In this document: one piece after another, positions 1 to 64,000 of the stretch
Layout: every line of letters starts with the position of its first letter
How positions within the stretch are numbered: the stretch's first letter is position 1
Position numbers and translations under genes: made by a program
Assembly: GCF_043753625.1 (NCBI RefSeq)
Contig: NZ_JAYUWI010000118.1
Span: 4,141 to 68,140, forward strand
Reading direction: 5' to 3'
Source: Nitrosomonas sp.
Lineage (GTDB): Bacteria; Pseudomonadota; Gammaproteobacteria; Burkholderiales; Nitrosomonadaceae
Length of the DNA stretch: 64,000 bases
The notes under the pieces: generated by a model
The model's input: only the letters and a program-made list of their open reading frames with translations
Told to the model about the DNA's origin: nothing
Databases searched by the model: none

Positions 1-95
1 CAACGCTGGATTTAATGAAGAGCATCAAACATCTGTTCGATCCCAACAATATTCTTAATCCTGGAAAATTATTTCCTAAAACCGAGTCAATCTGA
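1..95 (+). CDS. 3' end of an FAD-linked oxidase (GlcD/D-lactate dehydrogenase-like), truncated by the window edge
   Basis: The frame from nt 3 reads TLDLMKSIKHLFDPNNILNPGKLFPKTESI*. FDPxxxLNPGK is the typical C-terminus of FAD-linked oxidases. Confidence 0.7.
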   Translation, partial: TLDLMKSIKHLFDPNNILNPGKLFPKTESI

Positions 96-186
96 GAAGT
101 GTGTTTGATTTGCGCTTGTAATATGTGACAACCACATAATCTCACATATTACAAACGCAATATTCCTGATACTTAAAACTTAAGCT

Positions 187-1080
187 CTAGAGAAAGAAGT
201 AGTGATCTACTAGTAGTGCTACGAATAGCAGCGCTAAATAGAGTATCGAATAGCGGAATGCTTCTCGCGCCAATTGATCACTATAGTTTCTGTAAATTTC
301 TACTGCGTAGTACATAAAAATTCCATTTAACACAACCGAACTTCCCAAATAAATCAGTCCACTCATTTGGGTAATATAAGGTAGTGTTGTTACAATACAC
401 AAAATGATTGTATACAACAACACATGCAATTTTGTAAATTGATCGCCATGTGTCACTGGAAGCATAGGCATTCCAATTGATGCATATTCATTTTTTCTGT
501 ATAGCGCAAGCGCCCAAAAATGAGGCGGTGTCCAGGCAAAGATAATCAAAAATAATAACAGCGCATCCGCCGTAACATCACCCGTAACTGCTGCCCAACC
601 CAACACAGGCGGCATAGCGCCTGAGGCGCCGCCTATTACGATATTCTGTGGCGTTAGCGGTTTCAGAATCACAGTATAGATTATGGCGTAGCCTACAAAA
701 GTTCCCAATGTCAACCACATAGTAAGCGAATTAACCCAGTGATACAGGATAAAAAGTCCCAACCCTCCGACAATCAATAGAAAAAATAAGGTTTCTGGAA
801 CACTTACTTTTCCTTGTGGGAGCGGCCTTCCTTTCGTTCGCGCCATAACAGCGTCCATCTTTTGTTCTACCAAGCAATTTAATGCTGCGGCAGCCCCGGC
901 TACTAACGCAATGCCAATCGTACCAAAGATCAAGATATCTAAAGGTACTGCTCCGGGTACTGCGAGAAACATTCCGATAACCGCGGTAAAAACAATCAAC
1001 GATACAACACGCGGTTTCGTTAAACGATAAAACTGATTAATACGCGTTGCTGTTTCATGCCAAGTCATACTAGTAGACAT
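187..1080 (-). CDS. cyoE: Protoheme IX farnesyltransferase (heme O synthase)
   Basis: [10 protein letters not shown]-x-x-M-x-RTKGRPL and [11 protein letters not shown] motifs; last gene of the cox cluster. Confidence 0.95.
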
Positions 1081-1165
1081 GTCTTTGATCTCCTTTATTT
1101 ATTTGGATTGAATATCTTTATATTTTGATTCAATCAGGTTCTGTCCGCAAAAATACTAATTAATC

Positions 1166-1747
1166 TTAATGTTCTAATTGCGAAACATGTAACAATCGTT
1201 TTATGTCATGACCCATTTTTGTTCCATCTACGTTTTCTGGAAAACGCATCATCAAATTACCTATCGGATCAATTAGGTAGATATGTTTTGTTTGTATTTC
1301 TTTGGTTTCAATAAAACCAAGAATCTCGCTATCCTTTGCTTTAGCAAAGAATGCACCTTCGTATTGTTTAACTAATTCTGCATCTGGAATGACGTCGTCA
1401 TTAATTAGCCAAAGCCGCTCAATTCGATGTTTCTGTTTTCCCTGCACTAATCGCACTTGCCGCATAAAATATAGTTTTTGCTGACAAGCTTCGTCACAAT
1501 GCCCAGAATCTACTGTCACCAATACCCATTTTCCATGCAGATCCTTCATGCGAAGGATCGTATTATCGGCTTGGTTCGTTGCTTTTCCTGTCACTTTAAC
1601 GATCGGTATTAAATCACCATAGTGTTTACTTTCTGGTTTATAGTCCAGAAAATATAATGTATAAGAAATTACAACCGGTGCGCACATTAGCGCCAGAAGT
1701 AATAAAAATTTACGCCTATTAGACTTTTGTATTTTTTCGTTTAACAT
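1166..1747 (-). CDS. Membrane-anchored thioredoxin-like/SCO-like cytochrome oxidase assembly protein
   Basis: N-terminal TM helix, CDEAC (CxxxC) and YLIDPIGNLMMRF; located between SURF1 and cyoE. Confidence 0.75.
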   Translation of the reverse strand: MLNEKIQKSNRRKFLLLLALMCAPVVISYTLYFLDYKPESKHYGDLIPIVKVTGKATNQADNTILRMKDLHGKWVLVTVDSGHCDEACQQKLYFMRQVRLVQGKQKHRIERLWLINDDVIPDAELVKQYEGAFFAKAKDSEILGFIETKEIQTKHIYLIDPIGNLMMRFPENVDGTKMGHDIKRLLHVSQLEH

Positions 1748-2438
1748 TCAATACTAAGAAAATAATTATTGCTGTAGTTGCTAATAAAAACCATTGAACT
1801 GCATAGCCTAAATTCTTGGCAGCACCTGATTCTGGTCTATCCCAATCACGTATCAGTCCATCCTCTACATTATTCTTTTGCAATACCATCAGGGGTTGAA
1901 TTTCTTGCCCTATTTCCTCCTGATAACGCTGCAAATTAAAGTCATTCCAAACCTTACCAGCTGTTACCACTTCGGACAGCTTGAATGTCCTCAATTCTGG
2001 TGCTGCCACTAGCCCAGTTACTTTAACAACACCATTAATCTCATTAACACGCGGCAATACTGATCTATCATATCCCGTCGAAACCCAACCTCTGTTGATC
2101 ACAACCAGTAGTGCGCTATTCAAAACCTTAAGTGGGGTAATAACGTGATAGCCTGCATGACCCCGGTGAGTTTTATTATCCAGAAATATTGTGTGTTCAG
2201 AAAGAAATTCACCCTGCACTTCAACTTCTCGATACTGGAAATCTTCTAGCCTGGCCAAAGTATTTGGTAAAGTCACTGCGGGTTGCTTTGCATATTGTTC
2301 AAGAAGCTCATGCCGTGCATTTTTTTCGTCTGCGCGAGATAATTGCCACTTACCCAATTCAATGAAAATGATTACAGACACTGCCGTAACTAAAATCACC
2401 CACAGCTTTGGTTCAAAGCGGTATCCCAATACAATCAT
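1719..2438 (-). CDS. SURF1/Shy1 family cytochrome oxidase assembly protein
   Basis: LGKWQLSR, GYHVITPL, VINRGWV and YAVQWF motifs with two terminal TM helices. Confidence 0.92.
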   Translation of the reverse strand: MIVLGYRFEPKLWVILVTAVSVIIFIELGKWQLSRADEKNARHELLEQYAKQPAVTLPNTLARLEDFQYREVEVQGEFLSEHTIFLDNKTHRGHAGYHVITPLKVLNSALLVVINRGWVSTGYDRSVLPRVNEINGVVKVTGLVAAPELRTFKLSEVVTAGKVWNDFNLQRYQEEIGQEIQPLMVLQKNNVEDGLIRDWDRPESGAAKNLGYAVQWFLLATTAIIIFLVLNVKRKNTKV

Positions 2439-2563
2439 TTTCTGTCTACATAAAATTGATACTCGATTGACTGTTAATTTAAGGAAATATATATCCTATA
2501 TTTTTAGTCAACTTTAGGAGAAATATTAAGTGAATTTCTTATCTTTTAATTCATAAATAAAAA

Positions 2564-2635
2564 ATTCCAGACTTTCACACATTACTAGAGATTATTTCTT
2601 CTAGCTAAATTTATCATTAGTGCAAAATCTGGAAT
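2564..2635. terminator. Long imperfect hairpin downstream of coxC (terminator or mRNA-stabilising stem)
   Basis: ATTCCAGA (2564-2571) pairs with TCTGGAAT (2628-2635), with further partial pairing and an inner CTAGA/TCTAG stem. Confidence 0.45.
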
Positions 2636-2661
2636 CTTCTCTACTGCCTGTTTTTTTGTTT

Positions 2662-3519
2662 TTACATCAAATATACGAAAATAAACAGTCCTAACCATAC
2701 CACGTCAACAAAGTGCCAGTACCAAGCCACGCCTTCAAAGCCAAAGTGATGCTCAGGTGTAAAGTGCCCGGCTAAACTGCGGAAGTAAATAACAGTCAGC
2801 ATAATTGCACCTACAGTTACATGGAATCCATGAAAACCTGTCAGCATGAAAAAGGTTGATCCATAAGCCCCTGTAGTTAATTTAAGATTTAAGTCGCTAT
2901 AAGCATGTATATATTCATAAGCTTGACAGCCTATAAATAAAGCGCCTAAAAATATGGTTGCGAGCAACCAATTTTTGAGGGCACCACGTCTATTCTCTTT
3001 CAGTGCATGATGTGCCAAGGTACATGTTACACCAGACAACAGAAGTAGCATTGTGTTGAAAGCTGGTAAACCCCATGCGCCCATTGGAGTAAATTGTTCG
3101 TGCACTCCAGGTCCTGCAGTCGGCCATGCGCCATTATACGCAGACCAAAAACTATTTCCTAATACTGAGCTTTCTAATTCTAGCCACGGTATAGAAAAAT
3201 TTCGCATGTAAAACAATGCACCAAAGAATGCGCAGAAAAACATTACTTCAGTCAAAATAAACCAACTCATTCCCCAGCGAAAGGACATATCAACTTGTTT
3301 ATTAAATTTTCCACTTTCACTTTCTCTTGCAACAGTTCCAAACCATCCAAATAACATATAAATCAGGATGGCAAAACCTACTGCTAAAACACCAGTCCCA
3401 TACTCAATTTTATTCATGGTTAGGGCTGCGCCAGTCATAATACATAACAGCGCGGTCGATCCAATTATTGGATATGCCGATGGTGCTGGGACATAATAGT
3501 GTCCGGATTCTTGACTCAT
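2662..3519 (-). CDS. coxC: Cytochrome c oxidase subunit III
   Basis: WFILTEVMFF, FFMLTGFHGFHV and WYWHFVDVVW motifs. Confidence 0.96.
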   Translation of the reverse strand: MSQESGHYYVPAPSAYPIIGSTALLCIMTGAALTMNKIEYGTGVLAVGFAILIYMLFGWFGTVARESESGKFNKQVDMSFRWGMSWFILTEVMFFCAFFGALFYMRNFSIPWLELESSVLGNSFWSAYNGAWPTAGPGVHEQFTPMGAWGLPAFNTMLLLLSGVTCTLAHHALKENRRGALKNWLLATIFLGALFIGCQAYEYIHAYSDLNLKLTTGAYGSTFFMLTGFHGFHVTVGAIMLTVIYFRSLAGHFTPEHHFGFEGVAWYWHFVDVVWLGLFIFVYLM

Positions 3520-3546
3520 TCTTATCTCCTCCTACTTATGATTTAT

Positions 3547-3759
3547 TTAATTTCTAACAACCAATTGAACTAATAACAAAACACAGATTACAAATACCAA
3601 GCCTCCAATAATCCCGCCTATGACAACATGAACTGGCTTCAATGTTGCAGCATCATTCTCAAGATCACTCTTTGTGCGGATTCCCATAAATGCGGCCATG
3701 ACAGCTTTAGCAATCTGCCAAATACTAACGCTACTTTGTTTTTCAGTAATCTTATTCAC
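3547..3759 (-). CDS. DUF2970-like small membrane protein (start reassigned to GTG 3759)
   Basis: KAVMAAFMGIR..DLEND..LKPVHVVIGGII pattern; GGAGG RBS directly before GTG, 10 nt after the ctaG stop. Confidence 0.8.
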   Translation of the reverse strand: MNKITEKQSSVSIWQIAKAVMAAFMGIRTKSDLENDAATLKPVHVVIGGIIGGLVFVICVLLLVQLVVRN

Positions 3760-3769
3760 TTCCTCCGCC

Positions 3770-4315
3770 TCATTTTGTAGCCACGCTTCCACTACCGGGT
3801 AATTCAAAGAAAGTATATGAAATAGTCACCGTGTTTATCTCTGGTGGCAATCCAGGTTCAATTACGAATTGCACTGGCATTTGTCTAGTCTCATATGGCT
3901 TAAGCACTTGCTTCGTAAAACAAAAACATTCAAATTTTTTCAAATGTTTATCCAGAAAACGTGGGCTGTAACTGGGTATTGCCTGCCCATTTATTTCACG
4001 GTCTGAATTATTAGTAATTTCGTACATCACACTGATTGCCTCACCTGGATGAATACGAGCGCTGGATTGCAGTGGTCTAAATTGCCAAGGCAATCCTCGT
4101 GTGTTGGCATCAAATTCAACTGTAATCCAACGCGCTTCATCCACCCAGTTTTCTTTAATCAGAACATCCGGTTTTAGCAGATTATTAATTCCAGTTACTT
4201 CGCAAAATTTCTCATAAAATGGCACAAGCGCATAACCAAAAGCAAACATAATTAATGTGAAAACCAATAACTTTTTCAACATTGCTACATTGGCTTTTAG
4301 TAGGCTAGTTACCAT
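3770..4315 (-). CDS. ctaG: Cytochrome c oxidase assembly protein CtaG/Cox11
   Basis: YEKFCEVTGIN and copper-binding KFECFCF motifs. Confidence 0.94.
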   Translation of the reverse strand: MVTSLLKANVAMLKKLLVFTLIMFAFGYALVPFYEKFCEVTGINNLLKPDVLIKENWVDEARWITVEFDANTRGLPWQFRPLQSSARIHPGEAISVMYEITNNSDREINGQAIPSYSPRFLDKHLKKFECFCFTKQVLKPYETRQMPVQFVIEPGLPPEINTVTISYTFFELPGSGSVATK

Positions 4316-4416
4316 TGTTTGAAAATAACCGTTAAATAAATTGCTACCACCATAATCAACAGAAAAATGGCTGTTATTTTAGCCTTCTTGTGCTTAATTT
4401 CCGTTTCTTGTGACAT
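4309..4416 (-). CDS. 35-aa single-TM protein between coxA and ctaG (not in the ORF track)
   Basis: MSQETEIKHKKAKITAIFLLIMVVAIYLTVIFKQW*; fills the coxA-ctaG gap and its stop overlaps the ctaG ATG (CAATGGTAA). Confidence 0.7.
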   Translation of the reverse strand: MSQETEIKHKKAKITAIFLLIMVVAIYLTVIFKQW

Positions 4417-4433
4417 ACATTTCTCGCCTGCCT

Positions 4434-6020
4434 TTATTTAATAACTGGTGGTGTTTCAAAGGTATGGTATGGCGCTGGTGATGGTAAATGCGTCCATTCC
4501 AATGTTGTTGCACCATCCCATGGCATCTGCGAGGCTTTTTCACCCTTACGTATACAATCAATCACGAGGTAAAGGAAAAGAAGCTGCGTTAGTCCAAATC
4601 CAAAGGCACCGAGACTAGAAATCATATTAAAATCTGCGAATTGTAGATTGTAATCCGGGACTCTACGCGGCATACCAGCCAATCCTAAGAAATGCTGAAC
4701 AAAGAATGTCATGTTAAAGAAAAACATCGATAGCCAGAAATGCCATTTGCCGAGCGTTTCACTGTACATATGGCCGGTCCATTTTGGAATCCAATAATAT
4801 ACCCCAGCAAATAAGGCAAATAAGGCACCTGACACGAGAACATAGTGGAAATGGGCAATTACATAGTATGTATCCTGTACTTGAATATCAATAGGAACAA
4901 TTGCGCAAATCACACCACTAAAACCACCGATTACAAACAAGAAAATAAACCCGATTGAAAATAACATCGGTGTTTCAAATGTCATTGAACCGCGCCACAT
5001 CGTGGCTGTCCAGTTAAACACTTTAACCGCTGTTGGCACAGCAATCAACATTGTCGCGTACATAAAGAATAGCTGACCAACTGCTGGCATCCCTGCTGTA
5101 AACATATGATGCGCCCATACAACACAAGATAAAATCGCGATTGATGCCGTAGCATAAACCATTGATGAATAACCAAATAATGGCTTTCTTGAAAAAGTTG
5201 GAATTATTTCAGAAACAATACCAAAAGCTGGCAAAATCATGATATAAACTTCTGGGTGCCCAAAAAACCAGAAAATATGCTGAAACAGTACTGGGTCACC
5301 CCCGCCAGCTGCATTGAAGAAGCTTGTACCAAAATGACGATCTGTCAACAACATAGTTACGACACCAGCCAAAACCGGCATCACCAAAACCAGCAAATAG
5401 GCAGTGATCAACCATGTCCATACAAACATTGGCATCTTCATCAATGTCATCCCTGGTGCACGCATATTTAAAATGGTCGTAATGATATTAATTGAGCCCA
5501 TAATTGAGGAAGCACCCAATACATGAACTGAAAAAATCATTAGATCCACACCCAGACCACCTTGGGTTGAAAGTGGTGGATAAAATGTCCAACCACCTGC
5601 TGCTGCACCACCCGGTACAAAAAATGAACCAATCAACATAGTAGCCGCCACTGGCAGCAACCAGAAACTCCAGTTATTCATCCGAGCAAAAGCCATATCC
5701 GGCGCACCAATCATCATCGGCACTTGCCAGTTAGCAAAACCCACGAAAGCCGGCATAATGGCACCAAACACCATTATCAACCCATGCAATGTCGTAAATT
5801 GATTGAATAACTCAGGCTCTAAAATTTGTATGCCGGGCTGATATAGCTCCGCGCGAATCCCCATGGCCAAAAAGCCACCCACCATAAACATAGTAAAACT
5901 AAACCAAAGATACATCGTACCAATGTCTTTATGATTAGTCGTTTTAACCCAACGCATAATACCGCTGGGATGATGATCATCATGTTCGTGACCATGCTCG
6001 TCACCGTGTACTGCTGCCAT
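4434..6020 (-). CDS. coxA: Cytochrome c oxidase subunit I (A-family heme-copper oxidase)
   Basis: TTNHKDIG, WFFGHPEVYI, WAHHM and AHFHY ligand motifs. Confidence 0.97.
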   Translation of the reverse strand: MAAVHGDEHGHEHDDHHPSGIMRWVKTTNHKDIGTMYLWFSFTMFMVGGFLAMGIRAELYQPGIQILEPELFNQFTTLHGLIMVFGAIMPAFVGFANWQVPMMIGAPDMAFARMNNWSFWLLPVAATMLIGSFFVPGGAAAGGWTFYPPLSTQGGLGVDLMIFSVHVLGASSIMGSINIITTILNMRAPGMTLMKMPMFVWTWLITAYLLVLVMPVLAGVVTMLLTDRHFGTSFFNAAGGGDPVLFQHIFWFFGHPEVYIMILPAFGIVSEIIPTFSRKPLFGYSSMVYATASIAILSCVVWAHHMFTAGMPAVGQLFFMYATMLIAVPTAVKVFNWTATMWRGSMTFETPMLFSIGFIFLFVIGGFSGVICAIVPIDIQVQDTYYVIAHFHYVLVSGALFALFAGVYYWIPKWTGHMYSETLGKWHFWLSMFFFNMTFFVQHFLGLAGMPRRVPDYNLQFADFNMISSLGAFGFGLTQLLFLYLVIDCIRKGEKASQMPWDGATTLEWTHLPSPAPYHTFETPPVIK

Positions 6021-6032
6021 AGTTATCTCCTT

Positions 6033-6854
6033 TTACTTATTTTCGATATGCATTGATGTCTTGATTGTAGCTGATTTTGTTTGCTCAGCTACCCATTGCG
6101 CATAATCATTTGCCGCCATCACCTCAACCACAATCGGCATATATCCATGATCTTTGCCACACAATTCAGAACACTGTCCACGATAAATTCCTGGATTATC
6201 TGCTGTAAACCATGTATCCCGAATAAAGCCTGGGATAGCGTCCTGCTTAACACCCAACGCCGGTACAGACCAAGCATGAAGCACATCATTTGCCGTAATA
6301 ATAACGCGCACCTTTTTACCTACCGGCACAACGACACGATTATCTACTTCTAATAAATAATTCTCACCTTTTGGTTCTTTATTCTCGATCTGAGCTCGTG
6401 GTGTAGATAATTTACTATAAAAACTAATCCCTTCACCTTCGCCCTGCAAATAATCATACCCCCACATCCACTGATAACCTGTTGCCTTGATGGTTATATC
6501 AGGACCTGATGTGTCCTTCATTGCAATAATCGTTTTAGTTGCAGGTAATGCCATAACCACAAGAATAATACAAGGTATTATTGTCCAGACTACTTCTACT
6601 GTTGTGCTGTGATGAAAATTTGCCGCTTTGTGTCCCACAGACTTGCGATGCTTTAGTATGGAATAAAACATGACACCAAACACTGCAATAAAAATAGCCA
6701 AACATATCCACAAAAGCGCTATATGTTGGTCATAAGTTTCTCTTGCAATTATGCTCTGCGGTTCTGGAAAATTATATTTAGATCCAACCGCCAAGCTAGA
6801 ATACAAAGCGAGAGTGGATACCCCCGCTAGGGTTGCTACTAATTTACTTCTCAT
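6033..6854 (-). CDS. coxB: Cytochrome c oxidase subunit II (start reassigned to ATG 6854)
   Basis: DVLHAW and the CuA motif CSELCGKDHGYM; G-rich RBS before MRSKL. Confidence 0.96.
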   Translation of the reverse strand: MRSKLVATLAGVSTLALYSSLAVGSKYNFPEPQSIIARETYDQHIALLWICLAIFIAVFGVMFYSILKHRKSVGHKAANFHHSTTVEVVWTIIPCIILVVMALPATKTIIAMKDTSGPDITIKATGYQWMWGYDYLQGEGEGISFYSKLSTPRAQIENKEPKGENYLLEVDNRVVVPVGKKVRVIITANDVLHAWSVPALGVKQDAIPGFIRDTWFTADNPGIYRGQCSELCGKDHGYMPIVVEVMAANDYAQWVAEQTKSATIKTSMHIENK

Positions 6855-7466
6855 ACTCCCACCCCCCACATGATTACTAATTACACAGATTTCAGGTACG
6901 ACTACGACCGCCACACCTGAACGTCTTACCTTTGTTTAGCCAGCTTACGAAAGTCATTCGCCAAAATCCTATTTTGTTAAAACCATACCATTATTGACGA
7001 TAGTTACATTTCCATGGCCGAATTTCCATATTATCCGCAACTTAGATTTTCTTAGTTATAGAATCTTCTACATGCTAATTAATCGAATGGAAATTCTAGC
7101 ACGCCACCGCTGCCCTAACAAGGAAAAATCATGATTTCTATAGCAATATCCCCCTGCTTATAAAATGGTATTTTTGTTTTAGCACGCCTAAATAGCATTG
7201 TTGGGATACAGAATTCACCTCTTACTTTCTTCAGTGGATTTCGACATTCTCAGCTAAGTATAACTTTCACGTTTCAGCATCAAGTTTGACCTCTCGCTGA
7301 AAGTTCACCACTGCAGTCATTTAAGGTATACAGACATACTTAATATTCCAAACTGCAAAGCGACTTATTTAATGTGTATGATGCTCATTGAACATTAAAT
7401 CTAACTGAGATGAGTCTACTAAAAATAAATTTTCTCTTAGATGCTTATCAGCGCAGAAAATCTGCA

Positions 7467-7646
7467 TCACACTAATTTAACCAAAAGCATAATAAATAAA
7501 AAAACAACAACGACGGGAATAACAAAACTCATCCAATCCGCCGATGTGCTCTTTGAGCTATTCCTCATCATATCCCGGGTAGCTGGTAACAGGATAATAA
7601 TAAACATCACTAGCGCCAAAGCAGAAACAATTTCCATCCAGTCCAT
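7467..7646 (-). CDS. 59-aa two-TM small membrane protein (below the ORF-track cutoff)
   Basis: MDWMEIVSALALVMFIIILLPATRDMMRNSSKSTSADWMSFVIPVVVVFLFIMLLVKLV*; preceded by AGGAAGAGGG. The + strand track ORF 7441-7662 is its shadow. Confidence 0.75.
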   Translation of the reverse strand: MDWMEIVSALALVMFIIILLPATRDMMRNSSKSTSADWMSFVIPVVVVFLFIMLLVKLV

Positions 7647-7695
7647 ATCGCCCTCTTCCTGAATGTCTTCTTCTACAAAACCCTTTTGTCCAAAA

Positions 7696-7722
7696 CAAAA
7701 CCCCGGTTTAACCGGGGTTTTG
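7696..7722. terminator. Intrinsic terminator after yccA
   Basis: CAAAACCCCGGTT-T-AACCGGGGTTTTG perfect stem with A/T tails. Confidence 0.8.
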
Positions 7723-7746
7723 AGTATTCATTCCTTTCACCGGAAA

Positions 7747-8418
7747 TTAATCGTCATTTCCCATAATACCCAATATTTGTAGCAAGCTAATGAAAATATT
7801 GAATATCGTCATGTACAAGCCAATGGTTGCCAACACATAGTTAGTTTCACCACCGTGAATAATGCGACTGGTGTCATACAAGATAAAACCGCTCATAATC
7901 ATGATGACTAAAGCTGATATCATCAATGACATGGCTGGTATCTGCAGGAATATATTTGCTAGTGCTGCCAATAGCACCAAAAGAAACCCCACCATTAAAA
8001 AGCCACCCAGAAAACTGAAGTCTTTTCGTGTAGCCAGTGCATATGCTGACAATCCCATAAATATGACCCCTGTGCCCCCTAACGACAACGTAATGATATT
8101 TCCACCATTAGGCAATGAAGCATACATACTTAGTATTGGTCCCAATCCAAATCCCAGCATCCCTGTAATGAGAAAAACAATTCCTATACCGGCTGATGAG
8201 TTAGCAAAACGAGGTAGAACAAACATGGCGATCACCATACCGCCAATAACAGAGATCATATAAGTCATCGGTGGCATATTCATGAACATTGAAAGTGCAG
8301 CAGTGAGGCCGCTGAACAATAATGTCAGGGATAAAAGCATATATGTACTGCGTAACACTTTGTTTGTCGCAATAGCCGACGATGATCTTTGAGCAACTGT
8401 TGAGTAATTTTGATCCAT
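7747..8418 (-). CDS. yccA: Bax inhibitor-1/YccA family membrane protein
   Basis: NKVLRSTYMLL, TRKDFSFLGGFL and GFILYDTSRIIHGGETNY; seven hydrophobic segments. Confidence 0.9.
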   Translation of the reverse strand: MDQNYSTVAQRSSSAIATNKVLRSTYMLLSLTLLFSGLTAALSMFMNMPPMTYMISVIGGMVIAMFVLPRFANSSAGIGIVFLITGMLGFGLGPILSMYASLPNGGNIITLSLGGTGVIFMGLSAYALATRKDFSFLGGFLMVGFLLVLLAALANIFLQIPAMSLMISALVIMIMSGFILYDTSRIIHGGETNYVLATIGLYMTIFNIFISLLQILGIMGNDD

Positions 8419-8536
8419 AATAAAATGCCTCCACTATAAAATTAATACAAGACTATTCTAACGACAAATAAGACTATAATAACGCAGATATAGTTCAAGG
8501 CATAATACCATGAATTATACTGATCTATTAATTACC

Positions 8537-8977
8537 CTATACTTTGGTAACTTTTGCTAATGTAAAGTTATAAACAAGAAAGAACCCACCTCGTTCTAAC
8601 AAAGTGATATTCATATTTACTGACCCCGCATCAAATTTTGCAATGCCTGAATAATTGATGCGCTTCTCACCCACAAGTGAAAATGCACTGGCTGTGCGCG
8701 AAAAATTAAGCTCTTCAATAGACTGAAATCGGCCAAAATCACGATATAGATTCATCAATTTATCCAGCTGTTCGTCACTCACTGTTTGCTTAGCTTCTGG
8801 TGCCAAATGAGTCAGCAGCACTTGCTTATCCCAGCCAGATATTTCAGTCAGTATCCTGGCAACAGCAGGTTCTGCACTCTTACTGTAATAATCTTTTTCT
8901 CGATTGGTATAAAAATACAGGATAACGACCAATGTAAGTAATACAGCTATGATGATGCGTAATGTTTGAATTTGCAT
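8537..8977 (-). CDS. Hypothetical membrane-anchored protein (possible NTF2-like/DUF3887-like fold)
   Basis: Long ORF with an N-terminal TM anchor; ATG 8977 is preferred because it avoids overlap with ruvB. Confidence 0.6.
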   Translation of the reverse strand: MQIQTLRIIIAVLLTLVVILYFYTNREKDYYSKSAEPAVARILTEISGWDKQVLLTHLAPEAKQTVSDEQLDKLMNLYRDFGRFQSIEELNFSRTASAFSLVGEKRINYSGIAKFDAGSVNMNITLLERGGFFLVYNFTLAKVTKV

Positions 8978-9002
8978 AAGTCGTGAACGATAAGATGATT
9001 GA

Positions 9003-10049
9003 TTATAAGTTATTCTCTTCCCAGAAAGCGCCATTTAACCCATTTCTCGGCAAAGCGATGCCAAAATGCTGATAGGTCGCTGTTGTTGCCATACGCCCCC
9101 TTGGCGTACGCTTCAAGAATCCTTGCTGAATCAAATAAGGTTCTAGCACATCTTCAATTGTGTCACGTTCTTCACTAATTGCCGCTGCGAGATTATCCAC
9201 ACCAACTGGCCCCCCACTAAATTTTTCTATTACAGCCAACAACAACTTTCGATCCATGATATCCAACCCGATTGCATCCACATCCAACATGCTTAAAGCT
9301 GCATCGGCTACTGCATGAGTCACATGCCCATCAGCTTTAACTTCAGCAAAATCACGCACACGACGCAGTAATCGATTAACAATCCGTGGCGTACCGCGCG
9401 AGCGACGCGCAATTTCAAATGCACCGTCGGGTGATATTTCCACTTTCAATAGCCCAGCAGATCGGATGACAATTTTGCAAAGCTCTTCCGGCGTGTAAAA
9501 TTCCAATCGCGAAACAATACCGAAACGATCGCGCAATGGGTTAGTAAGCATACCTGCGCGTGTAGTAGCGCCGACCAGAGTAAATGCGGGCAAATCCAAT
9601 TTCACAGAACGTGCAGCTGGTCCCTCACCAATCATAATATCAAGTTGGTAATCTTCCAGCGCCGGATAAAGTATCTCCTCGACCATCGGAGACAGGCGAT
9701 GTATTTCATCAATAAATAAAACATCATTAGGTTCCAGGTTTGTGAGCAAAGCTGCCAGGTCACCCGGACGTTCTAAAACCGGACCAGATGTTTGGCGCAA
9801 ATTAACACCCATTTCTCTGGCAATGATATGTGCAAGTGTAGTTTTACCTAAACCTGGCGGACCGAATAACAAAACATGATCAAGCGCTTCATGGCGATTT
9901 CTTGCTGCTTCAATGAATATCTGCAGTTGCCCACGAATCTTTTCCTGACCGACATATTCTTCCAGTTGTTTTGGGCGTAGCGCCCGTTCCAGAATTTCTT
10001 CCTGGGATGATGCAGGTGCTGCGGCAACAAGTCGATCTGTTTCAATCAT
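9003..10049 (-). CDS. ruvB: Holliday junction branch migration ATPase RuvB
   Basis: [12 protein letters not shown], Walker [17 protein letters not shown] and SRGTPR. Confidence 0.98.
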
Positions 10050-10073
10050 TCATTAGCCCAAGTTACTTTCTTG

Positions 10074-10658
10074 TTACTTTTCCTTAGATAATAGTTGCAA
10101 TGCTTGCCGTATGCCATCGGACACGGTTGCATTAGACGCTATTTTCTTGATGGCCCAATCTGCTTCCCTGTCATTATAACCTAGTGATAACAATGCATTG
10201 AGTATGTCACTGTCATTAGTTGGCGTAGATGGGCTCTGATCTAAATTGATCCCTGTAGTGCCCAGCTTATCCCGCAACTCCAGCAGTAAGCGCTCAGCCG
10301 TTTTTTTCCCGATACCGGGCACTCGGATGAGTCGTGTACTATCCTGATCTTCCACAGCACGATACAAATCAGGCACACTCAAACCTGATAAAAGAGCCAA
10401 CGCAGTTCTTGCACCTACACCCGAAATTTTTATCAGCTGGCGAAAAGTCTGGCGCTCAGATTCCGTTGCAAAACCAAACAACAAATGCATATCTTCACGT
10501 ATCACAAGATGCGTATACAATGTTGCTTGCACACCGATCGCCGGAAGGTCATAAAAAGTACTCATTGGCACATCTATTTCATAACCAATACCCCGCACAT
10601 CCAACAGTACTTGCGGGGGGCGCTTTTCGAGCAAAATTCCGGTTAATCGCCCTATCAT
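10074..10658 (-). CDS. ruvA: Holliday junction DNA-binding protein RuvA (start reassigned to ATG 10658)
   Basis: MIGRLTG start, [10 protein letters not shown] and [12 protein letters not shown] HhH motifs; ATGA overlap with the ruvC stop. Confidence 0.97.
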
Positions 10659-11188
10659 ACTAAACGCCCACGTTTCATGCGGTAGCCTGTTGTTGCAATC
10701 TTCCCCAGTCCCATGCCCCCATGGGCGTGACATATCGCGCAAGCCAAAGCATCTGCCGCATCAGCACTTGGGCTGCCAGCCAGATTAAGTAACCGCATAA
10801 CCATTTCCTGTACTTGATCTTTTTTGGCATGACCATTACCCACTACGGCTTGTTTTATTTGCAACGCAGTATATTCAGCCACGATCAGATCATTCAGCAC
10901 TGCTGCGCAAATAGCCGCGCCACGTGCCTGACCTAGTAATAATGTAGACTTGGGATTGATATTGACAAAAACTTGCTCTATGGCAACGTGCCCGGGTTGA
11001 TATTGCGTGATGACTTCACTTAAATTATTCAGAATTAACTTGAGACGAGAAGGCAATTCACCTTCAAAAGTTTTAACACTGCCACTGCTGACATAGGTTA
11101 AATTACTTCCAATTTTATCGATCACGCCAAAACCGGTATTACGTAACCCAGGGTCTATGCCAAGAATACGGATTTTGTCACCTGCCAA
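10655..11188 (-). CDS. ruvC: Crossover junction endodeoxyribonuclease RuvC
   Basis: ILGIDPG, AIEQVF, LGQARG and DAADALA motifs. Confidence 0.97.
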
Positions 11189-11196
11189 TATAGCTC

Positions 11197-11922
11197 TTAT
11201 TCATCAAGAATTGCTGTGGTGTATACATTCTGTACATCATCAAGATTTTCCAAAGCATCCAATAATTTTTGCATTTTTACAGCATCATCACCGGTTAATA
11301 CAGCCTCATTGCTTGGTTTCATCGTCACTTCCGCTAACTCAGCCTTAAATCCCGCTTTCTCTAATGCTTCTTTAACGTTTATAAATTCATAAGGATCCGT
11401 AATTACTTCGATACTACTGTCCTCATTACTGATCACATCTTCGGCTCCTCCCTCCAAAGCGACTTCTATGAGCTTATCTTCATCAGTTCCTGGTGCAAAA
11501 ATAAATTGACCACAGTGTCTAAATAAGAAATTGACGGAACCGTCCGTACCCAGATTACCGCCATACTTCGTAAAAGCATGACGTACATCAGCCACAGTAC
11601 GAACACGATTATCTGTCATGCAATCTACCATTACAGCAGCACCCGCTATGCCATAGCCTTCATAACGAATTTCTTCATAATCAGCCCCATCCAGAGTGCC
11701 GCTGCCACGCTTAATCGCACGCTCCACATTGTCCTTCGGCATATTCTGATCGTATGCCTTATCCACCGCCAAGCGTAAGCGTGGATTACTATCTGGATCT
11801 CCGCCACCCATACGGGCAGCCACAGTAATTTCCTTAATAAGCCGAGTAAATACCTTACCGCGTTTAGCGTCTTGTGCGGCTTTTTTGTGTTTGATATTAG
11901 CCCATTTGCTATGACCTGCCAT
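11197..11922 (-). CDS. yebC: YebC/PmpR family protein
   Basis: [14 protein letters not shown] start; conserved position upstream of ruvC. Confidence 0.96.
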
Positions 11923-12064
11923 TTATCTGCGTCCTCTACGAAAGTAAATTTATATTACCACCCATAGCTTATGGATAAAGTACCAAACTCTAGCAGACAA
12001 TACAACCATCTGTTTCGTATAGCATGTTATCAGTTTTAATAACTCGATCTTTATCAAATCGTAT

Positions 12065-13921
12065 TTATTCCACCGTTACTGCTTTTGCAAGATTCCTTGG
12101 TTTATCAACATCAGTCCCTTTCACTAAGGCAACATGATAAGCCAATAGCTGAAGTGGTATTGTATGAAGAATTGGACTGAGTAAACCAGCATGCTCTGCT
12201 AATCGGATTACATGCAGATTCTCGCCTTGCGCTATCTGAGAATCTGCATCCGCAAACACATAGAGTTCACCACCTCGCGCATGCACTTCTTGCAGGTTCG
12301 ATTTTAGTTTCCCTAATAGCTGGTCATTGGGTGCTATTGCAACAACTGGCATTTCGCTATCTACTAAAGCTAACGGACCATGTTTTAATTCTCCAGCTGC
12401 ATAGGCTTCAGCATGTATATAAGAAATCTCCTTGAGCTTAAGCGCACCTTCCATCGCAACGGGATAATGAACACCGCGTCCAAGAAATAATGCGTGGCGC
12501 TTCTGTGCAAAGCTTTTAGCCCAAATTTTCACTTTCGGTTCGACTTGTAGTGCATGCTGCAGAGCTACCGGCAAATGGCGTAGCGCCATAATCATCCGCT
12601 GTTCATCTTCGATCGATAATTTATGGCGCATCTTTGCTAGTGTCACCGTTAGCAGTAGTAGTGATGCTAATTGCGTAGTAAACGCTTTAGTCGAAGCCAC
12701 GCCAATTTCTGGGCCGGCTCGGGTAAGAAACCGCAAATCAGTTTGCCGGATCAATGCACTTTCCGGCACGTTGCAAATGGCTAAACTGTATTGATGACCC
12801 AATTTCTTCGCATAACTCATTGCCGCTAGAGTGTCTGCAGTTTCTCCCGATTGAGAAATACCAACCACTAAAGTCGTCGGGTCTGCAATGGGGTCCCGAT
12901 AACGATATTCGCTCGCTATTTCAACATTGCATGGCAAACCAGCAACGGATTCCAGCCAATAACGAGCAACCAAGCCTGCGTGATAGCTGGTTCCGCAGGC
13001 CAGTATCAGAATGCCGCTGGTTTTATTAAATACTTTCTCAGCTTCACTACCAAATAAATTGGGTGAAATAGACTGAGCACTAAATACCATTTCAAGCGTA
13101 TTTGCCACAGCACTCGGTTGCTCAAATATTTCCTTTTGCATGAAATGTGCATACGGTCCAATTTCTATTGCTTCACTCGCCAGACTACTTTCATGAACCT
13201 TTCGCTCCACTTCTTGTACTAAAGCGCCATTAAGACAATTGACAATGTGATATCCATTGCATGTCAGTTCAGCGACATCGCCTTCTTCCAGATAAATCAT
13301 ATTCCTGGTTGCTTTTAATAATGCAGATGCATCTGAGGCCGCATAATTCCCGCTTTCACCCAAACCCAGCAATAATGGCGCTCCGTTACGTGCAACAACA
13401 AGCTTCTCAGGTCGGGCTTCCTCCATCACAGCAATTGCGTAAGCACCTTGCAATTCAGCAATAGACTCGCAAACCGCTTTTAATAAATCAGCGGTCCGCT
13501 TAAGATTAAATGCTATGAGATGTGCAATAACTTCGGTATCGGTATCCGATATAAATTCAAATCCTTCCGCCTGTAAGCGTTTGCGCATTACTTCATGGTT
13601 CTCAATTATTCCATTATGCACAATAGCGATTCTAGTATCTGTTCCGGCAGTTCCAGAGAAATGGGGATGTGCATTACGTTCTGATGGCGCTCCATGCGTC
13701 GCCCAGCGCGTATGTGCAATGCCTGCAAGTCCATGTGTTTTCTGTTTAATTGCGAGTTTCTGCAATTCGGTCACGCGATCTGTCGTGCGTAATCTTTGCA
13801 GGCCATTACACGTTACCACCAATCCGGCAGAGTCATACCCTCGGTATTCTAAGCGTAGCAACCCTTCCAACAACATCGGAACGACATTATCATTGGCTAC
13901 TGCACCAACTATTCCGCACAT
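12065..13921 (-). CDS. glmS: Glutamine-fructose-6-phosphate transaminase (start reassigned to ATG 13921)
   Basis: [24 protein letters not shown] and C-terminal [14 protein letters not shown]. Confidence 0.98.
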
Positions 13922-13982
13922 AGTACATTCTCCTCGCCACTCAAGCTGATAAATCAAAATCTACTGCATCAATAATTCTATT

Positions 13983-15356
13983 CTATACTTTTGGCTTCTG
14001 CGGACGCTTCCAGCCAGCAACACTCAGTTGCTTCGATCTGGATAAAGTAAGCTGACCTTCCGGTGTTTCCTTAGTGATAGTCGATCCAGCTCCGATTGTG
14101 GAACCTTTAGAAATTCTCACTGGCGCAATAAGCTGTGTGTCTGATCCGATAAATACGTCATCTTCTACAATCGTTTGATGCTTATTAGCCCCATCATAAT
14201 TACAAGTAATTGTTCCAGCACCTATATTGACATTCTTTCCTACAATAGAATCACCAATATAGCTTAAATGATTGGCTTTACTTCCCAAAGCGATCTGACT
14301 ATTCTTCACCTCGACAAAATTACCGATATGTACTCTGTTAGAAAGTTTGGTTCCAGGTCGAATTCGTGCATACGGTCCAATCTTGCAGCTTTCACCTATC
14401 TCTGTATCTTCAATCATGCTATACGGTAGTATAGTAGTGCCCGCATCTACCTTTACATTCTTCAATATGCAGTGCGCTCCCACTTTTACAGAATCACCCA
14501 GCTTAACCATTCCTTCAAAAATACAACTAATATCAATTTCAACATCCGATCCGCAAACAAGCTCTCCTCTTATATCAATTCGAGACGGATCTATCAAACC
14601 AACCCCCAGATACAAAAGCTTATCTGCACAGTGCCTTTGATAGATTCGTTCAAGCTCTGCAAGTTGAGACTTATTATTAACGCCCATTACCTCCCAAAGA
14701 TTTTTCGCTTGTGACGATGCGACTTGAATGCCTTGTTTAACTGACAAGGCAATGATATCGGTCAAGTAATATTCATGCTGCGTGTTTTTGTTTTCAATTT
14801 TTGGCAACCAGTTATGTAAATAATCATTGGGTATCAGCATTATGCCGGTATTAATTTCGCGGATCTCTTGTTGCTCAGTATTGGTGTCTTTTTGCTCTAC
14901 AATAGCTTTAATTGCTCTTGTTTCAGGATCGCGCATAATTCTGCCATAACCAAAAGGATTCCCGATCTCTGCAGTTAACAACACGCAATGCTTTTCTTCT
15001 GCTTTCGCTATTAATTTTTGCAATGTTTGAATGCTGATTAATGGCACGTCCCCATACAACACAAGCGTCAAACCATCTCTATCAAGATGCTGTAGTGTTT
15101 GCATTAGTGCATGTCCGGTACCCAATTGTTGCGCTTGCAGAACCCAAGTTAAATCATCGCCGACAATCGATTGCTTTACTATCTCCCCCCCATGTCCGAT
15201 GACAATACAGATTTTATCAGGTGATAGCAATCTGGCCGTGTTAGTAACATGCGTTAGCAATGAGCATCCTGCCAAAGTATGCAATACTTTTGGAAGAGAA
15301 GAGTGCATGCGTTTTCCTTCACCTGCTGCGAGTATTACAACATTAAGTTTAGTCAC
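13983..15356 (-). CDS. glmU: Bifunctional UDP-GlcNAc pyrophosphorylase/acetyltransferase
   Basis: ILAAGEGKRM, QLGTGHA, hexapeptide repeats and GAGTITCNYDG. Confidence 0.98.
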   Translation of the reverse strand: MTKLNVVILAAGEGKRMHSSLPKVLHTLAGCSLLTHVTNTARLLSPDKICIVIGHGGEIVKQSIVGDDLTWVLQAQQLGTGHALMQTLQHLDRDGLTLVLYGDVPLISIQTLQKLIAKAEEKHCVLLTAEIGNPFGYGRIMRDPETRAIKAIVEQKDTNTEQQEIREINTGIMLIPNDYLHNWLPKIENKNTQHEYYLTDIIALSVKQGIQVASSQAKNLWEVMGVNNKSQLAELERIYQRHCADKLLYLGVGLIDPSRIDIRGELVCGSDVEIDISCIFEGMVKLGDSVKVGAHCILKNVKVDAGTTILPYSMIEDTEIGESCKIGPYARIRPGTKLSNRVHIGNFVEVKNSQIALGSKANHLSYIGDSIVGKNVNIGAGTITCNYDGANKHQTIVEDDVFIGSDTQLIAPVRISKGSTIGAGSTITKETPEGQLTLSRSKQLSVAGWKRPQKPKV

Positions 15357-15555
15357 AATATTGAACTCCCTTTTTGGTTTTAAGTATATTCAATTCGACT
15401 CAATCAACTGTAATGAATATACACCCTTCATTTATAAGGAACATAGTGTAAGGATATGATAGGAGTAAATTTTGTTCGCTCAATACTTTATCATTTATTA
15501 AGCGAACCATAGATATTTGGTTGAAAAAATCAGCCAAAATTCAGACAACAGAAAC

Positions 15556-15584
15556 AAAAAAGGCGACATACGTCGCCTTTTTTT
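15556..15584. terminator. Intrinsic terminator after the atp operon
   Basis: AAAAAAGGCGAC-ATAC-GTCGCCTTTTTTT. Confidence 0.85.
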
Positions 15585-15599
15585 CTTTCAGTATCTTAA

Positions 15600-16022
15600 T
15601 TAGTGTCTACGTTTTCTTAGTTTATCAATTGCGGCCAATTGCGCCATGGCTTCGATTAATTCTGCCTGGGCTCTCGCATAATCCAACTCAGACTCTTTGT
15701 TCTTCATAGCCTCTTCTGCTGCTCGTTTTGCTTCGATCGCCTTGGCTTCATCAAGATCATGACTGCGCACCGCAGTATCTGCCAGTATAGTAACAATATC
15801 AGGCTGAACTTCTAACATGCCTCCAGACACGTATATCAGTTCTTCTTCTTTTAATTGTGCTTTGATACGCACCATTCCAGATTTAATTCTTGTCAACATC
15901 GGAGTATGACGTGGGTAAATACCTACTTCACCCATTTGTGCTGGTGCAACTAAAAATTCCACTGGACCGGAATAAATAGATTCTTCAGCACTAACGATAT
16001 CAAGATGAAAAATAGCGCCCAT
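15600..16022 (-). CDS. atpC: ATP synthase F1 epsilon
   Basis: [11 protein letters not shown] and SGGMLEVQP; last atp gene. Confidence 0.96.
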
Positions 16023-16039
16023 TGATATTTTCTCTCAAT

Positions 16040-17428
<1,389 letters not shown>

Positions 17429-17450
17429 CTAACTAAATACTAAAAATGTT

Positions 17451-18335
17451 TTAAACAGCCGCCGCGCCGCCGACAATTTCCGACAATTCCTTGGTAATTG
17501 CCGCTTGTCGAGATTTGTTGTAAATCAATGTCAACTCATCAATGACACTTCCTGCATTATCAGATGCCGCTTTCATCGCCACCATTCTCGCAGACTGCTC
17601 GGATGCCATGTTCTCAGTGACAGCCTGATATATCAACGCTTCGACATAACGTACCATAATATCGTCTATAACAGGCTTGGCTTCAGGTTCATAAATATAA
17701 TCCCATGTAGCTTTTGGTTTACCGCTAGTTTGCTCTTCTTTCTGCATACGCTCATCGGTCAATGGCAGCAACTGTTCCATCACAGGTTCTTGCTTCATAG
17801 TATTGATAAAGCGATTATAAAAAACATACACTCGATCGAATTGATCTTGTGTATATCCATCCAATACCACTTTAACCGCGCCTATAAGTTTTACCATATC
17901 TGGCGTATCCCCTAGCCCTATTACCTGTGCCGTGACATTTGCACCAATTCGGCTCATAAAGCCCAGGCCTTTATTGCCTATGCAGCAAACTTCGATTTGT
18001 TCACCATCTGCCTGCCATGCCTTCATTTGATTAATAGCTTTACGTAGAACATTAGTGTTCAAACCACCACAAAGCCCTTTATCTGAAGTCACTATAATAA
18101 TGCCAATACGTTTTACCGTATCCCGCTCTATCAAAAATGGATGCCGATATTCTGTGTTTGCCCGACTCATATGTGCTGCGACATTACGTATTTTTTCGCC
18201 ATAAGGTCGCGCTTTTTTCATACGATCTTGCGCTTTACGCATTTTAGAAGCCGCCACCATTTCCATGGCGCGCGTAATCTTTTGCGTATTCTTTACACTT
18301 TTTATCTTATTTCGTACTTCTCTGCTGCCAGCCAT
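17451..18335 (-). CDS. atpG: ATP synthase F1 gamma
   Basis: [20 protein letters not shown] and RQAAITKEL. Confidence 0.98.
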
Positions 18336-18337
18336 TA

Positions 18338-19879
18338 TTAATATGTTCCGTTTTGCTTGAATTCTTTGATTGCAGCGGTCAAATCCTTCTCTGTTTCCGC
18401 GTCTAGTTCTTTAGTATTCTCAATCTTATCAAGAATAGTTCCATGCTGATTACGTATATAACTCTTCAGCGCAGATTCAAATGCCAATGCCCGCTTCACT
18501 TCAACATCATCAAAATAACCATTATTAATAGCAAACAAAGTTAGCGCCATCTCAGAAACACTGAGTGTTGCATACTGCGATTGCTTCATCAATTCAGTAG
18601 CCATTTTTCCACGCTCAAGCTGTTTACGTGTCGCCTCATCCAAATCGGATGCGAATTGGGCAAAGGCAGCCAATTCACGATATTGCGCTAATGCCAGACG
18701 TATGCCGCCACCTAATTTCTTAATAACCTTAGTTTGTGCCGCGCCACCAACCCGCGAAACGGACACACCCGCATTAATTGCTGGGCGAATGCCCGCATTA
18801 AACAAGTCTGTCTCCAAAAATATTTGTCCATCTGTGATTGAAATCACATTGGTTGGCACGAAAGCCGTCACGTCACCAGCCTGCGTTTCAATAATTGGCA
18901 AAGCAGTCAGTGACCCAGTCTTACCCTTTACTGCGCCTGCAGTAGCCTTTTCAACATATGCGACACTGACCCTCGCCGCTCTTTCAAGTAACCGTGAATG
19001 AAGATAAAACACATCACCTGGATATGCTTCACGACCTGGCGGACGTCTTAATAACAATGAAATTTGTCTATATGCCCATGCCTGTTTCGTTAAGTCATCA
19101 TAAACAATCAACGCATCCTGACCTTTATCTCGGAAATACTCACCCATCGTGCATCCAGAATAAGGTGCAATAAATTGCATTGCCGCAGATTCTGACGCGG
19201 TTGCTGCCACTACAATGGTATATTCCATTGCGCCATGTTCTTCCAGTTTACGTACCACGTTTGCTATCGAAGAAGCCTTCTGTCCGATCGCAACATAAAT
19301 ACAGAACATGTTTTGACCTTTCTGATTAATGATCGCATCAATAGCTACCGCGGTTTTCCCTGTCTGACGATCGCCGATAATCAATTCACGCTGTCCACGT
19401 CCAACCGGCACCATCGAATCTACCGATTTCAAACCTGTCTGAACTGGTTGATCGACAGATTGACGCCAAATCACACCCGGCGCTATTTTTTCGATGGGTT
19501 CAGACCTTACTGCTGTAATTGGTCCTTTCCCATCTATAGGTTGCCCCAGTGAATTCACAACACGGCCCAACAATCCTTCTCCAACAGGCACTTCGAGAAT
19601 ACGTCCAGTACATTTAACTGTATCACCCTCGCAGATATGCTCATATGCGCCCATAATAACTGCGCCTACTGAATCTCGCTCAAGATTCAGCGCCAAACCG
19701 AAGGTATTACCGGGAAATTCCAACATTTCACCTTGCATTACATCTGACAAACCGTGAATACGCACAATACCGTCCGTTACAGAAACAATAGTTCCTTGCG
19801 TCCGGACTTCTGCTGTATCAACAAGTCCTTCAATCCTTTTTTTAATCAGTTCACTGATTTCGGATGGATTTAACTGCAT
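18338..19879 (-). CDS. atpA: ATP synthase F1 alpha
   Basis: GDRQTGKT and [21 protein letters not shown]. Confidence 0.99.
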
Positions 19880-19891
19880 TTCATTTAACTC

Positions 19892-20428
19892 CTAGCTTTT
19901 AAGGGCAATGGCCATGGCTTCAAGTTTACCGCGAACTGAGGCATCAAGAATCTCATCGCCAATTTCAACTTTAATTCCACCTATTAATTCCGGATCTACA
20001 CTTACTTGTGCCTCTATCTTGCGCTTAAATTTTTTCTCGAGATCATCGATTAGTTTTTTCAGTTGCTTACTTTCCATTGCAAACGCGCTCACAATTTTCG
20101 CATCCAACACACCTTCGTGCTGTGCTTTTAATTGTTCAAATAATAGGTCAATCTGAGGCAGCACTGTTATTCGTTTATTTTCTGCCAATAGCATCATCAG
20201 ATTACGCGCCTCAGAATCAAATTTATTTCGCCCAATCTCCAGAAATAATTCTCCGAGCTGCTTTGCAGAAACCACAGGATTGCCAATGAGCAGCTTTACG
20301 TGCTCATCTTCTGCAATCTCTACCGCAAACCGTAACATTTTTGACCACTGGTCCAAATTATCACTAGCAACTGCCAGCTTATATACAGCCTCTGCATAAG
20401 GTCTTGCAACTGTAATCGCTTCAGCCAT
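19892..20428 (-). CDS. atpH: ATP synthase delta
   Basis: TVARPYAEA and LIGGIKVEIGDEILDAS. Confidence 0.96.
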   Translation of the reverse strand: MAEAITVARPYAEAVYKLAVASDNLDQWSKMLRFAVEIAEDEHVKLLIGNPVVSAKQLGELFLEIGRNKFDSEARNLMMLLAENKRITVLPQIDLLFEQLKAQHEGVLDAKIVSAFAMESKQLKKLIDDLEKKFKRKIEAQVSVDPELIGGIKVEIGDEILDASVRGKLEAMAIALKS

Positions 20429-20901
20429 TATTTCAAATCTTCCCCAATAGAAGTAAGCATATCAGCATGCGCTTTAGCATCGACTTCACGTCGTAGAATC
20501 TTAGCTGCACCAGCGACAGCTAATTCAGCAACATGCTGACGCAGCGCCTCTTTAGCACTAAATACCTCATGTTCTATATCTGCCTTTGCACCAAGAATTA
20601 TACGATCACCTTCTTCTTTCGCTGTTCTTTTCGACTCTTCAACAATTTCTGAAGCTCGTTTCTCAGCCTGCAAAATTATTTCTGAGGCACGCTGCTTGGC
20701 TTCTTTCAATACATCAGAAGAGCGTTGACTTGCCAACTCTAATTCATGACGTCCGCGCTCACCTGCAGCCAATCCATCAGCAATAGTTTTTTGACGCTCT
20801 TCAATTGCACGCAATAACGGCGGCCATACAAATTTAACAGTGAACCAAATAAATATTGAAAAGGCTACCGCCTGAGAAATTAAAGTAAAGTTAATATTCA
20901 T
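20428..20901 (-). CDS. atpF: ATP synthase F0 b
   Basis: MNINFTLISQ, KFVWPPL and a coiled-coil body. Confidence 0.96.
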   Translation of the reverse strand: MNINFTLISQAVAFSIFIWFTVKFVWPPLLRAIEERQKTIADGLAAGERGRHELELASQRSSDVLKEAKQRASEIILQAEKRASEIVEESKRTAKEEGDRIILGAKADIEHEVFSAKEALRQHVAELAVAGAAKILRREVDAKAHADMLTSIGEDLK

Positions 20902-20941
20902 GACAAGCCTGTAATATCTGATCTATCCAGCAATAACATTA

Positions 20942-21229
<288 letters not shown>

Positions 21230-21270
21230 TTAAAGATTAAAAATATACTACAAAAATAAAGCTTATGAAT

Positions 21271-22092
<822 letters not shown>

Positions 22093-22109
22093 CTACCATT
22101 AAATTTATC

Positions 22110-22484
22110 TTATTTTGTATCATCTGATACAAATAACGCCATGCTATAAACTAATACATTTAGGATAAATGTTCCAATAAATGCAAATGCATTTACATCC
22201 TCATAATTTTTAAACACCAACCATAACAAGCTTACAGTCAATATTATTTTTACTGCTTCAGCCCTTAATGCGGTTCTGATAGTCCCTTCAGCAGTATACC
22301 CTTTGTGCCGGGATATAATTAATGCAAATGCCGCCGAGGACATAACACTCACTGACCCACCAAGCACCGCTGATACCGTACCATGCATACCCAGGAAAAA
22401 CCAGATAACAAATGCTGCTATTAATGTAGCAAGCAATTGCAAGCGTAGAACAATATTGAGCGGTCTATTTTTTATCCAAGACAT
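22110..22484 (-). CDS. atpI: ATP synthase protein I
   Basis: Four-TM hydrophobic protein directly upstream of atpB; AEAVKI motif. Confidence 0.88.
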   Translation of the reverse strand: MSWIKNRPLNIVLRLQLLATLIAAFVIWFFLGMHGTVSAVLGGSVSVMSSAAFALIISRHKGYTAEGTIRTALRAEAVKIILTVSLLWLVFKNYEDVNAFAFIGTFILNVLVYSMALFVSDDTK

Positions 22485-22634
22485 GCTTTCTACCCGTCCT
22501 TGGAACAGACAGCGTTACCTACGCTTAAAAAAGGCGTCACTATAGCTGAACCACTCTACTCAGTCAATGTAAAATTCTGATCTATCAAACCATAACTACT
22601 ATCAAAATATTATCTGTGGTGTTAAGTCAAGCTC

Positions 22635-23813
22635 TCATAACCTTTCAAATATTGCGGCGACTCCTTGACCGCCGCCTATACACATGGTTACCAGGGCATA
22701 TCTACCGCCACAACGATGCAATTCATAAATAGCCTTAATCGTCAAGATACTGCCAGTTGCCCCGATAGGATGGCCCAACGCAACAGCACCACCATTCGGA
22801 TTGGTTTTTTCCGGATCAAATTGTAGCTCTTTTGCTACAACACACGCCTGTACAGCGAAGGCTTCGTTGGATTCAATGACATCAAGATCCGTTATTTTAA
22901 GATTTGCGCGCCGCAAAGCATTCTGAACAGCCGGTATCGGCCCGATGCCCATAAATTTTGGATCAACCCCGGCATGACCATAAGAAACCAATCGCGCCAA
23001 CGGTTTCAAGTCGCATTTCTGTGCTGCTTTACTTTCCATGAGCACCAATGCAGCGGCGCTATCATTAATACCGGAGGCATTGCCTGCTGTTACGGTGCCA
23101 TCTTTTTGGAAAACAGGACGAAGCTTAGCCAAAGTCTCCATACTTGTGTTTTCACGGGGATGCTCGTCAGTATCAAAAAGGATTTTTTCTTTATGTGTCG
23201 TTATTTCAATAGGCAATATTTGCTCTTTAAAATAACCATTTCTTATCGCATGCCGGGCACGGCGATGACTCTCTGCCGCAAATGCATCTTGTACTTCACG
23301 GCTGATTTGCCATTTAGCGGCAATATTTTCGGCAGTAATGCCCATATGTACGTTATCGAATGGATCGGTCAATGCTCCGATCATCATATCCACCGTACTC
23401 CCGTCATTCATGCGCTGCCCCCACCGCAAAGCAGGTAACAAATAGCCTCCCCGGCTCATGGATTCAGCTCCACCGGCGACTGCCACATCGGTGTCATTCA
23501 GCAGAATATTTTGACTCGCCGATATGATCGCTTGTAGACCGCTTCCACATAGCCGATTCACTGTCAATGCGGAAGTATGCTGCGGTAAGCCGCCATTGAC
23601 ACAAGCAACGCGCGCTAAATACATATCGCGGGATTCTCCATGTATCACGTTGCCAAAAACCAAGTGTCCAACTTTATCTGGATTAATTCCAGCGCGCAAC
23701 ACCGCTTCATGCACTACCTTTGCCGCCAAATCTGCTGGAGCAACCTGTTTAAGTGCGCCACCATAGTCACCAATAGCCGTGCGTACGCCACTTAGAATAA
23801 CAACATCCCTCAT
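22635..23813 (-). CDS. Acetyl-CoA C-acyltransferase (thiolase, BktB-like)
   Basis: TVNRLCGSG, ESNEAFA, GHPIGATG and CIGGGQG. Confidence 0.93.
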   Translation of the reverse strand: MRDVVILSGVRTAIGDYGGALKQVAPADLAAKVVHEAVLRAGINPDKVGHLVFGNVIHGESRDMYLARVACVNGGLPQHTSALTVNRLCGSGLQAIISASQNILLNDTDVAVAGGAESMSRGGYLLPALRWGQRMNDGSTVDMMIGALTDPFDNVHMGITAENIAAKWQISREVQDAFAAESHRRARHAIRNGYFKEQILPIEITTHKEKILFDTDEHPRENTSMETLAKLRPVFQKDGTVTAGNASGINDSAAALVLMESKAAQKCDLKPLARLVSYGHAGVDPKFMGIGPIPAVQNALRRANLKITDLDVIESNEAFAVQACVVAKELQFDPEKTNPNGGAVALGHPIGATGSILTIKAIYELHRCGGRYALVTMCIGGGQGVAAIFERL

Positions 23814-24153
23814 GTATTTTCCTTTATTGATACCTATGGAGCAGCTTTGCGAGATATGAAGATATCCTTAACACTATGTTATTACATAGAATCTTCTAAT
23901 TGATGCATGCAGCGAGTTTATCCCAATTAGGTAGAAGATTATTTGTTGAATAATATTTATTTACAGAATGAAAACTGGTTTTTGATTTGTTATTTTTCGA
24001 CACAATTATTTGATCGGGATCGGCCAAACTGGAATCAAAAGATGATGATCAGTGCAATTATTAATACGGTTAAGGCTTTATGCTATGGATCATTCAACCA
24101 TGCATATCTGCAAAAACACCCAATCTTTCATTTTTGAAAAGGAGCGCTGCTTC

Positions 24154-24193
24154 ATTGAGAAGACAATCCGTACTAACAAATTGTCTTCTCAAT
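24154..24193. terminator. 14-bp perfect hairpin just downstream of the cytochrome c'-beta gene
   Basis: ATTGAGAAGACAAT-N12-ATTGTCTTCTCAAT; no adjacent U-tract, so the terminator role is uncertain. Confidence 0.55.
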
Positions 24194-24206
24194 TCATGTG
24201 GATTTA

Positions 24207-24728
24207 TTATTTTTTCACGAAATCAACCAATTTCTGATAAGTGAACAAGTAATCCTGAGCTTGTAGTGGTGTATGGCATTGCACGCAATTCAAATCATTA
24301 CTTTTTGCAGTACCATCCGGATTGTAAACAGCAAATCCCCAGTCACCAGTACGATTTTCCTTTGGAAAAGCGGCATCCCAATTATTTCTCTTTTCCATCA
24401 CAGCAACTGCTGACAGCGAATCAATTTCAAAGGTACCGTCACTACCTGCAATCGGCTTGCCATTCGCATCTTTTTTTGGCGTATATATTTCCATAATCAT
24501 GACAGCACCGGAAGCGCTCATATTTCCTTGTGTATAACTAGAAATCGCAACTTCGTTGGCATACAACTTGGCAACTTGTGTCTGATTCGCGCGATTCATA
24601 GTTGCATACTTTGTAAAGGTTTTTTCATAACCTTCTGGAAATTTAACATGTTCAGGATCTCCACCCGCATGGGCGTAAAGCGGAGCTATGACAAGTACTG
24701 CGGCAACTGCTTTCAAAGTAAACTTCAT
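24207..24728 (-). CDS. cytS: Cytochrome P460-superfamily protein, cytochrome c'-beta (Met variant); start reassigned to ATG 24728
   Basis: Signal peptide, V-x-FP-x-GY N-terminus, GDWGFAVY, single C-terminal CVQCH heme motif, and GAVMIMEIY with Met at the P460 cross-link Lys position. Confidence 0.8.
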   Translation of the reverse strand: MKFTLKAVAAVLVIAPLYAHAGGDPEHVKFPEGYEKTFTKYATMNRANQTQVAKLYANEVAISSYTQGNMSASGAVMIMEIYTPKKDANGKPIAGSDGTFEIDSLSAVAVMEKRNNWDAAFPKENRTGDWGFAVYNPDGTAKSNDLNCVQCHTPLQAQDYLFTYQKLVDFVKK

Positions 24729-24822
24729 ATTTTTCTCCTTCTTAGAATGATGTTTCTGGATTTGGACTACTATCATACCGCATTCGATGAATATTGATGA
24801 TCGGGTTACTATTTTCGTCCTG

Positions 24823-25188
24823 TTATTTAGCAAGATCAAGGACCAGCGTGACAGACAAGTAAATGACCAACAACGCAAGTGCCAAATGGATCGTAAAATG
24901 CACAGGATTTTGCATAACCGCATCTATGAAGGTTTTATTCTTTCCTTCCCGTTTTAAGCGAGCATAATCTTCCCGCATTCTGACCGTTCGTTCATCTTGA
25001 TAAGCATTGAGTAATGCTTTCGCCTTCTCAAACTGATCATCATCGCTGAGCCATATTGCCGGCATTGACACACCCCAGTTACCCGACGATGTTTCATAAA
25101 AATCAATCGCATTGTTGGCTAACAATTCGCGCACATCATTCGTTTCATCATCGGATACGCCATTAAGGCGGAATAAAATTTTTGCCAT
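24823..25188 (-). CDS. Conserved hypothetical membrane protein (DUF6164/DUF2007-like)
   Basis: LFRLNGV-x-DDE, IDFYET-x-x-GNWG-x-SMPAIW and a C-terminal TM helix. Confidence 0.65.
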   Translation of the reverse strand: MAKILFRLNGVSDDETNDVRELLANNAIDFYETSSGNWGVSMPAIWLSDDDQFEKAKALLNAYQDERTVRMREDYARLKREGKNKTFIDAVMQNPVHFTIHLALALLVIYLSVTLVLDLAK

Positions 25189-25327
25189 AAACAGTCTTTT
25201 CTTATGTTATTTTCTACTATCGAAAGGTTTGTATCGCTAATTGATGCTATCTTTGCATCGAATCTATTGTCAAGTTATGAAAAATAGCCAATACAAAAAT
25301 TACACATCCACAGGTTAATCTGAGCAA

Positions 25328-26164
25328 ATGAAAAAAACCATACTCATTACAGGATGTTCAAGCGGGATCGGTTACTGTGTAGCCAAAGCACTGCATGAAC
25401 GCGGCTATCGTGTGTTTGCTACAGCCAGAAAACGGGCAAGCGTTGAAATGCTCCTGGCGGAAGGCCTGGAAAGCTTCCGCCTGGATTTAACCGATTCAAA
25501 CTCGATTCACTTTGCTTTTGAAGAGGTCATGCGCCGTACGGATGGTGAACTGTATGCCCTATTTAATAATGGCGCATACGGCTTGCCGGGTGCCGTGGAA
25601 GATTTGAATCGCGATGCCTTGCGTGCACAATTCGAGACCAATGTCTTTGGCTGGCAGGAACTCACCAATCTGGCGATACCGGTCATGCGCCGCCAAGGCT
25701 ACGGCAGAATTATCCAGAACAGCTCGGTACTGGGTTTTGTTTCTCTGCCTTTCCGGGGTGCCTACAATGCTTCCAAATATGCCATTGAGGGGCTCAGTGA
25801 TACCCTACGGCTGGAGCTACGAGGCACTAATATTTACGTCAGTCTGATTGAGCCGGGGCCGATCACCAGTCAGTTTCGCATGAATGCCGTCAAGGCACTG
25901 GCAAAATATATCAACATTGAAAACAGCTTTCACCGTGAAAAATACCAGGGTGTATTAGCGCGCTTGAACAAGCCGGGTCCAGCCGTTCCCTTCACACTCC
26001 CGCCTGAAGCTGTACTCAAACGGGTAATCCACGCATTGGAAGCTACCAAACCGCAGCCACGCTATTATGTGACATTCCCCACTTACCTGTTTGGCATTCT
26101 CAAGCGCATTTTAAGCTCACGTGCATTGGATGTGCTGCTGGCCAAATCCGGGAATAACAACTGA
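25328..26164 (+). CDS. Short-chain dehydrogenase/reductase (YbbO-like)
   Basis: TGCSSGIG, NNGAYG and catalytic YNASK. Confidence 0.9.
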   Translation: MKKTILITGCSSGIGYCVAKALHERGYRVFATARKRASVEMLLAEGLESFRLDLTDSNSIHFAFEEVMRRTDGELYALFNNGAYGLPGAVEDLNRDALRAQFETNVFGWQELTNLAIPVMRRQGYGRIIQNSSVLGFVSLPFRGAYNASKYAIEGLSDTLRLELRGTNIYVSLIEPGPITSQFRMNAVKALAKYINIENSFHREKYQGVLARLNKPGPAVPFTLPPEAVLKRVIHALEATKPQPRYYVTFPTYLFGILKRILSSRALDVLLAKSGNNN

Positions 26165-26174
26165 CAGGATTTGG

Positions 26175-26675
26175 TTACGGAACCAACGGTTTGGTTGTAG
26201 AAGCTACGCACAATTGCAGAATTTTCCAGGCTATATTACCCATGAAAGAATCTCCCCTCAGGGATGCGTTGACCGTTGTGTCATCAATTGTTTGTAGCAT
26301 CAGGGCAAACGCGTAAACAGATTTGTCATTTTCACCGCGCTGCGCGGCTGATAAAATTTCCGGGACCGGATTACCGTAGATGAGAATAGCGTCGGGATTC
26401 GAAGGTGCATAAGTCGAATAAACGTTATGCAGATACCTTGTATCGTATGCATGAATTTCCGATGCTTGCATATCCGGATATTGCCGGTTTCTGAATTGCA
26501 GGACATGCATAAATGACCTGCCATCGGACTGCAGTTTATTAGCCACACAACTCGCAAGAGCGGAATGCTCACCCACAAAATTTTCTTCAAAAAGCTGAGC
26601 TTTTTCTTTTGAACCGGATAAGTTCGCACATGCCACTATGAAGAATACGGTTAACAACATAATCAATATCTTCAT
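26175..26675 (-). CDS. Hypothetical lipoprotein (start reassigned to ATG 26675)
   Basis: MKILIMLLTVFFIVAC: basic-hydrophobic signal with lipobox IVAC. Confidence 0.65.
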   Translation of the reverse strand: MKILIMLLTVFFIVACANLSGSKEKAQLFEENFVGEHSALASCVANKLQSDGRSFMHVLQFRNRQYPDMQASEIHAYDTRYLHNVYSTYAPSNPDAILIYGNPVPEILSAAQRGENDKSVYAFALMLQTIDDTTVNASLRGDSFMGNIAWKILQLCVASTTKPLVP

Positions 26676-26740
26676 AACAAACATTCCTGAAAGAAACAGA
26701 GCATGATACCGGATTACAAGAACCGGATCTTTACAAAACA

Positions 26741-26929
26741 CTATCCATTGAAATAAACATAGGGTTTCATTGGAACTGAAGATTCATTAAATTCCTTTTT
26801 TTCTTCTCTATTCTGATTTTTATCCCACCACATACTTCTTGCGGCCAATCGCTGTTCCTGCACATGTGGATTCTTCTCCAGAAACTCACGCATAAATTTT
26901 GTGTGCTCAGATTCGTAACTGTAATCCAT
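26741..26929 (-). CDS. DUF3460-like small protein
   Basis: YESEHTKFM, NP-x-x-x-x-x-R-x-x-x-R-x-x-WWDK and PMKPYVY pattern. Confidence 0.75.
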   Translation of the reverse strand: MDYSYESEHTKFMREFLEKNPHVQEQRLAARSMWWDKNQNREEKKEFNESSVPMKPYVYFNG

Positions 26930-27147
26930 AATTTCCCTCCCGACGCTTTAATGCAAAAGCCGAACTTTAGCACAGACATGATTTTCTAAATAGCCCAGGT
27001 TTCTCAATTCATCTCGTAATCACTCTGATTGCCTGCAGCAATGCTAGAATGGCAGCAAAACATTTTATAACCTGCCAAGAACAGAACCAACTTGAATATT
27101 TCTCCTCAACAAGCTTCTCACAAACTTATTTCTGGATTGGAAAACAC

Positions 27148-27293
27148 TAACAGGCCGCTTAAGAAAGTATTTGTAGCAGCCGATGCACGGCAAAAACAGG
27201 TGAAAAAGCACAGCTTATGCATGATAAATGAGCATCTTGAGCCCATTTTTAACACCGCAGCGGCAATGCAGATAGTTTTTCAACGGCCTGCTA
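27148..27293. repeat. 146-bp TA-flanked imperfect palindromic element (ERIC-like/MITE)
   Basis: Left end TAACAGGCCGCTTAAGAAA matches the reverse complement of the right end, TAGCAGGCCGTTGAAAAA; pairing continues for about 55 nt per arm. Confidence 0.75.
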
Positions 27294-27315
27294 AGCCATT
27301 CCATCATTTTTCCTG

Positions 27316-28347
27316 ATGCTAGTTTTAGGCATTGAAACTTCTTGCGATGAAACCGGAATCGCACTGTTTGACACAAAACGTGGCCTACTGAGCCATACGC
27401 TTTATTCCCAAATAGAAATGCACAGTGAATATGGCGGTGTCGTTCCTGAGCTTGCATCGCGCGACCATATCCGCCGTGTACTGCCCTTGATCAAGGAAAC
27501 ATTGCTTGCAGCCAAATGTGAATTGCACGAAATCAACGCTATCGCTTATACACAAGGCCCCGGTCTGGCTGGCGCGCTTTTAGTCGGCGCCAGTATTGGT
27601 GCTGCACTGAGTTTTGCACTAAAAATCCCTGCACTGGGCATCCATCATCTGGAAGGGCATCTGTTATCGCCGCTGTTATCCACACCGGCGCCGAACTTTC
27701 CATTTATCGCGCTGCTGGTTTCGGGAGGCCATACGCAATTAATGCAAGTGGATGCGGTCGGACACTATAAATTGTTAGGTGAAACGGTTGATGATGCAGC
27801 AGGTGAGGCTTTTGACAAAACCGCAAAATTACTCGGGCTGGGTTATCCGGGCGGCGCCGCCTTATCAAAATTGGCCAAACAAGGCCGGACAGGACGATTT
27901 AAACTTCCGCGGCCGATGCTCAATAGCGGAGATCTCAATTTCAGTTTTAGCGGACTAAAAACTGCGGTGCTCACCCTGATCAACAAACAGGAAATCACGC
28001 AACAAACCAGCGCGGACATTGCTTTGGCTTTTCAAGAAGCGATTGTGGAAGTATTAACCGAAAAATCACTGACCGCTCTATCGCGTACCGGTCTTACGCA
28101 ACTGGTTGTCGCCGGAGGTGTGGGCGCCAACGATCAATTACGTCAGAATCTCAGCAGCAAAGCCTCTGCAAAAGGAGCGACCGTTTTTTATCCGGAACTT
28201 GAATTTTGCACCGACAATGGTGCCATGATTGCCTTTGCTGGTGCAATGCGATTGCAAACTTCGCCTGATAAAACCTGGCCACCGGCAAGCAGCTTTACCG
28301 TCAACGCACGTTGGAATCTGGAAATGCTTGATGAACCGGATGATTGA
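27316..28347 (+). CDS. tsaD: tRNA threonylcarbamoyladenosine biosynthesis protein TsaD
   Basis: [29 protein letters not shown] and CTDNGAMIA. Confidence 0.97.
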
Positions 28348-28962
28348 TCAAAAACCGTGGAATTTTTTCTCGCCGATACGGCCTTCTTTCCCCGCCAGCA
28401 AATTGACGATATTTGACCGGTGACGCCAGATCAGCAGCAGTGACATCGCCGAAACGGCCAGCGTCCCGGCTTCAAAACCCAGCAAGACGACGCTAAACAG
28501 TGGCGCCAATACCGCCGCGATCAAGGCCGACAACGACGAAATGCGCCAGGTGAACGCAACCGCCAACCAGGTCGCCATCGCCAGCAACCCCAGCCACACA
28601 TTCAAACCGAGCAATACGCCGACCGCAGTCGCCACGCCTTTACCGCCCTGGAAACGCAAAAATACCGGAAAAACATGACCCAGAAATACTGCCAATGCGG
28701 CGACAGCAACCCCTTCATCCCCAAGATTCCAGAGTGGAGCGTAATGTTGCGCCAAAGCCACCGCCAACCAGCCCTTACCGGCATCACCCAATAACGTCAA
28801 AACCGCCGCAGCCTTCTTGCCGCTACGCAAAACATTGGTCGCCCCCGGATTCTTTGAACCGTAGGTGCGCGGGTCCGGCAATTTAAAAATCCAACTGGAC
28901 ACCACGGCGAAAGAAACCGACCCCAGCAAATAGGCCAACAGAGCAAAAACCAATATCGTCAT
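28348..28962 (-). CDS. plsY: Glycerol-3-phosphate acyltransferase PlsY (start reassigned to ATG 28962)
   Basis: YLLGSV, GSKNPGATN, GH-x-FP and GGKGVAT motifs. Confidence 0.95.
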   Translation of the reverse strand: MTILVFALLAYLLGSVSFAVVSSWIFKLPDPRTYGSKNPGATNVLRSGKKAAAVLTLLGDAGKGWLAVALAQHYAPLWNLGDEGVAVAALAVFLGHVFPVFLRFQGGKGVATAVGVLLGLNVWLGLLAMATWLAVAFTWRISSLSALIAAVLAPLFSVVLLGFEAGTLAVSAMSLLLIWRHRSNIVNLLAGKEGRIGEKKFHGF

Positions 28963-29070
28963 GAGTATTCGCACCACCTGAACAAAATAGAATAGAATCC
29001 CGTATCGCTCACATCCGCAAGACTTCCGGAAGCTCCCGAATAACCCGCACATTTTAGCGCTTAATCACCA

Positions 29071-29439
29071 ATGGATATTATTTTTCTGCACGACTTCAAA
29101 GCCAAAACCTTAATCGGCATTTACCCGTGGGAACGCGTGGTTCCGCAAACGATTCAATTGGACCTGGAAATCGCATTGCCAACCAGCCGTGCATGCCAAT
29201 CCGACAACATAGCAGATGCTTTGGACTATGCGTTGATCATAGAAAGAATTAACGAGATTTTGGCCAACAAACACTTTTCCCTGTTGGAAGCCTTGGCCGA
29301 ACATATCGCGCAAACCATTTTGACAGAATTTAAATCGCCGTGGGTTAAGATCAGCGTTGCGAAGCTGGGAATTATTCGTGGAGTAAAGAAACTGGGGGTA
29401 TGTATTGAGCGGAGTGCTGATGTCGCATCAGCGCAATAA
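29071..29439 (+). CDS. folB: Dihydroneopterin aldolase
   Basis: IGIYPWE, ALDY, LLEALAE and VGVCIER-type C-terminus; divergent from plsY as usual. Confidence 0.94.
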   Translation: MDIIFLHDFKAKTLIGIYPWERVVPQTIQLDLEIALPTSRACQSDNIADALDYALIIERINEILANKHFSLLEALAEHIAQTILTEFKSPWVKISVAKLGIIRGVKKLGVCIERSADVASAQ

Positions 29440-29649
29440 AAACATAATTTGTACTGGCTCAAACTTGATCTGACAGTTTTAAAAATTAACCTGGATTGAA
29501 TCTGATCTTTTACTGAGGCGAACCAAAAAAACCCGATGACATCTGGCACTCCAGCCATCCACCTTTTGATCTCATTGCTGCCACTTAGACTTCAGTTCTG
29601 ATCGTTGTCTTCGCCTGGTGGCAGACAGTCTCGGATGTCGCACGACTCT

Positions 29650-31410
29650 TTATCCTGAAATGAATTCATCGGCAGCATTTTTGATAATTCTTGAGCGTAC
29701 ATCCTTGATGTACGGAATCTTCATCAATTCGTTGCGTTTTGCTTGCACGATGGAACCTACCGTAGGAAATTTCGGCCGGACTCGGTCCTTTAGTCGGTCG
29801 CTAACTGATAAACCATCTATAGATTCCTCTAGTAGTGTACTTACAATCGAAGTGGCAATTATTTTGTTGCCGCATTCGCTACAGAATTTGGCATTCTGCG
29901 GTAGAAGAGCTGAACAAATTGAACAAGTTTCGCTCGGGAGCAAAAGTGAAGATAAATATGTCTGAATTTGGCTATCCGAGGATGAAAATTCACGATAATC
30001 CGTTACGCTTAGGCGTGAGATTGCATCTGCGGTTTTAGAAGTGTCGAAAGCCTTTTCAGTTGCCATAAGAGCTAAGTTAATCATGTATCGTGGGCCAGTA
30101 CCGCTAGCAATCTTGACTGTTCCGAGTTGCGATACCATTCCAGAATAACAAAGGATATCGAGAGCCAACTTAAGATTCGGGGACATATCCCGCTGCACTG
30201 TAAAAAACGCAGATTGATAGTTGCTTTTTGTCTTCCGATGATTCTTGGATCTGATTTCCGGGATTATGTAGCCTCTGAGCAAATCTAACCCGATACGGAT
30301 ATGAGACGCATACTTTGGCAGGCGCTTTGACAAACTCTGGTGGTATGGAATAAGTGCCTGATCAACATAACTTTGTACTGCTAGGCCAACGGTTCTTTCT
30401 GATAGGGGATTATTGCTGGCAAGCGCACTGTTCAAAATATGCAGAAGGGCTCGAGGATTCCCATTTGATAGGTCAATGCATAAGTCAAGCTCGGCACCTC
30501 TTGTAAAAATCTTCTTTCGCAGGGTACTAGTTTTTGGCAACCGCTTTTCAAGAATCGAGCGAAAATGCTCACGATTCTCGCGGCGACCAGATTCGCCAGG
30601 GTCAAATCTAACAACCGGCAACACTATTGCATCTTGACCAATCTCGAAGTTGCGTCCGTAGTTAGTCACTGTCGGATATACAGCTGCCTTACACGCTACT
30701 TTTCCACTGTGAAGCAGCTTGAAGATTTCAAAGAAAATGTTCTGTTGAGTTGAGATGAATGTGTGCGCAGCCTCGTCAAAAAAGAACAAAATCTTATTCA
30801 ATGAGAAAAGCTCAGCCACCTCCCTAATGATATTCACAAGGAAGCTGGTGTCCTGAGCCTTAGCCAGAAATTCAGTTCCAATCTGGTTGATAATATCCGT
30901 CTGACTGACTTTGCTAAAAGCGAGCTTTTGCAGCAGATGAATCTTTTCTTCCAGCATCGCTTTAGTTTCAAGTACGGACGAAATTCCAAAGACCCGTTGA
31001 TATGGGTCCGCCCCTCCACTCTTTGCAATAAGATTTAATGCCAACATCTTCTCGTGCAAGGCTTCGAGAATTTTGATATTTACCCAAATTTGGAATGCAT
31101 CCCGCTCATCAGCCTTCACCCCTTCTAGCAATGTACTGGTCTTGAAATTGACATATACACCTAGCTTCTTGTCCGTTTGAAAAGTGTTATCCAGTTCAAT
31201 TTCAGCCATTCTGAGGAGCATGGATTTACCCACTCCACGAGCACCTTCAAGGAGGTTTGCACCGCCCCCCTTCAATGCATCTATAATGCGTCGCTCAAAA
31301 TCACCAAGCACGGAAATCTGGCGGATCTGTTCGTAGAGCAAATCCTCGCACCGTACAGTCTGCAGGAGATCGTCACCAGTAATCTGAGTCTGTGTCGTCG
31401 GGGCATTCAT
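29650..31410 (-). CDS. P-loop ATPase (STAND/ORC-CDC6-like) with C-terminal double zinc ribbon and HhH/RNAP alpha-CTD-like tail
   Basis: Walker A GARGVGKS, Walker B FFFDEAAH, SNGNPR (GxP), CSIC-x10-CSEC and the tail SIDGL..ELMKIPYI. Confidence 0.8.
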   Translation of the reverse strand: MNAPTTQTQITGDDLLQTVRCEDLLYEQIRQISVLGDFERRIIDALKGGGANLLEGARGVGKSMLLRMAEIELDNTFQTDKKLGVYVNFKTSTLLEGVKADERDAFQIWVNIKILEALHEKMLALNLIAKSGGADPYQRVFGISSVLETKAMLEEKIHLLQKLAFSKVSQTDIINQIGTEFLAKAQDTSFLVNIIREVAELFSLNKILFFFDEAAHTFISTQQNIFFEIFKLLHSGKVACKAAVYPTVTNYGRNFEIGQDAIVLPVVRFDPGESGRRENREHFRSILEKRLPKTSTLRKKIFTRGAELDLCIDLSNGNPRALLHILNSALASNNPLSERTVGLAVQSYVDQALIPYHQSLSKRLPKYASHIRIGLDLLRGYIIPEIRSKNHRKTKSNYQSAFFTVQRDMSPNLKLALDILCYSGMVSQLGTVKIASGTGPRYMINLALMATEKAFDTSKTADAISRLSVTDYREFSSSDSQIQTYLSSLLLPSETCSICSALLPQNAKFCSECGNKIIATSIVSTLLEESIDGLSVSDRLKDRVRPKFPTVGSIVQAKRNELMKIPYIKDVRSRIIKNAADEFISG

Positions 31411-31415
31411 GTGCT

Positions 31416-32141
31416 TTAGATTCTCTTAATTTGCGGGAAGGCAGATTTTATAAGGAGTTCAAGACCCCGGAACCGAGCAAACAATAGCAAAATGACGATA
31501 TTTTGTGCTTCTGCTATTTGTTTCAGGTGCTTCTCTATCCCGTTTTTGTCCGGTGAAAACCTTTCCGGTGAGAGGGGGGGTAGTCCAGAAACTTTCCCAT
31601 GAACTGTGTTACTGAGCTCCCGATAGATTCTTTGAAAATCTACTTGGTTGCAGATAGGGGATACTGATTCTTCTCCCTGCAATTGCGCGATGTACTCAAG
31701 ATAGCCAACAGAGTTTAGGTGAGCGACCATAACTGAAAAACTCAAATCCTGGTCCTTATGGCTCCAGCCCCAATACTCATGCGGCAGGTCCCACATGTAA
31801 ACCGTGGCCAAACCAAGCTCAAATGCACGGCGAACTGACATCCGTGCCGGCACAATCAAACCAATCGCGCACAGGTACATCGCTAGGGAAAAATCGGTAA
31901 AAACCTCATCCAAAATCTCTTTGCAAATCCTTTTTTGCCCTTCACTTTCACAATAGTTTATAGACAAGATACCTCTTATCTCGCTAATAATTCGAGAATT
32001 GAGATCAATCGTATCTAGCAGAAGGCTTGTTTCCGCTCCTATGGAGAGAACATTCTGGTTAAATTTTGCATGAAGCGTGCAAAGGATATCTTTTACCGGT
32101 TGTCTCGGTGCGTGACTTACAGTTGTCAAATTAATTTCCAA
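31416..32141 (-). CDS. Putative HEPN-like alpha-helical protein
   Basis: N-terminal RRAFE and C-terminal YRELSNTVHG (R-x6-H); stop lies 5 nt before the ATPase start; TTG start is uncertain. Confidence 0.6.
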   Translation of the reverse strand: MEINLTTVSHAPRQPVKDILCTLHAKFNQNVLSIGAETSLLLDTIDLNSRIISEIRGILSINYCESEGQKRICKEILDEVFTDFSLAMYLCAIGLIVPARMSVRRAFELGLATVYMWDLPHEYWGWSHKDQDLSFSVMVAHLNSVGYLEYIAQLQGEESVSPICNQVDFQRIYRELSNTVHGKVSGLPPLSPERFSPDKNGIEKHLKQIAEAQNIVILLLFARFRGLELLIKSAFPQIKRI

Positions 32142-32390
32142 TCAAGGCTATACAAAAAGCACCAATCGTAATAATTATAACCTCATAGCCTAAAATGCTC
32201 ACACAAGTTTTGCCACGTTTCGGCCAAAAAGCGGACTGACAATTGCAAATAGAGCAGCTTTTAGATGACACAATTGTCGTTCGATAGTCTTCTTTCCTAT
32301 GTGTACGAGTGTCTCTTTGTAGCCGGAAGAAGGCATTTAGTTGATCCCAACTCCACAACCCCTAATTAAACTCAGGTCAATTGTAATTAC

Positions 32391-33071
32391 TCATGAGTTA
32401 ACCAGATAACGTGTTGAATCGATTGCGCCTGCCGCAGTAAATCCAGCACGCCGGATACGACAAGAATCACAAACACCACAAGCTCGTCCCAGCTCATCAG
32501 CCTGATAACAAGAAACGGTTAAACTGTAATCGACACCTAAAGCAATTCCTTCCTGGATAATCTCTTTCTTGGTCATATGCAAGAGCGGTGCATGAATGGT
32601 CAGTTTTTTGCCTTCAATGGCTGCCTTGGTTGCCAGATTCGCCATATTTTCAAAAGCCGTAATGTATTCCGGGCGGCAATCCGGGTAGCCGGAATAATCG
32701 ACTGCGTTCACACCGACGAAGGTATCTTGACTATCCAATGTTTCAGCCCATGCCAACGCCAGCGACAGCATAATGGTATTTCTGACGGGCACATAAGTGA
32801 CGGGGATATTTGTTTTCTCTCCAGAAGTTGGAATTTCAATTGAGCGGTCTGTGAGCGCTGATCCACCGAATGTTGTCAGATCGAGTTTGATAACTTGGTG
32901 GACGTAAGAACCTAAAGCTTGAGCGACTTTCCGTGCTGCTTCTAATTCTGATCGATGCCGCTGGCCATAATCGACACTCAAGGTATAACACTCGAATTGC
33001 CTGTTCCGGGCTATCGCCAGTGCGGTTGCAGAATCTAATCCGCCGGATAGTAATACCACTGCTTTTTTCAT
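32391..33071 (-). CDS. queC: 7-cyano-7-deazaguanine synthase
   Basis: [20 protein letters not shown] and C-x8-CGVCDSC zinc motif. Confidence 0.97.
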
Positions 33072-33093
33072 GCGCTGATCAACTTTACAAACT

Positions 33094-33750
33094 TCAACGT
33101 CCCGGCCCCTCTCCCCACAGCAGCTTATGCATCTGAATCTGCATCCTTACCGGCAAGCTGTCGCGCAATATCCAGGCTGCCAGTGTCGCGGGATCCAAGC
33201 TGCCATAAACGGGTGAAAGCAAGATTGGACATATTTGCTGTAACTGCCTGGTATGAATGATTTCGCAAGCCCATTGATAGTCTGTCTCATCGCACAGCAC
33301 GAATTTGATTTCGTCATGTTGTTTCAGATGAACAAGATTGGACCAATTATTTTTAGTTACTTCACCCGAACCCGGGGTTTTGATATCCATAACTTTGCAC
33401 ACACGCACATCTACTCTGGATAAATCCAATGCGCCGCTGGTTTCAAGTGATACGGAATACTGTGCATCGCATAATGTAGTTAACAAATCCAAACAAGCTT
33501 TCTGCGCTAAAGGCTCGCCTCCGGTCACGGTTACATAATTCGTTTGATAGCGAGCCACCTGGTTCAGTATTTCTGCTATCGATAGATTCTCACCACCGGT
33601 AAAAGCATAGGCAGTATCACAGTAACCGCAGCGCAAAGGGCAACCCGTCAAACGCACAAAAACCGTTGGCAAACCGACTCGACTGGTTTCACCTTGTAAC
33701 GAATAGAAAATTTCACTGATACGCAAGGTTGTTGTCTCTAACGCTTGCAT
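33094..33750 (-). CDS. queE: 7-carboxy-7-deazaguanine synthase (radical SAM)
   Basis: [23 protein letters not shown] and QMHK. Confidence 0.96.
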
Positions 33751-33848
33751 AATGATTGATCGCCTGGATGAAGAAAGAAGCAGATTATATTACTTTGAAG
33801 GTAATGCAGAAATCAACAATTGGCAGACTATTTGTTCAAGCAAGGAGT

Positions 33849-34739
33849 TTATTTGATGTTAGCCAAGCGTTGCTTGGCTTTTTTTGCGGCGTCACTATTC
33901 GGGTATTTTGCCAGCAAATTTTCTAACGTATGTTTACTCGCCTTGCTATCGCCCATTTCCTGCTGGCTGCTAGCAATATTCAGAAATGCATCCGGCACCT
34001 TGCTGCTGTCTGGGTACGTGCTAATCAATTTTTTCTGCGCATTGATTGCCAGTTGATAATCCCGCAGTGCGTAGCGCGCATTGCCAATCCAATAAGCAGC
34101 GCCAGGTGCCAAATTGGATTGTGGATAACTCCCCAGGAAGCTTTCAAATTGTGCAATAGCGTTTGCATATTCACCGTTTTTGAATAAGTCATACGCTTCT
34201 TTATAGGCGCTATTTTCTGCTGGACCGGCGGGTGCTAGTTCATTTGCTGATGCCACCGTTGCATCGGGCGCGCCGGAAGAAGCAGCAGTTCCATCGGATG
34301 ATAAAGTTTCCGGCACCACTAAACCAGCAGGCGGTGCCGCTGTCTGTTCTTTGCCCGAGGTACTATCGGAAAAGCTTGCTGGCGCTGCAGGAGCGGAAGA
34401 ACTCTTCTTACCAGGTTGTTCAATCTGGCGCAACCGATTGTCCAAATCAATATAGAAATCCCGCTGCCGCTTCTGTAATAAGGCATTGTCGTTACTCAGC
34501 ATTTCTATTTGTCCGTTCAGTTTTCCCAATTCAGCCCCAAGCGTTTCAACTTGTGCATAAAGCTGAAGTAACGCTTGGCTGTTCAGTGCCTGCTCCATCT
34601 TAGCAATACGCGCTTCCATTTCACTGACTTGCTTACGTAATGCGGTAATCTGTTCGCGTGCTTCATCATCGCCAAACAAAGCTGCATAACTAACATTGCA
34701 GCTCAGCAACAATAACAGTAAGAAAGCGCGTATCAGCAT
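33849..34739 (-). CDS. cpoB: Tol-Pal system protein CpoB/YbgF
   Basis: Signal peptide, N-terminal coiled coil and C-terminal TPRs (AYWIG, KVPDA); follows pal. Confidence 0.93.
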   Translation of the reverse strand: MLIRAFLLLLLLSCNVSYAALFGDDEAREQITALRKQVSEMEARIAKMEQALNSQALLQLYAQVETLGAELGKLNGQIEMLSNDNALLQKRQRDFYIDLDNRLRQIEQPGKKSSSAPAAPASFSDSTSGKEQTAAPPAGLVVPETLSSDGTAASSGAPDATVASANELAPAGPAENSAYKEAYDLFKNGEYANAIAQFESFLGSYPQSNLAPGAAYWIGNARYALRDYQLAINAQKKLISTYPDSSKVPDAFLNIASSQQEMGDSKASKHTLENLLAKYPNSDAAKKAKQRLANIK

Positions 34740-34741
34740 CT

Positions 34742-35260
34742 TTATTCACCCCGGTAGAGAATATCTGTGCGGCGATTCTGACTCCATGCCGATTCACTAT
34801 GTCCCAATGCGCGCGGTTTTTCTTCGCCCAAGCTGACCGATTCAATTTGCTCATCGCGTGCGCCCGCCAAGGTCATCATATTTCTGACGCTATCGGCACG
34901 ACGCTGCCCTAACGCAAGATTGTATTCACGGCTACCACGATCATCGGTATTCCCTTGCAGAATTACGCTGGCGCTCGCATTATCACGCAAGAACTTGGCA
35001 TGAGACAGAACCAACTCTCTGTATTCATTTTTCACAGAGTAGCTATCATAGTCGTAATAAACACTACGCTTAGACAAAATACTATTAGGATCCTGCAGTT
35101 GACTGAAATAGCTTGGTTTGCCAGAGCCTGCTCCTGTCAAGTCACTACTCCCTGAACCAGCACCCGCACCTGCTGTGAGATCTTCAACTTCAGGTTGCGT
35201 GGTTTGGCTGGCGCAAGCTGATAACAGAACAATCAATGAAATACCTAATAATTTCCTCAT
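34742..35260 (-). CDS. pal: Peptidoglycan-associated lipoprotein
   Basis: Lipobox LSAC and OmpA-like GNTDDRGSREYNLALGQRRA. Confidence 0.96.
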   Translation of the reverse strand: MRKLLGISLIVLLSACASQTTQPEVEDLTAGAGAGSGSSDLTGAGSGKPSYFSQLQDPNSILSKRSVYYDYDSYSVKNEYRELVLSHAKFLRDNASASVILQGNTDDRGSREYNLALGQRRADSVRNMMTLAGARDEQIESVSLGEEKPRALGHSESAWSQNRRTDILYRGE

Positions 35261-35285
35261 TTATAACTCCTTTAAATTAAAAACA

Positions 35286-36584
35286 TTACTTCCAAGTTGG
35301 TAAAGGACCCCATGCTGGCTCTCTTATATCACCTGTTTGTACTGAAAGATGCTGCCTTGTCTGTCCATCCCTGGAAACTGCGGATAATATACCATGCCCG
35401 TTAATCTCAGTTGCATATAAGATCATCTTGCCGTTAGGCGCAAAACTAGGCGATTCATCAAATTTGGAGTTTGTCAGTATTTGTACCTGTCGTGATCCAA
35501 TTTCCTGAACAGCGACGTTAAACTGACCATTGTTCCGATGGATAAAAGTAAAACTTTTACCATCTTGACTATAATCCGGGCTGACATTGTAGCTACCTTC
35601 GAAAGTAAGCCGCTCAGCATTACTGGTTTCAGTAGCGGTTACGGACATTCGATAAATTTGCGGACTGCCGCCACGATCGGAAGTAAATAAAATATATCGG
35701 CCATCAGGTGAAAAGTTCGGTTCCGTATCGATCCCAGAACTTCTGCTTAATCTTTGCAAGCCACTTCCATCAGCATTCACCAGGAATATTTGCGATCCGC
35801 CTTGCCCGGTCAATACAACAGCCAGTTTTTTTCCATCGGGAGACCAGGCTGGCGCACTGTTACTGCCTTTAAAGCTGGCAACCGCCCGACGCTCACGCGT
35901 CGCTAATTTTTGCACATAAACAATCGGCTTTTTGTTCTCAAATGAAACATAGGCCAATTGATTGCCATCGGGTGACCAAGCAGGAGAAATAATCGGTTCT
36001 GAGTATTCAATGATGGATTGGGCGTTATAGCCATCCGCATCAGCGACCTGAAGCGCATACTTATTGCCGCGCTTCAACACATAAGCAATACGGGTACTGA
36101 ATACCCCCACATCGCCCGTCAATGCTTCGTAGATAACATCCGCAATACGATGCGCCGCCATACGCAATTGTGCCGTAGGTACCGTGATCGCCAAACCAGT
36201 CAATTGCGATTTTTTAGCGACATCCATCAAACGGAATTGAATCTCCACCTGATCGCCGGATATCGGGACTACACGGCCAATTATTAATGCATTAGCGCCA
36301 CGATTGGCCCAGTCAGCATATACGACTTCCCCAGGTGCGTGCGGCGACAGGCCAGCAGGATCAACCAGTTTAAACAAGCCAGTCCGTTGCAAATCAGCAC
36401 TAATCACTGGCGTAATACTTTGCTGAAGTTTATTTTCATCAGCAAAAGGAACAATAGCAATAGGAATGCGCGACGCTCCGCCACCAAAAATCTCGATATT
36501 CAGTTGCGCGTACACGGGCGCACTGATCAGACATAAAAGCAGAATCAATGCACGATAAATAGGTTTGGGCCGATGTAATGACAT
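35286..36584 (-). CDS. tolB: TolB (probable start ATG 36584)
   Basis: IAIVPF, TRIAYV and repeated PAWSPDG beta-propeller blades. Confidence 0.96.
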   Translation of the reverse strand: MSLHRPKPIYRALILLLCLISAPVYAQLNIEIFGGGASRIPIAIVPFADENKLQQSITPVISADLQRTGLFKLVDPAGLSPHAPGEVVYADWANRGANALIIGRVVPISGDQVEIQFRLMDVAKKSQLTGLAITVPTAQLRMAAHRIADVIYEALTGDVGVFSTRIAYVLKRGNKYALQVADADGYNAQSIIEYSEPIISPAWSPDGNQLAYVSFENKKPIVYVQKLATRERRAVASFKGSNSAPAWSPDGKKLAVVLTGQGGSQIFLVNADGSGLQRLSRSSGIDTEPNFSPDGRYILFTSDRGGSPQIYRMSVTATETSNAERLTFEGSYNVSPDYSQDGKSFTFIHRNNGQFNVAVQEIGSRQVQILTNSKFDESPSFAPNGKMILYATEINGHGILSAVSRDGQTRQHLSVQTGDIREPAWGPLPTWK

Positions 36585-36632
36585 AAGTATTAAATTTTCA
36601 AATAACAAAAAATTCCCCATCGATTATAACAA

Positions 36633-37637
36633 TCATTCACGATAATGCACCGTAATGTTCAAATTACGAAATTCATTAAATAATGCAGGATCAGGCGGTA
36701 GCGGTAATGGTTTTGACAAAAAGATTGCGCGCTCAACCGCATTATCAAACGCCGCGTGCCCGCTACTCTTGCTTAACCTGACATCGAGAATATCACCGCC
36801 TGGGAGCAGTGTAACGTTGAATTCAGCAACCGGATTACCCGGCAAATCCGGTGGCATCACGATTCTGCTCTTTATCTTGGCAAGAATCAGGGCTTTATAT
36901 TTCGATATCTCATTTGTTACCTGATTCCTTGCCGCAGCTTGTTGTGCAGCGCGTTTCGCATCGGCTTCCCGCTGTGCTTTTGCTTCCCGCTCACGTTGCT
37001 GTTGTGCGGCCAGATCTTTTTCTTTCTGTTTCTGCAGTTCCTTCTGTTTTTCCAGTTCTTTCTGCTTTTCTAGTTCTTTTTGTTTATCCAATTCCTTTTG
37101 TTTATCTAGCTCTTTCTTTTTTTCAAGTTCTTTTTGCTTCTCTATATCTTTTAATCTTTCCTGCTCTTTAATTTTTTCTTGTTCTTTTTTCTTTTGTTCT
37201 TCCAGATCCGGCTTAGTCTCTTTAATCGGCTCAGGCTTCTGCTTCAACGCGATATCGGGTTTTTTTACAGGTGGTTCCACAACTGCTTTCTGTGGCACAG
37301 GCTTGACCGGTTCAGGCTTAACCGGCTCCGGTTTGGCTGGTTCCGGTTTGGGCGGCTCTGGTTTAGTTGGCTCCGGCTCCGGCTCCGGTTTAGGTTTGAC
37401 GGGCTCTGGAACTGGTTTAGGTTGCTTTGGAGGCGGTTGAGTTTTGACTGGTTCCTGGATAGGCTTAGGTAACTCAGTCCATATATCGACAACCATGCCT
37501 TCTGGTGGATGGTCCTTCCAATCCAAACCAAAAATCATTATCGCAACGAAAATAAGATGTACCAGTAGCGCCAGTACACCAGCCAATAATATTCTAGGTT
37601 CGGAAGGGGATGAATTGCGTAAGATGCTCACACTCAT
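36633..37637 (-). CDS. tolA: TolA
   Basis: N-terminal TM with AxxxH, Pro-rich and Lys/Glu-rich stalk, TonB-C-like C-terminal domain. Confidence 0.92.
   Translation of the reverse strand: MSVSILRNSSPSEPRILLAGVLALLVHLIFVAIMIFGLDWKDHPPEGMVVDIWTELPKPIQEPVKTQPPPKQPKPVPEPVKPKPEPEPEPTKPEPPKPEPAKPEPVKPEPVKPVPQKAVVEPPVKKPDIALKQKPEPIKETKPDLEEQKKKEQEKIKEQERLKDIEKQKELEKKKELDKQKELDKQKELEKQKELEKQKELQKQKEKDLAAQQQREREAKAQREADAKRAAQQAAARNQVTNEISKYKALILAKIKSRIVMPPDLPGNPVAEFNVTLLPGGDILDVRLSKSSGHAAFDNAVERAIFLSKPLPLPPDPALFNEFRNLNITVHYRE
37018..37143 (-). repeat. Degenerate 18-bp tandem repeat in tolA (about seven EKQKEL-type units)
   Basis: EKQKEL EKKKEL DKQKEL DKQKEL EKQKEL EKQKEL QKQKEK. Confidence 0.8.
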
Positions 37638-37647
37638 TACATATCGT

Positions 37648-38061
37648 TCATTTTTGTTGAGCCAGCAAACCCACTTTCTGCACTTGATTCTGCTGCAGAA
37701 TATCCATTACTTTAATCACTTCTTCGTAACGCACATTTTTATCAGCTGCAATCACGACCGGTTGCTCAGCATTTTGCGCCTGCTTTTGTTTAATGGCTTC
37801 AATCAATTGGTTTCTGTCTACTTTCTGTTCTGCCGCTGTTTTGGCACGATCACGCAAAGTCAGACTGCCATCTGCCTTAATGATCACTTCCAGAGGCGCT
37901 ACTGGTGTCGCTAAGGATTTACCAATTTGCGGTAACTCGATCTGTCCATGGTTAATCATCGGCGCTGTAATCATAAAAATAATTAACAGTACCAGCATCA
38001 CATCAATGTACGGCACCACATTGATCTCATTCATTAATCGATGTTTGGCACGACGCGCCAT
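37648..38061 (-). CDS. tolR: TolR
   Basis: EINVVPYIDVMLVLLIIFM and AADKNVRY. Confidence 0.96.
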   Translation of the reverse strand: MARRAKHRLMNEINVVPYIDVMLVLLIIFMITAPMINHGQIELPQIGKSLATPVAPLEVIIKADGSLTLRDRAKTAAEQKVDRNQLIEAIKQKQAQNAEQPVVIAADKNVRYEEVIKVMDILQQNQVQKVGLLAQQK

Positions 38062-38080
38062 AAAATCCCCTCAGTTCTTT

Positions 38081-38761
38081 CTATTCGGCTGCTCGCCGTT
38101 GCAACACATTGGACAATTCTTCCATAAAGCTCTCAAACCGTGTTGCCAGTTGATCCGTTCTGCTGGCGTAACGGTTATAAGCAACTACCGCCGGAATTGC
38201 CGCAAACAATCCCATCGCTGTTGCTATCAAGGCTTCCGCAATTCCGGGTGCAACATGCGCAATGGTTGCTTGCGTAACGCTGGATAAGCTGCGGAAAGAA
38301 TTCATAATTCCCCAGACGGTGCCTAACAAGCCAATATAGGGACTGACTGATCCAACGGTGGCCAGGAATGACAAGTGAGATTCCAGATGATCCATTTCCC
38401 GTTGATAAGTAGCGCGCATGGCTCGGCGGGTGCTTTCCATCACCGCGTCAAGATCAGATCCGGCCGGGTGCTTGTTAAATTCACCAAAACCGGCAGCAAA
38501 TATTCGCTCCAAACTGCCCGACTCATAACGTGAACTGATGATGCGTTGATGCAATGCATTCAAATCGACACCACGCCAGAAAATATCCTCGAATTCATCT
38601 GTTTTCTTTATTTCATAGCGTATGACGAATAATTTACGAAAAATAAACCACCACGATGACAGTGAAATCAATACTAAAATCAACATCACCAGTTGCACCA
38701 GCAAACTGGCGCTACTGATCAGATGAAGAAATGACATGTCTTGTGTTACTGTTGTACTCAT
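38081..38761 (-). CDS. tolQ: TolQ
   Basis: SPYIGLLGTVWGIM and PGIAEALIATA. Confidence 0.96.
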   Translation of the reverse strand: MSTTVTQDMSFLHLISSASLLVQLVMLILVLISLSSWWFIFRKLFVIRYEIKKTDEFEDIFWRGVDLNALHQRIISSRYESGSLERIFAAGFGEFNKHPAGSDLDAVMESTRRAMRATYQREMDHLESHLSFLATVGSVSPYIGLLGTVWGIMNSFRSLSSVTQATIAHVAPGIAEALIATAMGLFAAIPAVVAYNRYASRTDQLATRFESFMEELSNVLQRRAAE

Positions 38762-39168
38762 GCGAACTTCCCAATTTTCTCACGTAATGGCACAGGGATA
38801 CTCACTGGTTTGAGCTTTTCTGCGCCGACACACACCACATGGATCGTGGCACTCACTAGCTTGACATGGTTGCATAATATTTCCTGAGATAACGTGATAC
38901 GACTCCTGCCTATCTCTGCAACTGCTACCGTCACATTCAACAAATCATCCAGTATTGCTGGCTTGAAATAATCAATTTCAAGCGAACGCACCATGAACAA
39001 GATCTTATGAATTTCAATCAATGAATTGACATTAAATCCCAACTCCCTGAGCCATTCATAGCGTGCCCGCTCCATAAAATTCAGGTATGTTGGATGATAT
39101 ACCACGCCACCCGCATCAGTATCCTGATAATAGACACGAATAGGGAGTGAGAAGTTATTGTTTAACAT
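38758..39168 (-). CDS. ybgC: Tol-Pal-associated acyl-CoA thioesterase
   Basis: RVYYQDTDAGGVVYH motif; first gene of the tol operon. Confidence 0.94.
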   Translation of the reverse strand: MLNNNFSLPIRVYYQDTDAGGVVYHPTYLNFMERARYEWLRELGFNVNSLIEIHKILFMVRSLEIDYFKPAILDDLLNVTVAVAEIGRSRITLSQEILCNHVKLVSATIHVVCVGAEKLKPVSIPVPLREKIGKFA

Positions 39169-39471
39169 TCCGAGCTGGATACCTAAATTGTACTGATACT
39201 TTGCGTATCATTATTCAGATGGCTAACAGAATCTGATTCTGTGCATTATTAACCTGTTCCAGCGTCATGTTATAACTACAAGACAGCAGGACAGCCTGAT
39301 GTAAAACCTGGATATTTTATTCTAATAACGAACTCAGCCAATTCTCTTACGTCTTGCGTAAGCGATACAAATTATAAATTATAAACGTTGCCTGAATGAA
39401 CTTTATTGCAAAAAATTCTGTGTCGCACTGACTTAAAATTGAAGATGCACCCAATTACCGTGCAAATTTCT

Positions 39472-40359
39472 CTAAGCAGGAAAAACCCCGGTAGACAAAT
39501 AACGATCGCCGCGGTCACAAACAATCAACACAATCACCGCATTCTCAACTTGAGCGGATATCCTTAACGCAGCCACCAAGGCACCACCTGATGAGATACC
39601 CGCAAAAATTCCCTCTTCACTGGCCAGCCGTCGCGTCAGGTCTTCAGCTTCATTTTGAGAAACGTATAACAATTCATCAACCTGTTTTGGATCATATATT
39701 TTAGGCAAGTAAGCCGGGGACCATTTGCGAATACCTGGAATTTGCGCCCCTTCTTCCGGCTGCACACCAATAATTTTAATCGTTGATTGCTGTTCTTTAA
39801 AGAATCTCGCACAACCCATGATCGTACCGGTAGTTCCCATACTACTGACAAAATGTGTAATCTTTCCTTGGGTATCCCGCCAGATTTCTGGCGCCGTGCC
39901 TTCGTAATGCGCCAAAGGATTATCCGGATTAGCAAATTGATTAAGAATTATCCCTTGTCCTTCATTCTGCATCTTTTCCGCTAAATCCCGCGCATGCTCC
40001 ATACTTCCTGCTTTTGGAGTGAGTATAATTTTTGCGCCGTATGCGCTCATGGATTGCCGCCGCTCTATACTCAAATTCTCTGGCATGATCAATACCATGC
40101 GATAACCCATAATTGCGGCAGCCATTGCCAGCGCGATACCGGTATTGCCGCTGGTTGCTTCAATCAGCGTGTCACCCGGTTTAATTTCTCCGCGTTTCTG
40201 CGCATGAGAAATCATCGACAACGCCGGCCGGTCTTTTACCGAACCGGCCGGATTATTACCCTCGAGCTTGGCGAGTATGACATTACTGGTTGCTCCAGGC
40301 AGGTGCTTAAGTTTTACTAAGGGCGTATTACCAACAAAATTCTCAATCGTTTTATACAT
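39472..40359 (-). CDS. cysM: Cysteine synthase B (start reassigned to ATG 40359)
   Basis: KLEGNNPAGSVKDR (PLP Lys), EATSGNTG, MGTTGT and DRGDRYLS. Confidence 0.95.
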   Translation of the reverse strand: MYKTIENFVGNTPLVKLKHLPGATSNVILAKLEGNNPAGSVKDRPALSMISHAQKRGEIKPGDTLIEATSGNTGIALAMAAAIMGYRMVLIMPENLSIERRQSMSAYGAKIILTPKAGSMEHARDLAEKMQNEGQGIILNQFANPDNPLAHYEGTAPEIWRDTQGKITHFVSSMGTTGTIMGCARFFKEQQSTIKIIGVQPEEGAQIPGIRKWSPAYLPKIYDPKQVDELLYVSQNEAEDLTRRLASEEGIFAGISSGGALVAALRISAQVENAVIVLIVCDRGDRYLSTGVFPA

Positions 40360-40435
40360 GAGCGCTAATCTTATATTAGATCGTTTGAGATTATCACACA
40401 TGCGGCCTGCAATGAAACACTGCACTCATCCAAAT

Positions 40436-40473
40436 AAAAACCCCCTCTGAATTTTCTTCAGAAGGGGTTTTTT
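40436..40473. terminator. Intrinsic terminator after comEA
   Basis: AAAAACCCCCTCTGAA-TTTTC-TTCAGAAGGGGTTTTTT. Confidence 0.8.
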
Positions 40474-40490
40474 AATCTAAAACAAAAACA

Positions 40491-40778
40491 TTACTCCGGT
40501 TTAGCTGGAGCCTCTGCACTTTTCTCACCTTCTACGGTAACCACATCACGCAGTTGTTTGACAGTTCCAGAACCAATACCACTGACCTTTTCCAAATCAT
40601 CTATCGAAGCAAAGAGACCGACTTTCTCACGATACTCAATGATCGCTTTTGCTTTGGCAGGGCCAATCCCTTGCAGAGCTTCCAGCTCAGTTTGCGAAGC
40701 TGTATTGATATTGACAGCTGCAAATGCAGTGCCGGTAAACAGGAACATTAGAGCCATTATAAGAAAAAATTTCTTCAT
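40491..40778 (-). CDS. comEA: ComEA-family HhH DNA-binding protein (start reassigned to ATG 40778)
   Basis: Signal peptide, VNINTAS-x-x-EL-x-x-L-x-GIG-x-x-KA and VSGIG. Confidence 0.9.
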   Translation of the reverse strand: MKKFFLIMALMFLFTGTAFAAVNINTASQTELEALQGIGPAKAKAIIEYREKVGLFASIDDLEKVSGIGSGTVKQLRDVVTVEGEKSAEAPAKPE

Positions 40779-40998
40779 AGAATCTCCTTTATCAAATACA
40801 AACACTGATGCATGAAACAAAAAACGCTTCAGTTTTTGTGGGTTAGAAAATACCCGCATACATAACTCGAAACCGCTATGCACACCGGCAAAAGTGATAA
40901 CGGATTCAGCAGGAATTAATTTAACCGCACATGAATCATCTATATTTCAGATACTTGACTATACAGTCTGTGAAGAAATTGAATAGAGCCGGGGTTAA

Positions 40999-42651
40999 TC
41001 AAGCGTTACGAAAGCGTGAATGCTTGACGATCAGAATCGTAATCAGCGGCAATACAAATCCAATAATTGTGACGGTAATCAACAGATGCCCTAACTCGCT
41101 ATAGTCTGCCGGAATAGTCACTTGACCTGAAGCAATATCTTTCACCTCACGTTTCACTTCATACAATTGGTTGAGATACTTGGTTCCCAGTTGTGAAGCC
41201 GACAAGGCCAAGTTCGTAAAGGATGCCATCACCGCAAAAAATGTAGCTTTAAGCTTTTCCGGTGCAGAATTTGCGATCCAAGCCAACATCGGAATCATAG
41301 CAATCTGGCCCAGCGGTGATTCCAGTGCGGTATCAATCAGCGCAATGAAACGCGCATCGACTACGCCCCCCGTTACTGAAGCAGTCCACTCATGCAGACC
41401 AAAATACATGCCAATAATCGGCGCCGAAAGGAAGGTACCGACGATGGTAAGAAAGCCGATGATGTATGCAATCGAGCGTTCGGCCATAAAGCGGCGGAAA
41501 ATAAACATGCCGAATAGTGTCAGTACGGCGCCAACTAAAGACAATACGGCGAGAAACTGCTGATCAAAGTCCAATGTATCAATCATCCACCAGGTGGAAC
41601 CGGCACCCGGCCCGGGAATCGCACGAAATACGAATATCATAACGGCTGTACCGACCAGCACATTACGCGCATCCGGTTCAAGCTCTCCAGTCAATCGCCA
41701 CATCAGAAATATCACGATTGCCATGGAAATAATAAATACGATTTCTTCTCCACCGGATATACGGCTCAGACCGACACCCAGTGACAGGACAGTAAAAACC
41801 AATCCCCCGCCCAGAATCCACCAGTTAATGGATGGTGGCTCCGAATGAAGACCCAGCAATACACCTGCTTCCTGCCGGCTATGACCTTGAGCAAGAAAAC
41901 GTTTCATGTCACGCCGCTGCAACCAGGATGCGAAGACCACACCAAAAATTGAAACTAGCGGAATAATTAATGCCAATTGATAAACAAATAAATAGACAGC
42001 TTCTTTCTCAGCTTCTGGCAGCGTTCCAGCATCACGTAACAAAAAAACATTGGCGATGGATACCAGCACACCCCCGCCGATGATGGCAACACGCCCCAAG
42101 GTTTGCATGGTGACATGCATCAATTTCCGTTTATCCGGGTCCAGCTTCTGACCATTCTCATCGACACGCGGCACTGCTTCAACGGTCATCGCATCTGCCA
42201 CCACATCCTGTAAAACATAACCAATCGGAGCCAGTAAAGCCGATATAACAAACCAAGTTTCAACCGAAGCCATGGCTGCCATCGCTTCGGTATGCCCAAG
42301 CAATCCGATCATGATCAGCAAGCTCAGCATGATCAAACTGGCCCCTAGATACACCAACAAACCCTTCCAGCGCCATACCAGATCAACCAAATGGCCCAAA
42401 GGCATTTTCAGCGCCCACGGCAACATCATCCAAAATCCAAGCATGGCTAGAAATTCGGCGGAGAGCCCAAGCTTTTCCTTCACGTAAAATGTGCCAACAA
42501 TACCTGTCAGACCGGAAATACCTGCAGCCACATAAACCATCAGCGGTGGTAAATAAGACAGCCGCATTTCACGCCCTAATGCAAAAATATTAGCGCTAAA
42601 CCATTGGGCAATCACGGATAAAAATCCGTTAGCTGGTAATAGATTCTTCAT
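40999..42651 (-). CDS. BT1-like folate/biopterin MFS transporter
   Basis: PWALKMPLG, DVVADAMTVE and MASFTNLA; multi-TM. Confidence 0.7.
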   Translation of the reverse strand: MKNLLPANGFLSVIAQWFSANIFALGREMRLSYLPPLMVYVAAGISGLTGIVGTFYVKEKLGLSAEFLAMLGFWMMLPWALKMPLGHLVDLVWRWKGLLVYLGASLIMLSLLIMIGLLGHTEAMAAMASVETWFVISALLAPIGYVLQDVVADAMTVEAVPRVDENGQKLDPDKRKLMHVTMQTLGRVAIIGGGVLVSIANVFLLRDAGTLPEAEKEAVYLFVYQLALIIPLVSIFGVVFASWLQRRDMKRFLAQGHSRQEAGVLLGLHSEPPSINWWILGGGLVFTVLSLGVGLSRISGGEEIVFIISMAIVIFLMWRLTGELEPDARNVLVGTAVMIFVFRAIPGPGAGSTWWMIDTLDFDQQFLAVLSLVGAVLTLFGMFIFRRFMAERSIAYIIGFLTIVGTFLSAPIIGMYFGLHEWTASVTGGVVDARFIALIDTALESPLGQIAMIPMLAWIANSAPEKLKATFFAVMASFTNLALSASQLGTKYLNQLYEVKREVKDIASGQVTIPADYSELGHLLITVTIIGFVLPLITILIVKHSRFRNA

Positions 42652-42691
42652 AAATTTTAGCTTGCTTCAGATTTGATTTTCTTGAATGCGA

Positions 42692-43834
42692 TTACTGTTG
42701 TTTAGGCCGTATACCTACTGTGACTTGGATTGTTTTTTCCTGCTTATTGCGGATCACAGTGACTGCAACCTTGTCATTGGGCGACAATGCCGCAACCCGA
42801 TTCAGCATGTCTGATGAATTCTTCATCGGCTTACCTTCGACAGCTATGATGATATCGCCAGGTTTGATACCCGCTTTGTCTGCCGGACCATCTCTGAGCA
42901 CACTCGCCACCAAGGCCCCTATCGGACTATCCAGACCAAATGATTCTGCCAGATCCTGCGTCATATCCTGCATGCTGACACCCAACCAGCCTCGGGTCAC
43001 GCTGCCGGACTGGATAATTTGTTCCATGATCTGTTTAGCAACATGAATAGGAATGGCGAAACCAATACCGAGTGAACCACCGCTGCTTGAATAAATCGCC
43101 GTATTAATACCGATCAAATTACCCGACGTATCGGTCAGTGCCCCCCCCGAGTTACCTGGATTGATCGCCGCGTCGATTTGAATAAAATCTTCAAAAGTAT
43201 TAATCCCAACCCGGCTCCGGCTCATTGCGCTGACAATACCCATGGTAACACTTTGCCCGACGCCAAAAGGATTTCCTACTGCCAGTACAACATCGCCCAC
43301 TTTAACCTGCTGTGACTGGCCAAAAGTTATGGCGGGTAATTCTTCCAGTTTTATCTTCAGCACTGCCAGATCTGTTTCAGGATCCGAGCCGATAATACTT
43401 GCTTTGGCTTTTCTACCGTCGACCAAGGCAATTTCTACTTCATCCGCAGCTTCCACCACATGATGATTGGTCAATATATAGCCGTTAGGACTGACAATCA
43501 CGCCAGAACCCAGGCTTGATGTACGCCGCGCTTTGGACTCAGATTGTTCGCCAAAGAATCGGCGAAACATGGGATCATTCAGCAACGGATGAGAAGGTTC
43601 TTCTTTTATTTCTTTACTGGTAAAAATGTTGACAACGGACGGCATGGCTATTTCGGCCGCCTTGGAATAACTGTCCGATCTTTCCGTATCAACGACAGGC
43701 GCGGCCTCTTTGACCGTCACGATTTCCCCCCGGGGTTTCCAGGGAAGCAATTCAGGCCGTAGCGTGGAGATCACAAAAAAAATAGCCAGCAACACTGCTG
43801 CCGTTTGTGCAAAAATCAACCAGAGTCTGTACAT
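42692..43834 (-). CDS. HtrA-family serine protease with one PDZ domain (DegS/DegQ-like)
   Basis: TNHHV, TDLAVL, INPGNSGGAL and C-terminal PDZ GWLGV..GPADKAGI. Confidence 0.92.
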   Translation of the reverse strand: MYRLWLIFAQTAAVLLAIFFVISTLRPELLPWKPRGEIVTVKEAAPVVDTERSDSYSKAAEIAMPSVVNIFTSKEIKEEPSHPLLNDPMFRRFFGEQSESKARRTSSLGSGVIVSPNGYILTNHHVVEAADEVEIALVDGRKAKASIIGSDPETDLAVLKIKLEELPAITFGQSQQVKVGDVVLAVGNPFGVGQSVTMGIVSAMSRSRVGINTFEDFIQIDAAINPGNSGGALTDTSGNLIGINTAIYSSSGGSLGIGFAIPIHVAKQIMEQIIQSGSVTRGWLGVSMQDMTQDLAESFGLDSPIGALVASVLRDGPADKAGIKPGDIIIAVEGKPMKNSSDMLNRVAALSPNDKVAVTVIRNKQEKTIQVTVGIRPKQQ

Positions 43835-43907
43835 CAAAGCGTGTTACTCCAAAATTAAAATTATTGCGGCACTATTGATAGTAGTATATGCGCGAAGGAG
43901 AAAATCA

Positions 43908-44654
43908 ATGCATCGAGATGAGTTGGAAAACCATCTGAATCAATTACTGGATATACCCCGCTTCCATGATTATTGCCCAAATGGCCTGCAAGTGGAAGGG
44001 CGCAGCAACATTCTTACCCTGATTAGTGGCGTTACGGCCTCACTCGATCTTCTGCAAGCAGCCGCGACAGCCAAGGCAGATGCCATTCTCGTTCATCATG
44101 GCTATTTCTGGCGCGGAGAAGATACACGCATCACTGGCATAAAAGCCCGCCGCATTGCATTGCTTATGCACCAACAAATCAATTTATTTGCCTATCATCT
44201 GCCGTTAGACGCGCATCCGCAGTTTGGCAACAATGCACTATTGGGAAAGAAACTGGGATTTATCGAAACGGGTCATTTTGGCGATCAGGACATCGCAGTA
44301 CAGGGAGAATTAGCCCAAGCTACAACCCTGAGTGCTTTGGGTGAAAAAATATCACGGACTTTGTTACGCAAACCGAAGATAATCGGCGATCCCGATAAAA
44401 CTATCCGGCGCATCGCATGGTGCACCGGTGCCGCGCAAGGCTATTTTGAAGCAGCGATCCAGCAAGGTGTTGATGCCTACATCACTGGTGAAATCTCAGA
44501 GCAAAATGTTCATGCTGCACGGGAATCCGGTGTCGCATTTATCGTTGCGGGGCACCATGCAACGGAGCGTTATGGTGTACAAGCATTAGGTGACCACATT
44601 GCACAAAAATTCGGTATCCAGCATCAGTTTATTGATATTGAGAATCCGGTGTGA
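43908..44654 (+). CDS. Nif3/YbgI-like dinuclear metal centre protein (start reassigned to ATG 43908)
   Basis: DYCPNGLQVEG, VHHGYFW, YHLPLDAH and GHHATE; AAGGAG RBS. Confidence 0.94.
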   Translation: MHRDELENHLNQLLDIPRFHDYCPNGLQVEGRSNILTLISGVTASLDLLQAAATAKADAILVHHGYFWRGEDTRITGIKARRIALLMHQQINLFAYHLPLDAHPQFGNNALLGKKLGFIETGHFGDQDIAVQGELAQATTLSALGEKISRTLLRKPKIIGDPDKTIRRIAWCTGAAQGYFEAAIQQGVDAYITGEISEQNVHAARESGVAFIVAGHHATERYGVQALGDHIAQKFGIQHQFIDIENPV

Positions 44655-44718
44655 CGGGACATAATCTGGCAATATTTCAATCAGAATATATAATAACGGG
44701 CTGAATAGCTGCTATCTA

Positions 44719-44829
44719 TCAGTCTTTGTTTTCATCATCCTTCTTTTTTTTACCTGAAAACATGGTCCACCAGACGACAAAAAGCAATAATCCTAATACC
44801 ACAGCTGCTTCGACTGCAAGTAACCACAT
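44719..44829 (-). CDS. 36-aa single-TM small protein (not in the ORF track)
   Basis: MWLLAVEAAVVLGLLLFVVWWTMFSGKKKKDDENKD*; hydrophobic helix, WWT-x-FSG and a positive-inside Lys tail. Confidence 0.7.
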   Translation of the reverse strand: MWLLAVEAAVVLGLLLFVVWWTMFSGKKKKDDENKD

Positions 44830-44884
44830 AATTTAAGTTTGCTATAAAGTTAAGAAACCAAGCTGTCACTTTAACCAATATTTG

Positions 44885-46084
44885 ATGAAAAACCAATTAA
44901 GTTTTATTGTAGCTGCTTCGTTCCTGTTACTCACTGCCTGTACGACCGGAACAATCAGCCCCACCTTGCCACCGAGTCAGCCGACCGTAACCGTCACACC
45001 ACCGCCCGAAAAACCGCTGACAAAATCCATCCATAAACGCGCTCAATGGTCTGCGCTAAATGGCTGGACGGATGATGATCTGTTACCTGCATGGCAGGCT
45101 TTTTTGAAAAGTTGTACGGTTTTAAGCAAACAACCGGTCTGGAAAGAAAACTGCAAAGCGGCTACTGCACTGCAAAAACCCAATAACACAACGCTGAGAA
45201 TTTTTTTTGAAAGCTACTTCACGCCCTATCAGATTATCAACACCGATAACAGTGAAGAAGGATTAGTGACAGGCTACTACGAACCGCTTCTCAAAGGCAG
45301 CCGAAAACCCTCCAGCCGTTATCGCTATCCGATTTATGCTACACCTAATGAACTTCTGACCATAGATTTAGGCGCAGCCTATCCGGAGCTTAAAGACCTG
45401 CGCCTGCGTGGCCGAGTGGATGGGCGCAAAATAGTCCCTTATTACAGCCGGGCAGAAATCATGACTAACCCGAAAATATTGAACGGTTATGAACTCTTGT
45501 GGGTGGAAGACGAAGTGGAATTGTTTTTTCTGCACATCCAAGGTTCCGGTCGAATCGTTTTCGATAACGGAGAAATGATAAAAATAGGCTTCGCCGACCA
45601 GAACGGCCATCCGTATAACTCTATTGGTAAACTTCTGGTACAGCGCGGCGACTTACCCTTGGAAAAAGCATCCATGCAAGGCATCAAGCAATGGGGGCAA
45701 CAAAACCCGAGTAAGTTGCCTGCGTTGTTGCAACAAAACGCACGTTACGTATTTTTTCGTGAACTACCCGCCGATTTATCCGGCCCGATCGGCGCTCTGG
45801 GTGTGCCATTAACAGCCGGGAGGAGCGTCGCCATCGATCCGCTCTCAATCCCGCAAGGCGCACCGGTATTTCTGGCAACCACCTGGCCAAATACCAACAA
45901 ACCCTTGAACCGGCTCATGGTCGCACAGGATGTCGGCAGTGCCATCAAAGGCGGAATCCGCGCTGACTTCTTCTGGGGATTTGGCCATGAAGCGGGTAAT
46001 CAAGCGGGCAGAATGAAGCAGTCGGGGAAAATGTGGGTGTTGATGCCTCGTGGCTATACGCCCCCTGCATTGACGCAGCAATAA
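44885..46084 (+). CDS. mltA: Membrane-bound lytic murein transglycosylase A
   Basis: Lipobox LTAC, TGYYEP, HIQGSG and AQDVGSAIKG-x-x-RADFFWG (3D domain). Confidence 0.95.
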   Translation: MKNQLSFIVAASFLLLTACTTGTISPTLPPSQPTVTVTPPPEKPLTKSIHKRAQWSALNGWTDDDLLPAWQAFLKSCTVLSKQPVWKENCKAATALQKPNNTTLRIFFESYFTPYQIINTDNSEEGLVTGYYEPLLKGSRKPSSRYRYPIYATPNELLTIDLGAAYPELKDLRLRGRVDGRKIVPYYSRAEIMTNPKILNGYELLWVEDEVELFFLHIQGSGRIVFDNGEMIKIGFADQNGHPYNSIGKLLVQRGDLPLEKASMQGIKQWGQQNPSKLPALLQQNARYVFFRELPADLSGPIGALGVPLTAGRSVAIDPLSIPQGAPVFLATTWPNTNKPLNRLMVAQDVGSAIKGGIRADFFWGFGHEAGNQAGRMKQSGKMWVLMPRGYTPPALTQQ

Positions 46085-46119
46085 AAAAAGCTTGCTGCAT
46101 TACTCCAGCAAGCTTTTTT
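46083..46119. terminator. Bidirectional terminator between mltA and dsbC
   Basis: AAAAAAAGCTTGCTG-CATTACTC-CAGCAAGCTTTTTT. Confidence 0.85.
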
Positions 46120-46140
46120 AAGCATGTTCAACTTGAAACT

Positions 46141-46863
46141 TTATTTGCTCTTACTTGCACTTTCCAGTTTTTCTTCAATCGCTGTCGCCGGAATCATGCC
46201 GCCCACAACCGAGCCATCTGCAAAAATCAAAGTTGGCGTGCCGCTTACTTTATTCTCTTGACCAGACTTCACCAGTACGTCCAAAGGTGTTTCGCAATCT
46301 TTACTCGTTGGCGCAACACCTTTCAGCATAAAATCATCCCAAGCTTTAATTTTGTTATCTGAGCACCAGATCTTTTTGGATAACTCCATAGATCCTTTGA
46401 GCACCGGATACAACAAGGTATAGATCGTAACATTCGTTACATTGAGCAATTCTTTTTCCAATTGCTTGCAGTATGGGCAATTAGGATCAGTAAAAATCGC
46501 CACTCGGCGCTTGCCATCGCCTTTCACGACCTTGATCGCCGATTGCAACGGCAAAGAATCTAGCGGAACACGGCGAGCAGCCTTAATCTCCTGTATCCGT
46601 TCACTGGTCATACTCGTCCGGGTCTTGGTGTCGATCACATGACCAAAGAAGAAATAACTGGCTTTATCATCGGTATAAAACACCTCATCACCAACAACCA
46701 CCTCATACAACCCCAAATAAGGCGTTTTCTTCAAGCTTTCAATTTTACTATCCGCGAAATGGGGTTGAATAGCCTTTCTTAAAGCTTCTTCATCAGCCCA
46801 GACTGCTTCAGAAAAAAAACCAAATACCAAGATTGAAATGAAAAGCTTCCAGCGTATAGTCAT
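46141..46863 (-). CDS. dsbC: Thiol:disulfide isomerase DsbC
   Basis: Dimerisation domain, FTDPNCPYC and SGTPT. Confidence 0.93.
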   Translation of the reverse strand: MTIRWKLFISILVFGFFSEAVWADEEALRKAIQPHFADSKIESLKKTPYLGLYEVVVGDEVFYTDDKASYFFFGHVIDTKTRTSMTSERIQEIKAARRVPLDSLPLQSAIKVVKGDGKRRVAIFTDPNCPYCKQLEKELLNVTNVTIYTLLYPVLKGSMELSKKIWCSDNKIKAWDDFMLKGVAPTSKDCETPLDVLVKSGQENKVSGTPTLIFADGSVVGGMIPATAIEEKLESASKSK

Positions 46864-46894
46864 AATGACTCCAGTTTTAAAAATGTAATGTAAT

Positions 46895-48064
46895 TTAATT
46901 TAATGCGTGCTGCATCAGTTGATTCTTAATCAGCGGCAAGCGATTGGTTATTTCAAGCCCTAGATTCCGTAATCGGGCCAGCGTCGGATTGGAATTGTTG
47001 AATAGTTTCTGTAAGCTATCGGTCACTAATTCTAAAGCCAATATATCTTCCTTGCGCGCCAGCTCGTAACGCCGCAACAACATAAAATCACCACAATCTG
47101 TTTGCAATCCCCGCGCACTGAGTATCGCTGCAAGTTCCCGTGTTTCCCGCAAACCCAGGTTAACACCCTGTCCAGCCAGCGGATGAATGCCATGCGCTGC
47201 ATCACCGATCAGTACCAGTCGTGGCTTAACTAATTTTTCCACATGCACAAAATTTAACGGGAAACCCACCGGCGGTGTAATTAGTTGCAATGCACCCAGC
47301 GTATGCGAAGCGGCGGCTTCCACCTGTCGACAGAGATCTTCCGCCGGTAAATTGCGCAGTATCTCCGCCTGTTCTTCACTGGTAGACCAAACCATGGAAA
47401 CTCGCTTATCCGGTAACGGCAGCAACGCCAGCACACCATCCCGCCTGAACCACTGATGCGCAATATGACGGTGCGACAATTCCGCGCTAAAATTTGCCAC
47501 CACACCAATCTGGTTGTAGGCATGTTGTTTCACATCGATTTCAGCTTGCCTGCGCACCCAGGAATTTACGCCATCCGCACCTACCACCAATGCAGCCTGA
47601 AGCTGACTGCCGTCCGCCAATTGCACATCGACATGCGACTCCTGCCAGACAATTGCAGTACATTTTGCTGGACACAGTATTTGTATATTCTCGTTCGGGG
47701 ATTTGAGCACTTCCCAGACGGCTGTTTGTAGCTGGCGATTCTCCGCGATAAATGCCAGCTCCGATATGCCAATCTCATACGCGCTAAAATTAAGGTGCGA
47801 GCTATTGTCATCACCAAATACCGCCATCTCATAAACCGGTGCCACACGTTCAGCTTCCAAGCGCTGCCACACCCCCAATTCTTCCAGAAAAGCCGCGCTC
47901 CCCGGGCTAATCGCATAGACCCGGCTGTCCCAACTCTCATCTCGCGGCAATGGCATGGACTCATGCGGCTCTATCAACGCTATTTTCAAGCCACTATCCT
48001 TCAGCGCAGCCACCAGGCTTGCCCCAACGAGTCCGCCACCAATCACTATCATATCGAATTTCAT
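46895..48064 (-). CDS. UbiH/UbiF/VisC family FAD-dependent hydroxylase (start reassigned to ATG 48064)
   Basis: IGGGLVG, DSRVYAI, GADG and GDAAHGIHPLAGQGVNLG. Confidence 0.92.
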   Translation of the reverse strand: MKFDMIVIGGGLVGASLVAALKDSGLKIALIEPHESMPLPRDESWDSRVYAISPGSAAFLEELGVWQRLEAERVAPVYEMAVFGDDNSSHLNFSAYEIGISELAFIAENRQLQTAVWEVLKSPNENIQILCPAKCTAIVWQESHVDVQLADGSQLQAALVVGADGVNSWVRRQAEIDVKQHAYNQIGVVANFSAELSHRHIAHQWFRRDGVLALLPLPDKRVSMVWSTSEEQAEILRNLPAEDLCRQVEAAASHTLGALQLITPPVGFPLNFVHVEKLVKPRLVLIGDAAHGIHPLAGQGVNLGLRETRELAAILSARGLQTDCGDFMLLRRYELARKEDILALELVTDSLQKLFNNSNPTLARLRNLGLEITNRLPLIKNQLMQHALN

Positions 48065-48275
48065 AAAACTGATTATACAGCCGCTTTGTAACGGACGGGT
48101 AACACAAACTGCATACCCGCTGAACACGGGACTCTATTCATAACAGCCGACGAATCCGATGTCCGCGCATCTTCGTCAATAAACTTTAATCACCCACATT
48201 GATTTAAAGCGCAAATGAACTGGCTTCAATCCCATGAAAACACGCATAAACCCTTGTCAAGTCACATTTTTGAGC

Positions 48276-48312
48276 TTGACAAACCATCCCCTCAAAGGCA
48301 GAATGCCGCCTC
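48276..48312 (+). promoter_or_regulatory. Sigma70 stable-RNA promoter of tRNA-Met
   Basis: TTGACA (48276-48281), 17-nt spacer, CAGAAT (48299-48304) and GC-rich discriminator GCCGCCTC. Confidence 0.8.
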
Positions 48313-48328
48313 TTGCGTCTATGCATAT

Positions 48329-48404
48329 GGCGAATTAGCTCAGTGGTTAGAGCAGCGGAATCATAATCCGTTGGTCCCCAGTTCGAATCTGGGATTCGCT
48401 ACCA
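48329..48404 (+). tRNA. tRNA-Met(CAT), most likely elongator
   Basis: 76-nt cloverleaf: GGCGAAT/ATTCGCT acceptor, AGCTCAGTGGTTAGAGC D-arm, GCGGA-ATCATAA-TCCGT anticodon arm, GTTCGAATC T-loop and encoded CCA. Confidence 0.92.
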
Positions 48405-48412
48405 ATACAAAC

Positions 48413-48447
48413 AAGGGATTGGCCTAAATAGCCAATCCCTTTTCTTT
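48413..48447 (+). terminator. Intrinsic terminator of tRNA-Met
   Basis: AAGGGATTGGC-CTAAATA-GCCAATCCCTT followed by TTCTTT. Confidence 0.85.
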
Positions 48448-48606
48448 GCCGGGGTTATATGGATCCTTGCCACCATCCACCGGATTGCAAGCTCTGGTAT
48501 GACGTTTTCTCAATTACTTTCAATAATAAACTGCCATATCTATCAATATAAAGACTAAAATGAACAAAGTAGCAGAAAATTTAATTATCTATGGATTATT
48601 TTCTCG

Positions 48607-48972
48607 ATGAATAAGAAATTCTCTATTACATTAATAGCAGCAATCCTATTGCTTAATGGATGCGGCGCAGTAAGAGAAAACAGAATCAGACAAGATGTAT
48701 TATCTGACGCCAGCATGCCGGAAGAAATACGTAGGGCGATCGATCTAAAGCAATTAGTCGCTGGTATGACACAAGAACAAGTGATAGCTTCCTGGGGACT
48801 TCCTTGTAAATGGTGTTTTGGAACGCGCAAAAGTGCCAGTGGAGACACATGGGAATACCATCTTCCTGGATCGGATTCTGTAATTGTTGGCGCTGATTTT
48901 TTGGGTGTTGGAACCGGAACTTATTTGTACTTTGATAGCAGCCAGAAACTTAAGCATTGGTCCCAAAAATAG
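48607..48972 (+). CDS. Hypothetical lipoprotein (BamE/SmpA-like fold possible)
   Basis: Lipobox LNGC, GMTQEQVIASWGLP and a TWEY motif. Confidence 0.65.
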   Translation: MNKKFSITLIAAILLLNGCGAVRENRIRQDVLSDASMPEEIRRAIDLKQLVAGMTQEQVIASWGLPCKWCFGTRKSASGDTWEYHLPGSDSVIVGADFLGVGTGTYLYFDSSQKLKHWSQK

Positions 48973-49036
48973 AACTGATATTCCGTTCCAGAAGGCAGTC
49001 CGAAAATCTTTGCCTCCTTCACCCCTTAAATTGACT

Positions 49037-50518
49037 TTAATCTGACAGCGCCGCTGCAATTTCTCTGAAACTGTTCAGCCCGGCTTCCAAGTTCTCGATA
49101 ATTTCACCCGCCAGCACATCCGGCTCGGGCAGATTGTCTAAATCGGCCAAACTCTTATCCTTTAGCCAAAAAATATCCAGACTGGTTTTGTCGCGCGCAA
49201 CAATTTGATCAAAGCTGAATTTGCGCCAACGGCCTTCCGGGTTGCCTTGCTCGCTCCATGTTTCCTTGCGCTCGTGGCGGTTGAGCGGGTTATAGCAAGT
49301 AATGAATTCCTGCAAATCCTCAAAACGCAGTGGTTTCTTTTTTAACGTGTGATGAATATTGGTGCGGCAATCGTAATACCAGACTTCTTTCGTCCACGGT
49401 TCTTTGCTGGCTTCTCGGTTATCGAAGAACAACACATTTGCTTTCACGCCATTAGCGTAGAAAATACCGGTAGGCAATCGCAAGATCGTGTGCAATTCTG
49501 TGGTTTCCAGCAGTTTCTTGCGTACTGTTTCCCCCGCCCCGCCTTCAAACAGCACATTATCCGGCACCACCACTGCCGCCCGCCCGGTGGTTTTCAACAT
49601 GGTGCGGATATGTTGCACGAAGTTGAGTTGTTTGTTGGAAGTTGTTGCCCAGAAATCCTGCCGGTTATAGGTCAGATCGTCTTTTTCCTGTTCTCCTTCA
49701 TCATTGGTGAAACTCATCGCGCTCTTCTTGCCGAACGGCGGATTCGCCAGCACGTAATCGAAGCGGCGGCCGGAATCCGCGACCAGCGCATCATTCGGGG
49801 AAATCATGCTGTCACCGTCGATCTCGCCAATGTTATGCAAAAACATGTTCATCAAAGCGAGGCGCCTCGTGCTCGCGACAATTTCATTGCCAAAAAACGT
49901 TTCGTGTTTGAGAAATGCTTTTTGTGTTTTATCCATCGCATGCTCGGCGACCAGAAAATCATACGCCGCCAGAAAGAATCCGCTCGTGCCGCACGCCGGA
50001 TCGGCAATGGTCTTGCCGGGTTCCGGGCGCACGCATTGCACCATTGCCCGGATCAATGCGCGCGGCGTGAAGTATTGCCCTGCACCGGACTTGGTATCTT
50101 CCGCGTTGCGTTCCAACAGTCCCTCGTAGATGTCGCCCTTCACATCAGCGCCCATCGTCACCCACTGGGTTTCGTTCACCATATCGATCAGGCGGTACAG
50201 TTTGGCCGGGTCCTGGATTTTGTTTTGCGCCTTGGTAAAAATCGTCCCCAGCATTCCCGGCTTTTTGCCCAGCTCCATCAGCAGCGTCACATAATGCACC
50301 TCCAGTTCCGCGCCACGCTTGAGCTTAAGGCTTTGCCAGTTGTACTCGGCAGGAATATCCACGGTGCGGTTATACGGCGGCTGGCTGTATTCATCCGCCA
50401 TCTTCAGGAAAATCAAATACGTGAGTTGCTCCAGATAATCGCCATAACCCACCCCGTCATCGCGCAACGTGGTGCAGAAACTCCAGACTTTGGAAACGAT
50501 GGATGCAGTTGCGTTCAT
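49037..50518 (-). CDS. hsdM: Type I R-M methyltransferase subunit
   Basis: YLEQLTYLIFLKM, GQYFTPR, DPACGT and the N6-adenine motif NPPF. Confidence 0.95.
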   Translation of the reverse strand: MNATASIVSKVWSFCTTLRDDGVGYGDYLEQLTYLIFLKMADEYSQPPYNRTVDIPAEYNWQSLKLKRGAELEVHYVTLLMELGKKPGMLGTIFTKAQNKIQDPAKLYRLIDMVNETQWVTMGADVKGDIYEGLLERNAEDTKSGAGQYFTPRALIRAMVQCVRPEPGKTIADPACGTSGFFLAAYDFLVAEHAMDKTQKAFLKHETFFGNEIVASTRRLALMNMFLHNIGEIDGDSMISPNDALVADSGRRFDYVLANPPFGKKSAMSFTNDEGEQEKDDLTYNRQDFWATTSNKQLNFVQHIRTMLKTTGRAAVVVPDNVLFEGGAGETVRKKLLETTELHTILRLPTGIFYANGVKANVLFFDNREASKEPWTKEVWYYDCRTNIHHTLKKKPLRFEDLQEFITCYNPLNRHERKETWSEQGNPEGRWRKFSFDQIVARDKTSLDIFWLKDKSLADLDNLPEPDVLAGEIIENLEAGLNSFREIAAALSD

Positions 50519-50537
50519 GTCTTTGCCCCGAATACTT

Positions 50538-50849
50538 CGTCATTCCCGCGTAGGCGGGAATCCAGCCTTACACCAAGTCCGACCATAAATCTTTCCATGT
50601 CGGATTCATCTTTTCGATCAAATTTATTTTCCATTGTCTATTCCACTTTTTAAGTTGCTCCTCGCGTTGAATCGCTGCCAGACTCGTTGAATCAGATTAC
50701 TGGTTACACCGATATACAAAGTGCCGTTATATTGGCTCGCCAGAATATAAACCGCAGCTTGTTTTCCCATTACGCAACCGTCCTCGTTTTTTTCACAGGC
50801 AAGGAATCAGCCCTTAATCACATGGATTCCCGCCTGCGCGGGAATGACG
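50538..50849. mobile_element. 312-bp cassette bounded by 27-bp inverted dRS3/REP-like palindromes and carrying a GIY-YIG relic
   Basis: CGTCATTCCCGCGTAGGCGGGAATCCA (50538-50564) and TGGATTCCCGCCTGCGCGGGAATGACG (50823-50849) are reverse complements with 1 mismatch. Confidence 0.7.
50568..50770 (-). pseudogene. GIY-YIG (UPF0213/YhbQ-like) nuclease, internally deleted and frameshifted
   Basis: ATG 50770 gives MGKQAAVYILASQYNGTLYIGVTSNLIQRVWQ. A different frame then gives IQREEQLKKWNRQWKINLIEKMNPTWKDLWSDLV*; the middle segment is missing at about 50674. Confidence 0.85.
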
Positions 50850-50912
50850 GCAAGGGCGCCCTTGCTACTTTCGACAGTTATTACCCTCTCTATTACCCTT
50901 ACTAAAGGGTAA

Positions 50913-51959
50913 TTACCCTTTCTTTTTCCATCGAGCCGCTGGACCTCTGCCCTGGCATTCGACTGCGTTTGCATTTTTCTGCTCTCGCAAAACACGACGC
51001 ACCATGTCTTTGCTCACACCGGGACAAGACTGCTCCACCTGAGCCACAGTAAATTCGCCCACAAAGCGATCGATAGCTACCAACACCAGATTGGTCTTCG
51101 AGCCGCGTGGCGCTTTCACTTCACCCACACGCTCGGCAAATTCGCGGCAAGCCATCTTGAGAATGGACAACACGTAGTTGATGTAAGGCCACGGGTCATG
51201 CTTGCCATCATGCCAACCCTGCGAGCTTTGCTCCAGCGTCTCGTAATAGCGATCCTTGTTTTCTTCGATCAAACGCTCAAGGCTGATATAGCGCCCCACC
51301 TCATAGCCCGATTGATAACACTGAAGCAAAAGCGCCAACCGCGACACGCGCCCGTTGCCGTCGCGGAAAGGATGGATGCACAGAAAATCCAGATTGAATG
51401 CCGCCATCGCAATCAGTGGATGCGCCCAACGATCATCCAGGCAATACTGCCAATCAGTAACCAGCTCCATCATTGCGGCAGGGGTGCCCGCCGCAGACAC
51501 CGGGCGGAAACGAACCCGTTCACGACCATTCGCATAACGCTCGATGATGTCGCCGTCTTTTTCCTTGTATTGGCCCGCATCCCAGATTTGCCCGCGCGCC
51601 AGCCGGTGCAGCTCGCATATCGCCGTCTCGCTCACCGGCATGCGCGCAGCCCCTTCATGAATGAGCTTCAACGCATCGCGATAGCCGCGCACCTCTTCCT
51701 CGTCGCGATCCCGGAACAAAGGCCTAGCCGCAACCAGCAACTCGCGCACCCGCGACGGATCAACCGACACGCCTTCGATACGATTGGAAGAAACCGCGCT
51801 CTCGATCAGCGCATGCTCGCGCAAGGTCTTCAGCCGCTGCGGCGACTGCTGCGTATAAAGCGTCTGCTTGCCGCGGAATTCGCCGAGATCGGCGAGATAC
51901 CAGGACGTGCTGGCGGGAATGGAAAAATCTTTTAAAGCAAAAAGGCGCAGCGTGTTCAT
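50913..51959 (-). CDS. Fic-domain protein with N-terminal inhibitory helix and C-terminal HTH-like tail
   Basis: HPFRDGNGRVSR catalytic motif and SSNRIEG inhibitory motif. Confidence 0.92.
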   Translation of the reverse strand: MNTLRLFALKDFSIPASTSWYLADLGEFRGKQTLYTQQSPQRLKTLREHALIESAVSSNRIEGVSVDPSRVRELLVAARPLFRDRDEEEVRGYRDALKLIHEGAARMPVSETAICELHRLARGQIWDAGQYKEKDGDIIERYANGRERVRFRPVSAAGTPAAMMELVTDWQYCLDDRWAHPLIAMAAFNLDFLCIHPFRDGNGRVSRLALLLQCYQSGYEVGRYISLERLIEENKDRYYETLEQSSQGWHDGKHDPWPYINYVLSILKMACREFAERVGEVKAPRGSKTNLVLVAIDRFVGEFTVAQVEQSCPGVSKDMVRRVLREQKNANAVECQGRGPAARWKKKG

Positions 51960-52963
51960 GTCGTTTTCCTTTTTGTCTTGAGCGCAGTATCAGCCCGCTC
52001 CGCCTTGATGCGCGTCAGGAGCACCGAAGCGGGTTCGTCGTTTGGATCTTGCGGCACCAGTTGGCCGGAGAAGGCTTTTTTCAGGATGGATTGGCGCAGG
52101 GCTTCGGCTTGCTGTAAGGCGGTGGTGATGGTTTGGTCGAGTTGGTCGGCTTCGGAAAGGCGTGATGCCAAAGCTTCATTGACTGCTTCAGCTTCTATTT
52201 CAGAACAAATAGGCACAACGATTGACCGGATTCTGTCCTGTCCAATATTGCGCATGGATTCTTGATTACCAGTCGATAGCCGCATGATTTGGTTGCGCCC
52301 AATTCGGCTGCCTAGATACTGAAGAAAGTATTCCTGAGAAAACCCATCGAATCTAATGCGAAGCGTTTTATCACTCAGCATAATTTTCTTGGTTACCTTC
52401 CTTGCAATGACGCAGGCACCTACGAGATCAATAGTATTAGCTCTGCTTAAAATGAAATCGCCGCTCCGAATTAAATAGGCTTCATTTTCTTTCGAGGTGT
52501 CAGTGCAGGTCTTGCTTTCCGATTCATCATATTCACCCCACGTCACTGCACTTACTTTTGCCACACCTATTTCATTAGCACGCGGCTCACGTTCGTCACA
52601 CTTAAAACTTTTTCCTGCATCAATCGAATCAATGAAGTCGCCCAATTTGCACCACCTCCACCCCGCCGGCAGTTCGGGCAATTCGGCCAGTTCTTCGACG
52701 GTGAGTGGCGGCAGGAATTTCGGGGGCTTGGGTTTTGAAATCCCTCCTCGCTCCCCTTTTTCTAAGGGGGGGATGGGCGCGGTGCTGGCTGGCTTCCCTC
52801 TTTGTAAAAGGGGGATAGAGGGGGATTTTTCCCAGTCGGCGAGTTGTTGCTGGTAGCGTTGTGCGCGCTCTTGCTGGATGCGTTTCAGCAAAGTGTCGGC
52901 GGTTTCGAGGGGTTTGTCATTCCCTGTCACCCTCGCGAAGGCGGGGGGCAGGCGGGAATCCAT
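51956..52963 (-). CDS. hsdS: HsdS C-terminal half (linker, TRD2 and conserved helix); part of frameshift-split hsdS
   Basis: LPELPAGWRW, TRD and QALRQSILKKAFSGQLVPQDPNDEPAS; a possible ATG at 52963 lies inside the repeat. Confidence 0.8.
   Translation of the reverse strand: MDSRLPPAFARVTGNDKPLETADTLLKRIQQERAQRYQQQLADWEKSPSIPLLQRGKPASTAPIPPLEKGERGGISKPKPPKFLPPLTVEELAELPELPAGWRWCKLGDFIDSIDAGKSFKCDEREPRANEIGVAKVSAVTWGEYDESESKTCTDTSKENEAYLIRSGDFILSRANTIDLVGACVIARKVTKKIMLSDKTLRIRFDGFSQEYFLQYLGSRIGRNQIMRLSTGNQESMRNIGQDRIRSIVVPICSEIEAEAVNEALASRLSEADQLDQTITTALQQAEALRQSILKKAFSGQLVPQDPNDEPASVLLTRIKAERADTALKTKRKTT
52738..52828. repeat. In-frame palindromic insertion in hsdS (PPLEKGG-type family)
   Basis: AAATCCCTCCTCGCTCCCCTTTT ... 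AAAAGGGGGATAGAGGGGGATTT inverted arms, each with an internal CCCTTT/AAGGG hairpin; encodes KSPSIPLLQRGKPASTAPIPPLEKGERGGI. Confidence 0.75.
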
Positions 52964-53005
52964 GTCGTTCAAAGGCTGGCCCCCCCCCCCTTCGCGGGGG
53001 TGACG
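52916..53005. repeat. Composite dRS3/REP-like palindromes inside hsdS with a C11/G11 homopolymer at 52980-52990
   Basis: GTCATTCCC-TGTCACCCTCGCGAAGGCGGGGGG-CAGGCGGGAATCCAT ... GG-C11-TTCGCGGGGGTGACG. Confidence 0.85.
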
Positions 53006-53661
53006 TTCCGCTCCGCGCGCCACTGCGCGGTGAGTTTGCCCTCGAACGCATGTTTCAGCAGCGCTTGGCGATACACCTTGAGCTGTAATTGGGCGGTTTT
53101 CAGGTTTTCGATGCCCTTATCCAGCTCGGAAAACAGTTCTTCAATTTTGGCGACGATGCGGTGTTGTTCGTTTGTGGGTGGTAGCGGAACATCACAGGCA
53201 CTCAGGTAAGGAGTTGTCACGCGCCGCTGACCAACCGCACCAGACATATTGTGTTCTGCCTGGCGACGAAAGGCTTGAGATGATACGAAGTAGTAAATGT
53301 ACTTTGCGTTCACTCCAGATAGTGCACGAAGAACATGAAATTCGGTTGAACCAAAGCCAATACCATTTATGATTTCTGGCACTACAGCCATTTTCCCATT
53401 TTCCATACAGGGAGTTATCTTGGCAAATAGAACATCCCCTTCACAAAAAGGCGTGTAACCTTTTTTTACTTCCGAAAATTTGCGCTTACCGCCAACATCA
53501 ATTATTCCGCTTTCAGCTTGCACGGCTGGCATCGGTACAAATGAAACCTCTAAATCATCAGGAATACCAGCTTTATCAAGTGTCGGGTTTACAGAGACTA
53601 CTTCAGAAATCTTAGCATCACACCAAGCATGGGGTCGCCCGTTAACATTTACTTTCATCAC
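52969..53661 (-). CDS. hsdS: HsdS N-terminal half (TRD1 and conserved helix), ending just after the G11 tract
   Basis: LFAKITPCMENGK, PLPPTNEQHRIVAKIEELFSELD and YRQALLKHAFEGKL; start overlaps the hsdR stop. Confidence 0.88.
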   Translation of the reverse strand: MMKVNVNGRPHAWCDAKISEVVSVNPTLDKAGIPDDLEVSFVPMPAVQAESGIIDVGGKRKFSEVKKGYTPFCEGDVLFAKITPCMENGKMAVVPEIINGIGFGSTEFHVLRALSGVNAKYIYYFVSSQAFRRQAEHNMSGAVGQRRVTTPYLSACDVPLPPTNEQHRIVAKIEELFSELDKGIENLKTAQLQLKVYRQALLKHAFEGKLTAQWRAERNVTPAKGGGASL

Positions 53662-56471
53662 CCCACCAACACTTCATTCAACTCATCCAGCAACGGTTCC
53701 ATCCTTGCCCCAAACAACTGATGCATCCTGCCCAATCCGCCTTGTGCGTCGAACGGCGACATTTCCAGATCGTCGCGTTCGATGTGGAAGGAGTTAGCAA
53801 CGTGGTCGCGGATCATGTGCAGCCAGTTCATTTGCTCTTCGTTGAACTTCTCACCGCTGCCGGCGTGGCGTTGCATAATCCAGCTTTGGAAGTTGCGGCG
53901 TACGGTGTCGTCGAAGGGGGTTAGGGTTTTGTCCCAACCGCATACACGACGAATCAGTGCGACCAGTGTCGTGAGCTCATTGACTGGATTTCCGCCTGCC
54001 CCCCGCCTTCGCGAGGGTGACAGGGAATGGCGGGATTCCAGTTGTTGATACGCTTGCCACACGCTCAGTGGCGCGAGTTTGGGTTTGTCGGTTTTGAGTT
54101 TATCCAGCACTTGGCGGATCAGGGCGTAGCTGAGTTCACGCCTGCGATACGGCTGGCTGAAAAAGATGGTCAGTGCGGCAATGCTGTCTTGATTCGCCTT
54201 CAGGTAACCGGCAAATTCATCGGTTAAAGCTTGCGCATTGTTGGCGGCATCTTTGTCCCATTCGGCGCGCAACATTGTGTCGATGTTGTCGTGGTCGATG
54301 GTTTGTTCCTTGTCGCGGCGGATGGATTCGATGAGTTCGACCAGTTCGCCGTTCAATACTTTCGCGGCTTCAGTTACTAATTGCTGTTGCGCTTGCTGGC
54401 GTTTGTCGTCGCCGGGGTCTGAGCCGATGGGGAGCTTTGCCAGTTCCAGCGCACGCGCTTCGATGTTGTCGGCGTCGATTGCGCTGAATAATTTGCCGAC
54501 AAATTGGGTGAGTTCCATACCGCCAGCGAGTTCGCGGATGCGGCGCTGGTCATCGGTATCAAGTTGTTTGTTGAGCCGCGCCAGGCGACCGGCAAGCGAG
54601 CTGACAGTGTCTTCATCGGTTACGCCCATCATCACGCTCATCGCCAAATCCTTGAGTGGCACGCTGGGTTTAGTGATCAGCGGCTGGCTGGCGGTCTTAA
54701 GCGATTGGGTGACGCCGATGGCATCGACAATCACATAGTGGGTCTTGGCGCTGACGGCGGAGGGCGTGACTTTTTTCAGGTCGTCCATGTCCAGCGTGCG
54801 CGTGCCACGGCCTTTCATTTGCTCGAAATAGTTGCGGCTTTTCACGTCACGCATGAACACCAAACATTCCAGCGGCTTGACGTCGGTGCCGGTGGCGATC
54901 ATATCCACTGTGACGGCGATGCGCGGGTAATATTCATTGCGGAATTGCTGCAACACGGACTTGGGGTCTTCCTCGGTTTTGTAAGTGAGCTTTTTGCAAA
55001 AGGCGTTGCCCTCGTCAAATTCCTCGCGCACGGTCTGGATAATGTCGTCAGCGTGACTGTCTGTTTTGGCGAAGATCAGGGTCTTTGGCACTTCGCGGCG
55101 GCCGGGAAAAATCTCCGGCAGCTTGTCGCGGAAAGTACGAATGACGGTGCGGATTTGATCCGGGTTGACGATGTTGCGATCCAATTGCGTGTTGGAATAG
55201 GCTTCGTCTTCGTCCTGCATTTCCCAGCGCTTCTTGCGCGTGAGTTTTTCGCGTTTTTCCACTTGTTGCTTGGCGGTGATCTGCGCGCCTTGCTGGGTGA
55301 TCTGCGTTTCGATCACGTAGACTTCATTGCCAACGTTCACGCCATCCGCCACGGCCTTTTCGTGACTGTAATCGCTGACTACGTTTTTCTTGAAGAAACC
55401 GTAAGTGCGATTGTCCGGCGTGGCGGTTAAGCCGATCAGGCTGGCATCGAAATAGTCGATAACCTGTTGCCACAGGTTGTAGATGGAGCGGTGGCATTCG
55501 TCGATAAAGATGAAATCGAAGAATTCCGGCGGGACTTTTTCGTTATACACCACCGGCATCGGCGTTTTGGGTAGCGCCAATTCTGCAGGGTTAATTTCTT
55601 CGGCAGCATCATCGAGCGGCGTGTCTTTCAGGATGGAATACAAACGCTGGATGGTGCTGATGCACACCTGGCTATCCTTGGCGACAAAAGAAGATTTGAG
55701 GCGTTGCACGTTGTACAGCTCGGTAAACTTACGGTTATCGTCGAGCGGCACGTAGGACATCATTTCCTGCTCAGCCTGCTCGCCAAGATTTTTGGTATCG
55801 ACCAGAAACAGAATACGCTTGGCATTCGCATATTTGAGCAGGCGGTAAATTGAGGTGATGGCGGTGTAAGTTTTACCCGCGCCGGTTGCCATTTGAATCA
55901 GGGCGCGCGGACGACCCGCCTTAAACGAGGCTTCCAGATTGATGATGGCGGTTTCCTGGCAATCACGCAGGTGCAATTCCCTGGCGGGCAAGTGATTGGG
56001 ATTGAGCAGCGGAATATGGTGCAAACGTTCGCGCAGGCTGGCATCTTGCGCCAGCCTTTCTTTGAGCGTCTCGGGGCGGTGAAAATTGAATACTTCACGC
56101 GAGCGGGGTTTGGGATCACGGCCGTCGGTGAAACGGGTGATGATGCCGGTACTTTGGTAGAGGAAAGGCAAGGGTTCTTTGTTATTGACCCACTTGAGCG
56201 GAGCCGCCGCGTAGTCTTCAGTTTGAGTTTCATGCGCAGTGAGCCGCTGACCTTCTTCTTCACGCTTGGCTTCGATTACGCCGATTGCTTTTTTATCCAC
56301 GAACAGCACGTAATCCGCCGGACCGGCATCGGTCTGGTATTCACGCACCGCTTGGCCTAATCCAACATTCAGATCAATCTTTTTGGCTGATTGAACAACC
56401 CAGTTCGCTTGCCTAAGCAATGCATCAATGTTGTCACGGGCTTTTTGTTCTGGATTCTGGTTTTCGGTCAT
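53658..56471 (-). CDS. hsdR: Type I R-M restriction subunit (start reassigned to ATG 56471)
   Basis: ADY...IEAK nuclease motif, MATGAGKT, IDECHRS, TATP, QMKGRGTR and EcoEI-R-like C-terminus. Confidence 0.95.
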   Translation of the reverse strand: MTENQNPEQKARDNIDALLRQANWVVQSAKKIDLNVGLGQAVREYQTDAGPADYVLFVDKKAIGVIEAKREEEGQRLTAHETQTEDYAAAPLKWVNNKEPLPFLYQSTGIITRFTDGRDPKPRSREVFNFHRPETLKERLAQDASLRERLHHIPLLNPNHLPARELHLRDCQETAIINLEASFKAGRPRALIQMATGAGKTYTAITSIYRLLKYANAKRILFLVDTKNLGEQAEQEMMSYVPLDDNRKFTELYNVQRLKSSFVAKDSQVCISTIQRLYSILKDTPLDDAAEEINPAELALPKTPMPVVYNEKVPPEFFDFIFIDECHRSIYNLWQQVIDYFDASLIGLTATPDNRTYGFFKKNVVSDYSHEKAVADGVNVGNEVYVIETQITQQGAQITAKQQVEKREKLTRKKRWEMQDEDEAYSNTQLDRNIVNPDQIRTVIRTFRDKLPEIFPGRREVPKTLIFAKTDSHADDIIQTVREEFDEGNAFCKKLTYKTEEDPKSVLQQFRNEYYPRIAVTVDMIATGTDVKPLECLVFMRDVKSRNYFEQMKGRGTRTLDMDDLKKVTPSAVSAKTHYVIVDAIGVTQSLKTASQPLITKPSVPLKDLAMSVMMGVTDEDTVSSLAGRLARLNKQLDTDDQRRIRELAGGMELTQFVGKLFSAIDADNIEARALELAKLPIGSDPGDDKRQQAQQQLVTEAAKVLNGELVELIESIRRDKEQTIDHDNIDTMLRAEWDKDAANNAQALTDEFAGYLKANQDSIAALTIFFSQPYRRRELSYALIRQVLDKLKTDKPKLAPLSVWQAYQQLESRHSLSPSRRRGAGGNPVNELTTLVALIRRVCGWDKTLTPFDDTVRRNFQSWIMQRHAGSGEKFNEEQMNWLHMIRDHVANSFHIERDDLEMSPFDAQGGLGRMHQLFGARMEPLLDELNEVLVG
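53984..54041. repeat. Composite palindrome inserted in frame in hsdR
   Basis: CTGGATTTCCGCCTGCCCCCCGCCTTCGCGAGGGTGACAGGGAATGGCGGGATTCCAG; same core as the hsdS copy in the opposite orientation; read as SRHSLSPSRRRGAGGNP. Confidence 0.8.
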
Positions 56472-56811
56472 ATTTAAAACACACAAGAATCATATCTCTT
56501 GATCTGCTTCCCTATCTTTATTCAACACATGATAGCGTACAGTGCTTAAAAAGCCACGAAGTACCTTGCTACAAATGGTTTGCTTAAATCTTGTACTGTG
56601 AAAACCTTAAATTCATTAATACGGAATTTCTCTTTAGCAGCCCGCTGAATTTAAAGCTGAAGCTCTGTCACTGAGAGCGGAGATCAATCAGTATTGATGC
56701 ATTTTCCTAAAGGAGATATTTCAGGCATATTTAAGGATTTATTGTGCAAATTAGAAGTACTCCTTCTCCATGAGTAAATCTGATAGTATTTTTATTTCAG
56801 GATGAGAACCC

Positions 56812-57594
56812 ATGATTATTGTTATTTCGCCAGCAAAAACACTGAATTTTGAAACGCCAGCCATCACGCAGGAGCATACGCAGCCTGGTTTTCTCGATGA
56901 TTCAGCCGAACTGATCGACCAACTCAGAAAACTGGAGCCGGATCAAGTCGGCAAGTTGATGTCTATCAGCTCTAATCTCGCTGTTCTAAATTCAAACCGC
57001 TATTTCGCCTGGAATCGCCCATTTGACATGAAAAATGCCAAACAGGCAGTACTCGCTTTCAAAGGAGATGTTTACACAGGTTTGGATGCAGATACACTGA
57101 CCGTTGCAGATTTGGCTTTTGCGCAGGATCATTTACGCATTCTGTCCGGATTGTATGGCGTGTTGCGTCCGCTGGATCTGATGCAGGCTTACCGGCTGGA
57201 AATGGGCACCCAGTTCAAGAATTCGCGCGGCAATAATCTGTACGAATTCTGGGACGATAAAATCACCCAAGCGCTCAATCAGGATTTGAAAAAACAAAAA
57301 ACAGATATTCTGATCAATCTGGCTTCCATTGAATATTTTCAGTCCGTGCAGAAGAACAAATTAAACGCACGCATCATCACTCCGGTTTTCAAAGATGAAA
57401 AAAACGGTGTTTACAAAATAATCAGTTTTTTCGCCAAGAAAGCGCGTGGCTTGATGAGCCGCTATATCATCCAGAACAAGCTGACAAACCCTGAAGATAT
57501 CAAACACTTCACTAGTTCAGGTTATCAGTTTAGTGAAGATGCCAGCAACCGTGATGAATGGATTTTCACTCGCGCGGAATCAAGATCAATTTGA
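56812..57594 (+). CDS. yaaA: Peroxide stress protein YaaA
   Basis: ISPAKTL, LSGLYGVLRPLDLMQAYRLEMG and AKKARG. Confidence 0.95.
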   Translation: MIIVISPAKTLNFETPAITQEHTQPGFLDDSAELIDQLRKLEPDQVGKLMSISSNLAVLNSNRYFAWNRPFDMKNAKQAVLAFKGDVYTGLDADTLTVADLAFAQDHLRILSGLYGVLRPLDLMQAYRLEMGTQFKNSRGNNLYEFWDDKITQALNQDLKKQKTDILINLASIEYFQSVQKNKLNARIITPVFKDEKNGVYKIISFFAKKARGLMSRYIIQNKLTNPEDIKHFTSSGYQFSEDASNRDEWIFTRAESRSI

Positions 57595-57638
57595 TTCCGA
57601 ACGAACAGCTCTACGAATTTCTTGGCAGATAAAATGCA

Positions 57639-58004
57639 ATGGATACCAATCAATCAATTGAACTGGCAAAAAACTATGTGACGTTATCCAACGATCACAA
57701 TCTCCCGCTGATTCAACTCCTGTTCGCCGACGATGCTACCTACCATTCTGCTTATTTTGGTGAATACAAAAGCAGCGCAGCGATTCATACCATGATGGCC
57801 AGCTTCTTCGTCTGCTTCCCTGATGCGCATTGGGAAGTAGCGGAATATCGCGGCATTGAGGATAACGGTGTGGAATTTAATTTTGCCATGACTGGAATGG
57901 ATACCTCTTCCGGTGAGCAGGTGAAACGGCAAGGATTGGAGCGCATCTACTTCACTCCGGATGGTTTGATCAAGCATATTGCAGTTCTAAAGCCGCACAA
58001 TTAG
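57639..58004 (+). CDS. SnoaL-like/NTF2-family protein
   Basis: LFADDATY motif, about 120 aa, terminal F-x-x-DGLI strand. Confidence 0.75.
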   Translation: MDTNQSIELAKNYVTLSNDHNLPLIQLLFADDATYHSAYFGEYKSSAAIHTMMASFFVCFPDAHWEVAEYRGIEDNGVEFNFAMTGMDTSSGEQVKRQGLERIYFTPDGLIKHIAVLKPHN

Positions 58005-58180
58005 CTTGTGCTGATCAAACGATCTCTTGTCTAATTTGAGTAATCATTCAATCAACAGAACTGTGAAGAGAAAATTTCACTGCCAGCATCTGATAAATGT
58101 CCAGAATGTCAGATTTGTGAATAATAATCCGGCGCATTAGGTTAAAATTTCACACATTCACTTCTGCCCCGCATCATGTT

Positions 58181-59293
58181 ATGCCACACCACAAAATCAA
58201 AGTAGTTCGAATTGAAGAAAGTCAGCAACAGACTTATCTTTCACCTGCACAGAAAAAATTTAATGGATTAATCCAGAAAATTGATGCGCAGAAGAAACTA
58301 CTGGCCACATGGCAGGAAGTAATGCCTCAATACCAACAGGAAATTGCCGGAAAACTGATCCCGTTACGCGGTACGTTCCGCGATCATCAAGCAGAAATGG
58401 TGGTGATGTTGGATGCTTTGTATAGCACTCAGAAGCTCGCCCACAACCAGCGAGATAAAATTGCATACCTGATTACCAGCATATGCGAGGAGCTGATCGG
58501 TCAACACGGGCGCGAGGATTTAAAGCCGCTTTATGATTGTTACAGCGAACAGGATTACGATGCTGCAGCTCAAGAAGCCGATGAAATGGCCAGTGAATAT
58601 TTGAAATCTATGTTCGAACAGGAATTCGGTGTTGAACTGACCGATGATGAATTTGATTGTTCCGACCCTGAAGAAACAGCGGCACGCTTGGCTGAGAAGA
58701 TGCAGGAGCGGCAGGAACAGGCTCAAGAGTCCCGCTCCAAGCGGGAAAAATCCGCCAAACAATTGGAGAAGGAAGCACGTGAGCAGGAAGAGGAGGCCAA
58801 CGTCAGCAAATCGATCCAAGCAGTTTACCGGCAACTGGTAGCAGTGTTGCATCCGGACCGGGAGCTGGATCCAGTGGAGCGCGAACGTAAAACCGAATTA
58901 ATGCAGAAAGTGACGGTTGCTTATGGAAAAAGAGATTTGCTGCAACTGCTGGAATTACAATTGAGTGTCGAACAAATTGATCAGAGCAATATTAACAATA
59001 TCGCCGATGATCGCTTAAAGCATTACAACAAAATCCTGCAAAGCCAATTGGAAGAACTACAGCAAGAGGTAGTGCTTATGGAATTGGACATCAGGAAAAT
59101 GGCTGGACTTGCACCGTATGCGCACTTGTCGCCGAAGCGGGTTTTTGCTCTGCTAAATGAAGACATGCGCACGTTACGGAATCAAATCAACCGCATTCAA
59201 TATGACTTGATGCTATTCAATGATGTGAAGCAGTTCAAATCATGGCTCAAAGGCTATCGGATTCCCGCATCTGGGTTTGATCCGTTTTTCTAA
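58181..59293 (+). CDS. Coiled-coil protein with an internal J-domain
   Basis: YRQLVAVLHPDR...MQKVTVAY (J-domain HPD) at about two-thirds of the length. Confidence 0.7.
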   Translation: MPHHKIKVVRIEESQQQTYLSPAQKKFNGLIQKIDAQKKLLATWQEVMPQYQQEIAGKLIPLRGTFRDHQAEMVVMLDALYSTQKLAHNQRDKIAYLITSICEELIGQHGREDLKPLYDCYSEQDYDAAAQEADEMASEYLKSMFEQEFGVELTDDEFDCSDPEETAARLAEKMQERQEQAQESRSKREKSAKQLEKEAREQEEEANVSKSIQAVYRQLVAVLHPDRELDPVERERKTELMQKVTVAYGKRDLLQLLELQLSVEQIDQSNINNIADDRLKHYNKILQSQLEELQQEVVLMELDIRKMAGLAPYAHLSPKRVFALLNEDMRTLRNQINRIQYDLMLFNDVKQFKSWLKGYRIPASGFDPFF

Positions 59294-59566
59294 CGATTCG
59301 CTATGCTCGATTCAATCTTCACTTGCTGAAGTAAATTCAAATTAGAAACATGACTAGTGTAACTATATCTTCATATAACTATGAAAAAATTCACTTTCTC
59401 TTAGTATCATCAAACTTCAATCTTAAAAGCTTATCGCCGTAATAATTTTGCGCATTCTGTTCCGAATCTTCAAAAATTTATTTTCGGCGGCTAGAAGCAT
59501 TGTTTAAATTTACAGATAACGCTATCCTGATAAGCGATATTAATTTTTTGTCAACATAAGGCCATA

Positions 59567-60226
59567 ATGACACAAGACGAACAAAAACGCGCTGCTGCTG
59601 CAGCTGCAATCCAGCATATTCCGGTTGGTTGTATTGTTGGCGTGGGCACAGGTTCTACCGCCAATTACTTTATCGATGAGCTGGCTAAAATCAAAAATAA
59701 AATTGAAGGCGCTGTCGCAAGTTCGGATGCGACTGCACAACGCCTCAAGAGTTACGGTATCGAAGTGCTTGATTTCAATAATGTTATTGATTTGCCTGTT
59801 TATGTGGACGGTGCGGATGAGATTACCGAACATTTGCACATGATCAAAGGTGGTGGCGGTGCTTTAACGCGGGAAAAAATTGTGGCTGCTGTCGCTCGAA
59901 AATTCATCTGCATTACAGACCAAAGCAAGCTGGTGAATGTTCTTGGCAACTTTCCATTACCCATTGAGGTCATACCCATGGCGCGCAGCTATGTCGCACG
60001 TGAAATTGTGCTACTGGGAGGGCAACCGGCCTTACGCCGGGGATTCATCACTGATAATGGCAATGTGATTCTTGATGTACATAACTTGCAAATTATGAAT
60101 CCGGTTGAACTGGAAACGACACTGAATCAGATTACAGGGGTTGTAACAAATGGTCTTTTTGCCCGGCGTTCAGCAGATACTTTATTACTGGGAACAGATA
60201 ATGGGGTACGGACAATTACTATCTGA
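59567..60226 (+). CDS. rpiA: Ribose-5-phosphate isomerase A
   Basis: GVGTGST, DGADE and [12 protein letters not shown]. Confidence 0.97.
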
Positions 60227-60297
60227 TTTATAATGTTAATCTTTAGCAGCTAAAAACTTGGCGCATCGCATAATTCCATACCAACAAAAGGCATGCC

Positions 60298-61005
60298 ATG
60301 GTAACCAAAGAACATATTTCCAAGCAGTTTGATGCTGATCTTGAAGAAGTGCGCACACGTGTTTTGCAAATGGGTGGTTTTGTTGAAGAGCAAATCGAAT
60401 ATGCTATTGAGGCGCTGACGACCGGCAATGAAGAGTTAATTGATCAAATCATTGCTCGTGACCATCGCGTTAACTCCATGGAAGTGTCAATTGATGAAAT
60501 CTGCAATCAAATTATTGCACGCCGACAGCCGACTGCAAGCGACTTACGCATGATTATGATGGTTATCAAAACCATTACCGATTTGGAACGTATTGGCGAC
60601 GAAGCAGCGAAAATTGCACGAATGGCAAAGTTGATCTATTCAACGGACCGTATGCACATACCGCGCTTTATTGAAATCAAGCATGTCGCCAGTATCGCCA
60701 TGGACATGCTACATAAGGCGCTAGATTCCTTTGCCCGGTTAGACTTGAATGCAGCCGCGCAAATTGTACGGCAGGACGAACTTGTGGATGAAGAATTTCG
60801 TTCCATCTTGCGACAATTGATTACTTTCATGATGGAAGATCCAAGAAAAATCTCCACTTGCTTGGAGATAGTATTTATCGCCAAAGCAATCGAGCGTATT
60901 GGCGATCATGCAAAAAACATGTCCGAGTACGTTGTTTACATGGTAAAGGGCAAGGATGTACGCCATGTAACAGCCGATCAGATTGAACAGGAAATTCGGG
61001 AATAA
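60298..61005 (+). CDS. phoU: Phosphate signalling protein PhoU
   Basis: RRQPTASDLR, TDLERIGD and IERIGDHAKN. Confidence 0.96.
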   Translation: MVTKEHISKQFDADLEEVRTRVLQMGGFVEEQIEYAIEALTTGNEELIDQIIARDHRVNSMEVSIDEICNQIIARRQPTASDLRMIMMVIKTITDLERIGDEAAKIARMAKLIYSTDRMHIPRFIEIKHVASIAMDMLHKALDSFARLDLNAAAQIVRQDELVDEEFRSILRQLITFMMEDPRKISTCLEIVFIAKAIERIGDHAKNMSEYVVYMVKGKDVRHVTADQIEQEIRE

Positions 61006-61066
61006 CACCTTTCTGTCAGATTATTTGCGGATTCAGCCTACTACCCTATCAATCAGGATATTCAAG

Positions 61067-61642
61067 TCATGAGCAGGTGGTGATCTTGGCGATGCGCGAT
61101 CTGCCGCTGCTGCTTAATATGATATCGCGCCCATTACCGGATGCTGCTGGCGCAGCTGGGCAAAGCGTGATTGTGCCAGATTGAAACCCACCAGTGGTAA
61201 GCTTTGGGATTCCTTGTGCATCATAAGAAATATAACTACTGACATTAGTATTCCCAGATAAACTAAAGCCAGTTGATAATGCAGACATCGTAGTAATTAT
61301 CTGCTCGCCAGCATTAGCACTTGCATTATTGTCCAAATCAGCAAACACAATCCACCCTTGGCTCCAGTTACCCAAACTGGTGCATGTTGAACCATCAGAA
61401 CTTTTACAGATAACAACACGCGCATTACGTTTTACCGCTTCCGATCTAGCCAATGCCATATGTGAGAATAGCGTGTTAGCATAACTACTTAGACGAGTAC
61501 TCGTAGTAAATTGACTGAAAGACGGTACGCCAATGGTCAATAAAATGGAAAATACCGACAGTGCGACCAGCAGCTCAATTAAGGTCACACCACGGCAACT
61601 TTGAACCATCTGGTCTGTAGAAATAATTCTCAATCTAATCAT
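61067..61642 (-). CDS. fimT: GspH/FimT family minor pilin
   Basis: RG|VTLIELL prepilin site, ARSEAVKR-x-x-x-V-x-x-C, WSQGWIVF and C-terminal GR; start may be ATG 61609. Confidence 0.85.
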   Translation of the reverse strand: MIRLRIISTDQMVQSCRGVTLIELLVALSVFSILLTIGVPSFSQFTTSTRLSSYANTLFSHMALARSEAVKRNARVVICKSSDGSTCTSLGNWSQGWIVFADLDNNASANAGEQIITTMSALSTGFSLSGNTNVSSYISYDAQGIPKLTTGGFQSGTITLCPAAPAASGNGRDIILSSSGRSRIAKITTCS

Positions 61643-61648
61643 TTTGTA

Positions 61649-64000
61649 TTAATGTTGAAGATACCAATAAACCCGACCCTTATAAGTAGTGGGGGATGCT
61701 ATAGGCCTAGGTGACGATCCTTCTAAAGGAGAATCCGAACTTGCTCCAATCAAAAATGGTACTGTGATACTTTGACCCGTTGTCGGATGTATCACAGTCA
61801 CCATTCCTGCTACAGGTGACGGTGGCAACCCACCTCCTGTTATCGGCACAAATCTTGTAGTACCAACAGGGCGGCCATCCATAAACCCAAGGTTGTATAC
61901 ACGCGCCAATCCCAAGTTTGATCCACAGATGTTTGGATCAGGTGGTGTTGGCGTGTGTGTGCTGAAGGTAACAACACCCATTACAGCAACTGCTGATGTT
62001 ACTACTTGCTCTTTATCATGGGTAGTTCCGGCAGTGCCAAATGGCATATACCAACCTTTCTTGGCAGCCAACTGTGACTCTGTTGGCAGAAGCGTACTAT
62101 CCGGATTTATGGCAAGCAGTGAGTTAATACATGCCAATGCAAGCGACAGACAACTACCCGTTTCTGTTGACCACCAGGCAGCATCAGATGGTTTGTCTTT
62201 AATCATAAAAAACGCATTGTCAACACTGGTCGCCGTCGTATGACTTAGGAGCGGATGTTCGCGATCCCCTGAACCTATTAAAATAATGTTGTAATCGGGT
62301 GATACAACCACCTCAGGCGCGAACATGAATTTGCGATTGGCGACACCACCGAGACAATCGGTTGTGCTGCATCCCAGCGATGCAATTTTCGTAATTGTCC
62401 AACTTGCAGGTGCAGCAGAACCTATTGTGACCCGGTAAACATTACCCCCCGTATCGGCCGCATAAGCATATTCAGCCAGCCCGGTCACAGTGTTGGGTAC
62501 AACAGTCACATCCCCCACTACACTTCGGTCAGTGGATAATGTGGTCAGTAGCGTGCCACTATTAGCATCCAGTACAAAAATTTTGTTTCCTTTAGGTGCA
62601 GAACAGGTATTCAGATCGCTCCCGCTTGAACCATCTTCACAGGTATCATACCCACCGCCAAAAATAAGCATCGGCAAAGGTGTCGATCCTGAAACATAGC
62701 CCGATGATTTCAAATTAACGGCTGCTGACCAAGTCTGTCCGATACCACTGAAACTTGCTGAAGTACATCCGGTATCATTGGTTAAATTAGGGCAGCCCTG
62801 ACGCCATTTCAAGCTTGGGCTCGTAGGTGTGCTGGCATCAAAAGCATAAATCATTCGTCCACCACGTCGTTGCGCAGCATAAATCCAGACTGTGCTGCCA
62901 CTTTTATAAGCCGTGATACGCCCGTCGAAGAAATAGGGCTTGGCTGTCGCGTCATTCACACTGGGTAGTGTAATGGCGGGACTGTTGTCATAAATGCGTT
63001 TGAGCTGTCCATAATGCTCTGGCGCAACAAATGACCATAATTCAGTACCGGCAGCATAACTGCCAATGCTGCTCGACTGATTACCATTAATGGCATGAAG
63101 CATACCGTCACTGGCGCCATAAAACACTACCACACCGGTACCCCCGCCATAATCTACTGCGACTGGCCGGGAGTGGACAATATCTCCATGTGCAGATGAT
63201 CTCATCTCGGTAGTATTTGTATTCGTATTTTCCTCTTTCACATCTTGACCCCGCACCCAGTTGATCAAGTTAGTGCGTTCAGTACTATCAGCCACGCCCA
63301 ATAACGTTTGTGTAATTGAAGTATTAGCATTATCAAAATTGCTTAATCCGGCACAACTGGCTGGATCACAAGTTTTAACAATACGTGACGCAGGAGCAGT
63401 TGCACGTAACATATAACCTGTAGCGCCTTTTTCCACAATATCGCCATCCGGAGTATTGGATTGATCCGAGTTAGCAATCGTGGCACATGAGCCTTGTGGT
63501 GCAAAAGACCAGTACGTATCCATACTCGCTGTACTGGGTGTCCAGAAGCTTCGAGCGCATTGCGTAATAAATCCGGTATTTTTATTAATTGCTAATACAC
63601 CATCAGCATCAGCCAGACTTATCGCGACGGTATTATTTATTAAGCTTGGTTTAAATTGATATTGTTTAAGGTTTCCTGCCCAACGAGGATTTGCACTGGC
63701 ATCTGGACGGAACATGCCAACAAATATTTGATTAAGATACGTACCTTGTGTGTTAACACTTACTGGCAGGCTTGCGGAAGCAAATACGGTGTTGACTGCT
63801 TGTATCTCAGTAAATATCTGATTTAATGCCTCCGCGATTTGAGATCCGCTATTAACCGAGGAATTGACTGAAAAATATTTACCTTTACCTTGAGTCGCCA
63901 TGCTTTTTAATAATGCAGTAAATCCAGGACCCTGCCCTGTAGTTCCAGGATCAACATCAACAGTGTAAGTCGTTATCTTAGTTGAAGCAGTCGTTGCCAT
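61649..64000 (-). CDS. pilY1: PilY1/PilC type IV pilus tip adhesin, C-terminal part (gene probably begins beyond the window)
   Basis: WAGNLKQY, GDIVHSRP, YGASDGMLHA, ELWSFV, YFFDG and KKGWY beta-propeller motifs. Confidence 0.88.
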   Translation of the reverse strand: MATTASTKITTYTVDVDPGTTGQGPGFTALLKSMATQGKGKYFSVNSSVNSGSQIAEALNQIFTEIQAVNTVFASASLPVSVNTQGTYLNQIFVGMFRPDASANPRWAGNLKQYQFKPSLINNTVAISLADADGVLAINKNTGFITQCARSFWTPSTASMDTYWSFAPQGSCATIANSDQSNTPDGDIVEKGATGYMLRATAPASRIVKTCDPASCAGLSNFDNANTSITQTLLGVADSTERTNLINWVRGQDVKEENTNTNTTEMRSSAHGDIVHSRPVAVDYGGGTGVVVFYGASDGMLHAINGNQSSSIGSYAAGTELWSFVAPEHYGQLKRIYDNSPAITLPSVNDATAKPYFFDGRITAYKSGSTVWIYAAQRRGGRMIYAFDASTPTSPSLKWRQGCPNLTNDTGCTSASFSGIGQTWSAAVNLKSSGYVSGSTPLPMLIFGGGYDTCEDGSSGSDLNTCSAPKGNKIFVLDANSGTLLTTLSTDRSVVGDVTVVPNTVTGLAEYAYAADTGGNVYRVTIGSAAPASWTITKIASLGCSTTDCLGGVANRKFMFAPEVVVSPDYNIILIGSGDREHPLLSHTTATSVDNAFFMIKDKPSDAAWWSTETGSCLSLALACINSLLAINPDSTLLPTESQLAAKKGWYMPFGTAGTTHDKEQVVTSAVAVMGVVTFSTHTPTPPDPNICGSNLGLARVYNLGFMDGRPVGTTRFVPITGGGLPPSPVAGMVTVIHPTTGQSITVPFLIGASSDSPLEGSSPRPIASPTTYKGRVYWYLQH

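Follow-up and report, generated by a model that had tools for sequence, protein, structure and literature searches.

Two adjacent genes of Nitrosomonas sp. appear to form an autonomous, horizontally mobile module whose role is most likely defence against phages or other mobile elements, a reading that we hold at about an even probability. The pair occupies positions 29650–32141 on the minus strand of the stretch of DNA analysed here (64,000 nt; hereafter, the window) and encodes a small, all-alpha predicted effector (gene 1) and a 586-aa AAA+ ATPase of the ORC/Cdc6 clade with predicted DNA-binding modules at its C-terminus (gene 2). We regard it as a credible candidate defence system of the ATPase-plus-effector kind, and it matches no named system.

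Genomic context of the gene pair

An earlier reading of the window, made from its letters without database searches (the sequence-only reading), had placed two intact genes 5 nt apart on one strand between folB and queC, and the open reading frames and NCBIfam annotation of the flanks confirm this arrangement. The FolB domain, QueC, QueE, PlsY, TsaD and YbgF were all recovered among the neighbours, and the pair lies directly downstream of queE–queC on the same strand. Gene 2 occupies 29650–31410. The gene 1 frame (31416–32141) stays open back to a TTG at 32141, giving the 241 aa first assigned to it, but near-identical and related gene-1 proteins are 234–237 aa long and begin MTTVSH; this makes the TTG at 32129 the likelier start codon, giving a protein of 237 aa (31416–32129). 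Homologues of matching length, 88 for gene 1 and ~500 for gene 2, indicate that both frames are real genes and not products of chance.

The 5 nt at 31411–31415 (minus strand) separate the stop codon of gene 1 from the start of gene 2, and at other loci the two genes are separated by 0–25 nt or overlap, which is consistent with a single operon and possible translational coupling. The promoter of the pair presumably lies in the intergenic stretch from the end of queC to the start of gene 1 (32130–32390, minus strand); no consensus sigma-70 site was found within it, nor any promoter or terminator consensus beyond chance, and an Rfam search of 29300–33900 matched no element. The GC content of the pair region is not anomalous, and a search for insertion scars around the pair turned up no meaningful repeats, whether direct or inverted.

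Conservation, mobility and partner exchange

The two genes co-occur almost without exception. In 37 of 41 species genomes, from at least eight phyla, the gene directly upstream of the ATPase and co-oriented with it is a gene-1 homologue, and the pairing is kept in 11 of 11 IMG/VR viral contigs and in two distant plasmid homologues (ATPase identity 24–28%). The four exceptions comprise two contig edges, one frameshifted MAG and one archaeon, and the upstream ORF of the archaeon does match the gene-1 family by hhalign (E 2e-23). The pair is rare, occurring in 41 of ~185,000 species genomes, yet it ranges over Pseudomonadota, Nitrospirota, Acidobacteriota, Cyanobacteria, Bacteroidota and Bacillota as well as the one archaeon. 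All-vs-all ORF clustering across the 41 loci returned these two families only and no third conserved gene; the 75-aa ORFs that recur ahead of gene 1 share no sequence relationship, and flanking genes are unrelated between loci. The two genes diverge together (Pearson r = 0.91), with gene 1 evolving about twice as fast as gene 2 (mean identity to the window proteins of 40% and 62%, respectively).

Several loci place the pair on mobile elements. Within Nitrosomonas it occurs at two different sites, folB–queC in the window and another in N. ureae, where it adjoins a Cas1 casposase-like gene and an IS, with a PolB-like gene nearby. In the viral contigs its neighbours match PHROGs for repressor, CII-like, O-like replication, primase, terminase and tail proteins, and on a C. 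butyricum megaplasmid it directly follows a serine recombinase. The pair is carried by prophages, by plasmids and possibly by a casposon. Of 137 neighbouring proteins at 40 chromosomal loci, N6/N4 methyltransferases occurred five times, Uma2 and AAA_21 twice each, and a NERD nuclease at least once. Enrichment in defence islands is only modest, because the flanks are housekeeping genes in the window and in many other genomes.

A distant branch of the ATPase family carries the same tail and is found in conserved triads of an N6-methyltransferase, the ATPase and a 280-aa protein (the RHxxxH protein, or Rx4H partner family) with an invariant E...R and R-H-x3-H. These triads lie inside integrase-flanked islands, beside RES and FRG genes. 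Comparison of gene 1 with the Rx4H partner family by hhalign gave a probability of 0.3%, and single-sequence tests were also negative. The ATPase family swaps partners between gene 1 and the methyltransferase/Rx4H protein, and the sister triad is a natural comparison for abortive versus restriction-like use of one ATPase.

A selfish addiction or toxin–antitoxin-like module, in which one product is toxic and the other neutralises it, would account for part of this picture: the unit is compact, tightly spaced or overlapping, and found in variable contexts, it is carried on plasmids and prophages, and one relative sits among ParDE and HipA toxin–antitoxin genes. Defence would then not be the selected role, and the pair would persist and spread since its loss harms. 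We consider this unlikely, however, given that known antitoxins are much simpler than a 586-aa multi-domain ATPase with three predicted DNA-binding modules, and that the coupling of the sister branch to a DNA methyltransferase suggests a restriction-like logic; many toxin–antitoxin-like modules also defend, so the two readings overlap.

Gene 1 and its invariant residues

The AF2 model of gene 1 (pLDDT 88) is all-helical, with 13 helices, and every one of the 235 representatives of its family is a stand-alone protein. Across this wider family, which is otherwise 15–25% identical, only R100, Y169 and H177 are invariant (237-aa numbering). R100 begins the motif RRAFE (aa 100–104; 31818–31832, minus strand), in which E104 is near-invariant family-wide, and Y169 and H177 belong to YRELSNTVHGK (aa 169–179; 31593–31625, minus strand); E75, in EVFTD (aa 75–79; 31893–31907, minus strand), is likewise near-invariant. 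In the model, R100 and E104 sit in a helix upstream of the H177 motif. RRAFE, YRELSNTVHG and the gene 2 motifs GARGVGKS, FFFDE, GNPR and CSIC-x10-CSEC, all named in the sequence-only reading, were located. The R-x6-H that had been singled out in gene 1 does not hold as a conserved pair: R170 is at least 90% conserved in close relatives, but the wider family also has H, S, E, Q or A in its place.

No match to the window gene 1, HEPN included, was found in Pfam, NCBIfam or PADLOC. Searches of PDB sequences with two gene-1 profiles returned nothing, and Foldseek against the PDB and viral structures found no analogue and no HEPN structure, the matches being generic helical bundles such as GPCRs, BAR domains and designed proteins. 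Phage GenBank records contained no protein or DNA match to the pair.

One may postulate that gene 1 is a regulator, adaptor or specificity subunit and no enzyme, and that the ATPase itself acts, for example as a DNA-loaded block to an invader's replication or transcription, or by recruiting a host nuclease. The roughly twofold faster evolution of gene 1, often seen in specificity subunits, would fit such a role, as would its lack of nuclease homology and the ample predicted DNA-binding capacity of the ATPase. Nevertheless, the invariance of R100, Y169 and H177 in so divergent a family looks more like an active site than a binding surface, and the corresponding slot in the sister branch is filled by a protein with a catalytic-looking R-H-x3-H; a non-enzymatic gene 1 thus has a similarly low probability to that of the addiction module.

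Gene 2 and its predicted DNA-binding modules

Over aa 45–239, gene 2 matches the Pfam family PF24389 (ORC-CDC6-like) at 37.8 bits, above the gathering cutoff of 27, and its homologues carry precomputed PF24389; no mention of this family was found in the literature searched. Foldseek with the AF2 model (pLDDT 79.5) placed archaeal Orc1/Cdc6 first (2qby_B, 6.9e-6; 1w5t_C, 4.3e-5; 2v1u_A, 4.5e-5), all with probability 1.00 and alignments of ~470 columns, with TM-scores that are low (0.26–0.48) because of an extra insert and tail in gene 2; RdrA and NLRs followed with weaker matches. A search of PDB sequences with the gene-2 profile returned zinc-ribbon noise only. Family profile and predicted structure together indicate that gene 2 is an ORC/Cdc6-like AAA+ ATPase. 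The sequence-only reading had called it STAND/ORC-CDC6-like, and the second half of that label stands; the first does not, as the window protein has no repeat domain, sensor array or STAND Pfam match. The proteins of Nitrosomonas and Paenibacillus share 60% identity, unusually high conservation for an immune sensor, and this was counted against an immune-sensor reading.

The ATPase motifs are intact and invariant in alignments. Over 73 sequences, G56, R58, G59, G61 and K62 of Walker A (GARGVGKS, aa 56–63; 31222–31245) and F211, D212 and E213 of Walker B (FFFDE, aa 209–213; 30772–30786) do not vary; these and all following gene 2 features lie on the minus strand. R268, in VVRFDPGE (aa 266–273; 30592–30615), is at least 90% conserved just after predicted strand 5 and is a candidate arginine finger, assigned by position only. 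In the lid, N318, P319 and R320 of GNPR (aa 317–320; 30451–30462) are invariant, and R320 is presumably the sensor-2 arginine, by its likeness in position only to the Cdc6/Orc1 'GDAR' sensor-2.

Three putative nucleic-acid-binding modules lie beyond the ATPase core. The proposed winged helix (aa ~400–451; 30058–30213) is upheld by a predicted strand-helix-strand-strand pattern and by the Orc1/Cdc6 Foldseek alignments. What had been described as a double zinc ribbon is a single four-cysteine ribbon, C496-x2-C499...C510-x2-C513 (CSIC-x10-CSEC, aa 496–513; 29872–29925), the cysteines of which are invariant in the alignment; Pfam DZR and Zn_Ribbon matches are sub-threshold, and the ribbon is missing from the Planktothrix/Clostridium branch of the family. 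The C-terminal region (aa 521–586; 29653–29850) is, by profile comparison, an (HhH)2 domain of the RNAP alpha-CTD type, in agreement with the original proposal: a profile of the tail, with similarity over both hairpins, matched the HhH of Hef (2.5e-4) and the T. thermophilus alpha-CTD (4.5e-3) among PDB sequences, with dozens more matches at E up to 0.1 (DisA, XPF, ligase, ComEA and RAD51 N-terminal domains), and a distant homologue matches Pfam RNA_pol_A_CTD at 2e-4. Alignment of the tail to the E. coli alpha-CTD by hhalign (E 6e-5, probability 65%) is a lead only.

The closest folds of gene 2 are replication initiators, clamp loaders and TnsC, which would suit a mobile-element DNA transaction in which gene 1 is an accessory and gene 2 initiates replication, loads a helicase or acts as a transposition-target ATPase; the O-like initiators and primases near the pair in viral contigs, and the Cas1 and PolB-like genes beside it in N. 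ureae, fit this as well. Yet the pair stands alone between housekeeping genes in the window and in most genomes, its surroundings show no conserved integrase, transposase, helicase or origin-like repeats, and the viral contigs already encode initiators of their own. No element-specific partner is conserved and a cognate element was largely not found in most genomes; we judge a role of this kind decidedly unlikely.

A housekeeping tie to queuosine (queC/queE) or folate (folB), or to Qat/Dpd-like 7-deazaguanine defence, to which the adjacency to queE–queC and weak PADLOC DpdC matches in two gene-1 relatives (E 1.4e-3 and 0.04) might point, has a negligible probability and is effectively refuted by the absence of conserved linkage: queC and queE are ordinary equivalogs (the neighbouring QueC scores 197.8 bits against an NCBIfam cutoff of 150.3, versus 30.9 bits on the QatC model with its cutoff of 280), the adjacency was seen only in this Nitrosomonas lineage (the window and L031) with the N. 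ureae pair elsewhere, and the 25 neighbour families that recur most often at 40 other genome loci include no que gene.

A possible mechanism and its significance

Under the preferred reading of the pair as a defence module, we infer that gene 2, with its predicted winged helix, zinc ribbon and (HhH)2 domain, binds DNA and would undergo ATP-dependent switching or oligomerisation once infection is signalled, for instance by DNA that is invading or being replicated, or by a phage factor that acts on DNA. Gene 1, which is small and fast-evolving and carries the R/Y/H residues together with E75 and E104, would be the effector that the ATPase restrains or activates: probably a nuclease that needs no metal and uses HEPN-like chemistry, whose action would stop the infected cell or the phage.

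A more specific version of this scheme can be put forward, although it is quite unlikely. Gene 1 would be the first member of an effector fold that relies on R/Y/H chemistry and lacks a solved analogue. Gene 2 would be an ORC-like ring loaded on DNA that stands guard over the DNA of the host or its transcription apparatus; its zinc ribbon and alpha-CTD-like tail would lure phage factors that normally attack RNA polymerase or DNA, and triggering would free the effector. The same ATPase chassis would be reused with the methyltransferase and Rx4H protein in a restriction-like sister system, so that ORC-based immune switches would form a family not recognised before.

If the pair does defend, it would be an undescribed system with a sensor built on a replication-initiator (ORC/Cdc6) chassis and an effector without a solved structural relative, and it would represent a defence element in ammonia-oxidising bacteria, the phage biology of which is poorly known. 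The strong conservation of the ATPase suggests that a conserved cue is read, and the trigger would therefore be tractable to find.

Comparison with known systems

The proposal that the pair belongs to no named system agrees with our searches: neither protein reaches any defence model in PADLOC-DB v2 (2023) or NCBIfam r20 (2026, including the DefensePredictor DS models). This absence, the modest defence-island signal and the lack of nuclease or HEPN homology in gene 1, by sequence or by fold, all weigh against the preferred reading. For gene 2 the matches were PDC-S01 (E 0.0069) and LmuB (E 0.85) in PADLOC, and DS41_1 (28 bits, cutoff 370) and Sll1717 (33 bits, cutoff 75) in NCBIfam. DefensePredictor DS-41 was rejected as a relative of gene 2, being unrelated beyond the P-loop, and a likeness to PD-Lambda-5_A is weak (E ~0.01 in 3–4 of 66 relatives).

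DUF5677 (PF18928), for which we know of no function, resembles gene 1 in being all-helical and of similar size. The same sub-threshold match to it appeared in 35 of 66 diverse gene-1 relatives (best E 6.8e-5); none of the 66 reached the gathering threshold (27.1 bits), and the window gene 1 gave no match. The literature mentions DUF5677 in passing only. It is reported to be enriched beside serine recombinases (PMC12632615), and one pair here, that of C. butyricum, also follows such a gene. An unspecified DUF5677 ORF that was tested singly in E. faecalis is not among the ORFs reported to defend (PMC12632615), which counts against the defence reading.

Gene 1 shares with HEPN RNases (DUF4145, RiboL-PSP/AbiD-F type) a helical build, an R...E helix and, 65–75 residues further on, an R-x6-H helix with an invariant H. 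It differs from them in having no significant sequence or fold match (among the 66 relatives, one matched DUF4145 at 0.037 and one Csx1/Csm6 at 0.015), and its motif arginine is dispensable in evolution. The HEPN-like label of the sequence-only reading is thus unproven, since the R of Rx6H is not invariant.

By profile, the gene 2 tail resembles (HhH)2 domains (RNAP alpha-CTD, Hef, XPF, DisA, ComEA), whereas in the window subfamily the Gly-Pro of the second hairpin has been lost (IKD instead of IGP). The suggestion that it serves as an alpha-CTD decoy fares poorly, the DNA-contact residue R265 of the alpha-CTD aligning to the variable R539 and not to the conserved R543. With Orc1/Cdc6, gene 2 shares the AAA+ core, Walker A and B and the presumed lid sensor-2 arginine, followed by a winged helix; unlike Orc1/Cdc6, it has a ~100-aa helical insertion between strands 2 and 3 and the additional zinc ribbon and (HhH)2 tail, and it is encoded in a mobile pair, alongside a small helical protein, instead of lying at an origin of replication.

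Two defence systems invite comparison with the pair as a whole. RADAR likewise consists of two genes, a large ORC/STAND-like ATPase (RdrA) and a separate effector (the RdrB deaminase), and the RdrA ring 8hr8 is a Foldseek match to gene 2 (6e-4). The pair differs in that its effector gene comes first and its ATPase is smaller, with other C-terminal domains; no deaminase was found in the window or at any related locus, and gene 2 has no PADLOC RdrA match. Hma and type-1 BREX-related systems combine a HEPN-DUF499 ATPase with a methyltransferase and a helicase (PMC12839542). The window pair, unlike these, has no methyltransferase, helicase or PglZ, its ATPase is neither DUF499 nor BrxC, and its small partner, with an unproven HEPN fold, is encoded by a separate gene. 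What they have in common is an ATPase of the ORC/Cdc6-STAND type that bears winged helices and is coupled to a putative RNase, and the methyltransferase of Hma has its counterpart in the N6 DNA methyltransferase of the sister branch described here.

The locus and the conservation of the pair

The two genes are intact ORFs on the minus strand, gene 1 at 31416-32141 (241 aa counted from a TTG) and gene 2 at 29650-31410 (586 aa), separated by 5 nt as the sequence-only reading had described, and every motif that it had quoted was found where it had been placed. Near-identical and related proteins of gene 1 are 234-237 aa long and begin with MTTVSH, and its start is therefore likely the TTG at 32129. 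By NCBIfam annotation, one flank of the pair holds a FolB-domain protein, PlsY and TsaD, and the other QueC, QueE, YbgF and then the tol-pal genes. The GC content of the pair is that of its surroundings; no flanking repeats were found at this locus, no Rfam elements around the pair, and no promoter or terminator sites above chance. A TolA homologue (36633-37637) has a long repetitive stretch rich in Pro, Glu and Lys, which accounts for a strong AT-skew excursion of -0.56 at 37000-37499; this is ordinary for TolA.

A scan of one genome per species recovered 41 ATPase loci, spanning Pseudomonadota, Nitrospirota, Acidobacteriota, Verrucomicrobiota, Cyanobacteria, Bacteroidota, Bacillota, Desulfobacterota and one archaeon. 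In 37 of these the gene directly upstream, in the same orientation, is a homologue of gene 1; of the remaining four, two lie at contig edges, one is frameshifted in a MAG, and the last is that of the archaeon, whose ORF upstream of the ATPase matches the gene 1 family profile (E 2e-23). Each of the 11 IMG/VR contigs with the ATPase gene likewise has the whole pair, bearing out the earlier view that the two genes belong together. Plasmid ATPases at 24-28% identity, from Clostridium butyricum and Planktothrix, have a gene 1 relative upstream as well (E 1e-45 and 1e-27, respectively). Much closer to the window is a homologue in Pseudomonas grimontii/alliivorans, at 85% identity. The two genes are spaced by 0-25 nt or overlap, and no third conserved gene was found beside them at the 41 loci. 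Divergence from the window proteins is strongly correlated between the two (Pearson 0.91, 42 loci), with gene 1 evolving about twice as fast (mean identity 40%, against 62% for gene 2).

An ORC/Cdc6-like ATPase with a predicted nucleic-acid-binding tail

The domain reading first proposed for gene 2 proved correct. The protein belongs to the Pfam family ORC-CDC6-like (PF24389; 37.8 bits, gathering cutoff 27), and the closest folds to its AlphaFold2 model (pLDDT 79.5) are archaeal Orc1/Cdc6 proteins (2qby_B at 6.9e-6, then 1w5t and 2v1u), followed by weaker matches to eukaryotic ORC subunits, the RADAR ATPase RdrA (6e-4), NLRs, RFC and TnsC. Given these closest folds and the absence of a repeat or sensor array, STAND is not the best label. 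When conservation was scored across 73 homologues, the Walker A core (G56, R58, G59, G61, K62), Walker B (F211, D212, E213), the GNPR motif (N318, P319, R320), R268 directly past predicted strand 5, and C496, C499, C510 and C513 were all invariant or nearly so. The cysteines form a single four-Cys ribbon rather than the double one first described; zinc-ribbon matches in Pfam were sub-threshold.

A profile of the last 73 residues matches (HhH)2 domains in the PDB, including Hef (2.5e-4), RNA polymerase alpha-CTD (4.5e-3, and dozens of further chains of this domain), DisA, XPF, ligase and ComEA. One distant homologue falls just short of the Pfam RNA_pol_A_CTD threshold, and hhalign against E. 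coli alpha-CTD gave E 6e-5, a lead only. The second hairpin has lost its Gly-Pro in the window's ATPase subfamily. As alpha-CTD R265 aligns with the variable R539, not the conserved R543, the earlier suggestion of an alpha-CTD decoy is left without specific support. Gene 2 is an ORC-like ATPase, ATP-competent by its motifs, with three predicted nucleic-acid-binding modules.

The extreme conservation of this ATPase is a puzzle: the Nitrosomonas and Paenibacillus proteins share 60% identity. Almost invariant across phyla are an N-terminal DLLQxARCEDLxY (aa 14-26), which is poorly modelled, and the extreme C-terminus RSRIIKNAADEFISG (aa 572-586), which includes NAADEFISG and has low model confidence; both are candidate partner-binding or oligomerisation peptides.

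A small helical protein of uncertain family

Gene 1 is obligately linked to gene 2, co-evolves with it and carries an active-site-like invariant triad. Across 66 diverse members R100, Y169 and H177 are the only invariant residues, and E75, E104, W122, Y143, S173 and V176 are nearly so. The family is small: a profile search across 1.84 billion representative proteins gave only 235 relatives, each of which, fragments aside, is a stand-alone protein of roughly 200-260 aa. Pfam, PADLOC and NCBIfam gave no match for the window protein. Its AlphaFold2 model is confident and all helix (pLDDT 88, pTM 0.85), yet Foldseek gave no PDB match below E 0.1 and no viral model below 0.02, and neither of two family profiles found a sequence in the PDB; how a protein predicted with such confidence can appear to have no structural analogue is puzzling. 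The only recurrent database signal is DUF5677, sub-threshold in 35 of the 66 members (best E 6.8e-5), alongside single weak matches to DUF4145, pP_pnuc_1, an Argonaute-associated nuclease model, Csx1/Csm6 and PD-Lambda-5_A.

The earlier description of gene 1 as HEPN-like is not established. A conserved R...E helix is followed 65-75 residues on by a Y-R-x-L-S-x-x-V-H-G-K helix, and these two are compatible with a very divergent HEPN; on the other side, no HEPN structure was among the top Foldseek matches, and several of the 66 members carry H, S, E, Q or A in place of R170, the arginine of the R-x6-H motif. We regard membership of HEPN as unlikely, if worth keeping in mind.

Mobility and genomic context

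The pair moves horizontally on prophages and plasmids. In N. ureae a pair 79% and 94% identical to that of the window lies away from folB-queC. Its direct upstream neighbour there is a 500-aa Cas1 that carries an N-terminal HTH and scores 113 bits (cutoff 71.7); a gene close by encodes a 1160-aa protein that matches PolB weakly, and downstream of the pair comes an IS (DDE_Tnp_1). This region (CP013341.1 1996861-2010618, genes at local positions 1-1580, 3562-5064, 5282-7758 and 8358-9263) looks like a casposon-like element with the pair as cargo. A link to the queuosine genes is effectively excluded: the N. ureae pair is at another locus, and no que gene ranks among the 25 neighbour families seen most often at 40 other genome loci.

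In viral contigs, neighbours of the pair match phage repressors, CII-like activators, O-like initiators, primases, methyltransferases, terminase and tail proteins, indicating that the pair is prophage cargo in at least some of them. On a C. butyricum megaplasmid a large serine recombinase directly precedes the pair (local positions 2547-6650), an arrangement that echoes the reported enrichment of DUF5677 genes beside serine recombinases in Bacillota (PMC12632615). A version of the pair without the zinc ribbon, on Planktothrix agardhii plasmid p2 (retrieved locus 1-11599), has a PAPS-reductase-family gene (DndC/SspD-like) on one side and a DEAD/DEAH helicase on the other, past which lie another ATP-binding protein and a DUF2779 gene; the region is a possible larger cluster for DNA modification or defence. 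The 137 immediate neighbours in 40 genomes include N6/N4 methyltransferases five times, Uma2 and AAA_21 twice each and a NERD nuclease at least once, but many are housekeeping genes, and the classical defence-island signal is therefore modest.

A sister operon with a different small partner

Distant homologues of the ATPase retain the zinc ribbon and HhH tail but lie in another operon, in which an N6 DNA methyltransferase comes first, then the ATPase, then a third protein roughly 280 aa long. The triad occurs on Rhizobium and Cupriavidus plasmids, in Undibacterium and in one metagenomic genome (local positions 3829-7768 in L043, 3718-7523 in L046, 2997-6846 in L061 and 2991-6843 in L062), within integrase-flanked islands where it adjoins integrases, RES and FRG genes. 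On a Limimaricola variabilis plasmid (local positions 4872-7427) the ATPase and the Rx4H protein occur with no methyltransferase; a ParD/ParE pair immediately precedes the two, and a HipA-domain gene is close by. The family of the third protein has more than 240 members, lacks a Pfam domain and shows no detectable relation to gene 1. The protein has invariant E75...R79 and R162-H-x3-H167, the latter resembling, by its residue pattern, a canonical HEPN Rx4H motif; one member matches RiboL-PSP-HEPN weakly.

One ATPase chassis thus works with different small proteins, and one of these resembles a nuclease. Of the indirect arguments that gene 1 is an effector, as against a non-enzymatic adaptor, and that the ATPase family acts in conflict systems, we consider this partner swapping the strongest. 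The triad, whose methyltransferase suggests a restriction-like logic, seems to be a further candidate system with no name as yet.

Proposed mechanism and alternatives

In a defence role, the ATPase would bind DNA, and an infection cue would alter its nucleotide or oligomeric state; this change would free or activate the gene 1 protein, which would damage RNA or DNA and so abort infection. We hold the chances of the defence reading as a whole to be evenly balanced, and place less confidence in this particular order of events. Rival explanations are that the pair is an addiction module, that gene 1 is the non-enzymatic adaptor against which partner swapping argues, or that the pair has a DNA-transaction role in mobile elements. 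Taken together, the sequence-only reading was confirmed in its observation and only in part in its interpretation.

Comparison with known systems

Neither gene reaches any model in PADLOC (2023) or NCBIfam (June 2026), the latter including the DefensePredictor DS systems (DS41_1 scored 28 bits against a cutoff of 370), in agreement with the initial impression that the pair is no named system; the literature searched contained no mention of PF24389. An unspecified DUF5677 ORF tested alone in Enterococcus faecalis was not among the defending ORFs reported (PMC12632615), a result that bears only weakly on the pair because that ORF was not shown to be a gene 1 family member. The ORC/Cdc6-type ATPases of BREX, BREX-related and Dnd/Ssp systems have, according to recent surveys, architectures unlike that of the pair. 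The nearest functional analogies, to neither of which the pair belongs, are RADAR, with its ATPase ring and separate effector, and the HEPN-DUF499 ATPases of Hma and type-1 BREX-related systems. Beside these the pair stands as an apparently undescribed and credible candidate defence module of the ATPase-plus-effector kind, and one worth experimental test.

Follow-up and report, generated by a model that had tools for sequence, protein, structure and literature searches.

The 312-bp unit at positions 50538–50849 of the window (the whole 64-kb stretch of DNA analysed here) consists of two inverted 28-nt hairpins and, enclosed by them, a minus-strand GIY-YIG pseudogene. We interpret it, with a probability of roughly 0.9, as a decayed NTS-ssn-NTS cassette of the Ssn family, which sits in a cargo slot of a type I restriction-modification (R-M) operon and has been inherited vertically as a dead copy. 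The cassette would once have encoded a 96-aa site-specific ssDNA endonuclease of this family with a single GIY-YIG domain, and the inverted hairpins flanking the gene would be two copies of the enzyme's 28-nt recognition site (NTS/SRM, with a dRS3 core). Slippage between CTGGCAGC repeats would then have deleted 88 bp, removing residues 33–60 (a helix and the third core strand) and shifting the frame, such that no active enzyme could be made, while the hairpins are still near-consensus. The cassette was probably one of many alternative cargoes in the hsdS-hsdM slot of a GC-rich type I R-M island, and seems to have been passed on vertically in its dead state.

The Ssn family and the NTS-ssn-NTS layout were described by Chenal et al. 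(Nat Commun 2025; PMC11893778), and the pairing of a GIY-YIG enzyme with the dRS3/NTS hairpin is therefore already known, published in March 2025. An earlier note on this DNA had proposed that the hairpins have the small GIY-YIG protein as their cognate enzyme, and experiments with Neisseria and Wolbachia homologues have demonstrated this pairing (PMC11893778). Its author thus inferred from sequence alone a pairing that needed a full experimental study, with no new biology in it. In that study, Ssn proteins are ∼95 aa long and consist of a GIY-YIG domain alone (the ssnA product has 94 aa and falls into cd10448, ‘GIY-YIG_unchar_3’), and the NTS, CGTCATTCCCGCGMAVGCGGGAATCYRG, is an oriented 28-nt hairpin containing dRS3. 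The NTS, or its degenerate form SRM, flanks ssnA in many phyla. The hairpin is bound by SsnA only as ssDNA and cut a few nucleotides upstream, with no cleavage of the reverse strand, dsDNA or RNA, and cutting and binding depend critically on the GTC that precedes the palindrome and the C that follows it. Site-specific ssDNA cleavage was demonstrated for the N. meningitidis, N. elongata, N. wadsworthii and Wolbachia enzymes, and the demonstrated role is that SsnA cuts NTS-bearing single-stranded transforming DNA and lowers its integration in N. meningitidis. The authors likened NTS-ssnA-NTS to IS200/IS605 transposases and REP/BIME elements, with mobility of the cassette put forward as a hypothesis only (PMC11893778).

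In the window, the arms form an inverted pair of 27 nt (50538–50564 and 50823–50849) that lie 258 nt apart and are 96% complementary, in line with the near-perfect inverted ATTCCC-N8-GGGAAT pair with CGTC/GACG outer ends described in the earlier note. Each arm contains ATTCCC-N8-GGGAAT, a motif with no further exact copy in the 64-kb window, for which shuffles lead to an expectation of 0.01. Extended to 28 nt, the downstream arm (50538–50565, plus strand; CGTCATTCCCGCGTAGGCGGGAATCCAG) and the upstream arm (50822–50849, minus strand; CGTCATTCCCGCGCAGGCGGGAATCCAT) each show 1 mismatch to the NTS consensus, within the tolerance of ≤1 mismatch used in PMC11893778 and adopted here. Both also match the SRM, a degenerate pattern of the NTS, which has no other match in the window. 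Folded as ssDNA, each arm gives an 8-bp stem and a 4-nt loop. Their non-palindromic flanks are oriented, with CGTC 5′ and CCAG or CCAT 3′ of the palindrome, and the GTC before and the C after the palindrome are kept in both. The CGTC ends point outward from the unit, towards hsdM in the downstream arm and towards fic in the upstream arm, a geometry that would place two cut sites just outside the cassette, on opposite strands. The relic ORF is separated from the upstream arm by 51 nt and from the downstream arm by 2 nt, inside the 500-bp limit used below for flanking hairpins. The window contains no repeat expansion; only two composite NTS copies were found in addition to the two canonical ones.

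As GC-rich stem-loops between genes, the arms could also be generic intergenic palindromes (terminators or REP-like stabilisers) whose position round a GIY-YIG relic is coincidental. We consider this extremely improbable, given two exact dRS3 copies where 0.01 are expected, the presence of the same 28-nt sequence beside homologues in dozens of phyla with a 24-fold local enrichment, and the experimental demonstration that the hairpin is bound and cleaved (PMC11893778). No T-run follows either hairpin and a terminator scan called neither, and terminators were accordingly rejected as the identity of the arms.

The relic framed by these hairpins (50568–50770, minus strand) begins with an ATG at 50770, ends with a TAA at 50568–50570 and is spread over two frames: the N-terminal part, MGKQAAVYILASQYNGTLYIGVTSNLIQRVWQ, is in one minus-strand frame and the C-terminal part, AAIQREEQLKKWNRQWKINLIEKMNPTWKDLWSDLV followed by the stop, in another. 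The N-terminal part of the read-through relic matched Pfam GIY-YIG (E 6.6e-6), and an NCBIfam search with the relic gave no significant match. Using tblastn with an intact 96-aa relative, P0003, we obtained matches at 50770–50654 and 50681–50571. When read through the deletion, the relic aligned with a Neisseria musculi homologue at 54% identity (E 2e-30); the alignment spans 93 columns, of which the deletion gap takes up 28. Alignment to two intact loci (L003 and L007) revealed that 88 nt are missing between two copies of the direct repeat CTGGCAGC, the lone surviving copy of which marks the deletion junction (50674–50681, minus strand). Since 88 nt equal 29 codons plus 1 base, the loss of codons and the frameshift are one event; the relic now comprises 68 codons, to which 28–29 deleted codons have to be added. 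The lost residues 33–60 include a conserved His and, according to the secondary structure of the P0003 model, helix 34–45 and core strand 48–55. The catalytic core, which consists of Tyr6, Tyr17 and Glu64 in one frame, is not intact, as the Glu codon is out of frame. Judged from this lesion, the gene in the window is a dead family member and not a working enzyme. The earlier suggestion of a dead copy with about 30 codons deleted plus a frameshift was thus borne out, in the form of a single deletion.

The same 88-nt deletion was present in three other assemblies (L001, L002 and L091). L091 carries it unaltered, and L001 and L002 have an additional 1-nt insertion further on, which restores the frame and gives an annotated protein of 67 aa (P0001); a residual non-catalytic role is conceivable for this product.

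Regarding the family itself, a word-indexed search with the read-through relic returned >6,000 proteins, the best of which were 96-aa GIY-YIG proteins of Nitrosomonas and Gallionella. The nearest intact relatives have 96 aa and PF01541 as sole domain (single-domain, <150 aa), and an exhaustive profile-free search with P0003 found 13,132 representative proteins at E ≤0.001. As homology reference, we used the Neisseria musculi homologue (L080), a proxy for the assayed N. meningitidis SsnA. P0003 is 69% identical to it (E 2e-48), the published family criterion being homology to Neisseria SsnA at E <1e-10 (PMC11893778), and Y6, Y17 and E64 of the N. musculi protein coincide exactly with the residues mutated in SsnA in that study. 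The AlphaFold model of P0003 has a moderate pLDDT of 71.6 and the order strand-strand-helix-helix-strand-helix. Its best PDB fold matches were all GIY-YIG proteins but weak (best E 0.024), namely UPF0213 protein BH0048 (1zg2), the I-TevI catalytic domain and the UvrC N-terminal domain. A sequence search of the PDB with P0003 gave spurious WD40-repeat matches only, and no solved Ssn structure was found. By extrapolation from homologues that are at most 69% identical, the intact enzymes of this Nitrosomonadales clade would likewise bind the hairpin only in ssDNA, with cleavage a few nucleotides to the 5′ side of the CGTC end, as shown for the Neisseria and Wolbachia homologues.

To place the window's layout within the family, we surveyed 80 loci from 80 species-level genomes encoding a relative of P0003 and searched for the SRM within 500 bp. 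At least one SRM was present within this distance of the gene in 60 loci (75%), and 37 (46%) had one on both sides; both percentages are underestimates, because the strict pattern misses the long-loop hairpins that flank the nearest relatives (L012–L019). The survey reproduces the corresponding published figures of 71% and 42% (PMC11893778). SRM density was 1.81/kb in the flanks and 0.077/kb beyond, a 24-fold difference, and the same NTS sequence occurs beside ssn in many phyla. The commonest orientation in the survey, upstream ‘+’ and downstream ‘−’ with CGTC outward, is also that of the window. Homologues are thus preferentially flanked by the repeat, which was the check proposed along with the original observation.

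The cassette is embedded in a type I R-M operon on the minus strand, with the gene order hsdR, split hsdS, fic, framed relic and hsdM. The restriction subunit gene hsdR (53658–56486) matched Pfam ResIII, EcoEI_R_C and HSDR_N, and hsdS (51956–53661) consists of two overlapping frames (52969–53661 and 51956–53023) with Pfam Methylase_S on the first half. The cargo gene fic (50913–51959; Pfam Fic, 1.6e-15) is 95.7% identical to the L001 gene. The methyltransferase gene hsdM (49037–50518; Pfam N6_Mtase, 5e-71, and HsdM_N) has its start codon 20 nt past the outer end of the downstream NTS. Between cassette and fic lies a spacer (50850–50929) with a palindrome, GCAAGGGCGCCCTTGC, at 50850–50865 and GGGTAATTACCC-type repeats; it is conserved in L001, L091 and L095. 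The GGGTAATTACCC-type palindromic repeats (50877–50929) are located at the 3′ end of fic, reaching into its last codons. L001 has one more copy of them, and one repeat in the window was scored as terminator-like on the plus strand by the scan.

The nearest intact Ssn genes (78–88% identical to P0003), as well as the metagenome loci of P0003 itself, are located between hsdS and hsdM of orthologous operons, whose HsdM is at least 90% identical to that of the window. The content of the slot varies: we found ssn alone in L011, fic with a dead ssn in the window, L001, L002 and L091, ssn with DarT/DarG in L003–L006, and fic with a gene-less NTS doublet in L095. In many of 80 metagenomic loci found with HsdM, the slot is empty, the stop codon of hsdS overlapping the start codon of hsdM in the sequence ATGA. 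Other cargo among these loci included Schlafen/AlbA_2 (AlbA_2-HATPase), RhuM-Fic, PIN, HD phosphohydrolase, YhcG, DUF3800 and GIY-YIG-DUF4357 proteins. The hsdS-hsdM junction (50519–51955 in the window; loci L003–L006, L011 and L092–L161) is hence a cargo hot spot; in L003, the DarTG insert is preceded by a short stretch that repeats the 5′ end of hsdM. A precise-excision allele of the cassette was not found: L095 and one contig of a related population (X3) are without the gene but have other sequence in its place. Compared with the published Ssn/NTS system, the window shares the protein family, size class, 28-nt consensus, inverted layout, outward CGTC ends and conserved GTC and C, but differs in its inactivation by the 88-bp deletion, its Nitrosomonas-like host, the lack of NTS expansion in 64 kb and its location inside a type I R-M operon; R-M systems are not mentioned in the Ssn paper (PMC11893778). 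What this locus adds is that in Betaproteobacteria that oxidise ammonia or iron, one Ssn lineage travels as cargo within a type I R-M operon, and that dead ssn copies keep near-perfect hairpins.

This location raises the question of what the gene did for its host. Compatible with a decayed cassette, Ssn may have been domesticated as an ssDNA restriction adjunct in the type I R-M operon, targeting incoming ssDNA (from transformation, conjugation or ssDNA phage) and using the NTS for regulation or self-marking, with the function lost in the window. All of the closest intact ssn genes occupy the hsdS-hsdM slot of the orthologous operon, the other cargo of the slot is of the defence or toxin type (DarT/DarG, Fic, PIN, HD phosphohydrolase, Schlafen/AlbA_2 and YhcG), and an N6-methyltransferase gene is found 2 kb from ssn in several of the more distant loci. 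The effect of SsnA on transforming DNA in N. meningitidis also fits (PMC11893778). However, Ssn cuts only beside the NTS, a site that foreign DNA would seldom contain, which would make it a poor general defence. Furthermore, ssn is dead in 3 of the 16 ssn loci that hold the operon (L001–L014, L016 and L019), which points to weak selection; of the dead copies, L001 and L002 are near-identical, and those of the window and L091 are further copies. On balance, we regard such a host-serving role as rather doubtful.

The GC content of the 64-kb window is ∼44%, that of the R-M island ∼54%. The window is syntenic with a Nitrosomonas sp. MAG (GCA_019752415.1; L001), to which it is ∼93% identical at the nucleotide level, both within the island and in the chromosomal DNA on its flanks. 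As identity inside the island equals that outside, island and dead ssn were most likely inherited vertically. No Neisseria DUS was detected in the window and, together with the GC content and the match to the Nitrosomonas MAG, this led us to reject a Neisseria context. Public runs holding the sequence were sediment, wastewater and biofilter metagenomes. Just past the island lies a tRNA-Met gene (48329–48404); at the matching site, L001 carries an extra integrative element of ∼5.6 kb (10276–15925) with an integrase, DUF3987 and a primase zinc-ribbon, which is absent from the window.

More far-reaching is the reading originally offered for this DNA when extended to the whole family, namely that NTS-ssn-NTS is an autonomous mobile element, in which Ssn excises or nicks the cassette and disperses NTS copies and doublets in the manner of RAYTs, the copy in the window being dead and stranded. 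Observations in its favour come from other genomes. L084 contains two copies 2.3 kb apart (7628–7982 and 9960–10314) that are 98% identical over exactly 355 bp, with homology ending at the outer hairpin ends, within ∼3 nt of the published cut position. In L074, two copies (1210–1610 and 3670–4070) are 85% identical overall, with identical hairpin arms and immediate surroundings, and the homology between L081 and L087 is confined to the unit. Inverted NTS doublets that enclose no gene were found in L014 and L095. The source metagenomes also contain them at high depth; there, the depth over the two NTS is ∼200× that of adjoining DNA (a community-wide signal) and many contigs join NTS(+) to NTS(−) across only 10–34 nt. 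The occurrence of the same NTS beside ssn in many phyla and the orthologous operons with an empty slot and ATGA overlap could be explained in the same way, and the hypothesis was itself raised in PMC11893778.

Several points speak against it. No target-site duplication was seen at the L084 ends, and recombination between dispersed NTS copies could yield the same sharp homology boundaries. In the clade of the window, different genera have the gene in the same operon at the same position, which argues for hitch-hiking rather than hopping, and the 64-kb window holds two canonical NTS only. With the NTS inverted, one cut would fall on each strand, whereas IS200/IS605 chemistry acts on the same strand. 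GIY-YIG nucleases act by hydrolysis and, unlike HUH transposases, form no covalent intermediate, leaving no evident rejoining step; indeed, we know of no strand-transfer step for a hydrolytic GIY-YIG nuclease. We therefore consider autonomous mobility possible but unlikely, and that Ssn spreads its repeats as RAYTs are thought to is unproven. The duplications ending exactly at the hairpins (L084 and L074) support mobility indirectly, and such hairpin-bounded duplicates, present in some genomes, are the kind of evidence that the question needs. Our literature search found no work on Ssn mobility after PMC11893778, and for GIY-YIG together with REP/RAYT only papers on fungal mitogenomes.

The decayed Ssn cassette also resembles several other known systems. 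With REP/REPIN-RAYT systems it shares a small nuclease gene between inverted copies of a hairpin recognised as ssDNA, gene-less hairpin doublets scattered elsewhere, and covariation of enzyme and repeat between lineages. RAYTs are members of the IS200/IS605 transposase class; they are HUH Y1 (TnpA-like) tyrosine transposases, whereas Ssn is a hydrolytic GIY-YIG enzyme of unrelated fold and chemistry. As the protein is GIY-YIG by both Pfam and fold and no HUH Y1 transposase, the flanking by inverted hairpins makes the likeness to REP/RAYT an analogy only. As for insertion sequences, duplicates bounded by the unit were found in L084 and L074, but no target-site duplication was seen, and the copy in the window is single and dead. 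The dRS3/NIME arrays of Neisseria, an integration target of Nf filamentous prophages, share the 20-bp core ATTCCC-N8-GGGAAT; in contrast, the window has neither a NIME-like dRS3 array nor DUS, and its arms represent the longer, oriented NTS form. Finally, free-standing GIY-YIG homing endonucleases (I-TevI and the Seg proteins) have the same catalytic fold and likewise come as small, selfish-looking cassettes, but Ssn lacks a C-terminal DNA-binding domain, acts on ssDNA rather than dsDNA and has no intron or intein context.

Related palindromes had also been reported in hsdS and hsdR, and we recovered both, at 52916–53004 and 53984–54029 (minus strand), as NTS hairpins with a nested second hairpin. 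The hsdR element, a composite NTS-derived hairpin, is an in-frame insertion at the place where hsdR encodes SRHSLSPSRRRGAGGNP. It accounts for 10 aa relative to the L003, L004, L005 and L011 orthologues and for an 11-aa gap relative to L014 and L019, and is present in L001 and L002. The hsdS element is an NTS-derived hairpin doublet, in frame in the linker between the two target-recognition domains, and combines a hairpin with a GTCACCCCCGCG stem and an inverted NTS, the NTS arm of which holds the further nested hairpin. Its counterpart in L001 lies at 5775–5860, and the related X3 contig has a linker allele without the element. In the window, the doublet includes a C11 tract (52980–52990; G11 on the coding strand) that breaks the frame and sets the two hsdS halves in different frames; C9 or C12 would restore it. 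In L001, the orthologue reads GGCGGGGGCC here and encodes an uninterrupted HsdS of 551 aa, and contigs of a related wastewater population have C10 and C9 tracts. The C11 tract may thus reflect phase variation of the specificity subunit, or else a homopolymer assembly error.

In-frame insertion adding a short peptide to a coding sequence is reminiscent of the Rickettsia palindromic elements (RPEs), which insert in frame in Rickettsia protein genes. The elements in hsdR and hsdS are composite NTS derivatives, unlike RPEs, and the likeness is a resemblance rather than the outcome of a homology test. Hairpins nested in NTS hairpins recur in L091 (300–700), L003 (2818–2865) and L011 (9850–9900). 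In L091, the same 24-nt insertion is present in the loops of both arms of the dead cassette, in mirror symmetry, and L003, L011 and the hsdS and hsdR elements of the window carry a different insertion after ATTCCC. Such nested hairpins could have arisen through gene conversion between arms or through targeted insertion into the NTS.

One could go further and view these observations together, with a mobile cassette delimited by Ssn cuts immediately outside its two hairpins, and hairpins and doublets that insert alone, nest in NTS loops and enter hsdR and hsdS in frame, where hsdS would gain a hypermutable G/C tract acting as an on-off switch of the specificity subunit. If true, this would be a GIY-YIG-based analogue of REPIN/RAYT systems that remodels a type I R-M operon; we put it forward tentatively, as an unlikely reading. 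The NTS-derived in-frame insertions in hsdR and hsdS, the hsdS C11 tract and the hairpin-bounded duplications are minor additions to what was described in PMC11893778. The hsdS linker further contains, at 52740–52830, short GGGGG/CCCCC-rich palindromes encoding SPSIPLLQRGKPASTAPIPPLEKGERGGISKPKPP, which are common to L001 and look like a second in-frame repeat family.

What the first reader, a model, noticed from the sequence alone, without database searches (positions are those of the whole stretch)
52916..54041. The same nested composite palindrome lies within both hsdS and hsdR coding sequence, in opposite orientations
Seen: the core CGCCTGCCCCCCGCCTTCGCGAGGGTGACAGGGAATG occurs at 53993-54029 (+) and as the reverse complement at 52918-52954. 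It resembles one palindrome (CCCCGCCTTCGCGAGGGTGACA) inserted into the GGATTCCCGCCTGCGCGGGAATGAC unit that flanks the GIY-YIG relic. It is translated as MDSRLPPAFARVTGND in HsdS and SRHSLSPSRRRGAGGNP in HsdR, and hsdR stays open. Established: Rickettsia palindromic elements insert in frame into genes. Inference: recent, frame-preserving colonisation of R-M genes. The two inverted copies about 1 kb apart could also support inversion of the segment that holds TRD1.
Basis: partly seen in the sequence, partly recalled or inferred. Interest (0 to 1): 0.7.

Follow-up and report, generated by a model that had tools for sequence, protein, structure and literature searches.

The report
Ssn-type hairpin repeats inside restriction genes
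Two inverted copies of a 48-base hairpin repeat, an extended form of the NTS/SRM repeats cut by small GIY-YIG Ssn nucleases, sit in frame in the hsdR and hsdS genes of a Nitrosomonas genome as tolerated passengers, not as an inversion switch.

Summary
An exact 37-mer, 45 nt at 98%, lies at 52918-52962 and inverted at 53985-54029, with none expected by chance.

It is one dispersed repeat family, not a local oddity. The unit cGTCATTCCC-TGTCACCCTCGCGAAGGCGGGGGG-CAGGCGGGAATCCAG was found 62 times in about 26 flank contexts in Nitrosomonas, Gallionella and Thiohalomonas. Several copies flank intact GIY-YIG ssnA genes.

The simple form beside the window's ssnA pseudogene matches the published NTS/SRM target of Ssn single-strand nucleases, a CGTC-tagged REP like Neisseria dRS3 and Rickettsia RPE-4/6.

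Homologues keep all stages at the hsdR and hsdS sites: empty, simple, extended. A third site, beside the ssnA relic, shows simple versus extended. So the nesting is real.

The two copies are not recent. Nitrosomonas sp. Is79A3 and several MAGs share both. The hsdR copy drifts about neutrally, while the hsdS copy is unusually conserved.

No assembly shows the inverted arrangement. There is no second hsdS and no recombinase. Inversion would destroy both genes.

Separately, an 11-G run in a neighbouring hairpin splits hsdS in this window.

Verdict: a new variant of a known kind, of moderate interest.

The parts
52915..52963 (+). Extended (two-tier) SRM/NTS-type hairpin repeat. Its forward orientation is on the + strand, so it is antisense to hsdS. 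It is translated in hsdS as (M)DSRLPPAFARVTGND and contributes an in-frame ATG at 52961-52963 (minus strand).
   Evidence: It is identical to the family consensus. Segregating sites: 1/48 against 15/84 in the adjacent coding flank, in four loci fetched through HsdR.
53984..54032 (-). Second copy of the extended repeat, forward on the minus (coding) strand of hsdR. It is translated as SRHSLSPSRRRGAGGNP. The tag is mutated (CGCCA instead of CGTCA) and the outer stem carries a C.A mismatch (GGCGGAAAT).
   Evidence: Orthologous copies are 90.7% identical, against 90.3% at third codon positions of the flanks.
52976..53005 (-). Stand-alone inner-type hairpin (B': CGTCACCCCCGCGAAGG...CCAG), in frame in hsdS (NVTPAKGGG) and tail-to-tail with the extended unit 15 nt away. 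Its 3' arm has become a run of 11 G on the coding strand (C run 52980-52990).
   Evidence: Homologues read GGTGGGGGG or GGCGGGGG(T/C) and stay in frame.
50538..50565 (+). Simple NTS/SRM unit CGTCATTCCCGCGTAGGCGGGAATCCAG, downstream of the ssnA relic.
   Evidence: It matches the published SRM search string.
50822..50849 (-). Simple NTS/SRM unit CGTCATTCCCGCGCAGGCGGGAATCCAT, upstream of the ssnA relic. It shares the atypical CCATGT tail with the hsdS copy. The orthologous site in L031 carries the extended form.
   Evidence: (I5).
50566..50821 (-). ssnA (small GIY-YIG ssDNA nuclease) pseudogene. The N-terminal 32 and C-terminal about 34 residues remain. An 88-nt internal deletion shifts the frame.
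   Evidence: Pfam GIY-YIG PF01541, E 1e-5. It is 59% identical over its full length to the intact 96-aa gene of L016, with a 28-aa gap.
53658..56486 (-). hsdR, a Type I restriction subunit with an EcoEI_R_C C-terminal domain. It is open. Homologues start at MTENQ (56471).
52969..53661 (-). hsdS 5' ORF: TRD1 plus the first conserved helix. It ends at TGA 52969-52971 because of the +2 frameshift in the G run.
51956..53023 (-). hsdS 3' ORF: linker, TRD2 and C-terminal conserved region. The first ATG in frame is the one inside the extended repeat (52963), 5 nt after the stop of the 5' ORF.
52752..52826 (.). Two hairpins of a second small-repeat family in the HsdS linker (CCCCTTTTTCTAAGGGGGGG and CCCTCTTTGTAAAAGGGGG), translated as PPLEKGERGG and PLLQRGK. 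Some alleles lack them.
   Evidence: Metagenome depth is raised at 52771-52884.

Best explanation
The two inverted copies belong to a dispersed family of small, directional DNA hairpin repeats. These are the CGTC-tagged REPs, known as dRS3/NTS in Neisseria and generalised as Ssn-related motifs (SRM). As single-stranded hairpins they are the binding and cleavage targets of about 95-residue GIY-YIG Ssn nucleases.

The copies here are an extended, two-tier form. It keeps the usual tag (C/TGTCA), outer stem (ATTCCC/GGGAAT) and tail (CCAG/CCAT). The short GCG(C/T)AG centre is replaced by a second hairpin that has its own TGTCA tag (CCCTCGC-GAAG-GCGGGGG).

Shown:
- The extended form recurs with sharp ends at many unrelated loci and next to intact ssnA genes.
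- It sits in frame in permissive linkers of HsdR (C-terminal domain) and HsdS (central linker).
- Homologues show the series empty, simple, extended at the hsdR and hsdS sites, and simple versus extended at a third site beside the ssnA relic.
- Both copies predate the split from Nitrosomonas sp. Is79A3.

Inferred:
- The repeats entered the R-M island from an NTS-ssnA-NTS cassette, now a pseudogene 2 kb away that shares the unusual CCATGT tail with the hsdS copy.
- The two-tier form arose once, by insertion of one tagged hairpin into another.
- Simple copies are later overwritten by the extended form, most likely by short-patch templated repair or gene conversion between family members that share both ends.
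- In the proteins the inserts are neutral filler. Only stop-free frames of the unit are seen in genes.
- The inverted pair has no role as an inversion switch.
For: Identity:
- The simple units at 50538-65 and 50822-49 fit the NTS consensus CGTCATTCCCGCGMAVGCGGGAATCYRG, with one mismatch each, and fit the SRM search string of Chenal et al. 2025 (PMC11893778).
- They bracket a GIY-YIG relic, the published NTS-ssnA-NTS layout.
- The CGTC tag, AT-first stem and CCA tail fit the CGTC-REP definition of Di Nocera 2013 (PMC3733652).

Dispersed family:
- 15 genome loci and 31 metagenome loci, giving 62 copies in 27 flank clusters with constant ends.
- Intact ssnA genes are flanked by extended units in L016, L038/L049 and L051.
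- Two-tier hairpin: 95% of cells are paired against 38-60% for slid controls, and 3 pairs show double changes.

State series:
- hsdR.
- hsdS.
- ssnA flank: window against L031, an exact 21-nt indel plus one substitution in near-identical flanks.

DNA rather than peptide is the conserved unit. The same unit is read as RHSLSPSRRRGAGGNP, VIPCHPREGGGQAGI or DSRLPPAFARVTGND in different genes.

Age:
- Both copies are present in Is79A3, L022, L023, L031, L041, L042 and L044.
- The ubiH-mltA flank is 90.7% identical to Is79A3.
- hsdR copies are 90.7% identical, against 90.3% at flank third positions.

Local origin:
- 25 units in 73 kb of R-M islands against 4 in 142 kb of flanks.
- None elsewhere in the 64-kb window.
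- Shared CCATGT tail (I5).

No inversion: all hsdR-type 5' flanks pair with hsdR-type 3' flanks, and likewise for hsdS.
Against: - The extended unit does not match the published SRM search string, which allows at most 35 nt.
- No Ssn protein has been shown to bind it, and the only ssnA in the window is a pseudogene.
- How these repeats move is unknown even for the simple form (PMC3733652, PMC11893778).
- The conversion model rests on three polymorphic sites, and on finding no free 21-nt inner unit in about 500 kb of loci that were selected for carrying the extended form.
- The hsdS copy is far more conserved than its coding flank (1/48 against 15/84 segregating sites, p = 0.01). A pure 'neutral filler' view does not predict this.
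- Loop location in HsdR could not be confirmed. The AlphaFold model was unusable (mean pLDDT 36.6) and there is no solved homologue.
- Reads were available only as contigs, so rare rearrangements are untested.
Confidence: 0.75

Rival explanations
1. Invertible switch. The 45-nt inverted repeats mediate inversion of the 1-kb segment that holds the hsdR 3' end and hsdS TRD1, giving phase-variable loss or change of R-M activity.
For: The inverted repeat is real and 98% identical. It brackets TRD1 (53173-53655). Type I systems with invertible hsdS segments are known (own knowledge: SpnIII, Mycoplasma pulmonis hsd).
Against: - The partner repeat lies in hsdR, not in a second hsdS. Inversion would truncate HsdR at about residue 818 and remove the hsdS start.
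- There is no recombinase gene in the island.
- All loci that carry both copies are collinear, and no recombinant flank pair was seen among the 8 hsdR-type and 10 hsdS-type copies.
- TRD1 exchange boundaries (53173, 53655) do not coincide with the repeats.
- The same unit occurs singly in many unrelated places.
Confidence: 0.04
2. Repeated site-specific nested insertion. A mobile 21-nt inner hairpin inserts again and again at the same position (ATTCCC^GCG) of simple NTS units, independently creating the extended form at hsdR, hsdS and the ssnA flank. Simple copies are not overwritten by gene conversion.
For: - The junctions are identical at three orthologous sites.
- A different 24-nt hairpin sits at another position of the same hsdS unit in L002 and L019, so nesting happened at least twice.
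- The inner part carries its own TGTCA tag.
Against: - No free copy of the 21-nt unit was found outside an outer ATTCCC/GGGAAT frame in about 500 kb of loci. The stand-alone B' unit has its own full tag and tail and a different stem.
- The extended form also needs a C-to-G change next to the insert at every site. Copying a whole template explains this more simply.
Confidence: 0.2
3. The hsdS copy is functional at the DNA or RNA level. It might act as an Ssn-guarded barrier that limits exchange of the specificity gene by incoming single-stranded DNA. It might instead act as a structured element, with an internal ATG, that allows expression of the downstream half of a split HsdS.
For: - The hsdS copy has 1/48 segregating sites against 15/84 in the adjacent coding flank (p = 0.01). 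The hsdR copy drifts at the synonymous rate.
- The hsdS copy keeps an intact tag and perfect stems.
- NTS-gene-NTS arrangements reduce transformation in N. meningitidis (PMC11893778).
- The ATG at 52963 lies 5 nt after the stop of the upstream hsdS ORF.
Against: - The sample is small and partly ascertained through the search pattern.
- Homogenisation by conversion explains the conservation equally well.
- hsdS alleles without any insert exist and look intact (L003, L020).
- ssnA in the island is a pseudogene.
- Competence of Nitrosomonas is not established here.
Confidence: 0.2
4. The shared sequence is a chance palindrome or an assembly duplication.
For: None beyond the general risk of repeat-induced misassembly. 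Logan unitigs break inside both copies.
Against: None expected in 100 shuffles. The same two copies are present in a finished genome and in many independent assemblies.
Confidence: 0.01

Closest known systems
NTS / Ssn-related motifs (SRM) and the SsnA GIY-YIG single-strand nuclease (Chenal et al. 2025, Nat Commun, PMC11893778)
   Same: - The simple units in the window fit the NTS consensus (one mismatch each) and fit the SRM search string.
- Directional CGTCA head and C-rich tail.
- NTS-ssnA-NTS layout, here with a decayed ssnA.
- Extended units flank intact ssnA genes in related loci.
   Different: - The units in hsdR and hsdS are 48 nt, with a second tagged hairpin in place of the loop, and are missed by the published search string.
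- They lie inside genes, in frame. The paper reports only 2% of NTS inside genes in N. meningitidis.
- Hosts are Nitrosomonadales and Thiohalomonas, not named in that paper.
- Binding or cleavage by an Ssn protein is untested.
CGTC-tagged REPs, including Neisseria dRS3 and Rickettsia RPE-4/RPE-6 (Di Nocera, De Gregorio, Rocco 2013, BMC Genomics, PMC3733652)
   Same: - CGTC/TGTC tag, stem starting with AT, CCA-type tail.
- Single units and dimers.
- No linked transposase.
- In-frame intragenic copies, often in DNA-metabolism genes, sometimes two per gene.
   Different: - The four described families have one 8-9 bp stem and a 4-5 nt loop. The two-tier form is not among them, as far as the text I read shows.
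- R-M genes are not among the hosts listed in the passages I read.
Rickettsia palindromic elements (RPE) inserted in frame in genes (cited in PMC3733652 as refs 13, 14; otherwise own knowledge)
   Same: Small palindromic repeats that add a peptide segment to otherwise conserved proteins, while homologues lack the insert.
   Different: RPE-1 is 100-150 bp and confined to Rickettsia. I did not compare sequences, so the relationship rests on Di Nocera's classification of RPE-4/6.
REP/REPIN elements with RAYT transposases
   Same: Short tagged hairpins, inverted doublets (extended units 38 nt apart in L038, L049, L050), and a small linked nuclease gene flanked by the repeats.
   Different: The tag is CGTC, not GTAG. 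The linked gene is GIY-YIG, not an IS200/IS605-type tyrosine transposase.
Phase-variable Type I R-M systems (invertible hsdS shufflons; homopolymer-tract hsdS such as NgoAV; own knowledge)
   Same: Inverted repeats near a TRD. A long G run inside hsdS yields a TRD1-only ORF.
   Different: There is no second hsdS and no recombinase. No inverted form and no tract-length heterogeneity was seen. The repeats are generic genome repeats, not hsdS-specific sequences.

Membership tests
NTS/SRM repeats of Ssn nucleases (Chenal 2025) | Sequence fits the NTS consensus or the SRM search string HGTCWYN(0-2)YYVSBRHN(0-5)WNVSBRGN(0-2)RNCYNB | tested here: not met
   The two simple units (50538-65, 50822-49) match. 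The two extended units of the finding, and the G-run-mutated B' unit, do not. The string allows at most 35 nt and the extended unit is 48 nt.
NTS/SRM repeats of Ssn nucleases (Chenal 2025) | Directional, non-palindromic head (CGTCA) and tail (C after the palindrome, CCAG) around a hairpin | tested here: met
   Head is c/tGTCA and tail is CCAG or CCAT in nearly all of the 62 copies. The window's hsdR copy has CGCCA.
NTS/SRM repeats of Ssn nucleases (Chenal 2025) | Physical association with a small single-domain GIY-YIG (ssnA) gene, typically flanked on both sides | tested here: met
   The window has an ssnA relic between two simple units. Extended units adjoin intact ssnA in L016, L038/L049 and L051, and adjoin the relic in L031.
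NTS/SRM repeats of Ssn nucleases (Chenal 2025) | Many dispersed copies per genome | tested here: inconclusive
   There are 62 copies in 27 flank clusters across genomes and metagenomes, five of them in one Thiohalomonas MAG. In this window all units lie within the R-M island. No whole-genome count was possible.
NTS/SRM repeats of Ssn nucleases (Chenal 2025) | Bound as ssDNA and cut just upstream by the cognate Ssn protein, on one strand only | not testable with these tools
   Needs a biochemical assay.
CGTC-tagged REPs (Di Nocera 2013) | CGTC (or TGTC/CCTC) tag, 8-9 bp stem beginning with AT, 4-5 nt loop, CCA tail | tested here: inconclusive
   The simple units meet all four features. The extended unit keeps the tag, the AT-first outer stem and the tail, but has a second hairpin in place of the loop.
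CGTC-tagged REPs (Di Nocera 2013) | Some copies lie in frame inside genes whose homologues lack them | tested here: met
   hsdR, hsdS, an epimerase in L011 and a methylase-like R-M ORF in L012/L029 (both named from the peptide sequence, no family search run).
Rickettsia palindromic elements | Sequence membership in RPE-1 to RPE-8 | not tested
   No RPE sequences were compared. The link rests on PMC3733652 equating RPE-6/RPE-4 with CGTC-1/CGTC-4.
Invertible Type I hsdS systems | Two or more hsdS genes or fragments in opposite orientation that share the inverted repeats | tested here: not met
   There is one hsdS, and the partner repeat is in hsdR.
Invertible Type I hsdS systems | Adjacent site-specific recombinase | tested here: not met
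   Island ORFs are hsdR, hsdS, Fic, the ssnA relic and hsdM.
Invertible Type I hsdS systems | Both orientations present among molecules or strains | tested here: not met
   No recombinant flank pair was seen among the 8 hsdR-type and 10 hsdS-type copies. Individual reads were not available.
Homopolymer-tract phase-variable hsdS (NgoAV type) | Long homopolymer inside hsdS whose length sets the frame | tested here: met
   G11 on the coding strand (C run 52980-52990). The equivalent stretch is 9 nt and in frame in Is79A3.
Homopolymer-tract phase-variable hsdS (NgoAV type) | Tract length varies within a population | tested here: inconclusive
   A single unitig with G11 was found in two runs at 12-14x, with no alternative lengths. 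Contigs drop rare variants.
REP/RAYT (REPIN) | GTAG tag and a linked IS200/IS605-type tyrosine transposase | tested here: not met
   The tag is CGTCA/TGTCA and the linked gene is GIY-YIG. A RAYT gene elsewhere in the genome was not searched for.

The most novel reading that the evidence does not exclude
Ssn-type hairpin repeats may be maintained by a precise, homing-like copying process. A unit nicked as a single-stranded hairpin would be repaired from another family member, so that simple units are overwritten in place by the extended two-tier form. That switch is seen at three orthologous sites here, one of them between near-identical sequences. The intact copy inside hsdS would then be kept, or keep being refreshed, because it acts at the DNA level on the specificity gene. 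It could limit replacement by incoming single strands, or supply the restart codon for a split HsdS whose frame is set by a G run that arose in the neighbouring hairpin.
Probability: 0.2. Interest if true: 0.65.

Novelty: new variant of a known kind. Interest (0 to 1): 0.4.

Why it matters
The spread of CGTC-tagged REPs (dRS3, NTS, RPE-4/6) has been an open question since they were described. No transposase is linked to them, and the Ssn nuclease was tied to them only in 2025.

This locus offers natural before-and-after pairs at two sites (empty, simple, extended) and at a third (simple, extended). It also shows an extended two-tier form that the published search string misses yet that flanks intact ssnA genes. 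This gives concrete substrates for testing Ssn specificity and a test case for whether these repeats are copied into one another.

For annotation, it explains the odd peptides (SRHS...GGNP, MDSR...GND, VIPAKAG, PLLQRGK) and the length variation in HsdR and HsdS of Nitrosomonadales. It also warns against reading the inverted pair as a phase-variation switch.

Tried and rejected
- **Inversion test on reads.** Only Logan contigs were served for the runs that hold the window, and no Nanopore run was listed. Unitigs break inside both repeats, so orientation cannot be read from them.
- **Poly-G heterogeneity.** One unitig with G11 appears in both runs, which is not informative about rare variants.
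- **AlphaFold2 of HsdR** with a 23-sequence alignment gave mean pLDDT 36.6. I did not use it. The coil it drew at the insert is not evidence.
- **PDB sequence search** with the HsdR C-terminal 230 residues found nothing.
- **Rfam.** The only hit was a chance mir-1226 match at E = 0.15.
- **Whole-protein NJ tree of HsdR** to order the states. Carriers of the extended form are not monophyletic, because hsdR is mosaic. I used the linked local patch instead.
- **Deriving the simple unit from the extended one by a single deletion** does not work at the sequence level. Going from extended to simple needs a 21-nt deletion plus a G-to-C change.
- **Repeats as TRD1 recombination breakpoints.** The variable block is 53173-53655, well inside the repeats.
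- **Peptide-level selection.** Rejected because the same DNA is read in three different frames and orientations in different genes.
- **Conservation statistics on all recovered loci** are biased by the search pattern. I therefore also give the four loci fetched through HsdR.

Full report
**1. Observation**

No match appeared in 100 shuffles. The repeat finder extends the pair to 45 nt at 98% (52918-52962 / 53985-54029).

All genes here are on the minus strand:

| Gene | Coordinates | Note |
|---|---|---|
| hsdR | 53658-56486 | ResIII and EcoEI_R_C domains |
| hsdS | 52969-53661 and 51956-53023 | two ORFs |
| Fic gene | 50913-51959 | |
| GIY-YIG relic | 50624-50770 | bracketed by two 28-nt hairpins |
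| hsdM | 49037-50518 | |

The quoted peptides are correct.

**2. What the simple unit is**

The hairpins beside the relic read CGTCATTCCCGCGTAGGCGGGAATCCAG and CGTCATTCCCGCGCAGGCGGGAATCCAT.

- This fits the NTS consensus of Chenal et al. 2025 (CGTCATTCCCGCGMAVGCGGGAATCYRG; PMC11893778), with one mismatch in each unit.
- Both units match that paper's degenerate SRM search string when I run it on the window. They are the only two matches, against 0.34 expected.
- In that work NTS/SRM are directional hairpins. The roughly 94-residue GIY-YIG nuclease SsnA binds them as single-stranded DNA and cuts just upstream. ssnA genes are typically flanked by them.
- The relic between the two units is such a gene. 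Pfam GIY-YIG scores E = 1e-5. It is 59% identical to an intact 96-residue homologue from a Gallionella MAG, apart from a 28-residue internal gap. That gap comes from an 88-nt, frame-shifting deletion.
- Di Nocera et al. 2013 (PMC3733652) had earlier classed these repeats as CGTC-tagged REPs. They equate CGTC-1 with Neisseria dRS3, and CGTC-1/-4 with Rickettsia RPE-6/-4. They report in-frame intragenic copies, often in DNA-metabolism genes, and find no linked transposase.

**3. What the 'composite' is**

Oriented like the NTS, both copies read c/tG(T)CATTCCC-TGTCACCCTCGCGAAGGCGGGGGG-CAGGCGG(G/A)AATCCA(G/T). This is the simple unit with its GCG centre replaced by a second hairpin that carries its own TGTCA head.

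A scan of one genome per species found this junction-specific pattern in 15 loci: Nitrosomonas, other Nitrosomonadales, Gallionella/Gallionellaceae, and five places in one Thiohalomonas denitrificans MAG. A looser pattern found 31 metagenome loci. Together with the R-M loci this gives:

- 62 copies in 27 flank clusters, with constant ends and unrelated flanks.
- Some copies form inverted doublets 38 nt apart (L038, L049, L050).
- Extended units directly adjoin intact ssnA genes in L016, L038/L049 and L051.
- The two-tier fold is supported. 95% of cells are paired against 38-60% for slid controls. Double changes occur in the inner stem (C-G to T-A) and the outer stem (AT/TA to GC/CG).

The extended unit does not match the published SRM string, which allows at most 35 nt. 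I therefore treat it as an extended variant of the SRM family. It is not a one-off nesting at this locus.

**4. The state series**

*hsdR.* Among the best 120 HsdR homologues, three forms occur at the same position:

| Form | Count | Sequence at the site | Length |
|---|---|---|---|
| Empty | 101 | ...QLDDYKGAQPVNELT... | mostly 927 aa |
| Simple | 4 | ...QLESRHSRAGGNPVNELT... | 929-936 aa |
| Extended | 15 | ...QLESRHSLSPSRRRGAGGNPVNELT... | 937 aa, includes Nitrosomonas sp. Is79A3 |

At the DNA level the simple unit replaces 18 nt with 27. The extended form adds 21 nt more. Carriers share a short linked patch (QQLE...CGWDKTLTP). They sit on mosaic hsdR backgrounds, so the patch has moved by recombination.

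*hsdS.* The same series exists at one site of the central linker:

- Empty: L003, L020.
- Simple: L025.
- Simple plus a different 24-nt hairpin at another position: L002, L019.
- Extended: window, L001, L022, L023 and several metagenome contigs.

The hsdS insert is really a cluster. A stand-alone inner-type unit (B') lies tail-to-tail with the simple or extended unit, and in some alleles a 21-nt half unit is added.

*ssnA flank.* The unit upstream of the ssnA relic is simple in the window (50822-49) and extended in L031. The difference is an exact 21-nt indel plus one substitution in nearly identical flanks.

So nesting is real, and the switch between simple and extended forms recurs. Whether it happens by templated overwriting or by repeated site-specific insertion is not settled. 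I favour overwriting for three reasons:

- No free 21-nt unit was seen in about 500 kb of loci.
- The extra base change accompanies the insert at each site.
- Donors lie within a few kb.

**5. Age and constraint**

The window's ubiH-mltA flank is 90.7% identical to Is79A3 and lies next to hsdM in both. The island is therefore inherited. Both extended copies predate that split, so they are not recent.

- Orthologous hsdR copies are 90.7% identical, the same as third codon positions of their flanks (90.3%). Many have lost the CGTC head or carry a stem mismatch. This copy looks like a decaying passenger.
- The hsdS copy is different. In four loci fetched through HsdR it has 1 of 48 sites segregating, against 15 of 84 in the adjacent coding flank (p = 0.01). 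In the larger but pattern-biased set the figures are 1-2/48 against 22-23/84.
- Either the hsdS copy is constrained at the DNA level or it keeps being refreshed from other copies. I cannot tell which.

**6. Origin within the island**

- SRM-type units are concentrated in the R-M islands: 25 in 73 kb, against 4 in 142 kb of flanking chromosome.
- There are none elsewhere in the window.
- The hsdS copy shares the atypical tail CCATGT with the ssnA-proximal unit (I5).

I infer that the ssnA cassette seeded the island locally.

**7. Inversion**

- TRD1 is the variable block 53173-53655 and TRD2 is 52160-52648. The repeats lie in conserved DNA outside these boundaries.
- Every locus with both copies is collinear. 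No copy combines an hsdR-type outer flank with an hsdS-type inner flank.
- There is one hsdS and no recombinase.
- Inversion would cut HsdR at about residue 818 and detach the hsdS start.
- Rare events remain untested, because only contigs were available.

**8. Protein consequences**

- Four of the six frames of the unit are stop-free. The in-gene copies use three of them: hsdR, hsdS, an epimerase in L011, and a methylase-like R-M gene in L012/L029. The last two gene names are my reading of the peptide sequences; no family search was run on them.
- Because the same DNA gives three unrelated peptides, the DNA is the unit of descent and the peptide is not.
- The Pfam alignment of EcoEI_R_C spans 188 residues against a 161-position profile match, which is consistent with an insertion.
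- A structural check failed.

**9. The split hsdS**

- In the window the 3' arm of B' is a run of 11 G. Is79A3 has GGTGGGGGG there. The +2 shift ends the first ORF at TGA 52969-52971.
- The ATG inside the extended unit (52963) follows 5 nt later, in the frame of the rest of hsdS.
- Logan unitigs from two runs reproduce G11, with no other lengths.
- Whether this is a dead gene, a two-piece HsdS or a phase-variable tract is open.

**10. Verdict**

It is nested, frame-preserving and related to RPEs. It is not recent, not local to this locus, and not an inversion device.
- Known: in-frame CGTC REPs, and the NTS/SRM-Ssn pairing.
- New here: the extended two-tier subfamily linked to ssnA, its stepwise appearance at orthologous sites inside Type I R-M genes, and the contrast between a drifting and a conserved copy.
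- Interest is moderate.

Noticed in passing
window 52969-53023 (C run 52980-52990; stop 52969-52971; ATG 52961-52963, minus strand): hsdS is split by a +2 frameshift in an 11-G run that arose in the arm of a hairpin repeat. The next in-frame ATG lies inside the extended repeat, 5 nt after the stop, so a two-piece or phase-variable HsdS is conceivable.
   Followed up: partly
window 52752-52826: A second family of small hairpins (CCCCTTTTTCTAAGGGGGGG, CCCTCTTTGTAAAAGGGGG) is translated in the HsdS linker as PPLEKGERGG and PLLQRGK. Alleles L002, L019, L022 and L025 lack this block (they read ASGKQGS instead). Metagenome depth is raised there, so it is also a dispersed repeat.
   Followed up: partly
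window 50566-50821; L023 11600-11990: The ssnA gene in the island is a pseudogene, with an 88-nt deletion between TGGCAGC direct repeats. The L023 copy keeps the middle part but has an in-frame TAG.
   Followed up: yes
window 50913-51959; L001 14575-16290; L019 10430-11449; L024 11130-12776; L003 12856-13463 and 15150-15994: The slot between hsdS and hsdM holds different cargo in each relative. It is Fic here, DarT plus Macro in Is79A3 and L025, DUF1016/YhcG in L019 and L022, and an AlbA_2/ATPase gene in L024. L003 has Bro-N there and, between hsdR and hsdS, an insert that includes a PIN-domain gene. It looks like a defence-gene hotspot inside a Type I operon.
   Followed up: no
L001 13496-13516 and the same site in L031, L042, L055; absent at window 52915: A 21-nt half unit (GTCATTCCCGCCCCCTACTTC, peptide EVGGGND) sits directly before the hsdS repeat in some alleles and is missing in the window, L022, L023 and L044. 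It is bounded by GTCATTCCC direct repeats, as expected for slippage.
   Followed up: partly
window 56487-57594 against L001 1-10000: Synteny with Is79A3 holds on the hsdM side (ubiH, mltA; 90.7% identity). It breaks about 100-150 nt upstream of hsdR, where the window has yaaA and the relatives have the miaB-phoH-ybeY cluster.
   Followed up: partly
HsdR homologues P0001-P0035 (window 53658-54100): hsdR is mosaic. Carriers of the repeat share a roughly 30-residue linked patch (QQLE...CGWDKTLTP) but fall in different parts of a whole-protein tree, so short-patch recombination occurs within hsdR.
   Followed up: partly
L006, L009, L013, L014, L018 (Thiohalomonas denitrificans MAG): In this gammaproteobacterium the extended unit has a perfect inner stem (CCCCCGC/GCGGGGG). 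It is embedded in a longer repeat with conserved flanks on both sides, next to a GTCATCCCCGCG(T/C)AGGCGGGGATCCAT variant.
   Followed up: no
L011 about 4100-5330; L012 / L029: Other in-frame hosts of the extended unit are an NAD-dependent sugar epimerase in a Gallionella MAG and a methylase-like R-M ORF in a Nitrosomonadales MAG (both named from the peptide sequence only). Three of the four clear host genes are R-M genes.
   Followed up: partly

Follow-up and report, generated by a model that had tools for sequence, protein, structure and literature searches.

A type I restriction-modification island with an interrupted hsdS gene

The stretch of Nitrosomonas sp. DNA analyzed here (64 kb; hereinafter the window) encompasses a type I restriction-modification (R-M) system, with HsdR, HsdM and an HsdS comprising two TRDs and two helices, all encoded in one locus. 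The genes are arranged as a minus-strand operon in the order hsdR, hsdS N-half, hsdS C-half, Fic/DOC, GIY-YIG remnant and hsdM. Both hsdR (53658..56486; ResIII, helicase C and EcoEI_R_C domains identified with Pfam/NCBIfam) and hsdM (49037..50518; 493 aa; HsdM_N and N6_Mtase, E 5e-71) are intact, and no second lesion is present in either of these genes or in the 1-kb stop-free TRD2 frame of hsdS. The Fic/DOC family gene (50913..51959, minus strand) is located between hsdS and hsdM; the GIY-YIG gene that follows it has undergone an internal deletion of ~80 nt and a frameshift, and is intact, encoding 96-108 aa, in four of the related loci (L006-L008 and L010).

The 7.5-kb block that contains the R-M genes (49000-56500) has a GC content of 51-54%, compared with 39-47% in the flanks, and ends ~630 nt from a tRNA-Met gene (CAT; 48329-48404), which was the only match in an Rfam scan of positions 48000-57500. 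Judging from this contrast in composition and from the adjoining tRNA gene, the block is consistent with a horizontally acquired island. It is bordered by housekeeping genes, with a UbiH-like monooxygenase at one end and yaaA and rpiA at the opposite end. The closest public DNA belongs to a contig of a Nitrosomonas sp. MAG (L014) that is 94-95% identical to the window over the D2-fic-hsdM region and beyond, and most of the other relatives are also Nitrosomonas MAGs. The TRDs differ among relatives that are 92-95% identical elsewhere (TRD shuffling). At a distance from the island, the window contains at least eight tandem 18-nt repeats (37015-37194) inside a gene for a protein with a TolA/TonB C-terminal domain (36636-37706, minus strand), which represent an ordinary Lys/Glu-rich helical TolA repeat.

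The hsdS gene is interrupted by a run of 11 G on the minus strand (52990-52980; C11 on the plus strand) in the context GAA + G11 + CCAGCC, within the broader minus-strand sequence ...CGGAACGTCACCCCCGCGAA-G11-CCAGCCTTTGAACGACATGGATTCC.... In the frame set by G11, the N-half (52969..53661, minus strand) encodes 230 aa that include TRD1 and the complete first dimerization helix, D1 (Pfam Methylase_S), with the C-terminus ...WRAERNVTPAKGGGASL followed by a TGA stop (52969..52971). Five nucleotides downstream of this stop, an ATG (52963-52961) lies in the frame of TRD2. From this codon, the C-half (51956..52963, minus strand) extends without an internal stop over 335 aa, in which TRD2 and helix D2 are preceded by a tail helix and a second palindromic insert; the ORF finder stretches this frame upstream to a GTG at 53023, for a total of 355 aa (P0004), which corresponds to the gene annotated on the 77-kb source contig. 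When the tract was edited in silico, G9 and G12 fused the two halves into proteins of 567 aa and 568 aa, respectively; G8, G11 and G14 led to a stop near residue 230, and G7, G10 and G13 to a stop near residue 247, so that two-thirds of the frame classes yield a truncated N-half and one-third the fusion. The position of the run, the stop and the neighboring ATG, and the joining of the halves by 9 or 12 G had all been reported in a first-pass annotation of this DNA and are borne out by the sequence.

The tract is exceptional in its surroundings. It is the longest run of any base in the window and the sole G/C homopolymer of at least 9 nt (shuffled sequences are expected to contain 0.2 G9 matches), and no G/C runs of at least 8 nt were found across 217 kb of related loci. 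Scans for sigma-70 promoters and terminators gave no more sites than shuffled sequences and are uninformative as to whether the C-half or hsdM has an internal promoter of its own.

At the protein level, the best profile match of the HsdS is the S subunit of EcoKI (2y7c, E 3e-43), and the domain order is EcoKI-like. When taken alone, TRD2 falls below the Pfam threshold, but both NF007278 and the fold predicted with AlphaFold2 (AF2) include it. In the AF2 model of the G12-fused protein (mean pLDDT 70), TRD1 is followed by helix D1 (163-205), a disordered segment (220-249), a short helix (255-279), a second disordered segment (281-311), TRD2 (~335-485), helix D2 (488-530) and a tail helix. The tract corresponds to residues ~222-225, after D1 and before TRD2. 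The first disordered segment (pLDDT <50) is the REP-coded peptide that includes the tract and the other one is the second insert; the break is thus predicted to fall in a loop, with TRD1 and D1 retained in full by the N-half. The two halves of the protein are homologous, and so are their helices with the tails (E 1e-10), down to the shared DEPA..LL.RI..ER tail; D1 and D2 are ~25% identical over the aligned half.

Palindromic inserts of the linker and the origin of the tract

The tract is part of a palindromic insert of 90 nt in the linker region of hsdS (52916..53005, minus strand). In this insert, two CGTC-tagged REP hairpins of the dRS3/RPE kind are joined tail to tail as a dimer, and the loop of the right-hand one contains a nested third unit. 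Elements of this class, among them Neisseria dRS3 and Rickettsia RPE-4 and RPE-6, are characterized by a CGTC head, a stem of 8-9 bp, a loop of 4-5 nt and a CCA tail, and are found as dimers and also within the reading frames of protein-coding genes (Di Nocera et al., 2013, PMC3733652). The unit architecture in the window is the same: a canonical unit, CGTC-ATTCCCGC-GTAG-GCGGGAAT-CCA (50538..50564, plus strand), contains the head, an 8-bp stem, a 4-nt loop and the tail and, together with an inverted partner (50823..50849, minus strand), flanks the GIY-YIG remnant. The tail-to-tail arrangement of the dimer is one that the same authors term rare (PMC3733652). The five CGTC REP units detected in the window are all located inside the R-M island. 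As single-stranded DNA, the 90-nt insert is predicted to fold into a long hairpin (-28.5 kcal/mol, z -3.7), with the G run base-paired to a C6 run of the other arm; this C6 run (52943..52948, minus strand) belongs to the nested unit. The sibling arm, GGCGGGGGG, which had been noticed in the first-pass annotation, is real: positions 52926-52955 read GTCACCCTCGCGAAGGCGGGGGGCAGGCGG and pair with the arm that carries the G tract in the long hairpin.

Two further palindromic sequences are associated with the same genes. A 45-nt nested REP copy that is 98% identical to 52918-52962 is present in inverted orientation and in frame inside hsdR (53985..54029, minus strand), in the region that encodes the C-terminal EcoEI_R_C domain. 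This composite is shared by the hsdR genes of L021, L027 and L028 and is missing in L003, L004 and L017, which points to copying between hsdS and hsdR within a single sub-clade. The second insert of the hsdS linker (52738..52828, minus strand; 91 nt) is unrelated to the REP dimer and also is in frame, coding for SPSIPLLQRGKPASTAPIPPLEKGERGGIS. Its DNA reads AAATCCCCCTC...GAGGAGGGATTT, the encoded peptide, SPSIPLLQRGK...PPLEKGERGGIS, is predicted to be disordered, and related versions are found in L014, P0007 and P0122. The inter-TRD linker thus seems to be a safe harbor for palindromic repeats. A literature search for the REP-coded peptide strings produced no match.

The age of the 90-nt insert can be assessed from its distribution. 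A gapped pattern for the REP dimer, run against 185,579 species genomes and the JGI metagenomes, detected 7 loci in the former and 13 in the latter, all of them in hsdS homologues, where the dimer invariably occupies one codon position, immediately following the conserved ...FEGKLTxQWRxE... motif. When these matches are combined with the loci fetched via their proteins, 32 dimer-bearing relatives are available (L001-L011 and L013-L033), and the codon position of the insert is identical in all 32; REP-free relatives, such as P0002/L012, P0003 and P0014, lack the 90-nt insert. Because the dimer occupies a single codon position in all these relatives, the insert is an old, inherited part of the conserved linker of this hsdS family. 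The possibility that the insert is a dispersed mobile element that landed recently was rejected given that all 7 genome and 13 metagenome matches map to this one site. Unlike the dispersed CGTC-tagged REPs, the dimer with its spacer is found only in hsdS homologues at that site, and accordingly now behaves as a part of the gene rather than a dispersed repeat. The proposal in the first-pass annotation that a mobile palindrome created a switch de novo therefore fails with respect to the insert; what is new amounts to two substitutions and 2 nt.

The relatives also reveal the precursor of the tract. In the hsdS insert of the relatives, the left unit reads CGTC-ACCCCCGC-GAAG-GCGGGGGT-CCA, with GCGGGGG(T/C) as the 3' stem half, and at the exact position of G11, 31 of the 32 relatives contain GAA-GGCGGGGG(T/C)-CCAGCC, where the segment that corresponds to the tract is 9 nt long, in frame and codes for KAG(A/V)Q; in the closest element (L028), the tract position reads GGCGGGGGC. 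The window allele differs from the relatives by a C-to-G and a C/T-to-G substitution and by two extra G, such that the tract (52980..52990, minus strand) is made up of the mutated 3' stem half together with the final G of the GAAG loop and the 2 additional G. By alignment with the relatives, G11 demonstrably derives from the stem of the conserved CGTC-REP hairpin, as had been suggested from the repeat itself. The two substitutions alone would yield an in-frame G9 (KGGGQ). According to the comparison, both non-G bases were replaced in the 3' stem half of the left hairpin, and the resulting G9 was later extended by two G, either directly or through a gain of three G and a loss of one. Given that the run is 2 nt longer than the ancestral 9, at least one slippage event has already occurred. 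Correction templated by the sibling arm of the hairpin was considered as a source of the run and rejected, because that arm would yield GGCGGGGGG and not G11.

No allele with 8 or more G at the tract position was found in the metagenome scan or among the 7 genome loci, and the window allele, or even its TRD1 at >91% identity, is absent from all the collections searched. Look-ups for identical copies of the N-half, taken from either of its potential starts, and of HsdM likewise gave no match, and a second assembly of the strain did not turn up. As far as these comparisons reach, what is new and specific to this genome is the purification of the run to G and its lengthening, the insert itself being inherited.

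Further frameshift alleles of the same insert occur in relatives. In the Nitrosomonas sp. RBC022 MAG (L015; 6777-6900) and in an independent Logan assembly (L033; 1900-2000), the nested REP unit contains C7 in place of the C6 run, a separate +1 frameshift. The product of the C7 allele is an N-half HsdS of 252-260 aa that ends in LPPRFREGDRE (252 aa in P0121, from L033), and the downstream frame is open to the contig ends; the contig of P0121 terminates 150 nt past the stop. In a third locus, which is already degraded (L023; LNFM01021336.1), the same REP G-run as in the window has gained one G (G5 to G6). Thus, the G/C runs of one insert account for three independent frameshift alleles (the window, L023 and L015/L033) among 33 sequences, which represent fewer independent lineages. 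This recurrence fits the view that the G/C runs of the hairpin are mutational hot spots.

Phase variation, decay or sequencing error

The closest parallel to the interrupted gene is NgoAV of N. gonorrhoeae FA1090, in which an HsdS1 of 208 aa is produced when the tract consists of 7 G and recognizes GCAN8TGC, whereas the loss of one G results in a fusion that recognizes GCAN7STCA (PMC9577141). In both systems, a poly-G tract is located between TRD1 and TRD2, the out-of-frame product is a protein of ~210-230 aa consisting of TRD1 and the central helix, and one length class joins the two ORFs into a full-length HsdS, in our case in silico (PMC9577141). The precedent cited in the first-pass annotation is correctly described there (PMC9577141, PMC7383803). 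There are also clear differences. In NgoAV, variation between 6 and 9 G has been documented in 92 strains and both specificities have been measured, whereas the allele in the window is a single sequence. Furthermore, NgoAV is a type IC system, whereas the HsdS in the window is closest to EcoKI-type S subunits, and the C-half of NgoAV is itself inactive, whereas the TRD2 frame is intact here.

More generally, phase-variable hsdS genes have been delineated by mononucleotide runs of at least 9 nt that are always located between the TRDs, and account for 7.8% of the hsdS genes in REBASE, including those of environmental bacteria, according to the survey by Atack et al. (2020, PMC7383803); G[12] in Salmonella enterica serovar India is one example. 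The hsdS gene of the window shares these sequence features, with a run of at least 9 nt that is in frame, lies between the TRDs and toggles the product in silico, next to an intact hsdM (PMC7383803). The distinguishing feature of the present tract is that its origin can be traced to a REP stem, with the interrupted ancestral state preserved in ~30 relatives; such an origin is not mentioned in the passages of PMC7383803 consulted.

With these parallels in mind, we tentatively favor, at somewhat short of an even chance, the interpretation that G11 is a real, recently arisen, slippage-prone and functionally toggling tract, which would make this gene a candidate member of the known class of NgoAV-type phase-variable hsdS genes. 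In its present state, the locus combines the 230-aa TRD1 + D1 half with the open 335-aa TRD2 + D2 frame. Slipped-strand mispairing at G11 would be expected to produce in-frame G12 or G9 at a raised rate. Because slippage regenerates these alleles, the population should be a mixture of cells with the full-length HsdS, directed to an asymmetric bipartite site, and cells with the N-half. If active, the N-half would dimerize via D1 and, like its NgoAV counterpart, target HsdM to palindromic sites of the TRD1-TRD1 type. Such behavior may be that of a contingency locus under selection or an accident that precedes the loss of the gene. With respect to the switch proposed in the first-pass annotation, the part that holds is the toggling in silico between the fused and split states by a tract located between the TRDs; actual length variation did not come to light, with no alleles of 8 or more G in the metagenome scan. 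The accompanying claim that half-HsdS dimers can recognize symmetric sites is correct for type IC enzymes, where alone such homodimers have been shown, with none reported outside type IC (PMC3874165), and the HsdS in question is EcoKI-like. The engineered halves of EcoR124I, HsdS(delta50), and of EcoDXXI, deltaC/deltaN, resemble the present N-half in that a cut after the central helix preserves TRD1 and the dimerization helix, and show that a break between the halves is tolerated; in these type IC proteins, however, D1 and D2 are nearly identical, whereas here they are homologous but only ~25% identical.

The decay of related loci makes a serious rival of the plain frameshift pseudogene, although on balance we consider it unlikely. 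Under this interpretation, the R-M island has entered the first stages of decay and G11 arose by chance mutation and plays no role in switching, with the halves inactive or irrelevant. One case in point is a locus that shares its chromosomal site with the window (L032; LNFM01021619.1), in which both flanks, the yaaA flank and the hsdM side, are 88-92% identical to the window and hsdM is intact, but hsdR and hsdS are reduced to fragments. The degraded locus with an extra G in the same run (L023), the internal deletion in the GIY-YIG gene of the window, the foreign composition of the island next to a tRNA gene, and the failure to find tract polymorphism in the metagenome scan all point in the same direction. 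Against decay, hsdR, hsdM and the entire 1-kb TRD2 frame are free of a second lesion, and both TRD1 and D1 are complete in the N-half. Moreover, a run of 11 G is intrinsically unstable, so that reversion is physically expected regardless of selection.

A miscalled homopolymer length, where the true run would be an in-frame G9 or G12 and hsdS a normal full-length gene, is rather improbable. The longest run in the window, situated in a GC-rich hairpin, is the hardest context for any sequencing platform, a change of -2 or +1 suffices to restore the frame, and all other features of the operon look functional. However, the window contains 17 homopolymers of 7-8 nt inside intact ORFs, at a coding density of ~90%, which argues against pervasive homopolymer error in the assembly, and a length error leaves the two base substitutions to pure G unexplained. 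A poly-G artefact of two-color chemistry was rejected, given that the run is only 11 nt long, lies in the middle of a contig and has unique sequence on both sides.

Another explanation, which we regard as very improbable, is that the gene is split but functional with its specificity unchanged: translation would terminate and reinitiate at ATG 52963, and the halves would pair via D1 and D2 into the normal bipartite specificity. The model for such an arrangement is EcoDXXI, in which co-expression of the N- and C-terminal halves of HsdS restored wild-type activity and specificity (PMC3874165); the production of both halves, accordingly, need not imply a change in specificity. The ATG, located 5 nt past the stop in the TRD2 frame, the position of the break in a linker predicted to be disordered, and the existence of an independent split allele of the same insert in two assemblies (L015 and L033) agree with this possibility. 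However, no Shine-Dalgarno sequence was found 5-12 nt from the ATG, and the codon itself is the conserved internal Met of the repeat-coded LNDMDSR, present in every in-frame relative. For these two reasons, it is not an evolved restart: the first-pass annotation was right that the repeat supplies this codon, which is an inherited part of the repeat rather than a derived start. In addition, uncontrolled stoichiometry of the halves would be expected to produce mixed specificities rather than the wild type alone. Finally, transcriptional slippage on G11/C11, by which a single fixed allele would give rise to mixed mRNAs and hence to both truncated and full-length HsdS, is extremely improbable, because tract length is the one feature in its favor, the RNA would have to shift by +1 or -2, and RNA polymerase slippage, established as it is on long homopolymers, is known mainly from A/T runs and best documented for those of at least 9 nt.

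Implications for the evolution of HsdS specificity

If the tract does switch, the island would encode a phase-variable type I specificity, that is, a potential phasevarion or a variable phage barrier, in a lineage of environmental ammonia oxidizers. Phase-variable type I specificity loci have been studied almost exclusively in host-adapted pathogens, and SSR contingency loci are not known from Nitrosomonas-like bacteria, which speaks against a switch here. The path to the homopolymer is also unusual in that it can be read from ~30 relatives, from the REP stem through two substitutions to slippage. If the tract does not switch, the locus would be an unremarkable pseudogene at an early stage, within an R-M island that was acquired horizontally and is decaying.

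The recurrent frameshifts in the insert invite a broader reading, which we consider improbable, namely that the REP hairpins of the linker are a built-in frameshift fuse, the G/C runs of which repeatedly and independently turn the full-length protein into a half-HsdS, and that the allele in the window is the stage at which such a run has become a genuine homopolymer switch that can be reversed. Should this reading prove true, a phase-variable methyltransferase specificity would have been documented to arise de novo, in a free-living nitrifier, out of a selfish palindromic repeat.

Half-size S subunits of this family also occur naturally in an operon setting, which counts in favor of the switch. 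One such protein (P0138; L035, 1609-2951) consists of 233 aa, with a single TRD and one helix, and is encoded directly upstream of fic; another one (P0141) consists of 212 aa. The protein followed by fic suggests that S subunits with a single TRD are a standing feature of this R-M family.
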